Shown piece after piece: positions 1 to 64,000 of a DNA stretch of 64,000 nucleotides. A model generated the notes under the pieces. It did not search any database, was not told the DNA's origin, and worked only from the letters and a program-made list of their open reading frames with translations. The translations under genes were made by a program, and so were the position numbers. The DNA comes from Trichosphaerium sp. ATCC 40318 (taxonomy: Eukaryota > Protista > Tubulinea). Numbering within the stretch: position 1 is the stretch's first letter; the number at the start of each line of letters is the position of its first letter. The stretch is taken from NCBI GenBank assembly GCA_038496445.1, contig JALMLS010000531.1, forward strand, positions 124,001 to 188,000, read 5' to 3'.

Positions 1-1729
1 AAGCAGTAAGTGAAGTACCTCCATTATGTATTAACTAATAACATGATTTAGCCTGTACCAAAATCATCGGCTCCTGCTACTCCTGGAACCTTTAAAGTAC
101 AGCTTAGAGCCACGCCAAACGCTGCTGTACGTAAAAACCCACCTAAAGCCAATGTACCTTCTTGGGTTGCCAAGAAAGGAGCATGTGGCTTAAAGAAGCG
201 AAACTTTAAAGGACCACCAGTCAACCGCTTTGGAAAAGGCGCTAAGAAAGGTTGGGGTGGTAAGAAGCGCCCATTGAAGGCGGGTAGATATGGAAAGAAG
301 AGAGGACCAGGTCCTTATAAGAAAGGTTTTGCTAAATTCCGCGCTGGAAAAAAGAAGCAGTTGAATAGATTTGGTCAGCCAAAGGCTCCACCACCTTGGG
401 CAAAACGACCTGTTAAGCGACCTCCAAAGAAGAACAATGGAGGCGCAAGGGTGCCACTAAGTGGCTTGCGTCCGGTCAGACCGAACAAACCAGCTCCTAC
501 ATCGCCTAGGAGTAGAAATCAAAAAGCTACTCCTGAATTTTCGGCCAGCGTAAACGCTGGTGTACCTGCACCAAATCCTGCTGTAGAAGGGCTTAATAAG
601 CCAGTAGTAGTTAGTACAACATCTAAAGGTGTTGATTTATCGAATGAGGATATGATAGAACCTACTACGAGCACAACACCTACAATACCTAAGAAAAGGT
701 TCTTGGGGAAGCTTAGACAGTCTGTTACAACGTCACAAGCAGCACAAGCTGAAGAAGCTTCAGGCGGTTCTGATGTTGCAGGACAGATGTCTTCTTTGGC
801 TAAAGCTGGCACTCCGGCACCTAGTGCTACAGTGAACTGGGATGAGGATGAGAGTTATAGCGACTTGCAGAAACAAGAAGAGGAAGCAGATAGGAAACGT
901 ATGGGCGGTTTGAATGCTGATAAGATGGCTATCATCGCTGAGATGCAAAGAGCTGGTGAAATTGAGCTTAAAGATGCTTCAGACGATGAACATAATTGGT
1001 CTGGAGATGAGAAAGATGATACGGCTGTAAATAGAGGTATGCGAAGCAAATGTTTTTTGTTCAGATCTTTTGACGATGTTTTTTTTCTTGGATTATTCTT
1101 TATTGTTTTTTTTCCGTTTCTGTTGCTCAAGTTTTTGTTCTTAGATGACGATAAAGTTGGGTTAAAGGATGTTGCTAACAGGATAAAGAATATCAAAATT
1201 AGTAATCCATTGGGTAAAGAGCAGTATCATGAGCACACTGGTATGTGAACACTCAATTTTTTTCTTTGCTTTCGTTAGTTGTAAGTTTTAATGATTTGAC
1301 ATTTTGTTTGTTTTAGATGCTGAGCTTCAAGAAATGACGTTAATGCAACTCCTAAAAGTTGCTAAACATCTAAAGATATCGACTGATACAATGGAGGATA
1401 AAGTGACTATTATAGGCGCTATATCAAAGAGACAAGCTGAAATCGCTGCTGAAGAGCAAGGACAAGGTGGAGGTGAAACAATAGAAGTGAAGAAGAAGCG
1501 TAGACTTTCTGCTAGATTGAATCGTATGTCCTTACTTTTTTTTTTGGGTTTTTGTTTATGTTGTAACTTCTTCATAGCTAAGAATGTATTTTCTCAAAAA
1601 GCTCAGCCTCAAAGTAATAATACACCTCAACCTTCTAGTACAAGTGAGAGTCCTACTCATGGTCATAAGAAAAAGAAGAAAAAGTGGACTAATAGTATAA
1701 AGAAGTTGAGCAAAGTCAACAAAAAGTAA
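1..1729 (+). CDS. 3' part of a multi-exon gene: basic Lys/Pro/Gly-rich region, acidic region and a small Rho_N/HeH-like helical module near the C-terminus
   Basis: ORFs 274-1248 and 1304-1729 join through GT-AG introns (donors near 1037, 1241, 1524). ELQEMTLMQLLKVAKHLKIS...KVTIIGAI resembles a Rho-N/HeH motif. Stop TAA at 1727-1729; 5' end is outside the window. Confidence 0.55.
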
Positions 1730-2057
1730 GATTAAAGTTAAAAAAACTTTATCCTTACCCCAATAAAAAAATGTACCATAATTTAAATCACGTTAAACAA
1801 GACCTATCGTGGGTCACCAATAGCTCTTAAGCACGACATTAGTGGTAACTCACAGTTCCTAAAGCTAGCTTCATTCTATTGCATTTTCCAGTTTTTTTGT
1901 GTCAATAAATGCCAAAGTCTAAAATAGTCACGTGTTTTAGTAAAACGCACTAGCGTACGTAAAGCAACTACTGCAAAAGTAATTTTACCTGTGTCGTGTT
2001 GTCTAGACTTGGTAAAGAACCATAAATTAGATTAAACAAGCGAGTTTCCATTTACCG

Positions 2058-5000
2058 ATGTGGTATCAAATATTCTTTTTGCTGTGTTTCTTTGTAGGTA
2101 CGGCGTAGTAAGTTTAGGTTTTTATGGAACCAATTAACGCTTTGCTAAAGTAGCCTCACTACAATTTGACGCGCCATTATTTAATCGTTATCACGAATCT
2201 AGTGGTTTATTTACTGGTGCTGCTTCGCTCACAGAACCACACATATCTGTGGGAACGATTGGTGGCGAGATTATGTATGCCTACGCAATAGAAGGTAACC
2301 TAGATATCTTTTACTGTGATTAAATAACTTGTTTTTTTAGAACCCTTGAATGTCATACCGTCTAAAGTGTATATCGCTGTTGCAACTCCAACAGGTAAGA
2401 AATGTAGCCTTTGGTACAGTTTTAAAAGACTGGACACTTTTTTTTTTGTTTTAAAAGCACGTGCTTCTTTGTTAAAAGTCAACAATTTCTAAGGTTAGCG
2501 CGTATTTGACCTGACAAACAGAAATAATTATCAAGCAAATGACTGTTAAAATTACCATTGTCCATGCACTATTAATACCGAATTTTACTCAATTTAGAGT
2601 TCTTCAATAGCAACGTTACACTATTGAGTATTGAAGGTGCCAAAAATCCCTACGTAGCTCCTTTCGTGGATGAGCTTATTGTGTTCTATGAAAGTAATAG
2701 TAGCCTCCAAGCTAATGTTTTCACAATGGTTAATGACAAGGTAAGTGTTTTTATTGCCCTCAATATTGTTAATACTGATATCCTTCTTTGTTATAGCTTG
2801 AATACTCAGGTGTTACATTAGTATTTGAAGAGAAACCTATTACTGAAAAAGCATTTCCAGAAAGTGGTAAAACAAAAAAAATACGCCAACAATATTGACA
2901 CGTACTTTTTTTAGGTGGTGCATTTGAGATATGGCAATATGCAAATCCGCTTTTGCCAGACAATCCTAGAAGCTTCTTTTTTTCGTTCATTGCTACTAGT
3001 TCAATAACACAACAGAAAAATGGTAAGACAGAAGCAAACTTGACGATCTTGTTTATTTACACACATAGTTATTGATCCTCCTCATAACTTTACGAGTCTA
3101 CAAACTGTCCCTCAATTTGAACGTCTTGGATTGAACTGTTTCTTAACAGCAACATTTACTGACGTCAATGGCGATATAACTTTTACTCTTGGTGATCCTG
3201 AACAAGTAAGTACACTTAGAAAATAGTGTTACTATTTCTTGTTTCTTTCTTATTTTTTTCCTTCTTCTAGATCACAACGCCTGACACAAAGAACGTCACT
3301 GTTGGCTCAATAACTTTAAAGTTTATCGTTACAGCTATTAATACAGAAAGAAAAGAGTTGCTTCTTGGTGTTGTAGATACTAATGAAAGGATAACGTTGT
3401 ATCAGTTCGATTATACAGATGTTTGTTCGACAATGAATATAAGCAACTTGATACAATTTTCTGGACAACCGTTACAACTCACAACAGGGAGCGGTACTGT
3501 TCAGATACTTAGAATACTATCTGCTGGCTTAGTATATCCGAGTGTTGCATTCACCATAATAACAAATGATGGGGATGAGACTGTGTTTACAGCATATGTA
3601 CGACTACCTTTTCTTTATTACTTTTTTTCCCCTCTGTATCAATCTCGTTAACAAAAATACACAAACAGTTTGGGGGTTACCAAACTAGTATTCTTTTTAT
3701 TTACGAACTTGAATTGATCATGATAATCAAACGCACAATAATGTCCATACTAACGATATGAACAATGCTATAGGGAGATGGTGCTATTATTGGCCAAGAA
3801 GAAAAGTACCTTCAAAGCGACACACCACTAATACTTGAAGCAGTTTGGGATAACCAAAATAACCGCACTATTGTATGTGAAATTAAAGATATAATTACTA
3901 AACACATAGTTTTAGGTAGTAACACAATCATCTTCCAACTCACAAATTATGTTCCATGAGCCCGTTCCCCTTATTCCTCCACCAACCACTATGCCTTCAA
4001 CATCTCCGCCAATTTCGATACCATCCACCATCAGCCCGAGTGAGCCATCAATTACTCCTACCGAAGCACTACCACCAAGTATATTTCCAAGAGTAAGAAG
4101 ATTTGCTTTAAACAAAAAAATCTTTTAAAATACTAAATTCTTGTTAACAAACATGGCTTAGATTAAGCCACGTGTTGATTGTGTTGAGAAAATAAATGAT
4201 ACAAGCTTCGTAGCAATACTTGGATGGGAAACACCAGTACGTGATTAAAGATAAAAAAAATCCTCAAAAATCACGTGATATAGTATCTCAAGATGATATT
4301 TTTTTATCCTTAAAGTAACGTATCTAATGCTTGTTAAAGGAGTCATTTATTGAAGTCACTAACGGAGCAAATAATAGATGGTCAAGACCATTGGAACCCA
4401 AACCAATGGTGATGTTTAATCCAACTCCTGGATTCTATCCTAGCCCTGGTTTGTTTCGTTTTGAGTTTGATGGTATCACCACATCTTGGATTCTTGGCAG
4501 TGGCACAGTACCTTTCAAAGGAAACGATCCTAGAACAGAATGCATAAAAAACGGCAAACTTTAACTTTATTCTCAGTTTTTTCTGATTTTGTTGATTATT
4601 TCTTAGAGGCTTCGCTTGCTATGACTGTTTCAAACCCGTTCCCTTTATCTGATAGCACCATAAGCGATATTTCTTTGGAACTATCAAAATCATTGGGTGT
4701 AGATATAGCAAACTTAAACGTAGCACAAACGGAAGATCAAGGAAAACGTCAGACAAGCACAACAGTAACAGTAACAATTACAGGTTTAGTAATTGTTTTG
4801 AAAAATAATATTTACCATGACCACTAGATAATGGAGGTGTTGAGCCTACAGACATAGTTATAGATTTCCTTGGTAATGACGAAATAGTCCAGACAACAGT
4901 AAAGAATCTTAATGACAACAATCAAATACAAGTCGAGGTACAAAACCATCAACAAAAAAAGAGTTCCTTCAGCAAAAAATCAATTAATGAGACTATAGGG

Positions 5001-5198
5001 TATACAAACGCCAGAACCACCTACCCTTACACAATCTACGGATAGAACAATAGAAACTAGTGGACAAATACCAAAAACATTATCACTACTCCTAATTTTG
5101 GGTTCGAGTTTGTTTTTGTCTTTCAGTTTGTTTTTTGGCTAACATTAGTTTTCATAGGTACTTTGTATTTATACCTTCAATTCAATTTTAAAATATAG
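2058..5198 (+). CDS. Secreted or GPI-type surface protein with Pro/Ser/Thr linker (multi-exon)
   Basis: Signal-peptide-like start MWYQIFFLLCFFV-VAS; exons match ORFs 2624-2821, 3358-3651, 4331-4564, 4540-4827; PST linker at ~3960-4090; hydrophobic C-terminus TSGQIPKTLSLLLILGTLYLYL. Confidence 0.6.
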
Positions 5199-6520
5199 CA
5201 AAAACAATTATTTAAAGTCTACCATGCACTTATCACGAAAAAAATACACCACTTGTACCAAATAAATCGTTGATACAAACAAACAACTTGAAGATTCTGG
5301 ATTACACTTTAAAGTTCGGTTAATAATAAACGCGCAATGTTGTAATACTAAAGATTATTTCAAAGATTGAGAAAAAAGTGAAACAACATAAGCCTCAGAC
5401 CATCTGAAAGCATTGATCAATTAGCACACTTTATACATGTCACTGGTTTTATGATTTAAAATCAAAGTATACTCTTTCTTTTTGATTGATTTCAGAAAAT
5501 TCTCGTGACTGCCATATTAAAAAAAAACAAAAAAAAGAGGGATCATCACTTGCAACGGAATGTCGGTACTTGAGGTCCGTTTTCCGGTAGTAGGTTTTGT
5601 AACGCACCCGTTGCAGAGTAATTTTGAAGCCTTCCCTTGGCGACTGCGGAGTATACAGACCCCACGGCTGTCATAGCTATTTTGCAATGTACTCAGACCT
5701 CTTGCCGTTTGCACAATTGCAATCCTTCTACTAGCAGGAATGCCGTCCTGTTGGCGGTTGTTGAATTGAGTTATGCTTTAACCAGCTATACCCATGTTCC
5801 CCACTAGCAAATAAAATCGAAAATGCTTTTATTGTTGGATATTTTGATCAAAAGTAAATTGTGGTATTCCATATTTTGCTTAAAAAACAATCAAATAGCG
5901 TCCAAACGGTACTACAGACACTCATGGAGCGTTTTGAGACTAGTACAAGCAAGTCGAAACCACATTTAATGAGCGTGAAGTATTGAAGTATTCGGAAGAT
6001 CTTCCAAACCTTCTTGAAATTTACTCTACATCTCTATAAATCATCTCAGATAGTTATTGGCGTAACTGCAGGCGTGTTTATAAATCGTTTTAACTTGTCT
6101 ATGGCAACTTAAATCAGTGAAATTTAAGACTTGCGATTTAGCTAAAACGGGCAATTTATTATTGTTGTAAGTATTTACTAGCAGTGTTGATGGCTTACAT
6201 CAACTACACAGTACTAAGGCGTGAAATAGTGAACGCAGTGCAATGTCGATTATGTATAAACTAAACGTCACTATAATACCATGTGATTAGTTCTCTACCA
6301 CGTAAACAATGCTGTGAACGCGTTCAAAAACACGAAGGAATTACACCAACCCCAGATCAGCAGTTTTTCGGCAATTTACAACGCCGTTATTGTTCAAGAG
6401 GGGTTAATTGTACGTTTTACTTGTTGCCTAGCTCTCGCCAAAAACACACGTGAAATTAAAACTGCTGACCGCGGGATTTTTAGACTCCTTTTTTTTTGCA
6501 GAATTTTTCTACTCTACAAA

Positions 6521-6877
6521 ATGCTTGAAGCTGTTGTTAGCTTTTTTCGCCGCCATTTAAGCTCAAAACAACGTGCAACTCGCGTAGTAAAGACACACAA
6601 ATTTAAACGAAGGATACAATTATCTATACGGCGCCCTAGTATGCGAGACCATAAACCTGTACATCAAGTTCAAAGCAAGTGGAGTACATTGAATCTAAAA
6701 CATCACATTAAATGGGCTGACGAGTGTAACAGACCCTTGACAGAGGTTATTTGTGAAGGTTATCCAAGAGCTGAGAAACGCAGCCGAGAAGATCTTTTCA
6801 ATATCTCACAAGAATGGCTAGAGGAGGAAGAAATGCTGTGGAACAGTCAACTAAACCCTTGTCATTCATTCTGTTGA
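6521..6877 (+). CDS. Small intronless basic protein (118 aa) with a possible PP1-docking RVxF-type motif (HIKWAD)
   Basis: ATG at 6521 in AAAATG context within ORF 6314-6877; no recognisable domain beyond the motif. Confidence 0.4.
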   Translation: MLEAVVSFFRRHLSSKQRATRVVKTHKFKRRIQLSIRRPSMRDHKPVHQVQSKWSTLNLKHHIKWADECNRPLTEVICEGYPRAEKRSREDLFNISQEWLEEEEMLWNSQLNPCHSFC

Positions 6878-7149
6878 GTTTGTCAACGACAAACCACTAT
6901 TTACAACATTCAAGTTTAGCCAGTCTCATATCATTCATTACCAGTGTTCCTTGTCAAGCGACTGCCTTTTGCACTATTCATAATAAAAGACTTCAACTAC
7001 GCGCAAAAAGCATTTAACTAGTAGTAATGTTTTGTTTTATTGTACAATTTGAGAGGACGAATACACTGAGTGCAGTGGTAGTGAAAAAAATTCTAGTCTC
7101 AACGATGATGAGAAGAGAATGCTGCTTGAAACTTATCATAAAAAATAGC

Positions 7150-8536
7150 TACATTTTTAGCACCATTTACATCACCTTCCTTTAGTTTCTTGTTGAACAA
7201 GTACTTTGAGTTCTCCCATCGTTCATATAAGTACTTTGTTATCATATACCTCTTATACTCTGCTTGTGTGCCTCCTGCACGGAATGGAGCTATAGTAGGC
7301 GGAGCTGGCCTTCAAGAAAGATCAGAAATTAAAATATCGCAGAAAATTCATTTTTTTTAGAATCGTACATTTGTAAGTCACCCACAAGCTCTCTTGCTTT
7401 GTTGAGCATATCCAAATCTATCCATACGTTTAGGAAGAAAAATAACAAAGACTAAAGCCACAAAGAAACAGGTACATACCATCATCACCAACTCGTGTTG
7501 AAAATCGTCCGCGTCTACCTGAAGAAGCTCTTTGCTGCATTTCTTGTATAACACGGACATAATTAGATGGTACTAAACCTGTTCTACCAGATAAATAGCC
7601 GATCCACCAATCCTAAAACATGAGATTAACAAACTGAGTAAAGTAAGAATAAAAATCGAAGATTCTTTGCGGAATCATTTTTTCTACAACTGAACGGCAC
7701 GTAAAAATACTGGGTGGGTTTTAAAATAATAGGTTTCAACTCCTATGCAGTATTAAAAATGCTCACCCCGGGTTTATCGATGATAGATATGATATCTCCT
7801 TTCTTAAACGAAAGATCATCTGCTTGACCTCCTTGGAAGCTATGAAGCGCTTGAGCCTTACATAATATGGAATCCTTTAACCAGTCTGGCTCAGCTGGAG
7901 CTGCAACCTTTCTTTTAGTCAATTTGGCTCCCTATAAAGTGTCAAAAAAGTGAGTAATTCTGATACCAAAAGATTTACGTGTCAGTACAAAAAAATATTA
8001 TGAAATGGGTATTATTTGTTAGCGTGTTAACAACGCGCAGTACCTTAGGCGCAGCAGGTAGGCTGTTTAGCTCTTGTTTCAATTTAGCTTGCTGTCTCTG
8101 TGCTTCAGCTATTTGTTGTCTTATTTGCTCATTTGCTGATTCTAGTTGTGAGTGTTGTTGTGAGCCACCTATTGACATTAGTACAGCTGGTTTGTTTATG
8201 TCGTTCACAATTGTGTGAAAATGTACCTGATCCTCCTGACGCTGCGTCCTTCATTTGTTTCTATGTTTCTGTAAGGATAGAACGGTACAGCGTGCGCAAG
8301 CGCAAAGCTTGATAAAAAAACCAACTTACTTGTAAAGCTTTGCCTGTCGCGGACTCGTCAGCTACTTGTTGTAAAGTGTCAGCTAATTGTTTCTTCAGTG
8401 CTTGAATTTCTCTTTTTACTGTGTTATTATTGTTTTGGATGATGGGTAATCGCCGTGAGTCCTCTCTGAGCTGTCTAACGACTGTTATGCTGATAATCGC
8501 AAGTAGCAAGACTTACCGAACGTAGGGAGTCTCCAT
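7150..8536 (-). CDS. Coiled-coil plus SH3 domain protein (multi-exon; 3' end approximate)
   Basis: Spliced translation gives KAQALHSFQGGQADDLSFKKGDIISIIDK...WWIGYLSGRTGLVPSNYV (classic SH3); Gln-rich coiled coil in ORFs 7975-8208 and 8261-8509. Confidence 0.85.
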
Positions 8537-8658
8537 CACGCTATTTTAAATAAATTCAGGCTATACAATGCGTAATGGGTACAGAAAAATGAAAATGTGA
8601 AAGCCACTTAGTTTAAGTTGGCTCGGTCAGCAGTTCAAAGTGATTATACAATAAGACG

Positions 8659-9578
8659 ATGAAAGCAAGTGTAAAAGCGTCAAAAGCTTCAAAAGCTTCA
8701 CAAAACGTGTTTTGCTGCTCTCTTTCGGGTATACTCAGTATGGCTGCCTACAAAACGTTTACTACGCGTGTGTGCGCTTTAAGCGTAGGATACTCTGGTA
8801 TAACGTACAATACAATGCTTTCAGTTTTAGTGGATTCCTCACCAGTAACAGGTGCTTAATTTCGCATTTACCCGTCTTAATGCTTACTGGGGCGTGTATT
8901 TACGTATCTTAGCGCCAAAAGTGACTGTATTTGAAATTAAAGAAGATGCAGACCCAACACAGCGCATGTGGTACAAACGGTTCAAATTGTAGCATGTCAT
9001 TTAATTTTTAAACTCGTAGGATACTGGAATACCGTGGTAACTCGCTGATGCGACGAACGCTTGAATGCAACTGTGAAAACATAATAAGAACAAAAGTTAC
9101 GTCAAATATCATCCCATCACTCAGCACCCTCGGATACAGGTACGTTTATCCAACACGTACAGCACTGTGACACCTACAAGGTTAGAACATAAGTATGCTG
9201 AACGGCGCACGCAATATACACTTGAAGCAGACACGAAACCAGGCGAAAAACGTCACATGTATCATATAGAAGTAGCCCAACCATTAGAAGGCTCAACCAA
9301 AGCAGCAAATGCCAACGGAAAACCACCACATCTGTACGAAAATATTTAATTTTTTAATGTGATTTTTGACACTTCTATTCTTTAAGACGCGTTACTTTGT
9401 TTTGTCACTGCAAAGAAGACGAAATAGCGTCAGTGTCTAAAAACTTACACAAATTCAGAAGGCGATTTACACCGTACGTATTGTGCATTTGGTTTGGCAA
9501 GATCTACAATACAAAAACCTAATCATTGTTTTTTGCAGGTTAATCGAGTTTAAAAAACAGAAACGCACTGTTGCATAA
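8659..9578 (+). CDS. MED18: Probable Mediator subunit 18-like protein
   Basis: Spliced product FCCSLSGIL...WILEYRG...VTSNIIPSLSTLGYRLEHKY...VSKNLHKFRRRFTPLIEFKK follows the Med18 pattern and size; recognised by eye only. Confidence 0.5.
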
Positions 9579-9794
9579 CACGAACTCATTCAAAAACAAT
9601 GTACAAAGAAAACCATAAAAAGAATGAAAAATTACACCTTCAGCGATATCTTTAACTTGTTGTTGCACGTGATAATTTAAGTACCCGTAATAAAATAAGT
9701 GATGTCAGTACGTATGTGTACCCTTACGCGTTTATCATAAGCTTTGAAGAAGTCCTTGCTATTCTCATAAAAAATAAAGACTAATAGTGTAACC

Positions 9795-10353
9795 ATGAAC
9801 GTCATATTTCTCGACATTGATGGTGTGCTGGTTCTGAAGAGAGGCAAATTCGAACCGAAATGTTTGCGGTACTTGAAAAAGATTGCAACCGTTACAAAAG
9901 CCAAAGTCGTTCTAAGCTCATCTTGGCGGTGCGTCTTCAGCAACTGAGCACTAATTGTAACGATTGGATAGTTTGTTTCCTGATTCTGTACGACAAGTGC
10001 GCGAGCAGTTACAACAACACGCAGGCACTGAGATTGTCGGTCTAACACCTAGCAGTGCCAATGGTTTGGACAGAGCGAAAGAAATATTACAATGGCTCTC
10101 CGAGAATAGACGTGATGCACCATTGCTCGAACGCACATTAAAATGGGTTCGTAGTTTGTTTTAGTGCCCACTAAGAGTTTCAACCAGGTTGCGCTTGATG
10201 ATGCGTATTTGGGCTATAATAAGGAAGTAAAAGAACATTTCGTACATGTTGATGCCACTACAGGTCTTACTGCGGAAGATGCAGATAAAGTACTATAACC
10301 TCGTGGTGCTTGCTCTAACCGTTTTCTAGGCCATAGCAATACTTTCTTTGTGA
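9795..10353 (+). CDS. HAD-superfamily phosphatase, HAD_SAK_2 (Swiss Army Knife RNA-repair-like) type
   Basis: MNVIFLDIDGVL (motif I), VVLSSSWR (motif II), RAKEILQWL, WVALDD (motif IV) and VHVDATTGLT, across 3 introns. Confidence 0.8.
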
Positions 10354-10528
10354 CTTTAATTGTAAAACTTATAAATTGTGTTTGTGGCGCATAAACTTGT
10401 TATGTAGTGACTAATTCTGGTGTTTTTATCGTTATTGGTAAATATTGAACCAAGCTGGACTAACTTCTTCAACGCAAGTAATTTTTAGGCATAATCTTAT
10501 TCATCTTTTACAGCGCGAGTGGGGAAAC

Positions 10529-11805
10529 ATGTTTTTGCGCGTTACCAACAGGAGGTTAGTGGCGCCACGCACAAAAACGATGTGCCCAACCCGTACTTCA
10601 GTGCGGTCATTCTTACGGGTAGCTGGCAAGGTACGCAGTCTATTAGTCAAGAACTAATGATTATTGTCAAAACAAACGATAAAACAGTACCAGACCCCTA
10701 ATGAAAGCTATAGAATAAAATTAGACGCTTAGATTGGCGTTATAAGGATGAAGAGAACATGTACATGCAAGGAGAGTATGAAGGCGACTACAACGAAGAG
10801 GAACAGCGCCACGGTAAAGGTTACATGAAGTGGGAAGATGGTTCTTGCTATGTTGGATCATGGTTCGAAGATTCTATGACAGGGAGCGGTATTCTTCGCT
10901 GGCCTTCGGGTTCAGTGTACACAGGAGAATTTTTGGAAGGTTTGAGAGTTGGTAAGGGAACATTTGTAGATGCCAAGGGCAATCGCTATCAAGGCATGTG
11001 GGAACACGATTTTATGCACGGACCAGACGCAATATTTACCAAACCAAACGGCGAGATTTACAGAGGACCATACGCAGATGGCGTAATGGAAGGAGAAGCA
11101 ACGTATGAGTATCCTACAGGCCGCATAATTCACGGTCTTTGGGACGACGGCAAATTAGTCAAAACGCGTTACATTACGTTTGCTAATGGCAAAAAAGTTA
11201 AATGGAGTGAATACTTAAAGGAAAAGAAGCAATATGATGATGCACCAGAGGTTTCAGAAGACGAACCTGGCCAATGGAAGAAGCACTTTTTCCGTCAATT
11301 GAACGGAGTCTACAGGGCTCGTTTAATAGACGTTTATCCAAAATATATGAGAAGCGCAGAAAGCAACCGCCAAAGGAAACCATCGAAGAACGAACGTATA
11401 TTGAGTGCAATGCACAAGGAAACAGTGAATCGCCATTCAGACGAGCTATGGAGTTTCTACAAGAAGCCAGAGGATGTAGGTCCAAACGAAGGGCCACAAG
11501 CATCTATGGATGGTGTACCTCCTGGCATGCCAGAGGGACCAAATTCTCGACCTGGTATGCCTGAAGATTTGCCTGACGGCATGCCACGCATGAGTGCTGA
11601 CACACCTGTCACGCAAGAAATGCAGATGAAGTTATTGGAGACTCTTGGTGATCCAGAAAAGGTCAAACAATTGCAAGGCATGTTGATTGACTCAGTCCGT
11701 ACGTACCTTAAAAGTTTAGCCTGTTTTTGGGAGTTTTTTTTTTGGCCACTTTTGATTTTATTTTGTTGACGTGTATGTTTAGCTGAATTGAAAGGAAAGA
11801 TTTAG
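10529..11805 (+). CDS. MORN-repeat protein with an Arg-rich, transit-peptide-like N-terminus and a Pro/Met-rich C-terminus
   Basis: ORF 10759-11769 has about 5 MORN repeats (YEGDY...RHGKGYMKWEDGSCYVGSW). Upstream exon MFLRVTNRRLVAPRTK...GK splices in frame; last exon ends at TAG 11803-11805. Confidence 0.8.
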
Positions 11806-12174
11806 AAGTGATATGCTATTGTTTGTTTTGAAAGTAACAACGCGTTGAAACTTTACGCTTTGGCTGTGCACTGTGTAGTTTTGTGATGTAAACATCTTTG
11901 TGAATAAAAATTTATTTTGACGGTTCGACGTTAACATAGATAGTACTGCTGAGCGAAGGTTGTTTCTTTTACATGAACATGCGGTAAATTTAGTGGAGTT
12001 TTTGGAATTTATTTATTTTACGCTTCAAGAAGCGTGTGGCGCCAAAAAAAAGCGCTCACATTCGCGGTTAAATAGAGTTGATGCGTTGTAGGCGGTGCTG
12101 GTTACGCTAGCAGCAGTACAATAACTTAACTCATCATTAACTTTCAGAATTCTGTAGACAAAAGCGTCACCGCA

Positions 12175-15100
12175 ATGAACTCTATTACCGAATGTCCACT
12201 CTGTATGGAGGATTTGGACCAAGATGAGCGAGGTTTCTTCCCTTGCCCTTGCGATTATCAAGTACACGGGCTATTACTCTGCTAACGCTCACTACCACGT
12301 AGCTGTGCCGATTTTGTTTTAATAAAATACAAGAAGAATTAAAAGGCTTGTGCCCAGCATGTCGCCAGCCTTATCGAAAAGAAAAGTACCGATTAAAGCG
12401 ACAAAAGCAAACAAAGTACGTTCAGACGCTCGTTGTGTATTTTTAACCAGACCCACACAAAAAAACCTGATCTCTTCCCCAGCAAGCCCCACAAAGGAAA
12501 AGACAAAAAAGATACACCAGATTTAGCCAAAAAAAAGAAACCTGTAAAGAAACTTGGCGATGTGCGCGTCATACAGAGAAGTCTCGTCTACGTTACAAAT
12601 TTAAGTTTAAACATAGCAAAGGAAGACGTATGTGGCTCTTTTAGGCGGCACTTGGCACATTTCATTTTATTTCTACAATAATTAACTACATGCTGCAGAT
12701 CCTTCGCAAGTACGAGTATTTTGGTCAATATGGTAAACTCGTCAAAATAGTAATCAACAGAAATAATATTTACCAAACAACAAACGGCCCTTCAGTGTCA
12801 GCATACATTACCTTTGGCAAGGAAGATGATGCTGCTGCTTGTATACAAGCTGTAGATGGTACTCCATTAGAAAGTAGGGTTCTAAGGTATGTTACGCTAT
12901 AGCTAAAACAAAGTTTTAACCCCTTTGTGTGCAATTCCACTTTCCAACGTTTTTTTTTTGGTAAATATTTATTTATTTTTTCTTGGCCTTGTTGGACCTG
13001 TATATTTACTAATATATTTCTTAGAGCATCCTATGGCACAACAAAATATTGTCAATATTTTTTAAGGGCAATACGGTGTCCTAATCCAGATTGCATGTAT
13101 TTACATAAAAGGGCTCCTGAAAGGGATACTTTTACAAAAGATGACATGGCACAAGGTAAACACTTGATGCTAAAGGATGATGGAACAATGATGTATAAAA
13201 CTATCCATCCTCCTAAGGGTAAAAGGTAAGTATATCTTTGAATGGATAGAAGCACTTGATGGTTTTTTCATTTTTTTCCCAAATGACGACGAGGCGGTTT
13301 GTTTATTTGTAATGTTCGTTAGACAATCAAAATGCCACTTCTTTTTTGTGTAATTTTTATTTAAATCTTACTGCTTCTTAGGACGGTGTTACCTCCACCT
13401 ATTAGACGTGTACCTATAAAACCACCAATTAGCCAACCGCGTAAACTTGTAAGCTATTGTTTTGATCTTGTTTAGCGCCGAGCAAGCTTCGTTTTTTACT
13501 TTTTTTTCGTTTTTTCTTTTGGTTTCGTTCTCTTTGTTTTAGTAGACGACGCAAGTATTGTAAATAATTTTTTCAAACACTTACACCGCTCCTAGAGTTC
13601 CTCTGACGCTCCAATTTTATCAGACAATCCAAAGGGAAAAAATCCGTATGATTGTCTACCTAGTCAAAAAAATAGATCGCTGATGATTTTATTAGGCTTG
13701 CACAGTCATCTCCATCAGCATTACCAGCCACAGCAAATTGGTAATCTTTTTTTTTTCGTAACAATCTTTTGTATGTATCTGTTCTAAAATAACAAATAGG
13801 GCTTCCAAACTGCGGCCTGCAGGTCCACAGAGATCACGGTCGGGTTCAGAGCTCGGTACAGATTATGTAGACACAGTGGAGACTACTCAAGAACCACAAC
13901 AGACACAACCCCTAGAACCTCCCAAACAGCCCCATAAAGTTGTACAAAAAGCACCACAAGTACAACAACGTTCAAGAACGCCACCAGATATACGTAAAAG
14001 AGATGTCAGTCCAAAACCACAACTTACAGAACCTCCTGCTCCGAAAAAGGAGGAGTTGAAGCCACCTGCCAGTAAATTACCTTCAGGTTCTTCAGCCAAA
14101 AGTTCCGACACATTACCAAGCACAACGACCCTCACTGACTCCGGGAATATGTGGGAAGGTGAGCGAGTTGAGGATAACACTCAAAGAAGAGAAGTACGAC
14201 CACCTAGAACTTTGGCTCAAGAACATCCGACACAATCAATTTTGAACGATAAGTACGGTCTTTCTTGGCCTGCTGGCACAACAAGTACTTCTACACCACC
14301 AGTTCAAACTCAGTTACAAGGTACACAAAGAATTTTTTTTTACTGGCTTACAATGTTTGACTTCTTCTTACGCCCCTCAGGTAGCACGAATACGCCGCCA
14401 ACAAAGCCACAACACACAACAAATACACCTGCAGCTAAACCTACAGAACCTTGGATGGCGGTACCTGTAGGAGAACAAAGACCAACAAAATCACTGTTGG
14501 GTGCCCAAATTAATAATTCATCACATTTTTCATCCGAACACAATACCAAGGACCAGCAACAACATTTACAACAGTTGATGAGTCCACCACCTTATAATTC
14601 ACACCTTACACAGCTTCCAACATCTCATTTGTCCCCAATGCAGCCCTCACGAATGTCACATCTCCAAAACAACACAAGAGTTTCTCCACAACCTCTTCGT
14701 CACATGAACGGTCCACCAATGCACCAAAGAATGCCTTTACAGCAACCACAGATGCAAAACCCTTCAGAAATGCAAAGAGGCATGATGCCAGGTCCTTATT
14801 CGCCTTTTATGGGCGGCCAAGGATCACGTCCTGCACAATCACGGTTTCAGTTCGCGCAAGAGACTGCTGGAAATGGTGGCATGAGGCATGGACCTTTTGG
14901 TTATTCACCACAACAACAGCAGTCTTTACAAAAGCCATACGACTTTGTTGCACCACATACAAATCCTAATCACACAAGTATACATACAGACCATTACTTG
15001 CGTGCTGGAGAGCGGCAGAAACAGTTACGGGTAAGCATCTTTATTGAAGTTAATAATTTTTTCAAAGCAAAAAAACTTTTTTGTTTTGTCGCTGATCGCT

Positions 15101-15684
15101 TGTGTTTGTGTTTTGATCTTATTCTTTATTTAATTAGGCTATGCTTCCAAATATTCCAGTACATTTTAAGAACACAACACAGAACGTGCCTAATAAAACA
15201 GAAGGTAATATAAACATATTACATTTTACTTTTTTCTTTTTTTTTCTCACTCGTTTTTATCTAGAGTACCGACCTGTAGTTAATAATAATACACAAAAAT
15301 CCGATACATCACAGTATTATGCACAACTTTATAACAACCGTGTATGTCAAAGCGTACTTCTACCATTTTTTTTTGTTTGTTTTTTATCGAACACTTTCGT
15401 GTGTTTCTTGTACTCATACAACATAGTTTACTGGGCAACCTGTTGGCTCAAACCAATTTCATCAACCACAATCACATTACTTTAATAATACACTATCAAA
15501 TGACAGTGAAGGGACTAATAATAATAATAATCAAAGCTCTGAATTTAAGCAAACTACAAATAATCAAAAAGCTAAAAATTCTCAGCCTTGGCAAAACCAG
15601 AACTACAACACATGGGCAAAGCAACCACAACAACCACAACAAAACACAATGCACCCACCACCAGGGTTCCACCACTTCTCTTAG
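12175..15684 (+). CDS. CNOT4: CCR4-NOT subunit 4 (Not4) E3 ligase
   Basis: C4C4 RING CPLCMEDLD...FFPCPCDYQLCRFC...CPACRQPY; RRM VRVIQRSLVYVTNL...EYFGQYGK; CCCH SYGTTKYCQYFLR...CPNPDCMYLH; low-complexity tail ending PPGFHHFS. Confidence 0.95.
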
Positions 15685-15920
15685 TTCTTGTAGAAATAAT
15701 AAAAAGTCCACACAACCTATAAAAGATGAGAACAAAAAGTGTCGCTTGAGGCAATGTCTTCTCCATTACAAGTCACGTAAAGAGTTGGCATCTACGTTTT
15801 TTATTCAGTAAACATTATACTACGTGCAAGTACGGAGTATAAAGACCGTTATTCGAGTTGATTTGCAACCTCGTACCTTAACACCTTTTGTTTTTTTTTT
15901 TCTCAAAGCGTTATGGTATT

Positions 15921-18900
15921 ATGGCTGCTCCGCTGTTCGCACTAATAGAGTCTGGATCGTGCTCCAAGAGACAATTTAAATCAGCGTTGAAAAAACAGCA
16001 CAAGGATGTTGTTTTCTCTGTAGACAAGCTTCAAAAGACACTACTACATGCCTCATGCGAGAAGGGAAACAAAATTGTCGCGCAACTGCTGTTAGACAAG
16101 TATAAGTTGGATATCAACGCAAGGGACGGTTTAGGCCTTACTGCACTTCACTATGCCCTAAAACATGGTCAACTGACTATTGTACATGCGTTGCTTGATA
16201 AAGGAGCCGATTCAGGGTCAGTTTATTATTTTGTATTGTTATTTCTGACGCAAGGCTATAGAGTCATAAACTCTGATGGTGACACTATTTTGCACATATT
16301 CGCTGGTGGTACTGAGATTTTATTTTTCTTTTTTGGCGATTTACTCTCAACGTAGTAAGTAAGACCTCAGACAACGCAGAATTATATACTTCTGTCATTG
16401 CAATGTTGGTGACAAATTCTAAAGCGATCAACGCTCAGGTAACTTACAATGCGCTATTATTGCATAGGCATTACCACCAATATTATTTTTGAGCAACTTC
16501 AAACCATTTTTGTAGAATCAATTCAAAGAGACGCCATTACACGTCGCAGTGCGACAAAATCGCGTAGAGTGGGTAGAAGCACTGATTAAAAAAAAGTGCA
16601 ATGTTAACGCGATTGATCAGTGCGTCACAGGTCATTCCTTCTGTCTATTATTGCTAATTCTAGCGTCAAAGATCCAAAGAAACAGCGTTACATGTAGCAG
16701 CGAGACAAGGATTAGTGCAAATGGCAAAAATCCTTCGAAAGGCGAAAATAGACATTAATATGCGCGGAAAAAACGGATCAGCGTTGACAGTGGCTACAGA
16801 TAGTAGAAGTAAAGGAAAAGAGCAACTTGCTCAATTACTAGAAGGTACGTTATAACGGGAATGCGTCCCGCAATCATCATTGATTAATCATGTCACTGTT
16901 GTCATTAACCTTATTGTTTCGTCACTATAGTGACTATGACTTTATTGTAAATTTACAGCACATGTATCACCAATAACTTGTTGAAAATGTTGACAATCTC
17001 GTTGCTTGTTTTTTTTTCTTTATTTTTGTAGTTTTGTGCTTACTATCTATTTTGAATAGGCTGGGGTCTTGTGCCGTCAGAGTCTTCAAGCTCTTCTATT
17101 TCATCATCAGAATCTTCTTCGGAAGAACCTCCAAAGCCTGTAGAGAAGAAAGACCCTCCACCAAAGGCAACCGAAAAGAAACCTGTAGCAAAAAAACCTG
17201 CACCTTCACGACCGACAAAGGCACCTGCGAAACCACCGCTGCGAAGTTCTTCCAGATCTAATCGAAGCGAAAAAAGCAGTAAGCAGCAGCCTGGAGCTGG
17301 GAGCAAAGATAATGGAACCAAGAAAGCAGAACGCACTAATGGTGGCAGTAAAGTCAATACTGACACTCCACCTTTACCTAAGGCTGGAAGTATAAGAAAA
17401 CAAACATCAAATCGTAGTTTCTCTGGTGGTCTCAGACAAAGCGTGTCTGAGGACTCTACAAGTAGTATGGCATTGGGTCGTTCAGTATCTAGAAATCAGT
17501 CTTATGATAGTCTTATTTCTTCACCTGGTACTTCTGCTTCAGGTCCTAAAAGGTACGGCTTTATTTTTTCTGGTTGAGGCATTTGTCATGTTAATTGAGT
17601 TTGTTAAGGCCACGAACACAAGATTCATTTAGTTCTGGTACCAGCGAAAGTCAGCTAACTGGTATGCTAATGCAAAGTAACCTTGATGTTGCAAAGGTAC
17701 GCATCGCCTATTGTATAGTCGCTTCAGAGCATGGTGTTTGACAGTTTTTTTTTCAGACTATGATGAAGCATCGTAGACAGATTAAAGTCAATATTTTGGA
17801 TCAAATTTCCAAAGTATACGCTGAATTTTTGAAGCAGCTTAACATGTTGAGGGTACGTGATAAGTTTGTATAATACAGACACCTGATGTTGATGTAGGAT
17901 TTTTTTAATGATGCTGTAAACACGGCAAATGTTGTCCCGGCTGAAGAGTTAAAACCGCTCAAAACACCATTATGGGTTCGTTTTTTTGCATGTCATCCTT
18001 GGGATTTTATTAACAGTCTATTGTTTAGGAAATATCAGCTATGGCTCGTAATATTTCTGAGGAGCTTAATCAGCGTATTCAGCAAGAAAGATCAGATAAA
18101 GAAGGAATATATGGTGATTTAATGACAAATAATGCAAATTATCTTAAACATCACTTTGAGTATATTAAGCAATTTGATTTCTTATTACGTGGATTGAATA
18201 AGAATCAAGAGTTTAAAAAATGGTTAAAAGAGAAAGAAAAAGATAAAACAACGCGGAGTAAGCTTGAAGGAGTTCAAGGTGAGTCAATATTTTTTTGAAA
18301 TTATTTTTTTTGAATCAAATATCCCACTATCCTTGCACTGAAGAAACGTTAAAATTTACACTACCTATTGTAATATACTATCTTGGTATATACGAAGGTT
18401 TTTCATTCATTCAAAAGGCTGTCATGTAGCGCAAGGATCTTTTTTTTTGAAAAGTAAAAAACATTGCTTATAATTGTTTGTAGTGCCAAGTATTGTCTGT
18501 CTTATGATACAACCGGTTGCTTTTGTATCTAAATTATTACTTCTCATACAAGATTTATGCAACGTCACACCAGAATCAAACCCGGATCATTCATCTCTTA
18601 AGGCTGCTTTGGATAGAACCAGAAAAGCTGTTGAGAAGTTTAAGTTGATAAAGGACGAGTCAATAAATGCAAAGAGAATAGGAGAGATAGAATCTTCGCT
18701 GCAGGTTCGCTTGTTTAAAATTTAAAAGAGTTTTTCTTTTAACAGTTATATTACAAGGGATATCCTCATCAATTGAGTATACAAGATAGAAAACTTATCA
18801 AAGAAGGCGACCTTACGTTGTTATCTACGAAAAAAGATCATCATATCAAGTTATTCTTGTTTAATGACTTGCTACTTATTGCTCGATCTGGAGGTACTTT

Positions 18901-21093
18901 TTTGGACAGTGATTTGTTTCTATGCCTCAAAAAGACAGTCAAGACTACTTACAAACAATCTCTTGAATTACCTTTTACCGTTCTATGAATCTAAGCGTTC
19001 ATTTGGTTTATTGACTTTATTTTCCAGGTGCCAGAAGTAAAATTAAAAGAAACTTCTCCTCGTTTCCCCCAATTCAAGCTGTCACTTCACCATCTCGTCC
19101 TCTCGCCTGTATAACATATCTGGAGCTTACTGAAATACATGTTCTCCGACACCAAACAAGAGACAAGGATGATACATCAAGCAGTGGTACAAAACGAAAA
19201 GGCAACTCCGGAAAGATGCCAAAGAAGCGCTCGGAGACAGATTTGCAAAAGTCTATGGAAGCACTGAGCGTTTCAGCACCGAGAGTATCTAGTATATATA
19301 AGTATCTCACTAGTTTTAATCACAGTATGCTTGTAGCTTAGAAGAGCTTCTATTGAACTTGTGAGCATCCAAAAAGTTATCATTATTATGATTTCTGCTC
19401 ATAAGTTTTTTAGTGTATGCTCGTGGTTATACCCGTATATTATTATTTACATATTGATTTATACCTTGTTACTTGTTTATTAACGCTTTTTAAAGCAGCA
19501 ACGTCTTTTATTGTTGGACGTGAAGGTAAGACAGTTACAGTTATGGCAAAGGATGCAAGGACACGTAATGAGTGGGTATCTGCTATAGGCACGTGTTTTT
19601 TTTTAAAACTTATATGTTGTACTTGTGTACTCATTCTTGTTTAGCCAACCAGGTAACTACAAAACCAAAGGATAATTGGGCAGATTGGCATACTCCTGAT
19701 TCGCTGGTACGTTTTTTTCCTTCTTTTGACTGGTTATGTTTGTTTTGAGTTGTTAATGTCCTATTTGTAGGGAGCAACACCTAAAGCGCGTAAGAATCAT
19801 ACCGCCACTTTGATTGGCGATCTTGTATATATATTTGGAGGATCTGGACCAACTCAAACAAGCAATAATTATTACTTTAATGATCTCACAATTTACAATT
19901 TAAGTACGTTATCATTATTTCGAATCTTTATGCTTGTGACTCCATTGCTTATACATATTGTTAGCTACCAAAGTATGGAAATATTTGAACTGCTCAGGAA
20001 CTGTACCAACACCTAGAATCGGTCATATAGCGTGCCGGATGCCAAATGACAAAATTGTATTATTTGGTGGAACAGATGCAAAGGCTACACTAAACGACTC
20101 TTATATTTTTTCTACGCTAAGGTGTGAATGGAAAACAGTACAAGCTGATGGAGATATACCACCTGTACGTCAAAAAAATTTTATTACTGTGGGAGCTAAC
20201 GCTTTCATAGCCAGCAAAGGGCAGCGCAGGCGCAATTGTTGATAATTTTCTTTATGTTTTTGGTGGTGTAGTTAAAGGAGGTAATCATGATAATAACCTG
20301 TACGCTTTGTCTTTGGAAGATAGTAAATGGTGTTGGATAAATGCTAAAGGTCATAATCCATCACCTGTTGGTCATCATACGCTAACTGCGATTTGTACGT
20401 TTTCCTCTATACTGTCTTTGTGTTTTTTTTAACATTATTGTCTAGCAAATAAGTTGTACTTGTTTGGTGGTCGTGATAAACGTAAGATATTCAATTCTCT
20501 TGCTGTTATGGATCCTAAGATTAAGATATGGACTTCTATTGATAATATTACAGCTCCTCCTCCTCGTCACTCTCATTCTGCGTTTGAGTATGGTGGTAAA
20601 TTGCTTATTTCTGGTGGAAAAGGAGACCATGGTATTATTTATAATGATTTGTGGTACTACGATCCTAATAGACATCAGTGGGAGGTACTGTTCTTATTTT
20701 ATTTTGAAAGCGTATTGACTTTGTTGTAGGAGATAACGTTCAAGTTTGAGATGCCTGTACGAAGCTTTTTTAACATCTTCTTGTTTTTTACTTTTTCGTA
20801 TGGCTTGAGTTCGGCGTTTTGTTGATTTTTTTTGCTTAGGGTCGTTTCTTACATACTTGTACACCATTTTCCACAAAAGAGGAGAACGCAGTTTTCGTTT
20901 ATGGTGGAGAATACATGGATGGGTACGTTAATTGCTGTTTTATCTTTTTTTGAGAATTATACACTTTTTGTGCTTCTTTTTGGTTAACCAAAATATTAGG
21001 AATAAAGCTACTGCATGTGTTATAAAGGGACAAACATTAGATTTATCAATTATACACTCAAGGCCACAACAAGCCAAGAAACGAACTAGATAA
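15921..21093 (+). CDS. Ankyrin repeat + DH/PH (RhoGEF-like) + Kelch repeat protein
   Basis: Ankyrin motifs (TLLHASC, GLTALHYA, ETPLHVA); DH-like LMIQPVAFVSKLLLLIQDLCNVTPESNPDHSSL; split PH (RKLIKEGDL...LFLFNDLLL...RNEWVSAI); Kelch repeats (VYIFGG, VLFGG, LYLFGG, LLISGG). Confidence 0.85.
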
Positions 21094-21368
21094 ATTGTAC
21101 TTTATTATTTACAAATGTTTTTCTTTTTCCAACCATTTTTTTGTTTAACGCAAAGGAAATTCTTTTTTTATTACTTGTTTGCGTCTTGGTTGGCATTCTG
21201 TTCTCAATTCTCTTGTCATCACTTAGCCATGGGGTTAAGGTAAGGCCAACTTTGCTTGAATTTATACTAAGCGGACTTTGACAGGCAAAGTCTGTCGAAA
21301 TTTAATAACGCCGTTAGTGATTATCACAAGCAATAACACCGTAGAATTACAAAAATAATTATCAAAGC

Positions 21369-23209
21369 ATGTCAACACTACGTATAGGAATAAGTTCTTG
21401 TCTGGCTGGAAATCCAGTTAGGCATAACTCCAATCATTGCGGAAACCACAAGTTTGTAAAGGCTCTACGCAGGTAAGCGGCATTAGACATCGTATTTAAG
21501 TTGTTCAAGCTTTTTTGCTTAAAACTTTGTAGTTACGGTGCTGAGTTTGTCGCAGTATGCCCAGAGGTAGAAATCGGCCTTCCTACACCTCGTAAGGTAT
21601 GAAACGGAGAATTTTTAAAATACTTCCGAAAGATCTACGCGCCGTTGTAACCCATACTAATTGTTTTATTAAGCAAATGAGACTTGTTGGTGGTGTTATC
21701 GGACGAATTAGAGACATTGAAGGCAAGAAATAAGCGATTTTTCATTTTTTCCGTTTTTGGCGCCGGACTATTTTACTTATCGTTGTAATACAGACTGGGG
21801 CAAAGTATATGATAAGACAGTTAATTTAGTAGTAAGAGAAACAGGTGAAGATTTAACCTCAAGAATGCAAACATACGCAAGAGCAAAGGTATGTCTCCCT
21901 AACGCCACTGAGATCATCAATCATACCAACGCATTATTTGATTTTTTTGTTGAGTTCAATTTCTCACTTGACTCGCCGTCAAGTTCGATTTTTTTTTTGA
22001 CGTTGTTGACGTTGTAATGTAGGTTGCTTCTTTAAAACAGATGAACTTGGATGGTTACATTTTAAAGAGTAAATCTCCGAGTTGTGGGATAAATGGTATT
22101 AAATTATATCAATCACAAAAGAGTCATGGCGCTAATGGTAGTGGTCCAGGCAGTACGTATTTTACTTTTTCTTTTTTGAATTTTTTTTAGATAGTTTCTC
22201 CATTTTTTGAAAAATTACTTACGGGTTTTGATAGTGTACGCTCGTGTTTTGATAGATGAATGGCCTACGCTTCCTATTGAAGAAGAAGGTACGGAAAATT
22301 TTATTTGTGAAATTGAGTGTCAAAGTGGAGCTGTCGAATGTTTTTTTTGTAAAACTTGTACAAGCGTGATTGCGAAGTTGACATTTTTTTTCTATTAGGA
22401 CGGTTGAATGACATCAATATTCGTGCTCATTTTATTATACGCATATTATGCCATAAGTACGACTCAATTACGTATAGAATAAATTACTTACAACCTCTTA
22501 GTGCATTCAGGAACATCACTAGAAAAAACTATAAAAACTTGAAAGAATTTCACAACAAAGTACGTTTCCAGGTGTACTAAAACCTTTATTTTTCTCGCAT
22601 TCCGTGTGTTCTGTCTCTAATTATGTGTGAATAGAATAAATATGTAATGATGGCACACTGTGAAGATGTAATGCCACAACTGGATAAATTACTATCAAAA
22701 CACAAAAACAGCGAAAATATTGAGGAGCTTTATGAGAAGTATTATCAACAGTTTTTCCAAGGAATCAAGAAAAGAGCTACGCGTAGCTCTACACGTAAAT
22801 CACTTGTCCATCTCATAGGTACGAAACTTCATCAATCAATCCTTAACGAGCAAAACAGCTAAAAGCCTGAAAACCTTCCTTCATTTTTTTTGGTTTTTTT
22901 TTGACTGGCGTTCTTTGAATTGGTGCTGTCACGAGACGTACCAAACACGTTTTACGTACATTCTACCACGTGTTACTGACTGTTTTTCTTGAAGATTATT
23001 TGAAAAAGAACGTTGACGTTGATGATCGTGATGAGATGATTCAATTGGTTGAAGAGTACCATAATGGAGAAGTACCTTTCACAATTCCATCAACACTGAT
23101 AACACACCACTTACGAAAAGCGGCAAAAAAATCACCACCTGCTATTGTTTATCGTCATGAAGTATTACTTCAGACTCACCCATTACAACGTACTGTACTT
23201 ATGCTTTAA
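21369..23209 (+). CDS. DUF523 + DUF1722 fusion (YbgA/RudS-like Fe-S thiouridine desulfidase), intron-containing
   Basis: RIGISSCLAGNPVRHN, FVAVCPEVEIGLPTPR, GYILKSKSPSCG, PIEEEGRLND...HF, then DUF1722-like EFH.KNKYVMMAH...LVHLI.YLKK...EEYHNGEVP. Confidence 0.85.
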
Positions 23210-23796
23210 GAAAGAAAAAAGTAACAAAAGACCCAAGGAGAAACAAAAATCCTCTTGTTTTGTTTTTTTTTTATTCACCAAAGAAAAGAACGTGTTGTAA
23301 TAAAATTGTAAATACTCGATTGTTCACATAAACCAGCAATAAAAATACATAAGATTAGTAACTATCCAAGTCTACATATAAAATAATAACAAATCATTGC
23401 ACGTTTGCTTCAATCTTCCACGAAACAGTTTTTTGTTTTTTCATTAGTTTAAAAACACTAAGAAATAAGACTTCAAAGAACTTTCCAAAATCAGTTACTC
23501 AGTACCGTCAATCCACATATCTTGTAGCTTGAATTTTCCACTCTCATACCAATCCTTGGATTCACTGCATTGGTTACCATTAACCCATCACTGGTATTTT
23601 TGGTTTGCCTTTTTTCGTATACGTTGCATACTGTGTACACAACCACGGCCGTTTAGTTTCACTGAACTCACTCGGCCTTTAGTTTATATCAATAGAAACG
23701 TCTGCAACTAGTAATATCACATTGTAGTTTGTGTTGTTTACAACAATAAACGCTATTAACCACCAAACAACATATACAAGTTCGGATCAGCAACCA

Positions 23797-24912
23797 ATGG
23801 ACTTCATTACGCTCCCAGTTGAGATAATCACTACTATACTCCTGTACGTCGAGTTTGCACTTCATTCATCTCAAACATGCCATCTCATGCGAGAAATTGT
23901 CCGCAAATACGTTGGATATAGTTCTATCATTGTGAAGTATGAAAGCCAACTATTGACACTTTCTGGAAGCCCTTTGATGAAGAATACGAATATCTACTTG
24001 CATAGAAATATTGCAAGTGATGTAAATCTAAAGGCGTTGGCAAGTGTACACACTATTAAGTTAAAAAGGTGTAGCAACATAACAGATGAGGGCATCATAG
24101 CTTTGACTGGTGTACACGAAATTGATTTGACACATACAAAGGTTACTGATAAGGGATTGAAGGCTTTAGCTGGTGTACATACAATTAAGTTAGAATATTG
24201 TCAAGGAATAACAGATGAAGGTGTCAAAGAGCTTAAAGGAGTTCATTCTATTCATTTAGGGAAAACTAATATTACTGGGGAATGTTTAAAGGCGTTGGCA
24301 GGTGTGCATACTATATTTTTGAATTGTACACCAATTTCTGATTATAATGTGAAAGAGTTGAAAGGAGTTCACACTATTTCATTAGAAAACTGTACCAACA
24401 TTACAGATGACGGTATCAATTCATTAGCAGGCGTACACACTATCAACTTGATTGACTGTATATCTATAACAGATGAGGGTGTCAAGGCATTGGCAGGTGT
24501 ACATAAAATTAGATTATCTTTCTTGAAAACAATTACAGATGATGGCATAATGGCACTAGCAGGTGTACATGAAATCAATCTACTAGGCACCAATGTTACA
24601 GATGAGGGTGTCAAGGCATTGGCTGGTGTACATAAAATCAATTTAGGATACACTGATATTACAGATGATGGTTTAAGGGCCTTGGCTGGTGTGCATACAA
24701 TAAAAATCCCACATTGTCCGTATGTTACGGACTGGGGTATTGCAGCACTTGTTGGTGTTGATACAATTCATATGACTCGATGTCTGAGTGTAGATGGTGA
24801 AGGCTTACTGAAACTTATTGGTGTAAAAAAAGTGGTTTATGGTAGTATTAGTAAACTTATCATTGCTACTTTGAAAAGCAGAGGAGTAATATTGAAAAGG
24901 AGATTGTTTTAG
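23797..24912 (+). CDS. Intronless F-box + leucine-rich repeat protein (about 11-12 LAGVHTIxL repeats)
   Basis: ORF 23731-24912 with ATG at 23797; F-box start FITLPVEIITTILLYV; tandem 22-24-aa repeats ITDEGVKALAGVHTINL. Confidence 0.85.
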   Translation: MDFITLPVEIITTILLYVEFALHSSQTCHLMREIVRKYVGYSSIIVKYESQLLTLSGSPLMKNTNIYLHRNIASDVNLKALASVHTIKLKRCSNITDEGIIALTGVHEIDLTHTKVTDKGLKALAGVHTIKLEYCQGITDEGVKELKGVHSIHLGKTNITGECLKALAGVHTIFLNCTPISDYNVKELKGVHTISLENCTNITDDGINSLAGVHTINLIDCISITDEGVKALAGVHKIRLSFLKTITDDGIMALAGVHEINLLGTNVTDEGVKALAGVHKINLGYTDITDDGLRALAGVHTIKIPHCPYVTDWGIAALVGVDTIHMTRCLSVDGEGLLKLIGVKKVVYGSISKLIIATLKSRGVILKRRLF

Positions 24913-25349
24913 TAGTATTAGTCTCTTCACGTGAGCAACAATAAATTTATACATTAGCTATGTAACAAGAAACTGCGATCAGGAAGTACTCTAACAACTT
25001 GTTGTCCTGTTTCATTCAAGGTCAAGGATGATATTAATTGCATCAACTATGCATAGCTTAAATGGTTTGCACATACGAGTGTGATAGCAACGGTTTTTAA
25101 AATGCAAATTACTTTTTTTTGTCACGTGACACAGTTACTCACTTTTATTGTTTTGTTTGTTTATATGAATACCTCAATAACAGTAATATGGATATCTGGA
25201 GCACAAATAATCGCAACACATCTAGGTATAAATGTTAGTCATATTCTTTCACTGGCTCGAAGGTTGCCTGATGAAAACAAAAAAGATTTTGGTGAAATTT
25301 CATTTTTTTCAAGCTAGATTGTACTGTTTCATTAATTAGTTAATACACA

Positions 25350-27293
25350 ATGGAGCTAGTTCCTGACGCGTGGAATACGATATGCTCGTATCTACCGCTG
25401 AGTCAAGCACGTTTTAACGATATTAGTAACAAAAAGTGGATAACGACCTTTTAGAGGTTGAGATTAACGCTTGTTAACAAATACCTATGTGTTACATTGC
25501 AGAACAAACGCCTTTGGCAATCTATAATAATCGAGAGGCGTACTGTAAGCGTACCAAGCGTATCTTGGTTTAATAATGCCATATCAGTGCGTTTGAAGCA
25601 TTTTCCGATTCTAATATTAATATTAACGCTAGAATACGCTTTTTCTAACTCTGCGCAACGCAGCGTCACGTAAATGGCTTGAATATATTTTAAACAACTG
25701 TAAATCGCTTCAAACGCTCTCTTGGGGCTGGGGAGTAGAGACAGCGCGAGCTTCGGACGTTATTTGTCAAGTGCTTGATACCAATCCCAATATACGCAGT
25801 ATACGCATGACAAACCACCCTAGTGCGTACGTGTCACTCTATTTTATCTGAATATTAGTTGAATGATATCCTAGGAGAGGTACAGAGAGTGGTATTATAG
25901 CAATAAGTCCAAAACTAAAAAACATATCTTCTTTGTCTTTGCGTGGGATTAAATTACGTAGTAACGCGTTGAATGCACTTGTAACACATTGTACAAACTT
26001 GGAAGTGTTGAATCTACAAGGTGTATACTCTATACAAGAAACACAAACAGAAGTACGCAGTCATAAATCTAACAATAAAAAAGTCAAAAAAGTCATTGGA
26101 AAAACAATTGTTTAACTCCTTTTTTTAGTTTGATACGTTAAACGTGGATAATCTAAGAACCCTCAATTTACGACATTGTATGCTTAGTCCACGTGCTACT
26201 CAGTTTTTAAGTCGCTGTGTGAACTTGACAGGTAAAATTCATTGAATTTGTGAAACGTTTCTTTAATGATTTTTCTTTCGCCTGTAGACCTTGACCTGGA
26301 GAGGAATATAGTCTCCAATGGTATTCTTCAATGCAAAAAGTTGAAGAGATTGCGTGTGACAGTAACCGAAAGACCAGATTTTCCAACAGAGTCATGGATT
26401 GAGTTTTTTTCAAATCTACCTGACTTGGAAAGCATCTTGTAAGTACCGTTTTATTATCGCTTGGTTAACTCTGTCTCAGATTGATTTCCACAAAAGCTGA
26501 GTTGTACATACCGTGCATAGCTTCCAACTGTAAAAAATTAACTGAGGTGATGCTATCAAAGTGCACGTGAGTAATTTTTCAAGCAACATATTGTTTGTCT
26601 AACGTATTTTGTCTCTAGAGTAACAGATGAAGCACTGGTTGATCTAGCCAATTCGTGTCATAATCTCGAGTTTTTAGATATGACAAAAACTACGGGTTAC
26701 ACTGATATTGCTATTGAAGCTATAGCAGATGGATTGAGAACACTAAAACGCTTAAATATTCATGTAAGCAATTCGCTTTTTTTTTCTTCTTTTTTTCTAA
26801 TTTTTGCTCAGCAACCTGGAATTTCTTACACTGCTATTGAGAAAGTGGCAAATCATTGTAAAGAATTATACAAGGTAAATTAAAAGCTGTGGTTTAAGAA
26901 TTAAATAACGCTTAATGCTGTTTTTAGGTCGAGTTATATGCATCAAGTATACGAGATGAAACAATTCGATTGTTTTGTAAAAATTGCATCAACCTGATTC
27001 AGTTATATTGTGTCAAGTGTTTTAACTTAACTGATAAGGTGTTTGAATATTTACCATTTGCTATAAAGCCATGGAAACTAACATTCAAAGCAAAGGTAAG
27101 TTGGTTTTTTAATGAAAAAAAAAATTTCCCATAATCGTATCAGAAAAACCTGCTAAAACTACCTACTCAGATACTTCCAATAAGTCAGTTTTCAGAGGAT
27201 GTTGTTGAAGAGTTTAAACAAAAATATGGTGGATGCACAAACCAAGTGAGGTTGGTAATTCCAATGACTAAAAAGATAACACCGGAACAATAA
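25350..27293 (+). CDS. F-box/LRR (FBXL-type) protein, multi-exon
   Basis: MELVPDAWNTICSYLPLSQ-RLRLTLVNK...LWQSI (F-box); cysteine-containing LRRs (HCTNLEVLNL, SNCKKLTEV, VTDEALVDLANSCHNLEFLDM). Confidence 0.8.
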
Positions 27294-27327
27294 AAAAAAC
27301 AATTCAACACTTTTATTTTTTTAACTA

Positions 27328-29309
27328 TTATATTTCCAAAAGACCAGATTCAAGCCAATCTTTCAAGTATACGCATTTATAAGGTGTAATATTTCCATTT
27401 GGATCATCAGTACATTTATCAGCAACCTTGATAGAAATACATAAGAACTCATGAGCTAACGAGTGAGGCAAAAAAAATCAAAACAAAACCAAAGAAAAAA
27501 GAAAACAAATTTTTTTTACAAAAGACCTTGTTTGCTTTGGTTCTCTTTTATGGTTTGGATAGTTTTTTGTTGTGAAAAAGAACCCTCAAAAATGCGTACA
27601 GGACATGCTCCGCAAGGTGACGAAGTTAAACCATTTTCTTTAGGACTACCTCTAGAAACTTTATAGAGTATCAAATCTGGGTTTTGAGGAGAAGGAAACA
27701 TTTCAATACGACCATCATAAACAAGTGTATGAAGTAAAGTAACAACATCTGCTTCTTGTAATTCTGAAGGAGATTTTGTGTTTAAGTTGTTTCTAACATC
27801 CTTTGCAGACACAAAACCCTAGAAAGAAAAACGTCAAAAAAAATCTTTCAAAAAACAAATTAAAAAAAAAGTCGCATTTGAAGATCGCCATATAAATGCG
27901 ATTGCTGGCATCCTCTCTGGGGAAGGTTTAAACCAACGAAAAGTTTTGTATTGTTTGAGGCGGTGAAAAAAGTGAGAAAATAATCAAACCTCTTTTCAGT
28001 GTTCCAGTGGATTAATTCTAAGTGGGATGTACCTTTAACTTTATCAATTCATAAGTTTCATGACTCAAATGGTCAACAAATTCGTGATCAAATTCAAGCT
28101 CTGCATTATACCAAACACCACCTCTATGATCAGGATGTGGAGTGAGTCTATCTAGAATATATCGCCGCTTTATTTTTGACTAAATAAGACATGAATTAGT
28201 GGGTAAAAAAAAGAAGACAAGTTCATCCAACACTACTGTGGTCGAAAGCAATGGGAAATTTATCGATTTGCTTTGGTCTTGGCCGTTTAATTGTAATTAA
28301 CAAACAAAACGGACTCAAATTATTTTGTAAGAGCAGAAAGAGAAATACACGTGCCTGAATAGATCTGAACGGTTTAATGATTTTATCTTTTGTAAGTTGT
28401 TCCAAGGCTTTATTCAACAAATTACTTCTCATACCAACCTTACGTGTCAATGATCTTTTTAGAATGCCTATAATCGATAGCAAATGTCAGTTGTAAATTA
28501 TATAAATGAGATAACTCTTGACGGCCATAACCAATTCAACTTGTTTTCGTTGGTTTTTTTTTTGGTGGCTTGAAAGAAAACATAGTGTATTTATTGAAGC
28601 TGACCTTGTGTGCCAGTCTCTTCTATATATCTAGATATTAAGGTTAATGTACATACAATACACGGTCATAATTGAAAAAGTAAGAGTAGGTGTTTACCTG
28701 TAGATTGAAAACTTCTCATCTGATAGCTCTCGAATTCTTGTAAAAAAACCCGTTAGAATCAGTTATGAACGTTTTACAGTAGTACTTGTCCCAGTCCGCG
28801 TAAGGGACTAATTTAAATACATTCGCTCCACTCATTGCATCCTAAAATCATCAACTAAAGTTACACAAAAACCACGTGAGAATTGTCTCAACGCTAATTT
28901 TGATTTCTGGAAATTTCGCAAAATCTATGTTTGTTCGCGTATTTTGGTCTGTTTGCTTACTACTAGCATTGTTATACGTCTTTCTTTTAGCAACTAAAGC
29001 CAAACGACGTTAATATTAGTTGAAACAGCGTGCTTTCGTTTACCTGATTGATAGCGTCTCCTCTTGCTTCCATAGAGATGTCTGAAGACATAGAAGCGTT
29101 AAGAACATCCCATAGAGCCCCCTTTTCATCGTTAACAATTAAAAACGTTTATAATGCGCATTAACGAACATTGGGATAGTTGCCGAGCTGGCTCATCTAT
29201 TATTTGTTAGAACAGGCTTATACGGTTGCTCAGTTTATAAAAACCGCGATTTAATACGCACAATTTGTTTTTTGGCAGTTGTAATGGCGTTGCTGACCTC
29301 GTCCGTCAT
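27328..29309 (-). CDS. POLR3F: RNA polymerase III subunit RPC6 (RPC34)
   Basis: GILKRSLTRKVGMRSNLLNKALEQL...IIKPFRSIQ; HPDHRGGVWYNAELEFDHEFV; LLHTLVYDGRIE; C-terminal Fe-S motif SPCGACPVADKC...ITPYKCVYLKDW. Confidence 0.92.
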
Positions 29310-29372
29310 GTTGTTAATAAGACTTAACCAACTGCTAATTAGTTGCGTGTAGATATTTGGCGGGCTCTACAA

Positions 29373-29749
29373 ATGAGCCGAGCACCGCCTACAGCGCCTA
29401 GAAAAGCTAAAAAAAGACGTCGGAAGGTTTATTCAGAAGCGTCATTGAAACGAACGCCACAACCTGTAATTGGTACGTAGCGTAAACTAATGCATGCCCT
29501 TACAAGCGTTTAGACGTTGATTCGTTAATTTCTTCTTCTGTTGCTACACTTATTGAGGATAACACAGCAGAAGCCGTTCAAGAGAGTATGTTCACTTACC
29601 TAGATGCAAAATATCGTAACTGACGATTCTACATAGCTCTGGCACAAGATATGCTTGAAATGTTAAGAGATAACCAGCATTTGATTGCAGTTGACGCTTG
29701 GATGTATGAACACGAGGATACAACCCCTCTACACTATGTAAATTACTAA
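29373..29749 (+). CDS. Small 3-exon protein, possibly APC16-like (APC/C small subunit)
   Basis: MSRAPPTAPRKAKKRR...LAQDMLEMLRDNQHLIAVDAWMYE; clean GT-AG introns; the C-terminal D-x-W-x-Y/F motif recalls APC16. Confidence 0.4.
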
Positions 29750-30053
29750 ATGACACTTCAAAAAAATCAACAGTAAAAGATTGCTTTGTTTTAGCCAGTT
29801 TTAAACGGTTTTCTGTAGTAAGTTTACCCTTGTGTTCAAAAACGAAAGCAATAGCCAACTGACATGCACAGCATCTTTATACACACGTGTGGGTTATGTT
29901 AGGACCTTAATTAGATTGACGACCTAAGTTCGCGTTTTCGTTCTTCCCGAAGTCATTTATTCAAAAAAGGCCTCAGAAGCGAAATACAGTAGTACCTTCA
30001 ATAAACTAAGGCTCCACTGTCGTTCGAGCACTGATAAAAGAGCACTACAAAAA

Positions 30054-32781
30054 ATGTGGAGCGAAACTCTCAAGTGGTACATGCTTTATACGCTATGCAT
30101 ATGTTCAACTGTCCTGGGAGGTACGTTAGCGTATCAATTGTGTCTATATATTTTTTGTAGCTGAAATTGAATTGATGTACAAACTGTTCTTCGTTATCGC
30201 CATTACGCTCTGATTGGAGGGTAATTGAGCGTTTTCAATTTGTCGAAAAAGAAATCAGCAACGCAACTTTGAAACACTCCATCAAAGGCTTTCAAGCGAT
30301 TTTTAATATGTAACTATTGCAATCTAACTCTTTTCAGCAACTCCGATTGGTAATGGAGTACATTTCACAAACAATAACCAAATACTCAAAATAGCACTTC
30401 CAACTCCTGTGACAGAGTATACAGTCACAGCGTGGGTTAACGTTTTGTACGCTACAATCGTCACACAAAAAGTTTTGCTTTTTCAGTAATTCAAAAAAAA
30501 GCAAAAAAACACTTACAAGCCTGCTTCTTGCTTATTTTGGCTAGTGCTGATATTGGAACCAATACCCTTATATCTTCTGCGCCACCAGGAGAGTGCGATG
30601 GTGGATTCCGATCTTCGTTAGAGCAAAACTTCAATGGGCTTGATTCGGAAGGTGATTTTGAACTAAGAAATAATAACGGTCTTGGTAGTTGTGGTCCTCC
30701 ACAAACTATGTATGACGCTGAACTCCTTGGTGGTTATTGGGTACACAATTATTTACCATTCCTTTTGGGAGGGTTTTTTTGAAAAGAAAATGTAGTATGA
30801 GTTATTCTTGCTAACACAGTTTTTTGTTTCGGTTAGAACTTTGTTGCCATATCATACAAGCTATCAAAAATATCTCATTACTTTAAAGGATTTTCAAATA
30901 GTAGTGCTGGTGTTCAAAACGGCGTATTTGCTCCTAATCTCACTACAGTAATTCAATTTGGACCTGGTTTAACGGTATGAGGCTTTCTTTCTTTTTTCTT
31001 AAAGAACCAAATAATAGACAACACAACAAACTCCTTATCCTAGTGTTGGCTTGAGTTTATTTTATTAATGTCTTTGGTGTAGGGTTATATTGATGAGATA
31101 GTTATCTGGGACTCTGCATTAACTGTAAACGAACTTGTTGGTTTAGAGGATTTGTCATTTTATGGCAGTCATCCAGGCGTGAACTCGCACTTCACATTTG
31201 ATGGAGCTAATTATATTCATCGAACAGTATGTCGAGCGAATTACAGCGCTTTAGAGGGAGACCTTGTTGCAACAGCAGAAAGTATCAATGGCGCTGCTCT
31301 ACCATGTGGTACATAACTTGCTTACTTTCAGCGTTTCAAAAAGAAGCTGTAATACAATTTACTAAAACAGTCTAGTTGATGATTCGGCGTTCCCTTTTAG
31401 TCCTACTGCGCCTGCAAATGATCCACCGCTACCTCCTGTATCACCAACAACCGTAGTTCCTACAACTACAGCTCCTACATTCATACCAACAACAATAGCG
31501 CCGCCAATGATATTACCAACAACATTATTGCCAACAACGCTGTCTCCGACAACAACACTGGCGCCAACAACATTATCTCCAACGACGATACCTCCAACAA
31601 CTATGTCTCCAACAACACTAGTGCCAACATTATCTCCAACGACAATACCTCCCACTACATTGCCACCAACAACTTCTTCGCCATCACTCGCCCCAGCAAT
31701 GCCTCCTATGTCCACAACTCCACCAACTACGCTAGTACCTACAGTAGCAGCAACCGCACCAACAGTGGTCCCTTCAATAGTGTCAGCAACTACTTTACCT
31801 CCTACAGAGAACATTGCGGGCGGAGCATCACAACCAACTTCTCCTGATACTCTAGCACCTTTTTCTCTAGATTTTCCAGATGTTCCTACTGGAGAACCTT
31901 TTAATCGAGGTTCTCAGACTACAATAATTCCAGGAGGCTCTCCTCGTCCTCAATCTGAGAGTGTTGAATGTGAAGATGGTACCTCTCAGATACAAGGAGT
32001 GTGTAACATCTCACGTAGCTACCCTATATTCTCAGGTATGTTTGTACCAAACTTAAGGGTTTTTGCACGATGTATTGACTGACTCTCTTAGGAACCGTTA
32101 TCATTGATAAGAACTATACTATTGAATATGGTACTACCAAATATTGCTGTGTTGTAAAATTAACACGTGATTTTGTTTAGATAGAGTAGTGTTTAGTAAT
32201 CTTACTATGAACTTTGCTGATGGTATTGTTCTTGAGGTTACAGAGTGTCCTGAGCTTCTAGGAACGACTACCTTCAATCTTAATGCTACAGAGCTTAAAG
32301 TGTTGCTATTAACAGTACCACCTACATGTATTATAAATCTAGAAAATGTGGAAGTACTAAACAACACAAACAAGGGATGCGCAGTGCAAGGTAAATAATC
32401 GAAATATTTTTATTGAGAACTCACGTAACAGTCTATCAAAAAACAATATTACTACTTCCTTTAAACCTGGCTATGAGTGCCACTGGTTAAAATGCACTAA
32501 ATTTTTTCACAATTTGAAGTTTGTTCTGTTGCTAACTTTTTTCAGAAAATACTGCGCTCTTTGCTGTTTTCTCAAAATGTCCTACTGAAGAAGACGAAAA
32601 CAATGGCACCATGACTATAATTCTTATTGCTGTTGCATGTGTAGTAGCTGCATTAGCTGCAGCTACAGTAGTGGTAGTATTATTAGTACCAAGCATCCAG
32701 AATGCTGTGTTGCCGTTTAGATCTATGCCACCAGAAAGGAGTAATATCATTGGTAGGATTGTAACTGCAGAAGACGCTTAA
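30054..32781 (+). CDS. Type I membrane protein: signal peptide, LamG/ConA-like domain, Pro/Thr-rich stalk, transmembrane helix
   Basis: MWSETLKWYMLYTLCICSTVLG; EYTVTAWV...W.FVAISY...GYIDEIVIWDSALT (LamG-like); PTT repeats in ORF 31507-32082; TM segment IILIAVACVVAALAAATVVVVLLV. Confidence 0.75.
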
Positions 32782-32982
32782 AGATCTTAGCAAGACTCCA
32801 TTTTTTAATCCTATCATGTGACCATAACGAGGTCATATTATTAGGTATAGGATCACATTAAATTGGTCGGAGCAATAAAGAGCTGTACAATTAAAAAAAA
32901 ATGATATAGAAAACCTGTTTTGTTTTATTCAAACGATGGTGAATGTACAAAGTTGTTTGAATTTCAATTGTAATTTTGTGGT

Positions 32983-33971
32983 TTATACTTTTGCCAATAC
33001 AGCCCTGAATTTCTTGAGTGCTGGATCATCTTTGCTGACCAAACCCTGCTTTGCTTTACGAACTTGTGACACGACTTTATCAAACTTTTTCATATCAGGT
33101 ACTTCAAATACGCCATCTCCATTGATCTTGTTATTTGGCATCTTCTTGTATCGTTGTGCTTGTTTTGTGTCTTTACCCCAACCACATGCCCAAAGTGCAT
33201 CAGGCTCAACAAGAGGATGAATAGAACCTTTGGAATCCAAATAGAATCCACTTTTAAACCCTTGACATCCTGTTTTGTTGATCACTTTACAAGCACCCTT
33301 CAATACCTCAAGTACAGCCGCAAGTGTTGCATTGGCTTTTGGCATTCCTGTCATGACATAAAAGGTTCTTTTGCTGATCGGTTGGTTTCCTAGATCGATG
33401 GATGAGTCATAAATCATAACCAAAGAGAATCAAACAAGTAACATACCTAAACCAGATTTGATTTTTTCTTCAATCCATGCTGTGCGAACTGCTTTTTGAA
33501 TCTTGTCGTATGGTGTCCACCATGTCTTCATTGAGCAAGAATCGCTGATATGAGCACAATAATTTGTACCATTTGGATTTGGGCTGATGATTCCAACACA
33601 TGGTCCCAAACCAGCAACACCACAAGGTTTTGCTATCATAAACTATTAGACTCTATTCCATAAGAATGAAAACTTACGCAATGATTTCATGAATGTGCCT
33701 CCGACACCTCCTCCAACAGTTGCAGGTTTAACTGAAGGCTTCTTTGTACTATCACAAAGAGTGTTAATAATTGGATTTCGCATGATGAGCAATCTACGTA
33801 CACTTTCTCTCCATGAGCTTTCTTTTGAAGCATTTGTTGTTTTCGTTGTTTGGCTTCTTCTCTCATTCGAAGTTGTTTCTCTGTTGGTGGTGCCTTTGTT
33901 GGTTTCTTCTTTTGAGTAACACGTTTCGTTGTCTTGTTTTTGTTTCCAGTCGTTGATCTTTGTTTTGACAT
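32983..33971 (-). CDS. Putative CheD/CNF1-like Cys-His deamidase with a basic N-terminus, copy A
   Basis: 4 exons; spliced core PKPCGVAGLGPCVGIISPNPNGTNYCAHIS; near-identical to copies B and C. Confidence 0.65.
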
Positions 33972-34521
33972 TGTGTTGGTTTTTTTTGAAGCTTGTTGTT
34001 GTGTTGTGTGTTGGTTGTTGTTGATTTTGATTGTTTTACAAGTCAGTGAAAACAAATGATGCGACAACAAATTTTTGTTTTTTTGTTTACTCGATACACA
34101 CTTTGTTACACGTGCATTAATCTCGCGATTTTTAGTGCTACCAACTGGCACTGCCTACATAGAGCGTTATCAACCTATTCAATGGTATATTTGTAGTCAT
34201 ACTAAAACTTTGGTGGGTTAACCACGCTCGCGCTTAACACAAGAACGTGACTAGAAGCCCACTACTATCAATAGGTTGTTAATATTAACTTCTTTATGTA
34301 AAATCTCATCGGGAAACATCGTGAACAACACGAATCTTTACATGAGAAAGTACGATCCCACAAACCGATTTTGTACAATCTAAATAAGGGAAATATCACG
34401 TGTCACTGCGTAATCAACACTTTTGGGATGAAAAATAATACAAAGTTATTTTAGGATTATAGACACCAGTAGCGTTTGATGAATTGCTCGTTTTAAACTC
34501 GAGTCCAGAATCAGAATTAAA

Positions 34522-35293
34522 CTATACAAGTTTGTTAAGGTTTGAGCTTGTACTCATGTCACATACTTGGATAGAAGCACTATACTCCTCGTTGGCACGT
34601 TTAATGCCATTGATTAAATTAGAAAATACTACTGAATACACCTTACTAACGCCCTTCCGTTATGAATACAAGCAATATTCATATTCATTAGCCCGTAAGC
34701 CATATTCATTATTATTCATTCATGAATATTCATGCGCGTTTGGTGAGTCAGGATGTTGAGGAGCTTTTGGTTTGTAGCACCTAGCGATGTTTCAAATGGA
34801 TAGATTCAACAAGTATGTTCTTTGAAAACCGAATAGGAATAGTCAACAGAACACCAAAACCCACAAATCCAGTCAATCAGCCATCAAATTGTACAATTTT
34901 CAACCGTTTACTGTGTGCATGAATAACGAATGAAGTTTTTTAGTCGTGAATGTAGGCTGTATTTGAATATTCAAATTATTCAATCATAACGGAAGGGCGT
35001 TACACCTTACTTGTTTCAGAAAGGTTATATCCATACTGTTCATAGAAACCCTGTATCAGTGATATGCTATTACCATAATCTGTTATTGGAGGCAATACAT
35101 GAGAACTGGAAGCTGTATTAAGCGTTGGTACATTGCAAGAATGACAAAGAATAAACAGTTGAGCATACATCAATCGGGTCATGTAAACTACCAACACCAC
35201 AAAGCTGTTAAAATAAAGCTTGTCTTGCTGTGCTTGAATGTCGGTCAGAGAATCAGTTGTATGTTTTGGCTGCCACACGCTGGCGAGATCCAT
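34522..35293 (-). pseudogene. ORF interrupted by the MITE insertion
   Basis: ORF 35000-35293 stops at a TAA supplied by the MITE end. Removing the MITE and one TSD copy restores the frame for about 39 more codons (SKV|YSVVFSNLINGIKRANEEY...NKLV*). Confidence 0.45.
34647..35002. mobile_element. Non-autonomous hAT-type DNA transposon (MITE), 356 bp
   Basis: Perfect 19-bp TIR TAACGCCCTTCCGTTATGA (34647-34665) and TCATAACGGAAGGGCGTTA (34984-35002); 8-bp TSD CACCTTAC at 34639-34646 and 35003-35010; repeated subterminal ATTCA/TGAAT motifs. Confidence 0.9.
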
Positions 35294-35524
35294 GTTTTCA
35301 GTTGTCTACAAACAGTTTAAAGCCAGGTTTTGGTTTAGGCAATTAATAGCAAGATAACGTTTGTTCCATAGTATTTTCAATATCGGCATTGTACTTTCCC
35401 CATGGTACATGAGATCTGTGAGGGCAATGTCATGAGTACTCAGCCTTGTTTACATTGTTCAGTTTGAGTTTACTCTGAAAAATCCTGCTAGTTTAATCAG
35501 CACCCAACAACAAGATAGACAAAA

Positions 35525-36780
35525 CTGATGTTGATTAAAGTTGTGTTTATTAACAGTATTTACATAATGTATAATTTAGTGGTAAAAAATCAGATGTGCG
35601 TTCATACTTTTGCTAGCACTGGTCTGAATTTCTTGAGTGCTGGATCATCTTTACTCGCCAATGTCTTCTTTGCCTTACGTACTTGTTCGACAACCTTGTC
35701 AAACTTTTTCATATCAGGTACTTCGAATACGCCATCTCCATTGATCTTGTTATTTGGCATCTTCTTGTATCGTTGTGCTTGTTTTGTGTCTTTACCCCAA
35801 CCACATGCCCAAAGTGCATCAGGCTCAACAAGAGGATGAATAGAACCTTTGGAATCCAAATAGAATCCACTTTTAAACCCTTGACATCCTGTTTTGTTGA
35901 TCACTTTGTGAGCGCCCTTCAATACCTCAAGTACAGCCGCAAGTGTTGCATTTGCTTTTGGCATTCCTGTCATCACATAAAATGTTCTTTTGCTGATTGG
36001 ATGATTTCCTAGACGAGAGTGAGTCAAACAATAAACATCAAAAGAAACAAAACGAAGTAATGTACCTAAACCAGATTTGATTTTTTCTTCAATCCATGCT
36101 GTGCGAACTGCTTTTTGAACCTTATCGTATGGTGTCCACCATGTCTTCATTGAGCAAGAATCGCTGATATGAGCACAATAATTTGTACCATTTGGATTGG
36201 GACTGATGATTCCGATACAAGGACCCAAGCCAGCAACGCCACAAGGTTTTGCTATCATAAACTGTTAGAATATATTCCACAACACTTTTTATGAGAACAT
36301 ACGCAATGACTTCATGAATGTGCCTCCGACACCTCCTCCAACAGTTGCAGGTTTAACTGAAGGCTTCTTCGTACTGCGATGAAGTTAGAATACAAAAGAG
36401 TGTAATCAAAGGACGTACACTTTCTCTCCATGAGCTTTCTTTTGAAGCATTTGTTGTTTACGTTGTTTGGCTTCTTCTCTCATTCGAAGTTGTTTCTCTG
36501 TTGGTGGTGCCTTTGTTGGTTTCTTCTTTTGAGTAACACGTTTCTTTGTCTTGTTGGCGTTAGTGCTTGTTCTTTGTTTGTTTGACATGTTTGTTTATGA
36601 TTGTTTTAGATGGGTTGTTCGGTTGTTGTTGTTTAGATTTATGTTTTGATTTTATTTTTTCTTGCCTCAGTGAAATAGTTGATGCTACAGAAATTTCAAC
36701 TTTTTTTATCTTCCTCGATGAACACTTTGTTCCACGAGACGAATTATACTACCCACGAGCTGTAACACGCTATTTGAACA
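35525..36780. repeat. Left arm of a ~1.2-kb inverted duplication (partner at about 42300-43535)
   Basis: Copy B, ~190 bp of upstream sequence and the 3' UTR match copy C in reverse complement (e.g. gaggaagataaaaaaagttgaaatttctgt; gtaaatactgttaataaaca). Confidence 0.85.
35602..36588 (-). CDS. Putative CheD/CNF1-like Cys-His deamidase, copy B
   Basis: Same 4-exon structure as copy A; GVAGLGPCIGII...YCAHI motif; ORFs 35602-36258 and 36406-36588. Confidence 0.65.
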
Positions 36781-37213
36781 TAATAAGCCTGTGGTTACAA
36801 TTATCAAACGGTTGGTTCTGGTTGAGCTTTACTACCCTTTCACTGCAATAAAACCTTTAGTGTAGCTAAACTTAAACCCGTAGTGAGTGTTCTTGGCGTC
36901 TATTATTGATTATGTGAAGATAGCCAAGAGAAACAGCGTGAGCAATCAGTATTAGTTTCATTGTATTCTCCTGTTACACTAGTAAACCCACGTGATTTTA
37001 CCATCTAATAAAATATTTTTGTAAGTCCCAACCTTTTGTTTGCTACGCCTCTCCAAATCAATGAAGGACAATTTTGCCTACTATTTGGACTAAAAGGAGC
37101 TCGACAACACTTTGAAATAGGTTGAAATTTCGGGCCTTATTTGTAAAGTACTCTAATGTATTGTACTGCGTGTGTAATTAAGATTGAAGGTTGTCAGGCA
37201 TATAATATTGTAA

Positions 37214-40200
37214 ATGCGCGTTTCAGCCGTGCTTTCTTGCAGTGGTACGTAAAAATACGATAAATAGCGTATGTTAATAGAGTAGAAGTACAATTTAGCG
37301 CCTACGGACGTAAATTACCATACGGTTATTGGAAGAGCGAAATAAATTGCAAAACATGTATTAACAGCGTTGCTGAACACTATGGGCTTAAAATACTTGA
37401 TGATTTGTACAAAATATCGTCAATAGACATTATCCGCTTTGGAGCTCATGGATTATTGAATCAGTACGTATTTAAGGTCAAAAACGAAAGAAAACCGCTT
37501 TTACCAACCTCGCAAACAAAATTATCTTGTTGAACGGTTATGTATTTATCTAACTTTAGGTACTCTGGTGGGTATTCCACTATGCTTTCTACACTATTTC
37601 CGCGATATAACTGGCAAGAGTTGTCTTTCACGTGCGTGATTTCATTATTCTTAAAAATTGCGTCTTTTTGTTCATTAACTAATTGCAGATCTACTCCACA
37701 TGGCTATACAAGGTCTATTACTAAACAACAAGATATTATAGACGAATTTGCTGAAGATCTAGGCGTGAAGTGCCTTGACGATTGGTATATTGTTAGCGCA
37801 CATGATTTTGAAACAGCTCGTGCAGATGTTCTAAGTGTATACCGAAGGTTGGTTGAAGCAAGCTGAAAACGATACTTACCGCTTCGAATAGGTATGACAA
37901 ATCTACTAAAGATCTCTTGGAGTGTATATATCCAAGTCACGAATGGGTTTCATGGCAGTTTGATGTTAACATTGACTTACGGAATTGGTTCGATAAAGCA
38001 AGTGTTGCACTTGGTGTCAAGGGTCTAGATGATTGGTATAATATATCTATGGTAGAGTTAAACGAATTTAGACGCCAGAGCATTTCACCGCCAGCATTTA
38101 GGCACGTGAATTTACAAGCCATGACCTGTCAAAAGGGTAGACCTAAAAACATACAAATGACTTACCAAGAACCAAGGATACCTCTGGTTGTTTAGGCTTT
38201 TTTTAACTTTGTTGTTAAATCTAATGTAAATTAGGCATATGGGATCACTGTATCAAATGTTAGAAGCTGTATACCCGGAAAAGGAATGGATTGCAGATAA
38301 TTTCGAGTGAGTTAATGCATTAGCTGTCTGTATTTTTTTTATTCTCATTTTTCATTTCTTGCTCATTTGATGTAGTATTGTACCACGTTATCACTGGAAA
38401 GATATATTAAATATACAACAAAGACTTGATACAATTGGCCAAAAGCTAGGTATAAAAATACTGGACGATTGGTGCTCTGTTGGATTTGACGTTCTTTCAA
38501 AGCATGGAGGTGTATCACTCACAGTGAGGTAAAGTTTTAAGATTAGCTTTAAGTAGCACGAGATTCTATTCTGTTTAACTCTTTGTATTAGATTTCGAAC
38601 AATGCGTTCAATGTTAATGTCTGTCTATCCTTGGCATACTTTTGATGACGATTTATTTGTGTACGTGCTTAGCTTCCTTTGTTGTGGTTCCCTGCCTTTT
38701 GTTTTGCTTTCGTTTTTCGTACTTTTGTTGCCAGTGTACGCCTTCTCAAAAGGAGATAAATGTGCCAGCACAAGTTTCTTACCACCAGTAGAATTATAAT
38801 TCTACAAGCGCTGATTATGTTTTATAGTCTATGAAAAACACGTGTTTAAGCAAAAAAAGCTTCGAATTTTGTTGTATTTTATTGTTGAGATGAACTAATT
38901 GTTGTGAGTAGCAAACTACGGGACGGGTATTGGGATAACTTTGAAAATCAACTAAGAAAGTTTAATATGATTGGAGAGTCACTTAATGTACATACTTTGC
39001 GCGATTGGTATGATGTACCATCAGAGAAAGTTATATTTTTTGGTGCTGATCCAGTAGTTAGACGGTACAGTTACAATTGTTTTCTCTTTTTATTCTCATT
39101 TTAATGAAACTAGTTATGGTTCACTTGCTAATTCTCTAAAATCTGTATACCCTTACTTCTCATGGCAAGGATATAATCATGGGTACGTAAAATGATTGTC
39201 ACTGTGAATTATATTATGTAGTTGTTCGCAATAATGTCGTTTTTGATATTTCTCAACATCTTATTTATTCGGGCTGTAGACATGTTCAAAGAAACGGTAG
39301 TGGTTATTGGGCGAACCAATTAAACCAAATGAATTTTATTAAAAGAGCTGAACAACAATTAAGTCTATCTACACCAGAGGAATGGTAAGAACAATAGTTT
39401 TTCTCCATCTTTTTTAACAATTTTGCTCTATTAAGGTATCGAATATCACGTGAACAAGTTGCTGAGTTGGGTCGAGGAGTTGTTTCTTATTTCCCTGCGG
39501 TACTAAAATATTATATTACTTTGATGTTATTGATGTTTGCTATAGTGCCTGAAACAGGTTTACCCGCATTATAAATGGAACTGGCAGACATTTGCTACTT
39601 CAATGAAAAAAGCTTGTCAACGTTCACTTATTGAATCTGTCAATCTTCTACTACCCAATCAAGAGATTAAAGAAGAGCACGATCTTGGCAATACTCTAAA
39701 TGGTGGCGGTAGGGTTACACTGGATATATTTGTACCAAAGTACAACCTCGCCATTGAGTATCAAGGTAAGCCAATTCTAGTGTTTTCTCTTCCTTTATCT
39801 GTTTACACCTTGGTTTAGGAGAGCACCATTACTACAATTTTGTTCAGAACCTCTTACCAACAGCTATATTCTCATCCAGAGATACAGAGAAAATACAAAC
39901 ATGTGCAGCACATGGTAAATAGTAAAACAAACAAAAAACTTTCGGAAATAACCTTTTTGGTTTTTTTCTGTGCTATTGGCTACTTGTTAAGCCATAGCTC
40001 TATCAAATTTAGCAACCGACCAAACTCACGTATTTACTTTTTATTGAAGGTGTGCGCATTGTACCAATCCCGTTCTGGTGGAAAGTTGGAGATTTGAGCA
40101 CTCTAGGCGCTACAATACAACATTATTGTCCTGATATTGACTTGGGATATTCAAACATTAAACCTCTCCTTCCAGAGAGTTTGAAGTCAGGCGGTCGTGT

Positions 40201-40222
40201 AAAGGCCTTTGGTATGCAATAA
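37214..40222 (+). CDS. Six ~70-aa tandem repeats plus a C-terminal PD-(D/E)XK-like (DUF559/Vsr/RAP-like) nuclease domain; start approximate
   Basis: Repeat consensus GYW-x4-N...LG(V/I)KxLDDWY...YGSL...L.x(V/I)YP...W. C-terminus TLDIFVPKYNLAIEYQGEHHY...RDTEK...C...GVRIVPIPFWW; about a dozen short introns. Confidence 0.8.
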
Positions 40223-40686
40223 CTTCAATTTTTTGTTTTGTTGACATGGCAAAAAGACGTTGCTCTCTTTTTTCATCTACTTCTTGACTCGTAAATTCAT
40301 CAAACTCAATGTTAGCAACACTGAATTATTATCTCATCTTATTGTAGATGGATCACAAGCTATAATGACAGCGTCTTCAGATAAATCAGTTTTTGCTTGA
40401 GAAAAGATAATGTTGGATGGTAGCTGCACTCCCTAAAGTTGGTAGATGTTTTAAGCGTATCATCTACACTTCCTTGCTGGTTGCGGATACAAGGTACAAT
40501 ATGCTCACTATCGACACCATAGATTGTGCAGGATTAATCACATAAAAACCCAAGAGCCGTTGATTTACAATCTTCTTCACGCTCTGACATAATAGACGCC
40601 TGGTATTCTGGTAACAACTCAAATCAAGGTAGTATTGCAAGGTAAAGCAAGTGCTTTAACCGGATGGCAAAAACACGTGGAGCCGT

Positions 40687-40902
40687 TTGCTCTGTAAGTT
40701 ACAAGAGGTCAAACTTGGCTTAACATATCAGTGCCTGCCCTCCCTGAGGGACAGGCTATGGCATTTTAATGGTCAATTAGAAGAGCATTCGTATTACGAA
40801 CAAGATAGACTTGAAGATGAGTGTAAGAATTGCTATGATGATGGCCAATTGAACAAGCATTGTTACTACAGTAAAGGTAGAATGCAAGCGCGAAGGTTGT
40901 AA
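40687..40902 (+). pseudogene. Degenerate MORN2/YwqK-like repeat fragment
   Basis: LWHFNGQLEEHSYYEQDRLEDECKNCYDDGQLNKHCYYSKGRMQ matches W-x2-NGQL-x4-Y repeats; two units only and no good start codon. Confidence 0.5.
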
Positions 40903-41150
40903 AAAAAAGAGGAGAAGACTCAGCTACAGTTGGTTTTTCAAAAGCCAAGTGTAAATCGTTTGTGTTTGAGTGACACTTTGGCCATCAATTGATTTGCTAC
41001 TACCCAAACACAGCTGTTCCACATAATGCTGGTTGCAATTATATATGAATAAACTTGGTGTTTTTGTTATTAAAAGATTGAGTAATCGCCTGTCGTTTCA
41101 TACATGTGTTGAATCTCAAGAACAAGTTTGTTTAATGCTAAATCAGCAAC

Positions 41151-41444
41151 TTAAGCGCCTACAGCTACGCAGTGTCCAGTAGTAGTAGTAACGATTGGGT
41201 AGTATATTGGGGTATACTGTGGTTGTACATACACGTATGTATCGTAACGACAACGAACGCTATTCAATCCGAAATGATTTGCCACAAGATCTCCTTTATG
41301 AGGACCAACCAAACAAATAAGCTCATCAACAGTCCTTGGTTTTGCCGCTAGAACCTTCTCAACCGTTCTAGGACCAACACCGTAGATACTTAGCATTTGA
41401 TACTCTAACCATGATTTTCCGTTAGAATACAAAGTAGTTGTCAT
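41151..41444 (-). CDS. Small intronless helix-hairpin-helix protein
   Basis: MLSIYGVGPRTVEKVL...LVGPHKG gives two HhH-like motifs; paralogous to 41508-41732. Confidence 0.55.
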   Translation of the reverse strand: MTTTLYSNGKSWLEYQMLSIYGVGPRTVEKVLAAKPRTVDELICLVGPHKGDLVANHFGLNSVRCRYDTYVYVQPQYTPIYYPIVTTTTGHCVAVGA

Positions 41445-41507
41445 AGTGTTTTCAGTGTGGGGTTTGCGCCTGGATTGAAGGAATTAGAAATTTGAAATGG
41501 AAACTTC

Positions 41508-41732
41508 TTAGAAAACTCTGAAGTACCGTTTTGAAGTCCTGTACTTTATGTGGTACTCATCGTGAATCAATCCGGCTTTCACAGGACCAATATACGTTTC
41601 TAAGTCCCGAATCTTGTAGTATTGGCGAGCGACTAATAGTTTATCAACAGATCTGTGCCCTACGCCATAAATAGACGTGAGACAATCTCTTATTAATTTG
41701 CTTGGGTCGCTGTTTATTGATATGGTAAACAT
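41508..41732 (-). CDS. Small intronless helix-hairpin-helix protein
   Basis: LTSIYGVGHRSVDKLL...YIGPVKA; tandem paralog of 41151-41444. Confidence 0.55.
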   Translation of the reverse strand: MFTISINSDPSKLIRDCLTSIYGVGHRSVDKLLVARQYYKIRDLETYIGPVKAGLIHDEYHIKYRTSKRYFRVF

Positions 41733-42299
41733 GAGGTAACTGAGTTCCTAAGCGTTGGTTAGTTAAGAGCTACGACTAACACACATTCTTTCTTACAGAG
41801 TTTATAGCTTTAGGAGTTGTTGAGGGTTAGTGCAAGTGAGAAATATGATTACTTAAGTTGACTAAATAATGTAACTATTTTTAGTTTAGATATTCTGCGA
41901 ATAATCTCTCAGAGACTTTTTTCGTACAGGACAGTTTTACGAAGTAGCTGATAGGTTTATTCGCATCACCTTACTCTAATGAACGCAACGAAATACTATT
42001 AGAAGAACAGCGCTCTTCGAAAGCGAAAACAGGGTTAAGGGTCCTTAAACCGACGAAGCGTCTCTAGCAGCAATTATCCATTATTTGTTGTGCCACGCAA
42101 CAACTCTTTGGCGGTCACTTGTTCAGAGTACAAACGGGATTGTTCGGCTGTTTCCCTTGGTTATCTTCAATTAATCAGTTTCAGACGCTAAGAATACTCA
42201 CAACAGCTTCAAATTGAGCGATACACGGTTTTTAAACCAGAATACTGCTAAACAGCTTCCATTCGGATTTTCGTTGTAGTAACCTTGTACCGCTGACAT

Positions 42300-43535
42300 G
42301 TTGACAACGTTTTACAGCTCTTGGGTAGTATATTTCGCCTCGTGGAACAAAGTGTTCATCGAGGAAGATAAAAAAAGTTGAAATTTCTGTCGCGTCAACT
42401 ATTTCACTGAGGCAAGAAAAGATAAAATCAAAACATAAATCTAAACAACACCCGAACCCCATCTAAAACAATCATAAACAAACATGTCAAACGAACAAAG
42501 AACAAGCACTAACGCCAACAAGACAAAGAAACGTGTTACTCAAAAGAAGAAACCAGCAAAACCAAAACCAACAGAAAAACAACTTCGAATGAGAGAAGAA
42601 GCCAAACAACGAAAACAACAAATGCTTCAAAAGAAAGCTCATGGAGAGAAAGTGTACGTCCTTTGATTACACTCTTTTGTATTCTAACTTCATCGTAGTA
42701 CAAAGAAGCCTTCAGTTAAACCTGCAACTGTTGGAGGAGGTGTCGGAGGCACATTCATGAAGTCATTGCGTATGTTTTCATTCTCTGTGGAATATAGTCT
42801 AACAGTTTATGATAGCAAAACCTTGTGGTGTTGCTGGCTTGGGTCCTTGTATCGGAATCATCAGTCCAAATCCAAATGGTACAAATTATTGTGCTCATAT
42901 CAGCGATTCTTGCTCAATGAAGACATGGTGGACACCATACGATAAAATTCAAAAAGCAGTTCGCACAGCATGGATTGAAGAAAAAATCAAATCTGGTTTA
43001 GGTATGTTACTTGTTTGATTCTCTTTGGTTATAATTTATGACTCATCCATCGATCTAGGAAATCATCCAATCAGCAAAAGAACCTTCTACGTCATGACAG
43101 GAATGCCAAAAGCCAATGCAACACTTGCGGCTGTACTTGAGGTATTGAAGGGCGCTCACAAAGTGATCAACAAAACAGGATGTCAAGGGTTTAAAAGTGG
43201 ATTCTATTTGGATTCCAAGGGTTCTATTCATCCTCTTGTTGAGCCTGATGCACTTTGGGCATGTGGTTGGGGTAAAGACACAAAACAAGCACAACGTTAT
43301 AAGAAGATGCCAAATAACAAGATCAATGGAGATGGCGTGTTTGAAGTACCTGATATGAAAAAGTTTGACAAGGTTGTCGAACAAGTACGTAAGGCAAAGA
43401 AGACTTTGACGAGTAAAGATGATCCAGCACTCAAGAAATTCAGGCTTGCATTGGCAAAAGTATAAAACGTGATTTCTTACCATTGAACTGGTGCGTAATG
43501 TAAATACTGTTAATAAACAACTTTAGTAATCAATA
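42300..43535. repeat. Right arm of the inverted duplication
   Basis: Reverse-complement similarity to about 35525-36780, including non-coding flanks. Confidence 0.85.
42484..43465 (+). CDS. Putative CheD/CNF1-like Cys-His deamidase, copy C
   Basis: Same 4-exon structure; spliced GVGGTFMKSLPKPCGVAGLGPCIGIISPNPNGTNYCAHIS. Confidence 0.65.
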
Positions 43536-43729
43536 CGTTGTTTTTACAATCGTTGTAGCAGCCTGTACTCAACCTTTTTGTAACGTAAACCTAACAACAT
43601 GCTGAGCCATTACATTTCCCATAAGATATGGTTATTGCGACACTATAAGAAAATCACGTGCTATTTTGTAATGTCAGAACGTCTTAAAAATTGAAGAATA
43701 AATAAGACTGAACTTACTGTCAAACTGAC

Positions 43730-44650
43730 ATGACCGAACAAACACACATAACCAACAATGAGCAATCAAAGTTAGATAAAACTACTCAACCGCCAATTAC
43801 AATGGTTATTACTGACATTTGGTATGAGATAGTAAAAATACTGCTGTACCAAGACGTTAGCAGCATTGTGTATCTCAAATCAACAAACAAACGCTTACGT
43901 GACTGTATTTCAGCTATAAAGTTGGGTAAAACGAGTGTTCTCAAGGATATTGCTGTGCTTGAAGCGATTAGCAGTGATGATAAGGAAGAAATCAAACAAA
44001 GAATTATAACACACATGTTACGAGATGAGGTTTTATTGTTTTCCGTTTTTGTTGACGAAGGTCCACGAACTTGTTTGTGGGATATGGCTGTATCTCATGT
44101 ACTACGTTGGGGAAAGTACCATGCCAACATTGAGTATACTTTGGAAGACGTACATAATCTTGGTGATATTGACTATTCATTGCCTAAACCACAAACCGAC
44201 TTGAAACAGTTGCATAAGAAAGGAATTTGCACTGTTTGTAGAAAACTGAAAACACTTAAATGGGTCTCTCACAGGCGCGTGGTGGACGGCAAAGATAGGG
44301 TATTTTGTGATGATTGTTGCTTCCTTAGATGTCCACTATTTGCTTTGACTGCTTGTAGTTCTGGGTGTGGTTTTTACTTTGGAGGAGGAGAATTGATTCG
44401 TATAGATGATGGAAAAGACCCAATAGAGGGAGAGTGCTATTTTGATAGTGACGAGGGGAATGTTTATGACGATATAGAAAAGGCTTTAGCAGGATACCCA
44501 AGCTTAGCTTCCAAGTGGCTTTCAGGCAACTATGAAATATATTCTTTGTTTTGTATAATGCTTGATGGCGACAGTATCGACCATTCGTTTGTATTCATCC
44601 CAAAATATACAGCTGATCCTCCAACTGACCAAGACTCAAGCACAGCATGA
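43730..44650 (+). CDS. Intronless 306-aa protein with a degenerate F-box-like N-terminus and a Cys-rich (CxxC...CxxC) region
   Basis: DIWYEIVKILLYQDVSSIVYLKSTNKRLRDCI; CTVC...FCDDC; uninterrupted 921-nt ORF. Confidence 0.6.
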   Translation: MTEQTHITNNEQSKLDKTTQPPITMVITDIWYEIVKILLYQDVSSIVYLKSTNKRLRDCISAIKLGKTSVLKDIAVLEAISSDDKEEIKQRIITHMLRDEVLLFSVFVDEGPRTCLWDMAVSHVLRWGKYHANIEYTLEDVHNLGDIDYSLPKPQTDLKQLHKKGICTVCRKLKTLKWVSHRRVVDGKDRVFCDDCCFLRCPLFALTACSSGCGFYFGGGELIRIDDGKDPIEGECYFDSDEGNVYDDIEKALAGYPSLASKWLSGNYEIYSLFCIMLDGDSIDHSFVFIPKYTADPPTDQDSSTA

Positions 44651-45379
44651 CAACAATTATTTCAACAGCCAGGTCGTGTTTGCAGTTACTTCATCCTGAT
44701 TGTTACGTTGGCTTACTCTCAACCATCCATTTGTTTTCTCATCCTTGCTGTGCAGCCAACGCTAAAATACCAATTTAGACAATATTTTTACATCCTAAGA
44801 GTTTACACAACTTCGTGTAGTTCGACGGTAAAAAGAAGTCCAGATTCAGTTTATTCTTCGCCAAAATACAGCACAGTGCTTTCATCACAGGAAGTGAGCG
44901 TAACAAACGCATACTGATTCAAATAAACAAAGATGACGCTTAATCCATTCCAAACTTCTGAAAAGTACATCAATGTGCGCAAAAACATAGTTAGTGGCCA
45001 AAATAACGCATTCAAAGCCTTTTGATCCAGTTGAGCCAGTTTTAGCTTCAGGAGATACAAAAGTACCTGAAGACATACTAAATCTATCACCACTTCCTCT
45101 GGCCTTATAGTGAGTCTATTCGCACTCAAAAAACTGTTAATAGTATCTCAATAGCGAAGCACCTTCTCCAATGAAGGCTAAACAATTGCTATTGAAGACA
45201 ATGAGTCACATTGCAAAGCAACCAGGCGTCAAAGTAACAGCAAAATTTGAGGTAAAGAATTCATTGAACAAAATGTCACCGGACTTAGTGTTTTGCAATT
45301 GACGTTGATTCTCACGTGATTATTTAAGAACGCATTTGTCCCAGCAAAGTTAGAAGGTATATTTTTTGTTTGTATTACT

Positions 45380-46880
45380 ACAGGGTACGTGATTATCATT
45401 GTAAAACGAGCACAACTGAGGTTAGATTTTCAGAAGAAGAAAACAAAGTCATTGAGTCTGTTAAATTTAATTTTTCTAAAAATCGAGTAAAGTGGATTAC
45501 TGTGATCGTATCAGAAGATACGTACCAAAACCTGGAGGGTATAAATCGACTCCCTTTAATAATATGTGGCGCGACGTTGTATCGTACAAAGGGAATTCAT
45601 ATATTTGATGTCTTCGAGGTGACATGAAAATAAGAAAGGTCACATTAAACTGAAAACGTTTTAGGAGCTTCCAGGCGCAGCTAAACTTTGTGAAGTTATG
45701 GCCTATATGAGTGAATGGGAATCACTTGTTGTATCACATACAGTACCTATAAATTGGACAGCAAAGCCTTATAGACATCATATGTCTCATAAATGGCCAA
45801 GGAGATTGTTTGATTTGTTTCTAACTTGGGATATATTTTATGGAGAAGATCTTATTCAGTTCAAGTATCTGAACGCAATACTCACACATAAGTATTCTGA
45901 GAAAGTAAAAAATATCACGTGCGATATTCTATCGACAATACCACCTGGTAGGCATTACAAAACTTTCATTGTTTGTACTTGCTCAAAGAATAAGTTTTGA
46001 CTTTTGTTTGCTTAGAAGTTATGCACCACATTCTCTATTATTTGGATCATATTTCAACAAAGTGTTTATTAACAAGTGCGTTATAGCCACTACTTGTATT
46101 TTAAATATTTTTATTAACAAGGTTTAGGTAGCAGAAAAGTTCAAGCGCTTGTACAACCTAATATTCGCAACATTTGTCCAATATCAGACAAAAGTTTGGA
46201 AAAACTGAAAAATATAAGAAATATCCACTCACTGGACATACGTCGACTTTTAACAGGTAATGGTGATATTAACGTCCTATTATCATTACTAGAAAAATCA
46301 GTATCAACAGAGACTATCATATCATTTGACAACCAAGAAAATGGACGCAGCTTCAAACCCTTATCACTACCAAAAACAACAAAACTATTGACAAAAAAGT
46401 GCATGTTTAGTACAATATCAGCTGATAAACAACGTTCGAAGGGAGTATTCAGAAAGTTTGATAAACAATCTAAACTATTCGTTAGTGAGGGTAATGGCTC
46501 TGGTACACTTATATTGGGTTCAAGACAAGTGTTGGAACCATTGACACTTTTTATTATTATTCTTGCTGAAAATCCTAAACTGAGACTCTTCGAAGCACCC
46601 TCTGATTTACCTTTACTATTTAGTCGTATTGCAAGTGACGTAGGTTGTCACTTATTCCTTACTGATCATAAAAAAGTTTCCTATTCCTTTTACCCTTTTT
46701 ACACCTTCTCGTCTCTTTTGAGCCCGTGTTGTTTCTGCATGTTATTTTCTGGTACGAAACGTTAAGTTTTGTGCCTCCATATCGCTGCCACATATTAATA
46801 ATGTTGTACATACAGCCATGAAACGTTGAACAAAATAGAAATGATATGTTCAAACATTTTCTTACTCACAATTTAAATTA
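45380..46880 (+). CDS. Multi-exon protein with an internal F-box motif (ends approximate)
   Basis: ORFs 45370-45627, 45698-46000 and 46196-46765 join by introns; spliced ILSTIPP-EVMHHILYYLDHISTKCLLT-SSRK is F-box-like. Confidence 0.5.
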
Positions 46881-47494
46881 ATGTTTTGGTCCTACGTGCG
46901 GCACTTTTATCGAATTTGTACCTAGTTGATGGCCAAACTATCCAATAACTCTGTTTATCACTTTACTATGTGCCGTTTTGATCTACTGTAAGCGCTGTTA
47001 CCAAACACGTGAGCGATCTTTTACTTCAGTAAGCAGGTAATACGATAATCTGTAAATGCGTTGGCTATAAAATGAAAATACCTTATTTAATCACAGGATA
47101 TTTTATCTTACTGAAATCTCAACGTAGGATAATTCAATACAAATACAAATGGCACCAGATTATTTTTCTCGCAAATATGGCAACCGGAGCAATTCAAGCG
47201 CCTTGCCTTCTACGTAAACTATATACATGTCCAGCACGATTTACAGGTACACTAGCGTAATTACATCATTTCCAACCCAAATAGGGGTAAAACTATTCCG
47301 TTAACGTAAAACCGCGTTTAAGGATGCACAAAAATTGCGTCAAAACCATTTTCAAAGACATTGACACTCTATTACGTTAATTGTGTTTTTTTTTTTGCGG
47401 GTTTTCCAACCTTGCTTAAATGAAAACTTATTTTGCAGAAAAACAATCTACAACGTTTCTCAGCTATCGTTGAAACGTATAATGAAGTAAAACC

Positions 47495-49836
<2,342 letters not shown>

Positions 49837-50215
49837 GCAAAAAGTAGAAAATGGGTAAAAAGACGCTGGCTACAAGCTCTTGTTTCTGTTTGAAAACAAA
49901 AACCAGAAATAAGTTGTACTTTAAATGAGTTGTAACAAGTAAAATATTGTTGTATGTTACTCAGGCTTAGATTTGAATTTCTTCCTTTAGTACACTGTCA
50001 GTACGTAAAGTGGTAGATTGGTTAGGCTACCTTCACACGTGGGAAGATCCCGAAGCTTGTTAACTCCAATTGCCTTATATTGATTCTTTTAGAGTAGTAA
50101 TGCAGTTTTATTGTATTCTACGAACGTTTCAAGGGAGTTTTGCCAAAATAAAGCTTAATGGCGTTAAGTTATACGCGTATTCAAAGCGTTTTTTTTTTGT
50201 TCATCTGTACACAGC

Positions 50216-51539
50216 ATGGCAGGTTGGAGGTAAGAGTAGCACTACCATCAAATAAGCTAAAAAACGGTAGGGATCATGGAAGTAAGCCAAGAAGCGGCGG
50301 TATGGCATCCGCTAGCGTTGCAAACGTCGATAGACGCGAAAGGCTGCGCCAACTCGCTTTGGAAACAATAGATCTATCCAAGGTAACATTAAATATCATA
50401 TTCAGCCTCTAAATATGCTTTAGGATCCATATTTTATGCGTAATCACTTAGGTTCATACGAGTGCAAATTATGCCTTACGCTTCACAGTAACGAAGCCAA
50501 TTACCTCGCTCATACACAAGGTAACAAACAAATCAAAAACAATTTATTTATTTGGCCACCAAGTATTTTAACTACCAACGTCTTGTATGGACCTTATTCT
50601 AACTGCGAAATAAAGGTAGACGCCATCAGCAAAATTTGGCAAGACGAGCTGCCCGCGAAAAGCAATTAATGTCTGGCACGCCGTCTCAGACACTGATGGC
50701 AACACCAGCCGTTCCCATAGCTGTTAAAAAGCCGGCAGCGCCGATAATACCCATACGGCGTAAAACGGTCAAAATTGGGATACCAGGTACGCCTTTCAAC
50801 GCATTGACAAGCGTTTAATACATTTTAAACGATTTCACTTCAAAAGTCATCAATGACAAGTTCTACATTTCTCTTAAATGATTTGTCAACAACTCCTCAC
50901 TCTCTGCTAAGGTTATACTGTTTTAAAAAAGAAAGATCCAGAAACAGGTCAAAAAAATCTTCTTTTTACAATTAGTTACCCAGAGATTGCTGATGGACAC
51001 CAACCTCGACACAGGTTTATGGGTGCATATGAACAACGTGTTGAAGCTCCAGATAAAAATTATTTGTACTTGTTATTCGCTGCTGAGCCTTACGAGACTA
51101 TTGCATTTAAAATACCTGCTGGTGTACGTATAACTCTGTACTTTTAATCAGCAAAGAAGATAGAGTAAAACTCTATTCTGAAGCAAACTCGATAGCGAAC
51201 TCCGCGTTTACTTTTTTTTTTGAAATTTTGGTTTATTTCACAATACTGACAAGCTATTGAATTTAGGATATTGAAAGAAGTGTTGATCCAAACAAAAAGG
51301 GTAGACTGTGGACTGAGTGGAACAAGGACACAAAAACGTTTACGGTACGACAATAAATAATAAACGAGAAAATTGATAAAGAAAATTTTTTTCTGGATTT
51401 ACTATTTGTATTTACAATATCTTACGCCATTGTGTAGTTGCAACTGTACTTTAAACTCCCTAAACAAGAGAAAGACATTCCTCAAAAGAAGGTTGATTCA
51501 ACAACTATCTCTAACCCTCTTAACCCAATGTACAACTGA
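50216..51539 (+). CDS. SF3A2: Splicing factor 3A subunit 2 (SF3a66/Prp11)
   Basis: DRRERLRQLALETIDLSKDPYFMRNHLGSYECKLCLTLH...YLAHTQG; PRHRFMGAYEQRVEAPDK...LLFAAEPYETIAFKIP. Confidence 0.96.
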
Positions 51540-51855
51540 GAAGTGTACCCAAAAAAATACAATTAATTAATGGTGAAAAAAAGCACAACGTAGTCTAATC
51601 TTCTTTTTGCTTGGTTTTTCCCTTCCAAAATCCGGCTGTAAACAAAATGAGATTTTCTGCTTACGTACTATTCTTTAAGCACTGTTCTACTCCGAATACT
51701 AAGGGTATTATTATTAGCTTCTTCTCTAAGTGATCGAGAACTGACCCTTTGATTTTTTTGTCTATAAAAATCTTCTGGGTTGTGGAACATTTTTTCTTTT
51801 ATCAAGTTCAATTTACCGCACAATCTAAAGGTCAGATATCCCAACAGGCTGCGTG

Positions 51856-54800
51856 ATGCTTCTTCACAGCCTGGTGATCCTATTGGGACTGTTACAGCTA
51901 TTCAGTCACGTGCGGACGCAATCCTTGCCGCTCATTGATAACTTTCATGTTAATACACCCGCGCTTGAAGTTACAATGTCCCAACCACGTGCTGGCATCT
52001 CCACCGTCGATCCAACCATGGGATCTTCAATATTAGGCGGAGAGAGAGATATGCTTGCCCTTTATACAGACGTACGTATATTATTAATTTATACTGCTAA
52101 TTCAGCATTTGTGTTACCCACTTTGCTAAATGAATAATTTTGGTGTTTTTTTGACACTAGGATGTCTCTCATTATAAACTTTTGGGAGTATTATATTTTA
52201 ATACTACTTTGTTTTTTGATTGGCTAGTAGCAGTGATCGACCAAACGTTTTTTTGCTAAAATTAAGGCGATTTACAATATTAATCGTATTGGACAAGCGA
52301 AATGACGATCGCTTGTTTACTTTTGTTGTTATTGCTATTTTAGAAAAATATACGCTAGAAAGAGCCTTTTTCTTTGTCGTTTTCCATCGCACGTGGTCAT
52401 AAATTTCTATCACGTGATCTCTTTGGGGATTTTTTTTTGGTGTAATCGTCATGATCCATATTCGCATATTATAGAACACTTACATCGTATAAGGGTCCGT
52501 CAGGCTTGAGATGTGAAGTCACAGGAAATGCGGATCCTCCACCAGAGTTAATCGTTGAGGTTGGAAGCGACTCTACTGGTTCTTGTACTTTAACATATGA
52601 TGGCATGGACCTAGATCCAAGCGTAGACGCTGGATTAGCTTCTCCTGTAGATTTACTACAATTTGGAGCAGGTGAGAAAGCGCAACTAGAGCATGATGTT
52701 CAACTTAGAAGTTCTTTTATTTTTGCATTTTTTTTCTTCGTTCTGGAAATTTACCTTTTTAATTTAATCTTGCCCTTAGATTGCTGGTTTATCCGAATAT
52801 CAAGCGCGGATGTAGATGTTATGATATCTTGCGAAGCTGAGACGCCTAGCGGACAAGTAGCGACTAGTTCTATACAAACGATGATGCGTATTTTTCAGCC
52901 TGGCGTAGATATTTGTATGCCATTTGCAGAGTCTCTTGATGTATACAGAGATACAAGTATTATTAGATGTACATTTCAAAGCGCTGGAGATGTAGCTCTT
53001 GATGCTACATTTAAATATATATGTGTAGCATCTCCTATATTATCCACAACGGCATGGGAGCCTTTAATTGATGTTCCGCCAAGCGGTGTTTCGATAGGTA
53101 TTTGCTTGGGAATTTTTCTTTATTCTCCCTTTTTTTCCCCTTTTTATTTTTACGGTATGTGGACTGCTTTTGTTAACTTTTCTTCCTTTGTATCTTTTAG
53201 GCGATACTGTGAAAGTCAATTATACTTTTGGCAATTTTGCTACTCTACCAGCGAGAACAATTACTGCAACAGCTTCAATACCAATTGATAGATCTATTGG
53301 ACGAATTATGCAAGCTAGTGTTATGATAATGCCGACGACTCAAGTACAACCTTTTTTTAAAAAAACACGTGCGATTGGATGTTAACAAAACCCCTCTAGA
53401 CCATACCTTTTAGAGTCGATGTCAACCAAATGGACGGAACTGATACGCTTGTTATTGGTCCTGTTGATCTAGGACCTGATGAATTCATTACAGCGATGTT
53501 TGGGGTTGACATTGTAGCTGAAGGAAATCTTGTCATCCAAGGTAGTGTTGATCATGGTAGAGGCATAAGTCAATCCGTGGATGCTGCATCAAGGTAAAGT
53601 ACCGTTTCCAGTTGTTGCCTATTTAAACTGTATCGCGCTTGATTAACAGCTTACGTTTTTTAACAGTCAAATGACGAACATCACAGAAGCTTGTCAACAA
53701 CCATCACCAACAATTATACCTATTGGGAATGTACGTATTACTTAACTTTTCTGAACTTCCTCGTGTATCCTTTCCTAAAGTTATTTAAAGCCGGTGCCTT
53801 CTACAATGCCACCAATGTTTACACCATCAACAATCGCTTCGCCAGCGACTATTAATACACCTTCTACCATAATTTCACCGAGGTAAGTTGAACCACAAGC
53901 GTACACTAGGATGTTTTCTAACTTTAACAACAGCACTACTATTACACCTTCGACTATCAGCGCACCAGCTACAGTTTTGACACCATCAACTATACAGACA
54001 CCGTCAACTGTAGTATCACCAGCAACAGTAGCAACACCTTCGACAATCAATGCACCATCAACAGTTATAACGCCAACTTCTGTTGTTACGCCTTCAACGA
54101 TTGTCACACCTGGCACAGTACAGACGCCTTCAACTATAAATTCGCCGGCAACTGTAATAACACCTTCAACGATCAATGCACCAGCGACAGTTGTGACGCC
54201 AACCACAATAAACGCACCAGCAACGATCATCACGCCAGCTACTGTAGTGACTCCGTCAACTATCAATACACCTAGTACTGTGCAGACACCATCAACAATA
54301 AGCTCTCCTTCAACAGTAGCTACACCTTCAACGGTACAGACACCATCAACAGTTGTCACACCTTCAACGATTATTGCACCAAGGTATGTTTTCTCACTTC
54401 GATTCTTTTTTTTTTAATACGTTGATTTAGCACTGTTCAGACGCCTTCAACTATTAATTCGCCTGCAACTGTTATAACACCATCAACGATTAATAGTCCA
54501 TCAACAGTACAGACACCAAGGTAAAAACGTGACCTATCACATGATTGATTGTATCAAGAAAAAAAAACTTACAGCCATTTTAGTACAATCCAAACACCGT
54601 CAACGATCATCACACCTGGAACAGTGGTGAGCCCATCGACTGTGAACGTACCTTCTACGATGCTTACACCATCGTCTGTGATGGTCCCTTCTACTTTGGC
54701 AACGCCTTCAACTTTTGCAACACCGTCTACGATAAACAATCCGTCGACTGTTATAACGCCTTCTACGGTTAACACACCAGCAACAGTGGTTACGCCATCG

Positions 54801-57800
54801 ACACTAAATACACCATCAACAGTTCAGACGCCAAGGTAAACAAACATCGAAGTATATCTTTTCTAAGCCTAGCATTAGTACGATACAAACACCGTCAACG
54901 ATCATCACGCCTGGAACAGTGGTGAGCCCGTCGACGGTGAATGTTCCTTCTACTGTGATTACGCCATCGTCTGTGGTTGTTCCATCAACAGTTGCAACCC
55001 CTTCAACAATCCAGACGCCATCTACGATTATCACACCTTCATCAGTTGTGAGTCCATCAACAGTTAATGTTCCTTCAACGATGCTCAACCCATCAACTGT
55101 GATGACACCTTCTACCTTGGCAACGCCTTCGACAATTCAGACACCGTCAACTGTGATAACACCGTCTTCGGTTGTGAGTCCAGCAACTGTTAATGTTCCT
55201 TCAACGATGATCACTCCGTCAACCGTGATGACGCCTTCCACTTTGGCCACGCCTTCTACGATACAAACGCCATCAACAGTGATTACACCATCAGCAGTAG
55301 TTAGTCCAGCGACGGTAAATGTACCTTCGACAATGGTTAATCCGTCAACTGTGGTGACTCCATCTACTTTGGCAACACCTTCAACCGTTATGGTTCCATC
55401 AACTTTGGCTACTCCTTCAACGATCCAGACGCCTGGAACAGTGATCACACCGAGTTCAGTGGTGAGTCCAGCTACAGTGAATGTACCTTCGACAATGATC
55501 ACACCTTCAACCGTTATGGTTCCATCAACTTTGGCTACTCCTTCAACGATCCAGACACCATCAACCTTGGCAACGCCTTCTACAATTCAGACACCATCAA
55601 CAGTGGTCACACCTTCTTCGGTAGTGAGTCCAGCAACAGTGAATGTTCCATCGACAATGGTTACACCGTCGACAGTGATGACACCTTCCACTTTGGCAAC
55701 GCCTTCGACAATACAGACACCGTCCACAGTGATCACACCTAGTGCTGTACAAACACCATCTACATTGAGTGTTCCATCAACAGTAGTTACACCTTCTGCA
55801 ATTCAGACACCTTCAACAATTGCAACACCATCCACTATCGCAACACCATCTACTGTTCAGACACCAAGGTACAAATAATTATTTATGTAACACATCGATT
55901 AACTTTATTGTAGTACAATACAAACTCCATCAACGATTATCACACCTTCGTCTGTTGTGAGTCCATCAACAGTGAATGTTCCATCGACGATGGTTAATCC
56001 TTCAACTGTGATGACTCCTTCAACCTTGGCGACGCCTTCGACAATACAGACACCATCTACGATCATAACACCGAGTGCTGTACAGACACCATCGACGTTG
56101 AGTGTTCCTTCGACTGTTGTCACACCTTCAGCGATACAGACACCATCAACTGTTGCGACACCATCCACTATTCAGACGCCATCTACAGTGCAGACGCCAA
56201 GGTAATTATAGAATGTTTTTATTTGTTTGTGTTAACTTGTTGCTAGTACTATACAAACACCGTCTACAACGATCACACCGTCTTCAGTTGTATCTCCAGC
56301 CACAGTGAATGTCCCATCGACAATGATCACGCCATCCACTGTAATGGTACCTTCAACGTTGGCAACTCCTTCAACGATACAGACACCATCAACAGTGATC
56401 ACGCCTTCTTCGGTAGCAAGTCCGGCAACCATTAATGTGCCATCGACAATGATCACACCTTCAACGGTGATGGTACCTTCGACTTTGGCAACCCCTTCAA
56501 CTATTCAGACGCCATCTACAGTTATCACGCCGTCTTCTGTTGTGAGCCCGGCAACTGTAAATGTTCCATCGACAATGGTCAATCCATCAACAGTTATGAC
56601 GCCCTCGACTTTGGCAACACCTTCGACCATTCAGACGCCATCGACAACTATCACGCCTGCATCTGTTGTTAGTCCTGCAACTGTAAACGTACCTTCGACT
56701 ATGATTACACCGTCTACAGTGATGACACCATCTACTTTGGCAGCACCGTCAACGATCCAGACACCTTCGACTGTGATAACGCCTTCTTCAGTTGTTAGTC
56801 CGGCAACTGTTAATGTTCCATCGACAATGCTGAATCCGTCAACTGTGATGACTCCTTCGACTTTGGCAACGCCTTCGACCATACAGACACCGTCCACAGT
56901 GATAACACCTGCATCAGTTGTTAGTCCTGCAACAGTGAATGTACCTTCGACAATGATCACGCCGTCGACTGTGATGACTCCTTCAACTTTGGCAACGCCC
57001 TCGACGATCCAAACACCGTCTACAATTATAACACCAACGGCAGTAGTGAGTCCTGCAACAGTGAACGTACCTTCGACAATGCTGAATCCATCAACTGTGA
57101 TTACTCCTTCCACTTTGGCAACACCTTCTACGATTCAAACGCCATCAACAACTATAACTCCAACGGCAGTTGTTAGTCCTGCAACAGTCAATGTTCCGTC
57201 GACAATGCTAACTCCTTCTGCTGTTGTTGTTCCTTCAACTGTTGCAACACCTTCGACAATACAGACGCCATCAACAGTGCAGACGCCAAGGTACCTTTTT
57301 TTTTTATAATTACAATAAACTAATGTCGAATGTAGTACAATCCAAACACCGTCAACTGTTGTCACACCATCGAGTGTTGTTAGTCCATCAACAGTGAATG
57401 TGCCTTCGACAATGATCACCCCTTCAACTGTGATGACTCCATCCACACTGGCTACGCCGTCAACGATTCAGACACCTTCTACGACAATAACACCAACAGC
57501 TGTTGTGAGTCCTGCAACAGTCAATGTTCCTTCTACGATGCTCACTCCTTCCGCTGTGGTTGTTCCGTCTACTGTTGCTACACCTTCAACAATCGCAACA
57601 CCGTCAACAATCGTTGCTCCATCAACAGTGGTGACTCCTTCGACGATCAATGCTCCTGCAACCGTCTTAACGCCATCCACTATTAGCACACCATCAACAG
57701 TGGTAACACCATCTACGATAAACACTCCGTCAACGTTGCAGACACCAAGGTAAATTCTCAGTATATCCTTTTCTTTTGATTATAGCTAACAATCTTGTCA

Positions 57801-60800
57801 GTACCATTCAGACACCGTCTACAACGATCACACCGAGTGCTGTACAGACACCATCGACATTGAGTGTTCCGTCAACTGTTGTCACACCTTCTGCGATACA
57901 GACTCCATCAACGATAGCAACACCTTCCACTATTCAGACGCCATCAACAGTGCAGACGCCAAGGTATTTATAGATGATACGATTTTATTTATTTGTATTA
58001 ACTTGTGGTAGTACCATTCAAACACCGTCGACAACGATCACACCTAGTGCTGTACAAACACCATCAACGTTGAATGTCCCTTCGACGGTTGTTACACCTT
58101 CTGCAATACAGACACCTTCAACTGTTGCAACACCTTCCACAATTGCAACACCATCGACAGTGCAGACGCCAAGGTACCATTTAAACAACAGTTTTATTAG
58201 TTTGATAAAACTAATGTGAATGTAGTACAATCCAAACTCCGTCAACTGTTATAACACCTGGAACTGTTGTTACACCTTCAACAGTGAATGTGCCTTCCAC
58301 GATGCTAAATCCATCATCTGTTGTTGTTCCTTCTACTATTGCTTCTCCAGCAACAATCGCAACACCGTCCACAATAAGTGCTCCTTCAACGATTATTACA
58401 CCCGCGACAATATCTGCACCAAGTACTTTGGTTACACCATCAACCATAAACACACCTTCAACGGTTCAAACACCAAGGTACCTATTTAAAATACATCGAT
58501 GTTTCGTTACTTACAATTTTTTTAGTACTATCCAAACGCCATCTACAACAATCACACCATCCACAGTAGTGTCTCCATCAACAGTTAATGTTCCGTCGAC
58601 TGTGATTACACCTTCTACCGTGATAGTTCCTTCAACTTTGGCAACACCGTCTACGATTCAGACACCTTCGACTGTTGTTACACCTTCGTCTGTAGTGTCG
58701 CCAGCAACAGTGAATGTACCTTCGACAATGGTCAATCCGTCAACTGTGGTGACTCCATCAACTTTGGCAACTCCTTCAACTATACAGACGCCTTCAACAG
58801 TGATAACACCGTCTTCGGTTGTGAGCCCTGCAACAGTTAATGTACCTTCGACAATGGTTACGCCGTCAACAGTTGTGACACCATCAACTTTGGCAACTCC
58901 ATCGACGATCCAGACACCTTCAACTGTGGCAACGCCATCCACGATACAAACACCATCAACAGTTATCACACCTTCTTCAGTTGTGAGTCCAGCGACCGTC
59001 AATGTTCCTTCCACGATGGTTAATCCTTCAACTGTGATGACTCCTTCTACCTTGGCGACGCCTTCGACCATACAGACACCGTCTACGATCATAACACCTA
59101 GTGCTGTACAGACACCATCGACACTGAATGTACCTTCAACAGTTGTTACACCTTCTGCGATACAAACACCATCTACCATTGCAACACCTTCCACTATTGC
59201 AACACCATCGACAGTACAGACGCCAAGGTACTTAACTAATGAGATTTTATATTGATTTTAACTTATTGTGGCTAGTACCATCCAAACACCGTCAACGACG
59301 ATCACACCATCTTCAGTTGTAACTCCATCAACAGTCAATGTACCATCGACTTTGATCACTCCATCGACTGTAATGGTACCTTCAACATTGGCAACACCTT
59401 CAACAATACAGACGCCTTCAACTGTGATCACGCCTTCTTCTGTTGCAAGTCCAGCTACTATTAATGTACCATCGACAATGATTACACCTTCAACTGTGAT
59501 GGTACCTTCGACTTTGGCAACCCCTTCAACAATTCAGACGCCATCTACAGTTATCACACCGTCTTCAGTTGTGAGTCCAGCGACTGTCAATGTTCCATCG
59601 ACGATGATCACACCGTCTACAGTGATGACACCATCTACTTTGGCAACACCGTCAACGATTCAGACACCTTCGACAGTGATCACGCCTTCATCAGTTGTGA
59701 GTCCAGCAACTGTAAATGTTCCGTCCACAATGCTGAATCCATCAACTGTAATGACACCTTCAACGTTGGCAACTCCTTCAACAATTCAGACACCATCAAC
59801 GATAATCACACCATCTTCAGTTGTAAGTCCTGCGACTGTAAATGTTCCTTCAACAATGGTCACTCCATCGACAGTGATGACACCCTCCACTTTGGCGACG
59901 CCTTCGACCATACAGACGCCATCTACAGTTATCACACCTTCTTCAGTTGTTAGTCCAGCAACGGTCAATGTGCCATCAACGATGCTTAATCCATCAACTG
60001 TGATGACTCCTTCAACCTTGGCGACGCCTTCGACAATACAGACACCGTCTACGATCATAACACCGAGTGCTGTACAGACACCATCGACATTGAGTGTTCC
60101 TTCGACTATTGTCACACCTTCTGCGATACAAACACCGTCGACCATTGCAACACCCTCTACTATTGCGACACCATCTACAATAGTATCACCATCATCTGTG
60201 CAGTCGCCAAGCACATTGCAGGTACCTTCGACAGTATTGATGCCATCTACTGTTATGACACCTTCCACCTTGGCAACACCATCAACAATACAGACACCAT
60301 CGACAGTGATCACACCTAGTGCTGTGCAAACGCCGTCTACGTTGAGTGTTCCTTCAACAGTAGTTACACCTTCTGCAATTCAGACACCTTCAACAATTGC
60401 AACACCTTCCACTATCGCAACACCATCTACTGTTCAGACACCAAGGTACACAAATAATTATTTATGTAACACATCGATTAACTTTATTGTAGTACAATAC
60501 AAACTCCATCGACGATTATCACACCTTCATCTGTTGTGAGTCCATCAACAGTGAATGTTCCTTCAACGATGGTTAATCCATCAACTGTGATGACTCCTTC
60601 AACCTTGGCGACACCTTCGACAATACAGACACCGTCTACGATCATAACACCGAGTGCTGTACAAACTCCATCTACGTTGAGTGTTCCTTCAACAGTAGTT
60701 ACACCTTCAGCGATACAAACACCATCAACGATAGCAACACCATCCACTATTGCGACGCCATCGACTATTGTGTCACCTTCAACTGTTCAAACTCCAAGCA

Positions 60801-63800
60801 CGTTGCAAGTACCTTCAACAGTACTCACACCATCAACGGTTGCAACACCATCAACAGTAGCTACCCCAGCAACTGTATTAACACCTTCGACATTGAACAC
60901 ACCTTCAACAGTGGTAACCCCAGGAACAATAAACGCACCAGCCACAGTGATCACGCCTACAACAGTTGTGACACCTTCGACCATTGCAACACCTGGAACG
61001 ATACAGACTCCTTCAACAATACAGACACCATCAACAGTGATCACACCGAGTGCTGTACAAACACCATCAACGTTGAGTGTTCCTTCAACTGTTGTTACAC
61101 CTTCTGCAATTCAAACGCCTTCAACAGTAGCAACACCTTCCACTATTGCAACACCATCAACAATCGTGTCACCTTCAACTGTCCAGACACCTAGCACAGT
61201 TCAAACACCATCGACTGTAGTAACCCCTTCAACTGTTGTAACCCCTAGTACTGTCCAGACACCTTCAACAGTAAACGTTCCATCAACAGTTTTGACGCCT
61301 TCAACTGTGAATGTACCTTCAACAGTTGCAACACCAGCAACGATCAGTACGCCATCCACAGTTGTGACACCCTCAACAATCCAGACACCTTCCACTTTTG
61401 TTGCACCTTCAACTGTTGTGACTCCATCAACTGTACAGACACCATCAACAATACAGACACCAAGGTACGCTTAACTATTCAAACAACATATTATTTCTCT
61501 GATTAATTATTTTGTAGTACAATACAGACACCGTCTACAACAATAACACCAAGTTCTGTTGTCAGTCCTGCAACGGTTAATGTACCTTCCACGATGGTCA
61601 CTCCTTCTGCAGTCGTTGTTCCATCCACAGTCGCAACACCTTCAACCATTGCTACGCCTTCAACAATAGTTGCACCATCCACGATTATCGCGCCATCAAC
61701 AGTTAATGTCCCATCTACGATAATAACACCAGCAACGGTGATGGTACCTTCAACATTGGCAACACCTTCAACGATACAGACGCCTTCGACAGTGGTAACT
61801 CCGTCTTCAGTTGTGAGCCCTTCAACTACGAACGTACCTTCGACAATGATCACGCCTTCAACTGTAATAACTCCTTCTACTTTGGCAACACCTTCAACTA
61901 TACAGACACCATCAACTTTGGCAACGCCTTCTACAATTCAGACACCATCAACAGTTGTCACACCTTCTTCAGTTGTGAGTCCAGCAACAGTTAATGTACC
62001 TTCGACTATGATCACACCTTCGACTGTTATGGTACCATCAACATTGGCGACACCATCAACAATACAGACGCCTTCAACAATAATAACGCCAACTGCAGTT
62101 GTCAGCCCTTCAACAGTGAATGTTCCAGCAACGATGATCAACCCGTCAACAGTTCAGACGCCTTCAACCTTGGCAACTCCATCCACGATACAAACACCAT
62201 CCACAGTGATAACGCCTTCTTCAGTTGTGAGTCCAGCGACTGTAAATGTTCCTTCAACAATGGTTAATCCTTCAACTGTGGTGACACCATCGACTTTGGC
62301 AACTCCTTCAACAATCCAGACACCTTCAACGATTGTTGCCCCAAGTACCATTATCACTCCTTCAACAGTCAATGTACCTTCGACTGTTGTTACGCCATCT
62401 AGTGTCGTAGCTCCTTCCACAGTGATTACACCGTCAACGATCATTACACCTTCGACTGTACAGACACCAAGGTAACCTCACAACATTAATCCCAGTTTAC
62501 TTATCCTTTGTGTAGTACAATTCAAACACCTTCGACAGTAATCACGCCTTCATCAGTTGTAAGTCCAGCAACGGTTAACGTACCTTCAACAATGCTCAAT
62601 CCATCAACTGTGATGACTCCTTCCACCTTGGCGACTCCTTCAACAATACAGACACCATCGACAGTGATCACACCTAGTGCTGTGCAAACGCCATCAACGT
62701 TGAGTGTTCCTTCAACAGTAGTTACACCTTCTGCAATTCAGACACCTTCAACAATTGCAACACCTTCCACTATCGCAACACCATCTACTGTTCAGACACC
62801 AAGGTACACAAACATCATTTTATGTAACATAAATTAACTTTATTGTAGTACAATACAAACTCCATCGACGATTATCACACCTTCATCTGTTGTGAGTCCA
62901 TCAACAGTCAATGTTCCTTCAACGATGGTTAATCCATCAACTGTGATGACGCCTTCCACTTTGGCCACGCCTTCAACAATACAGACACCGTCTACGATCA
63001 TAACACCGAGTGCTGTACAAACACCATCTACGTTGAGTGTTCCTTCAACAGTAGTTACACCTTCAGCGATACAAACGCCGTCTACTATTGCAACACCTTC
63101 CACGATTGCAACGCCATCAACGGTGCAGACGCCAAGGCACGTAACTAATGAGATTTTACTTTATTAACTTGTTACTAGTACCATCCAAACACCTTCAACA
63201 ACGATCACACCATCTTCAGTTGTATCTCCGGCCACTGTCAATGTCCCATCGACAGTGATTACACCATCCACTATTATTACACCGTCAAGTGTTGCGACAC
63301 CTTCGACGATCCAGACACCATCAACAGTAATCACACCTTCCTCAGTCGTAAGTCCAGCAACAGTGAACGTGCCATCAACGATGATCACTCCATCTACAGT
63401 GATGGCTCCTTCAACATTGGCAACGCCTTCAACAATACAGACACCTTCTACGACTATAACACCAACAGCTGTTGTGAGCCCGGCCACTGTTAATGTGCCG
63501 TCAACAATGCTTACTCCTTCCGCTGTTGTTGTACCTTCGACAGTTGCAACTCCTTCAACAATTGTAGCCCCATCAACAGTTGTTACCCCGTCTACTATCA
63601 GCACACCGTCTACTGTACAAACTCCAAGGTAAGTAATAACTATCTAAGACAAACAAATGCACCTAACAACTTTGTAGTACGATACAGACACCAGCAACCA
63701 TAGTCACACCTTCCTCGGTAGTGAGTCCAGCAACAGTGAATGTACCTTCAACGATGATCACTCCTTCGACGGTGATGGTCCCTTCAACACAGGCAACGCC

Positions 63801-64000
63801 TTCCACTATTGCAACCCCTTCAACTATTGTGGCTCCTTCGACAGTGATCACCCCTTCAACAATAGTTGCACCGTCCACTGTGGTAACACCATCAACAATC
63901 AGCACTCCATCAACAACGATAACACCGAGTGCTGTGCAGACACCATCAACATTGAGCGTTCCTTCAACAGTTGTTACACCTTCAGCAATACAAACACCAT
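51856..64000 (+). CDS. Giant secreted Thr/Pro/Ser hexapeptide-repeat (mucin-like) protein; continues past the window
   Basis: Signal peptide MLLHSLVILLGLLQLFSHVRTQ; globular N-terminal region (ILGGERD...TYDGMD); repeat exons from about 53790 all splice in frame. Confidence 0.85.
53790..64000 (+). repeat. Coding 18-bp tandem repeat (T-h-x-T-P-S) with a 126-bp/42-aa higher-order unit
   Basis: Recurrent unit TIQTPS-TVITPS-SVVSPA-TVNVPS-TMxxPS-TVMTPS-TLATPS with varied synonymous codons. Confidence 0.95.

Follow-up and report, generated by a model that had tools for sequence, protein, structure and literature searches.

What kind of protein do three near-identical genes of Trichosphaerium sp. 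ATCC 40318 encode, and where did they come from? The genes lie in a stretch of 64,000 nucleotides (hereafter the window, meaning the whole of the DNA analysed), and a preliminary description had read in them an amplified family of intracellular deamidases with a CheD/CNF1-like active site, possibly a domesticated toxin. The three four-exon genes that it reported are all present, at the positions and on the strands where it placed them, and they follow one common exon-intron structure: exons of 170, 71, 186 and 407 nt add up to 834 nt (277 codons plus the stop), every intron of 45–57 nt begins with GT and ends with AG, and the codons split at junctions 1, 2 and 3 encode V, P and G in all copies. 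Copy A runs on the minus strand from ATG to TAA (32983..33971), with exons at 33802-33971, 33678-33748, 33447-33632 and 32983-33389 separated by introns at 33749-33801 (53 nt), 33633-33677 (45 nt) and 33390-33446 (57 nt). Copy B, also on the minus strand and running from ATG to TGA (35602..36588), has exons at 36419-36588, 36303-36373, 36066-36251 and 35602-36008 and introns of 45, 51 and 57 nt, each a multiple of three; its third intron is open in frame, so that 35602-36258 reads as an uninterrupted ORF of 218 aa. Copy C occupies the plus strand from ATG to TAA (42484..43465), with exons at 42484-42653, 42699-42769, 42816-43001 and 43059-43465 and introns of 45, 46 and 57 nt. Reading frames and splice sites are intact in all three copies.

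Copies A and B are direct repeats with a spacing of 2619 nt, whereas copy C is inverted with respect to both and shares 88–97% of its nucleotides with them. The block upstream of copy B (36589..36769, minus strand) is 95–97% identical to the one upstream of copy C (42308..42483, plus strand) and probably represents a shared promoter and 5' UTR. The duplicated unit consists only of the gene and about 0.2 kb upstream, and has no terminal repeats. Between copies A and B sits a MITE-like element whose 19-bp inverted ends are perfect. Elsewhere in the window, an ORF with MORN repeats has a best match of only 33% identity and no close relative, and no tRNA or Rfam match was found in the window.

The gene model finds independent support in P0001, an unannotated, transcript-derived protein of 247 aa from a marine-protist transcriptome (MMETSP). 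P0001 reads ...FMKSLPKPCG... through the position of intron 2 and thereby supports the modelled acceptor, ...TTTATGATAG, which has the same letters in A, B and C. The acceptor on which the deamidase reading depended, open to dispute until then, was thus the right one, since P0001 crosses the junction in the modelled frame, and the peptide quoted from it, ...GVGGTFMKSL-P-KPCGVAGLGPC(V/I)GIISPNPNGTNYCAHIS, was correct. Intron 3 is exactly skipped in P0001, which shows a gap of 19 residues when aligned with the copy B ORF that retains the intron, and at the position of junction 1 it carries V-TKKP, which fits the model; in copy A, junctions 2 and 3 are therefore confirmed by P0001 and junction 1 is consistent with it. 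The genes are real, correctly spliced and expressed in the Trichosphaerium source of this DNA or in a close relative.

Their maintenance can be read from the differences between copies. Exons are 87–99% identical, and some introns only ~45–53% (23 of 53 positions in intron 1 and 30 of 57 in intron 3 between A and B); as judged from these alignments, exon conservation beside such diverged introns goes far beyond chance. Between copies, dN/dS is 0.10–0.23 with dS of 0.15–0.24. Exons 2 and 3 form the most constrained region, with zero to two non-synonymous differences between copies, and exon 1 the least constrained one (pN 0.09–0.12, pS 0.14–0.17). Intron identity is a mosaic, in which intron 1 is nearly the same in B and C (44/45) and intron 3 in A and C (56/57), a pattern that indicates gene conversion. 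In the reading favoured here, the three copies arose by local duplication, one in tandem and one inverted, and purifying selection together with gene conversion keeps them alike. Local amplification, with a MITE-like element between copies A and B, might also suggest decaying or selfish DNA, that is, pseudogene copies or transposable-element cargo devoid of host function. This reading is barely credible and already largely refuted: frames and splice sites are intact in A, B and C, the dN/dS values given above are low, a matching transcript-derived protein exists, the duplicated unit of gene and ~0.2 kb upstream lacks terminal repeats, and neither PHROG profiles nor viral contigs gave a match.

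Relatives of these genes proved extremely scarce. Searching 1.84 billion representative proteins with phmmer returned P0001 itself and nothing else; it was likewise the sole match in a word-indexed search of 5.8 billion proteins, and viral (IMG/VR), prokaryotic (GTDB genomes) and JGI metagenome contigs contained no relatives. Family scans of P0001 and the exon pieces (Pfam, NCBIfam, PHROGs, PADLOC) gave only wnt (E=0.16) and PADLOC PDC-M02B (E=0.006), on the Lys-rich C-terminal helices, and these are taken as compositional. Five sequence searches of the PDB at E<=10, with P0001, exon 3, exon 4, the copy B ORF and the profile A3 as queries, retrieved chance matches only (Fab, thiolase, glucokinase, ryanodine receptor and binding proteins). 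In these searches, the natural P0001 served as the whole-protein query, and the exons of the window were searched one by one. The view of the family as undescribed and amplified is borne out, its sole relative in the collections searched being the unannotated P0001. Neither an origin in bacteria or viruses nor the domestication of a toxin finds such backing: viral, prokaryotic and metagenome contigs gave no relatives, and the genes have spliceosomal introns. These introns, together with an exon GC of 0.40 near that of the window (0.37), mark what is, by its sequence characters, a native eukaryotic gene. Protists that are poorly sampled commonly have orphan families, and the present one is similar to the orphan multi-copy genes of protists in being lineage-limited, locally amplified, homogenised by gene conversion, short and basic, with low-complexity ends; this class is descriptive rather than functional, and the core domain of the family is clearly under strong constraint. 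We are highly confident that these genes represent a real orphan family from a marine microbial eukaryote, whose proteins are small and intracellular.

The encoded protein is strongly basic (pI 10.0). As the preliminary description held, its N-terminus is rich in Lys and Arg: exon 1 (33802..33971, minus strand, in copy A) encodes a Lys/Arg/Gln/Thr-rich tail that lacks a hydrophobic core, and residues 1–48 of P0001, from which a stretch of 27 residues of exon 1 is absent, include 11 Lys and no acidic residue. At the other end, 12 of the 42 C-terminal residues of P0001 are Lys or Arg. The absence of a signal peptide also held, since the N-terminus is not hydrophobic; neither a hydrophobic N-terminus nor a membrane segment was found (maximum Kyte-Doolittle 19-residue mean 1.18). 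Exon 3 encodes a Cys/His cluster, C-x7-C-x13-C-x-H-x4-C (33535..33624, minus strand, in copy A), inside which sits the GLGPC...CAH motif, with the Cys-to-His spacing of 16 claimed for it in all copies. Five of the six Cys of P0001 fall within 30 residues (P ~0.004–0.008). One cluster Cys, at position 74 of P0001, is replaced by Asn in all three window copies; with just four near-identical sequences compared, the conservation of a single Cys or His says little.

From these features we propose a layout for the 277 residues, with an N-terminal tail that is Lys-rich and probably disordered, then a Gly-rich linker, then a putative compact alpha/beta domain of ~150 residues that would start with the close grouping of four Cys with one His, and finally predicted Lys-rich C-terminal helices. 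The basic tails may bind a polyanion, for which nuclear or nucleolar nucleic acid is the likeliest candidate, and the cluster may hold a metal ion (zinc), stabilising two Gly-rich hairpins. Clustering of the Cys residues, their position in the most constrained exons and the lack of a signal peptide are the grounds for a metal site, and by these characters the cluster is more likely to bind metal than to form a catalytic Cys-His dyad of the CheD type. Taken jointly, polyanion binding and a metal site, proposed on composition and residue clustering, make a possible but doubtful mechanism.

The main rival is the one originally put forward, namely that the family comprises amplified intracellular Gln/Asn deamidases of the CheD/CNF1 fold, with a Cys62-His78 dyad (P0001 numbering) and basic tails used for targeting. 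[quoted passage not shown] Some features agree: the L-G-x-C-(V/I) motif, with its His 16 residues further on, is similar to the ...LGSCV... of CheD with its His at +17, this His probably lies on the next strand, the domain is a mixed alpha/beta one of similar size, and no part of the gene is more constrained than the motif stretch. Nevertheless, the spacing is 16 and not 17, only four of the 26 CheD columns conserved at >=90% around the motif coincide in a motif-anchored alignment (L, C, G and H), and three more Cys within the same 30 residues suit a metal site more than they suit a dyad. The CheD alignment has Thr at −5 from the Cys in 100% of its sequences and at −6 in 58%; at −5 and −6, P0001 and the window copies carry Ala and Val in place of the Thr or Ser of CheD and NTAN1. 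The third-triad Ser/Thr six before the Cys is thus absent from P0001, A, B and C, which have Val there. The family also lacks the residues that CheD conserves around and after the His, and differs from it in being eukaryotic and spliced, with long basic tails and no chemotaxis context.

Direct comparisons went against the deamidase assignment in all the sequence tests run (Pfam, NCBIfam, PDB sequences, hhalign and HMM). The CheD comparator was reached from the E. coli che operon, through a tblastn search of plasmids with CheR, on a Cupriavidus megaplasmid, where the ORF after cheR is CheD by Pfam; this ORF (Cupriavidus metallidurans CH34 megaplasmid, 6801-7460; PF03975) was the basis of an alignment of 43 members, which makes a narrow profile because the CheD relatives listed are all beta-proteobacterial with at least 60% identity. 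Profile comparison with CheD, one of the checks that had been proposed for the deamidase claim, gave an hhalign probability of 0.2% against this 43-sequence alignment and paired a different Cys. An HMM of CheD that includes the Cys..His hairpin (hmmsearch --max) left the protein unreported, yet it picked up 934 of 2000 shuffles. The CheD entry of Pfam, a model of the portion that follows the His, had no match at E<=10; E. coli YfiH reached an hhalign probability of 0.14% over 16 columns that lie outside the motif, and its family had no Pfam match either; and no chain of CheD, NTAN1, CNF1, BLF1 or YfiH was among the PDB sequence matches at E<=10. The comparators fetched were CheD, YfiH and ROK proteins, and none of the toxins CNF1, BLF1 and DNT appeared as a named match in the searches. 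NTAN1 supplies the counterweight: a eukaryotic intracellular protein like this one, it could not be placed by sequence before its structure was solved and has the fold without recognisable sequence similarity to anything, so that negative sequence searches do not exclude a CNF1/YfiH-like fold (PMC7022378). Its Cys75/His92/Ser69 triad, with a spacing of 17 and Ser at −6, nonetheless differs from the 16 and Val of this family. On balance we consider a deamidase of this type improbable. If it were one, or a related amidohydrolase, it would constitute a new protist family of protein-modifying enzymes for which the databases contain no intermediate from bacteria or viruses; as a deamidase it would be the second eukaryotic family of the CheD fold after NTAN1 and would open a way into protein deamidation in protists.

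AlphaFold2 runs on a shallow alignment and on the single sequence yielded models with mean pLDDT of 33.9 and 36.0, too poor to judge the fold. In both of these low-confidence models (pLDDT 34–36) the Cys and the His lie on the two strands of one hairpin, an arrangement that would favour a deamidase-like site, and a spacing of 16 on such a predicted hairpin is compatible with a catalytic dyad as well. A Foldseek search of the PDB with the better of the two models found no match at E<=0.001, with TM-scores <=0.20; its top rows were actin-fold and sugar-kinase proteins, from a model that is itself unreliable.

These rows touch on another reading, in which the protein would be what is left, in degenerate form, of the C-terminal half of a sugar kinase or regulator of the ROK type (ASKHA fold), with Gly-rich phosphate-binding hairpins and a partial zinc motif retained. 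This is the sole weak similarity that recurs: besides the Foldseek rows, the glucokinase 2qm1 of the PDB matches residues 30–77 of P0001 at E=2.1, E. coli NanK aligns in the same register by hhalign (P=0.023, 38% identity over 42 columns), and a profile built from four ROK proteins of E. coli gives P=0.027 over 51 columns. The ROK comparators (NanK, NagK, Mak and NagC), like YfiH, came from E. coli K-12. Residues 28–78 of P0001 align with two successive Gly-rich hairpins and a C-x-C element of ROK proteins in the same order and spacing, at chance level (P ~0.025). Scores as good were obtained by 46–57 of 2000 shuffles, with a comparator picked after the first match had been seen, and the ROK profile neither lengthened the alignment usefully nor raised its score. 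Pfam ROK gave no match at E<=10, and the Foldseek TM-scores stayed at or below 0.20. The zinc ligands that all four E. coli ROK proteins share without variation (His, Cys, Cys, Cys) are poorly matched: Ile occupies the His column, the first Cys column holds Cys in P0001 but Asn in A, B and C, and the last Cys lies at a different spacing. Moreover, the N-terminal domain of the two-domain ASKHA fold (~300 residues) has no counterpart, a Lys-rich tail preceding the 51-column alignment. A ROK ancestry thus appears very improbable.

A further candidate is some other thiol enzyme, such as a cysteine hydrolase or transferase of undescribed fold, whose nucleophile would be a Cys of the cluster. Cys and His in strongly constrained Gly-rich loops would suit it, and the lack of any assignable known fold leaves room for a novel enzyme, but the protein has no family match of any kind and five possible ligands in 30 residues are denser than a usual active site; we regard it as unlikely. 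The overall explanation that we favour, tentatively, is a lineage-restricted orphan family of basic, polyanion-binding proteins with a Cys/His cluster acting as a metal site.

The novelty of this family is, as measured here, one of distance in sequence space only. It consists of an expressed and selectively maintained protein with a well-defined domain that has no relative among ~15 billion predicted proteins. On a small scale, the locus neatly illustrates local duplication combined with gene conversion, and orphan domains such as this one are raw material for solving structures of unknown folds.

The three paralogous genes of the window are real, expressed and under constraint, and they were modelled correctly in the preliminary description. 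Copies A (32983-33971, minus strand, ending in TAA), B (35602-36588, minus strand, ending in TGA) and C (42484-43465, plus strand, ending in TAA) have a single exon-intron architecture, with exons of 170, 71, 186 and 407 nt, introns of 45-57 nt with GT..AG boundaries throughout, and a frame of 277 codons in which the codons split by introns encode V, P and G. Copies A and B are direct repeats spaced 2619 nt apart; copy C runs opposite to both of them, facing B head-to-head at a distance of 5.9 kb. Exon identity between copies ranges from 87 to 99%, with dS of 0.15-0.24 and dN/dS of 0.10-0.23 when the in-frame codons of each exon in turn are counted and added up. Exons 2 and 3, which bear the Cys-His motif, differ among copies by only 0-2 non-synonymous changes, and constraint is weakest in exon 1, which encodes the basic tail. 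Intron 1 is nearly the same in B and C (44/45 identical positions) and cannot be aligned between these and A (23/53), while intron 3 is nearly the same in A and C (56/57) and differs in B (30/57). Such mosaic identity is characteristic of copies that have undergone gene conversion or recombination with one another.

Intron 3 of copy B is open in frame, yielding a stop-free reference of 218 aa (window 35605-36258, minus strand) that was used as the query for relatives. It matched one protein, P0001, an unannotated 247-aa sequence in the marine-protist transcriptome collection MMETSP, with 88% identity overall and ~96% outside a 19-residue gap that coincides exactly with intron 3. Over intron 2 this transcript-derived protein reads ...KSL-P-KPCG..., so that the acceptor originally picked, rather than a different one, is the acceptor used; where the first junction falls it reads V-TKKP, which fits the gene model. 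P0001 differs from every copy in the window and is devoid of 27 residues of exon 1, implying that it is a fourth family member, contributed by the organism of the window or a near relative. P0001 served hereafter as the whole-protein query (residue numbers follow it), and the exons of the window copies were searched separately, never joined. The introns of copy B measure 45, 51 and 57 nt, all multiples of three, and retention of the third, which contains no in-frame stop, would add 19 residues with the frame intact; intron 3 of copy A, unlike that of B, does contain an in-frame stop.

P0001 is strongly basic (pI 10.0), with 11 Lys and no acidic residue in positions 1-48 and 12 Lys/Arg in its C-terminal 42 residues. 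No hydrophobic segment was found in it, implying the absence of a signal peptide or membrane span. A Gly-rich linker precedes a Cys-dense segment in which five of the six Cys fall within 30 residues (P ~0.004-0.008 under random placement), and the pattern C-x7-C-x13-C-x-H-x4-C is conserved in all four sequences. Both AlphaFold2 models, of low confidence, show mixed alpha/beta secondary structure.

The family is without detectable relatives. A phmmer search with P0001 against 1.84 billion representatives of ~15 billion proteins retrieved only P0001 itself. Searches of viral contigs (IMG/VR), metagenome contigs (JGI) and 185,579 prokaryotic species genomes yielded no relative, and Pfam, NCBIfam and PHROGs gave no match. 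PADLOC gave a weak match to the candidate defence family PDC-M02B (P0001 residues 177-245, window 32986-33190 in copy A; E=0.006, 13.5 bits), which lies on the Lys-rich C-terminal helices and is probably compositional. Sequence searches of the PDB yielded only chance-level matches. The one weak likeness to recur was to ROK sugar kinases, over residues 28-78: PDB 2qm1 gave E=2.1, E. coli NanK gave P=0.023 in hhalign, and for a profile of four ROK proteins from E. coli P was 0.027. This is no better than chance, as 46-57 of 2000 shuffled sequences score equally; the alignment is confined to 51 columns, and the zinc ligands of ROK proteins are mostly missing. Kinship with this family is a weak rival only.

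Nothing points to the bacterial or viral origin that had been envisaged. Copies A, B and C possess spliceosomal introns and a GC content resembling that of their surroundings, and the genes around them are ordinary eukaryotic ones, encoding a MORN-repeat protein (10759-11769), a CCCH zinc finger (12903-13226), an LRR_6 protein (23731-24912), an RPC34-like exon (27519-27818) and a protein kinase (48333-49263). The MORN protein has no close relative among 5.8 billion proteins (best match 33% identity), which suggests that public data cover this genome as a whole poorly.

The neighbourhood has other features. At 53900-64000 (plus strand), successive long ORFs consist almost entirely of PST(V/I)xTPS-type repeats rich in Pro, Ser and Thr, each ORF terminating in ...QTPRY before a short gap; GC there is 45% (~37% elsewhere), C is in marked excess on the plus strand, and the whole looks like one giant mucin-like gene with short introns. 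A second mucin-like gene is probably represented by an ORF of 191 aa built of PTT repeats rich in Thr and Pro (31507-32082, plus strand), immediately upstream of copy A and mirrored on the opposite strand by a Gly/Val-rich ORF. Between copies A and B lies a MITE-like element of 356 bp (34647-35002) with perfect 19-bp terminal inverted repeats, occurring once in the window (0.02 chance matches expected). Between B and C, ORF pieces at 37534-39815 (plus strand) without Pfam match, in which a module with the ending ...LDDWY... occurs twice and is followed later by one with the ending ...LAIEYQG, are probably exons of a single gene. Two adjoining, mutually similar short ORFs (41154-41732, minus strand) have a ...SIYGVG.R... 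motif in common, and one of them matches helix-hairpin-helix HHH_5 weakly (E=0.008, under Pfam's cutoff).

The preliminary description had assigned the family to CheD/CNF1-like deamidases. CNF1/YfiH-like cysteine hydrolases are alpha-beta-beta sandwiches with a triad of Cys, His and Ser (or Thr), C27/H44/T21 in CheD and C75/H92/S69 in NTAN1, a protein with no recognisable sequence similarity to anything until its structure was solved (PMC7022378). As comparator, we went from the E. coli che operon through a CheR search of plasmids to an unannotated Cupriavidus metallidurans megaplasmid, where the ORF after cheR matches Pfam CheD (E=9e-30), and aligned 43 relatives. Comparison of the orphan-family alignment with this one by hhalign gave a probability of 0.21% and paired a different Cys; for E. 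coli YfiH it was 0.14%, and CNF1, BLF1 and DNT were never named as matches to the family in any search. The HMM of the CheD relatives, which covers the Cys..His hairpin as the Pfam CheD model does not, left P0001 unreported with all filters off and reported 934 of 2000 shuffles. Anchored on the motif, P0001 matches 4 of the 26 CheD columns conserved at >=90% (L, C, G, H), and the window copies additionally share the Gly at -2. In contrast to CheD, P0001 carries Ala and Val at the positions of its Thr, the residues that CheD conserves near its His and beyond it are absent, and Cys and His are spaced by 16 rather than 17. The AlphaFold2 models reached mean pLDDT values of 33.9 (shallow alignment) and 36.0 (single sequence), and Foldseek gave nothing usable. 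By sequence, the family does not group with CNF1/YfiH-like proteins, and the deamidase assignment hangs on a five-residue resemblance to which none of the tools lent support; a hydrolase of CheD fold is improbable.

Our best reading of the family is a tentative one, which we judge plausible but rather short of probable: a basic protein that would be tied to a polyanion (nucleic acid), with a Cys/His cluster that may bind metal.
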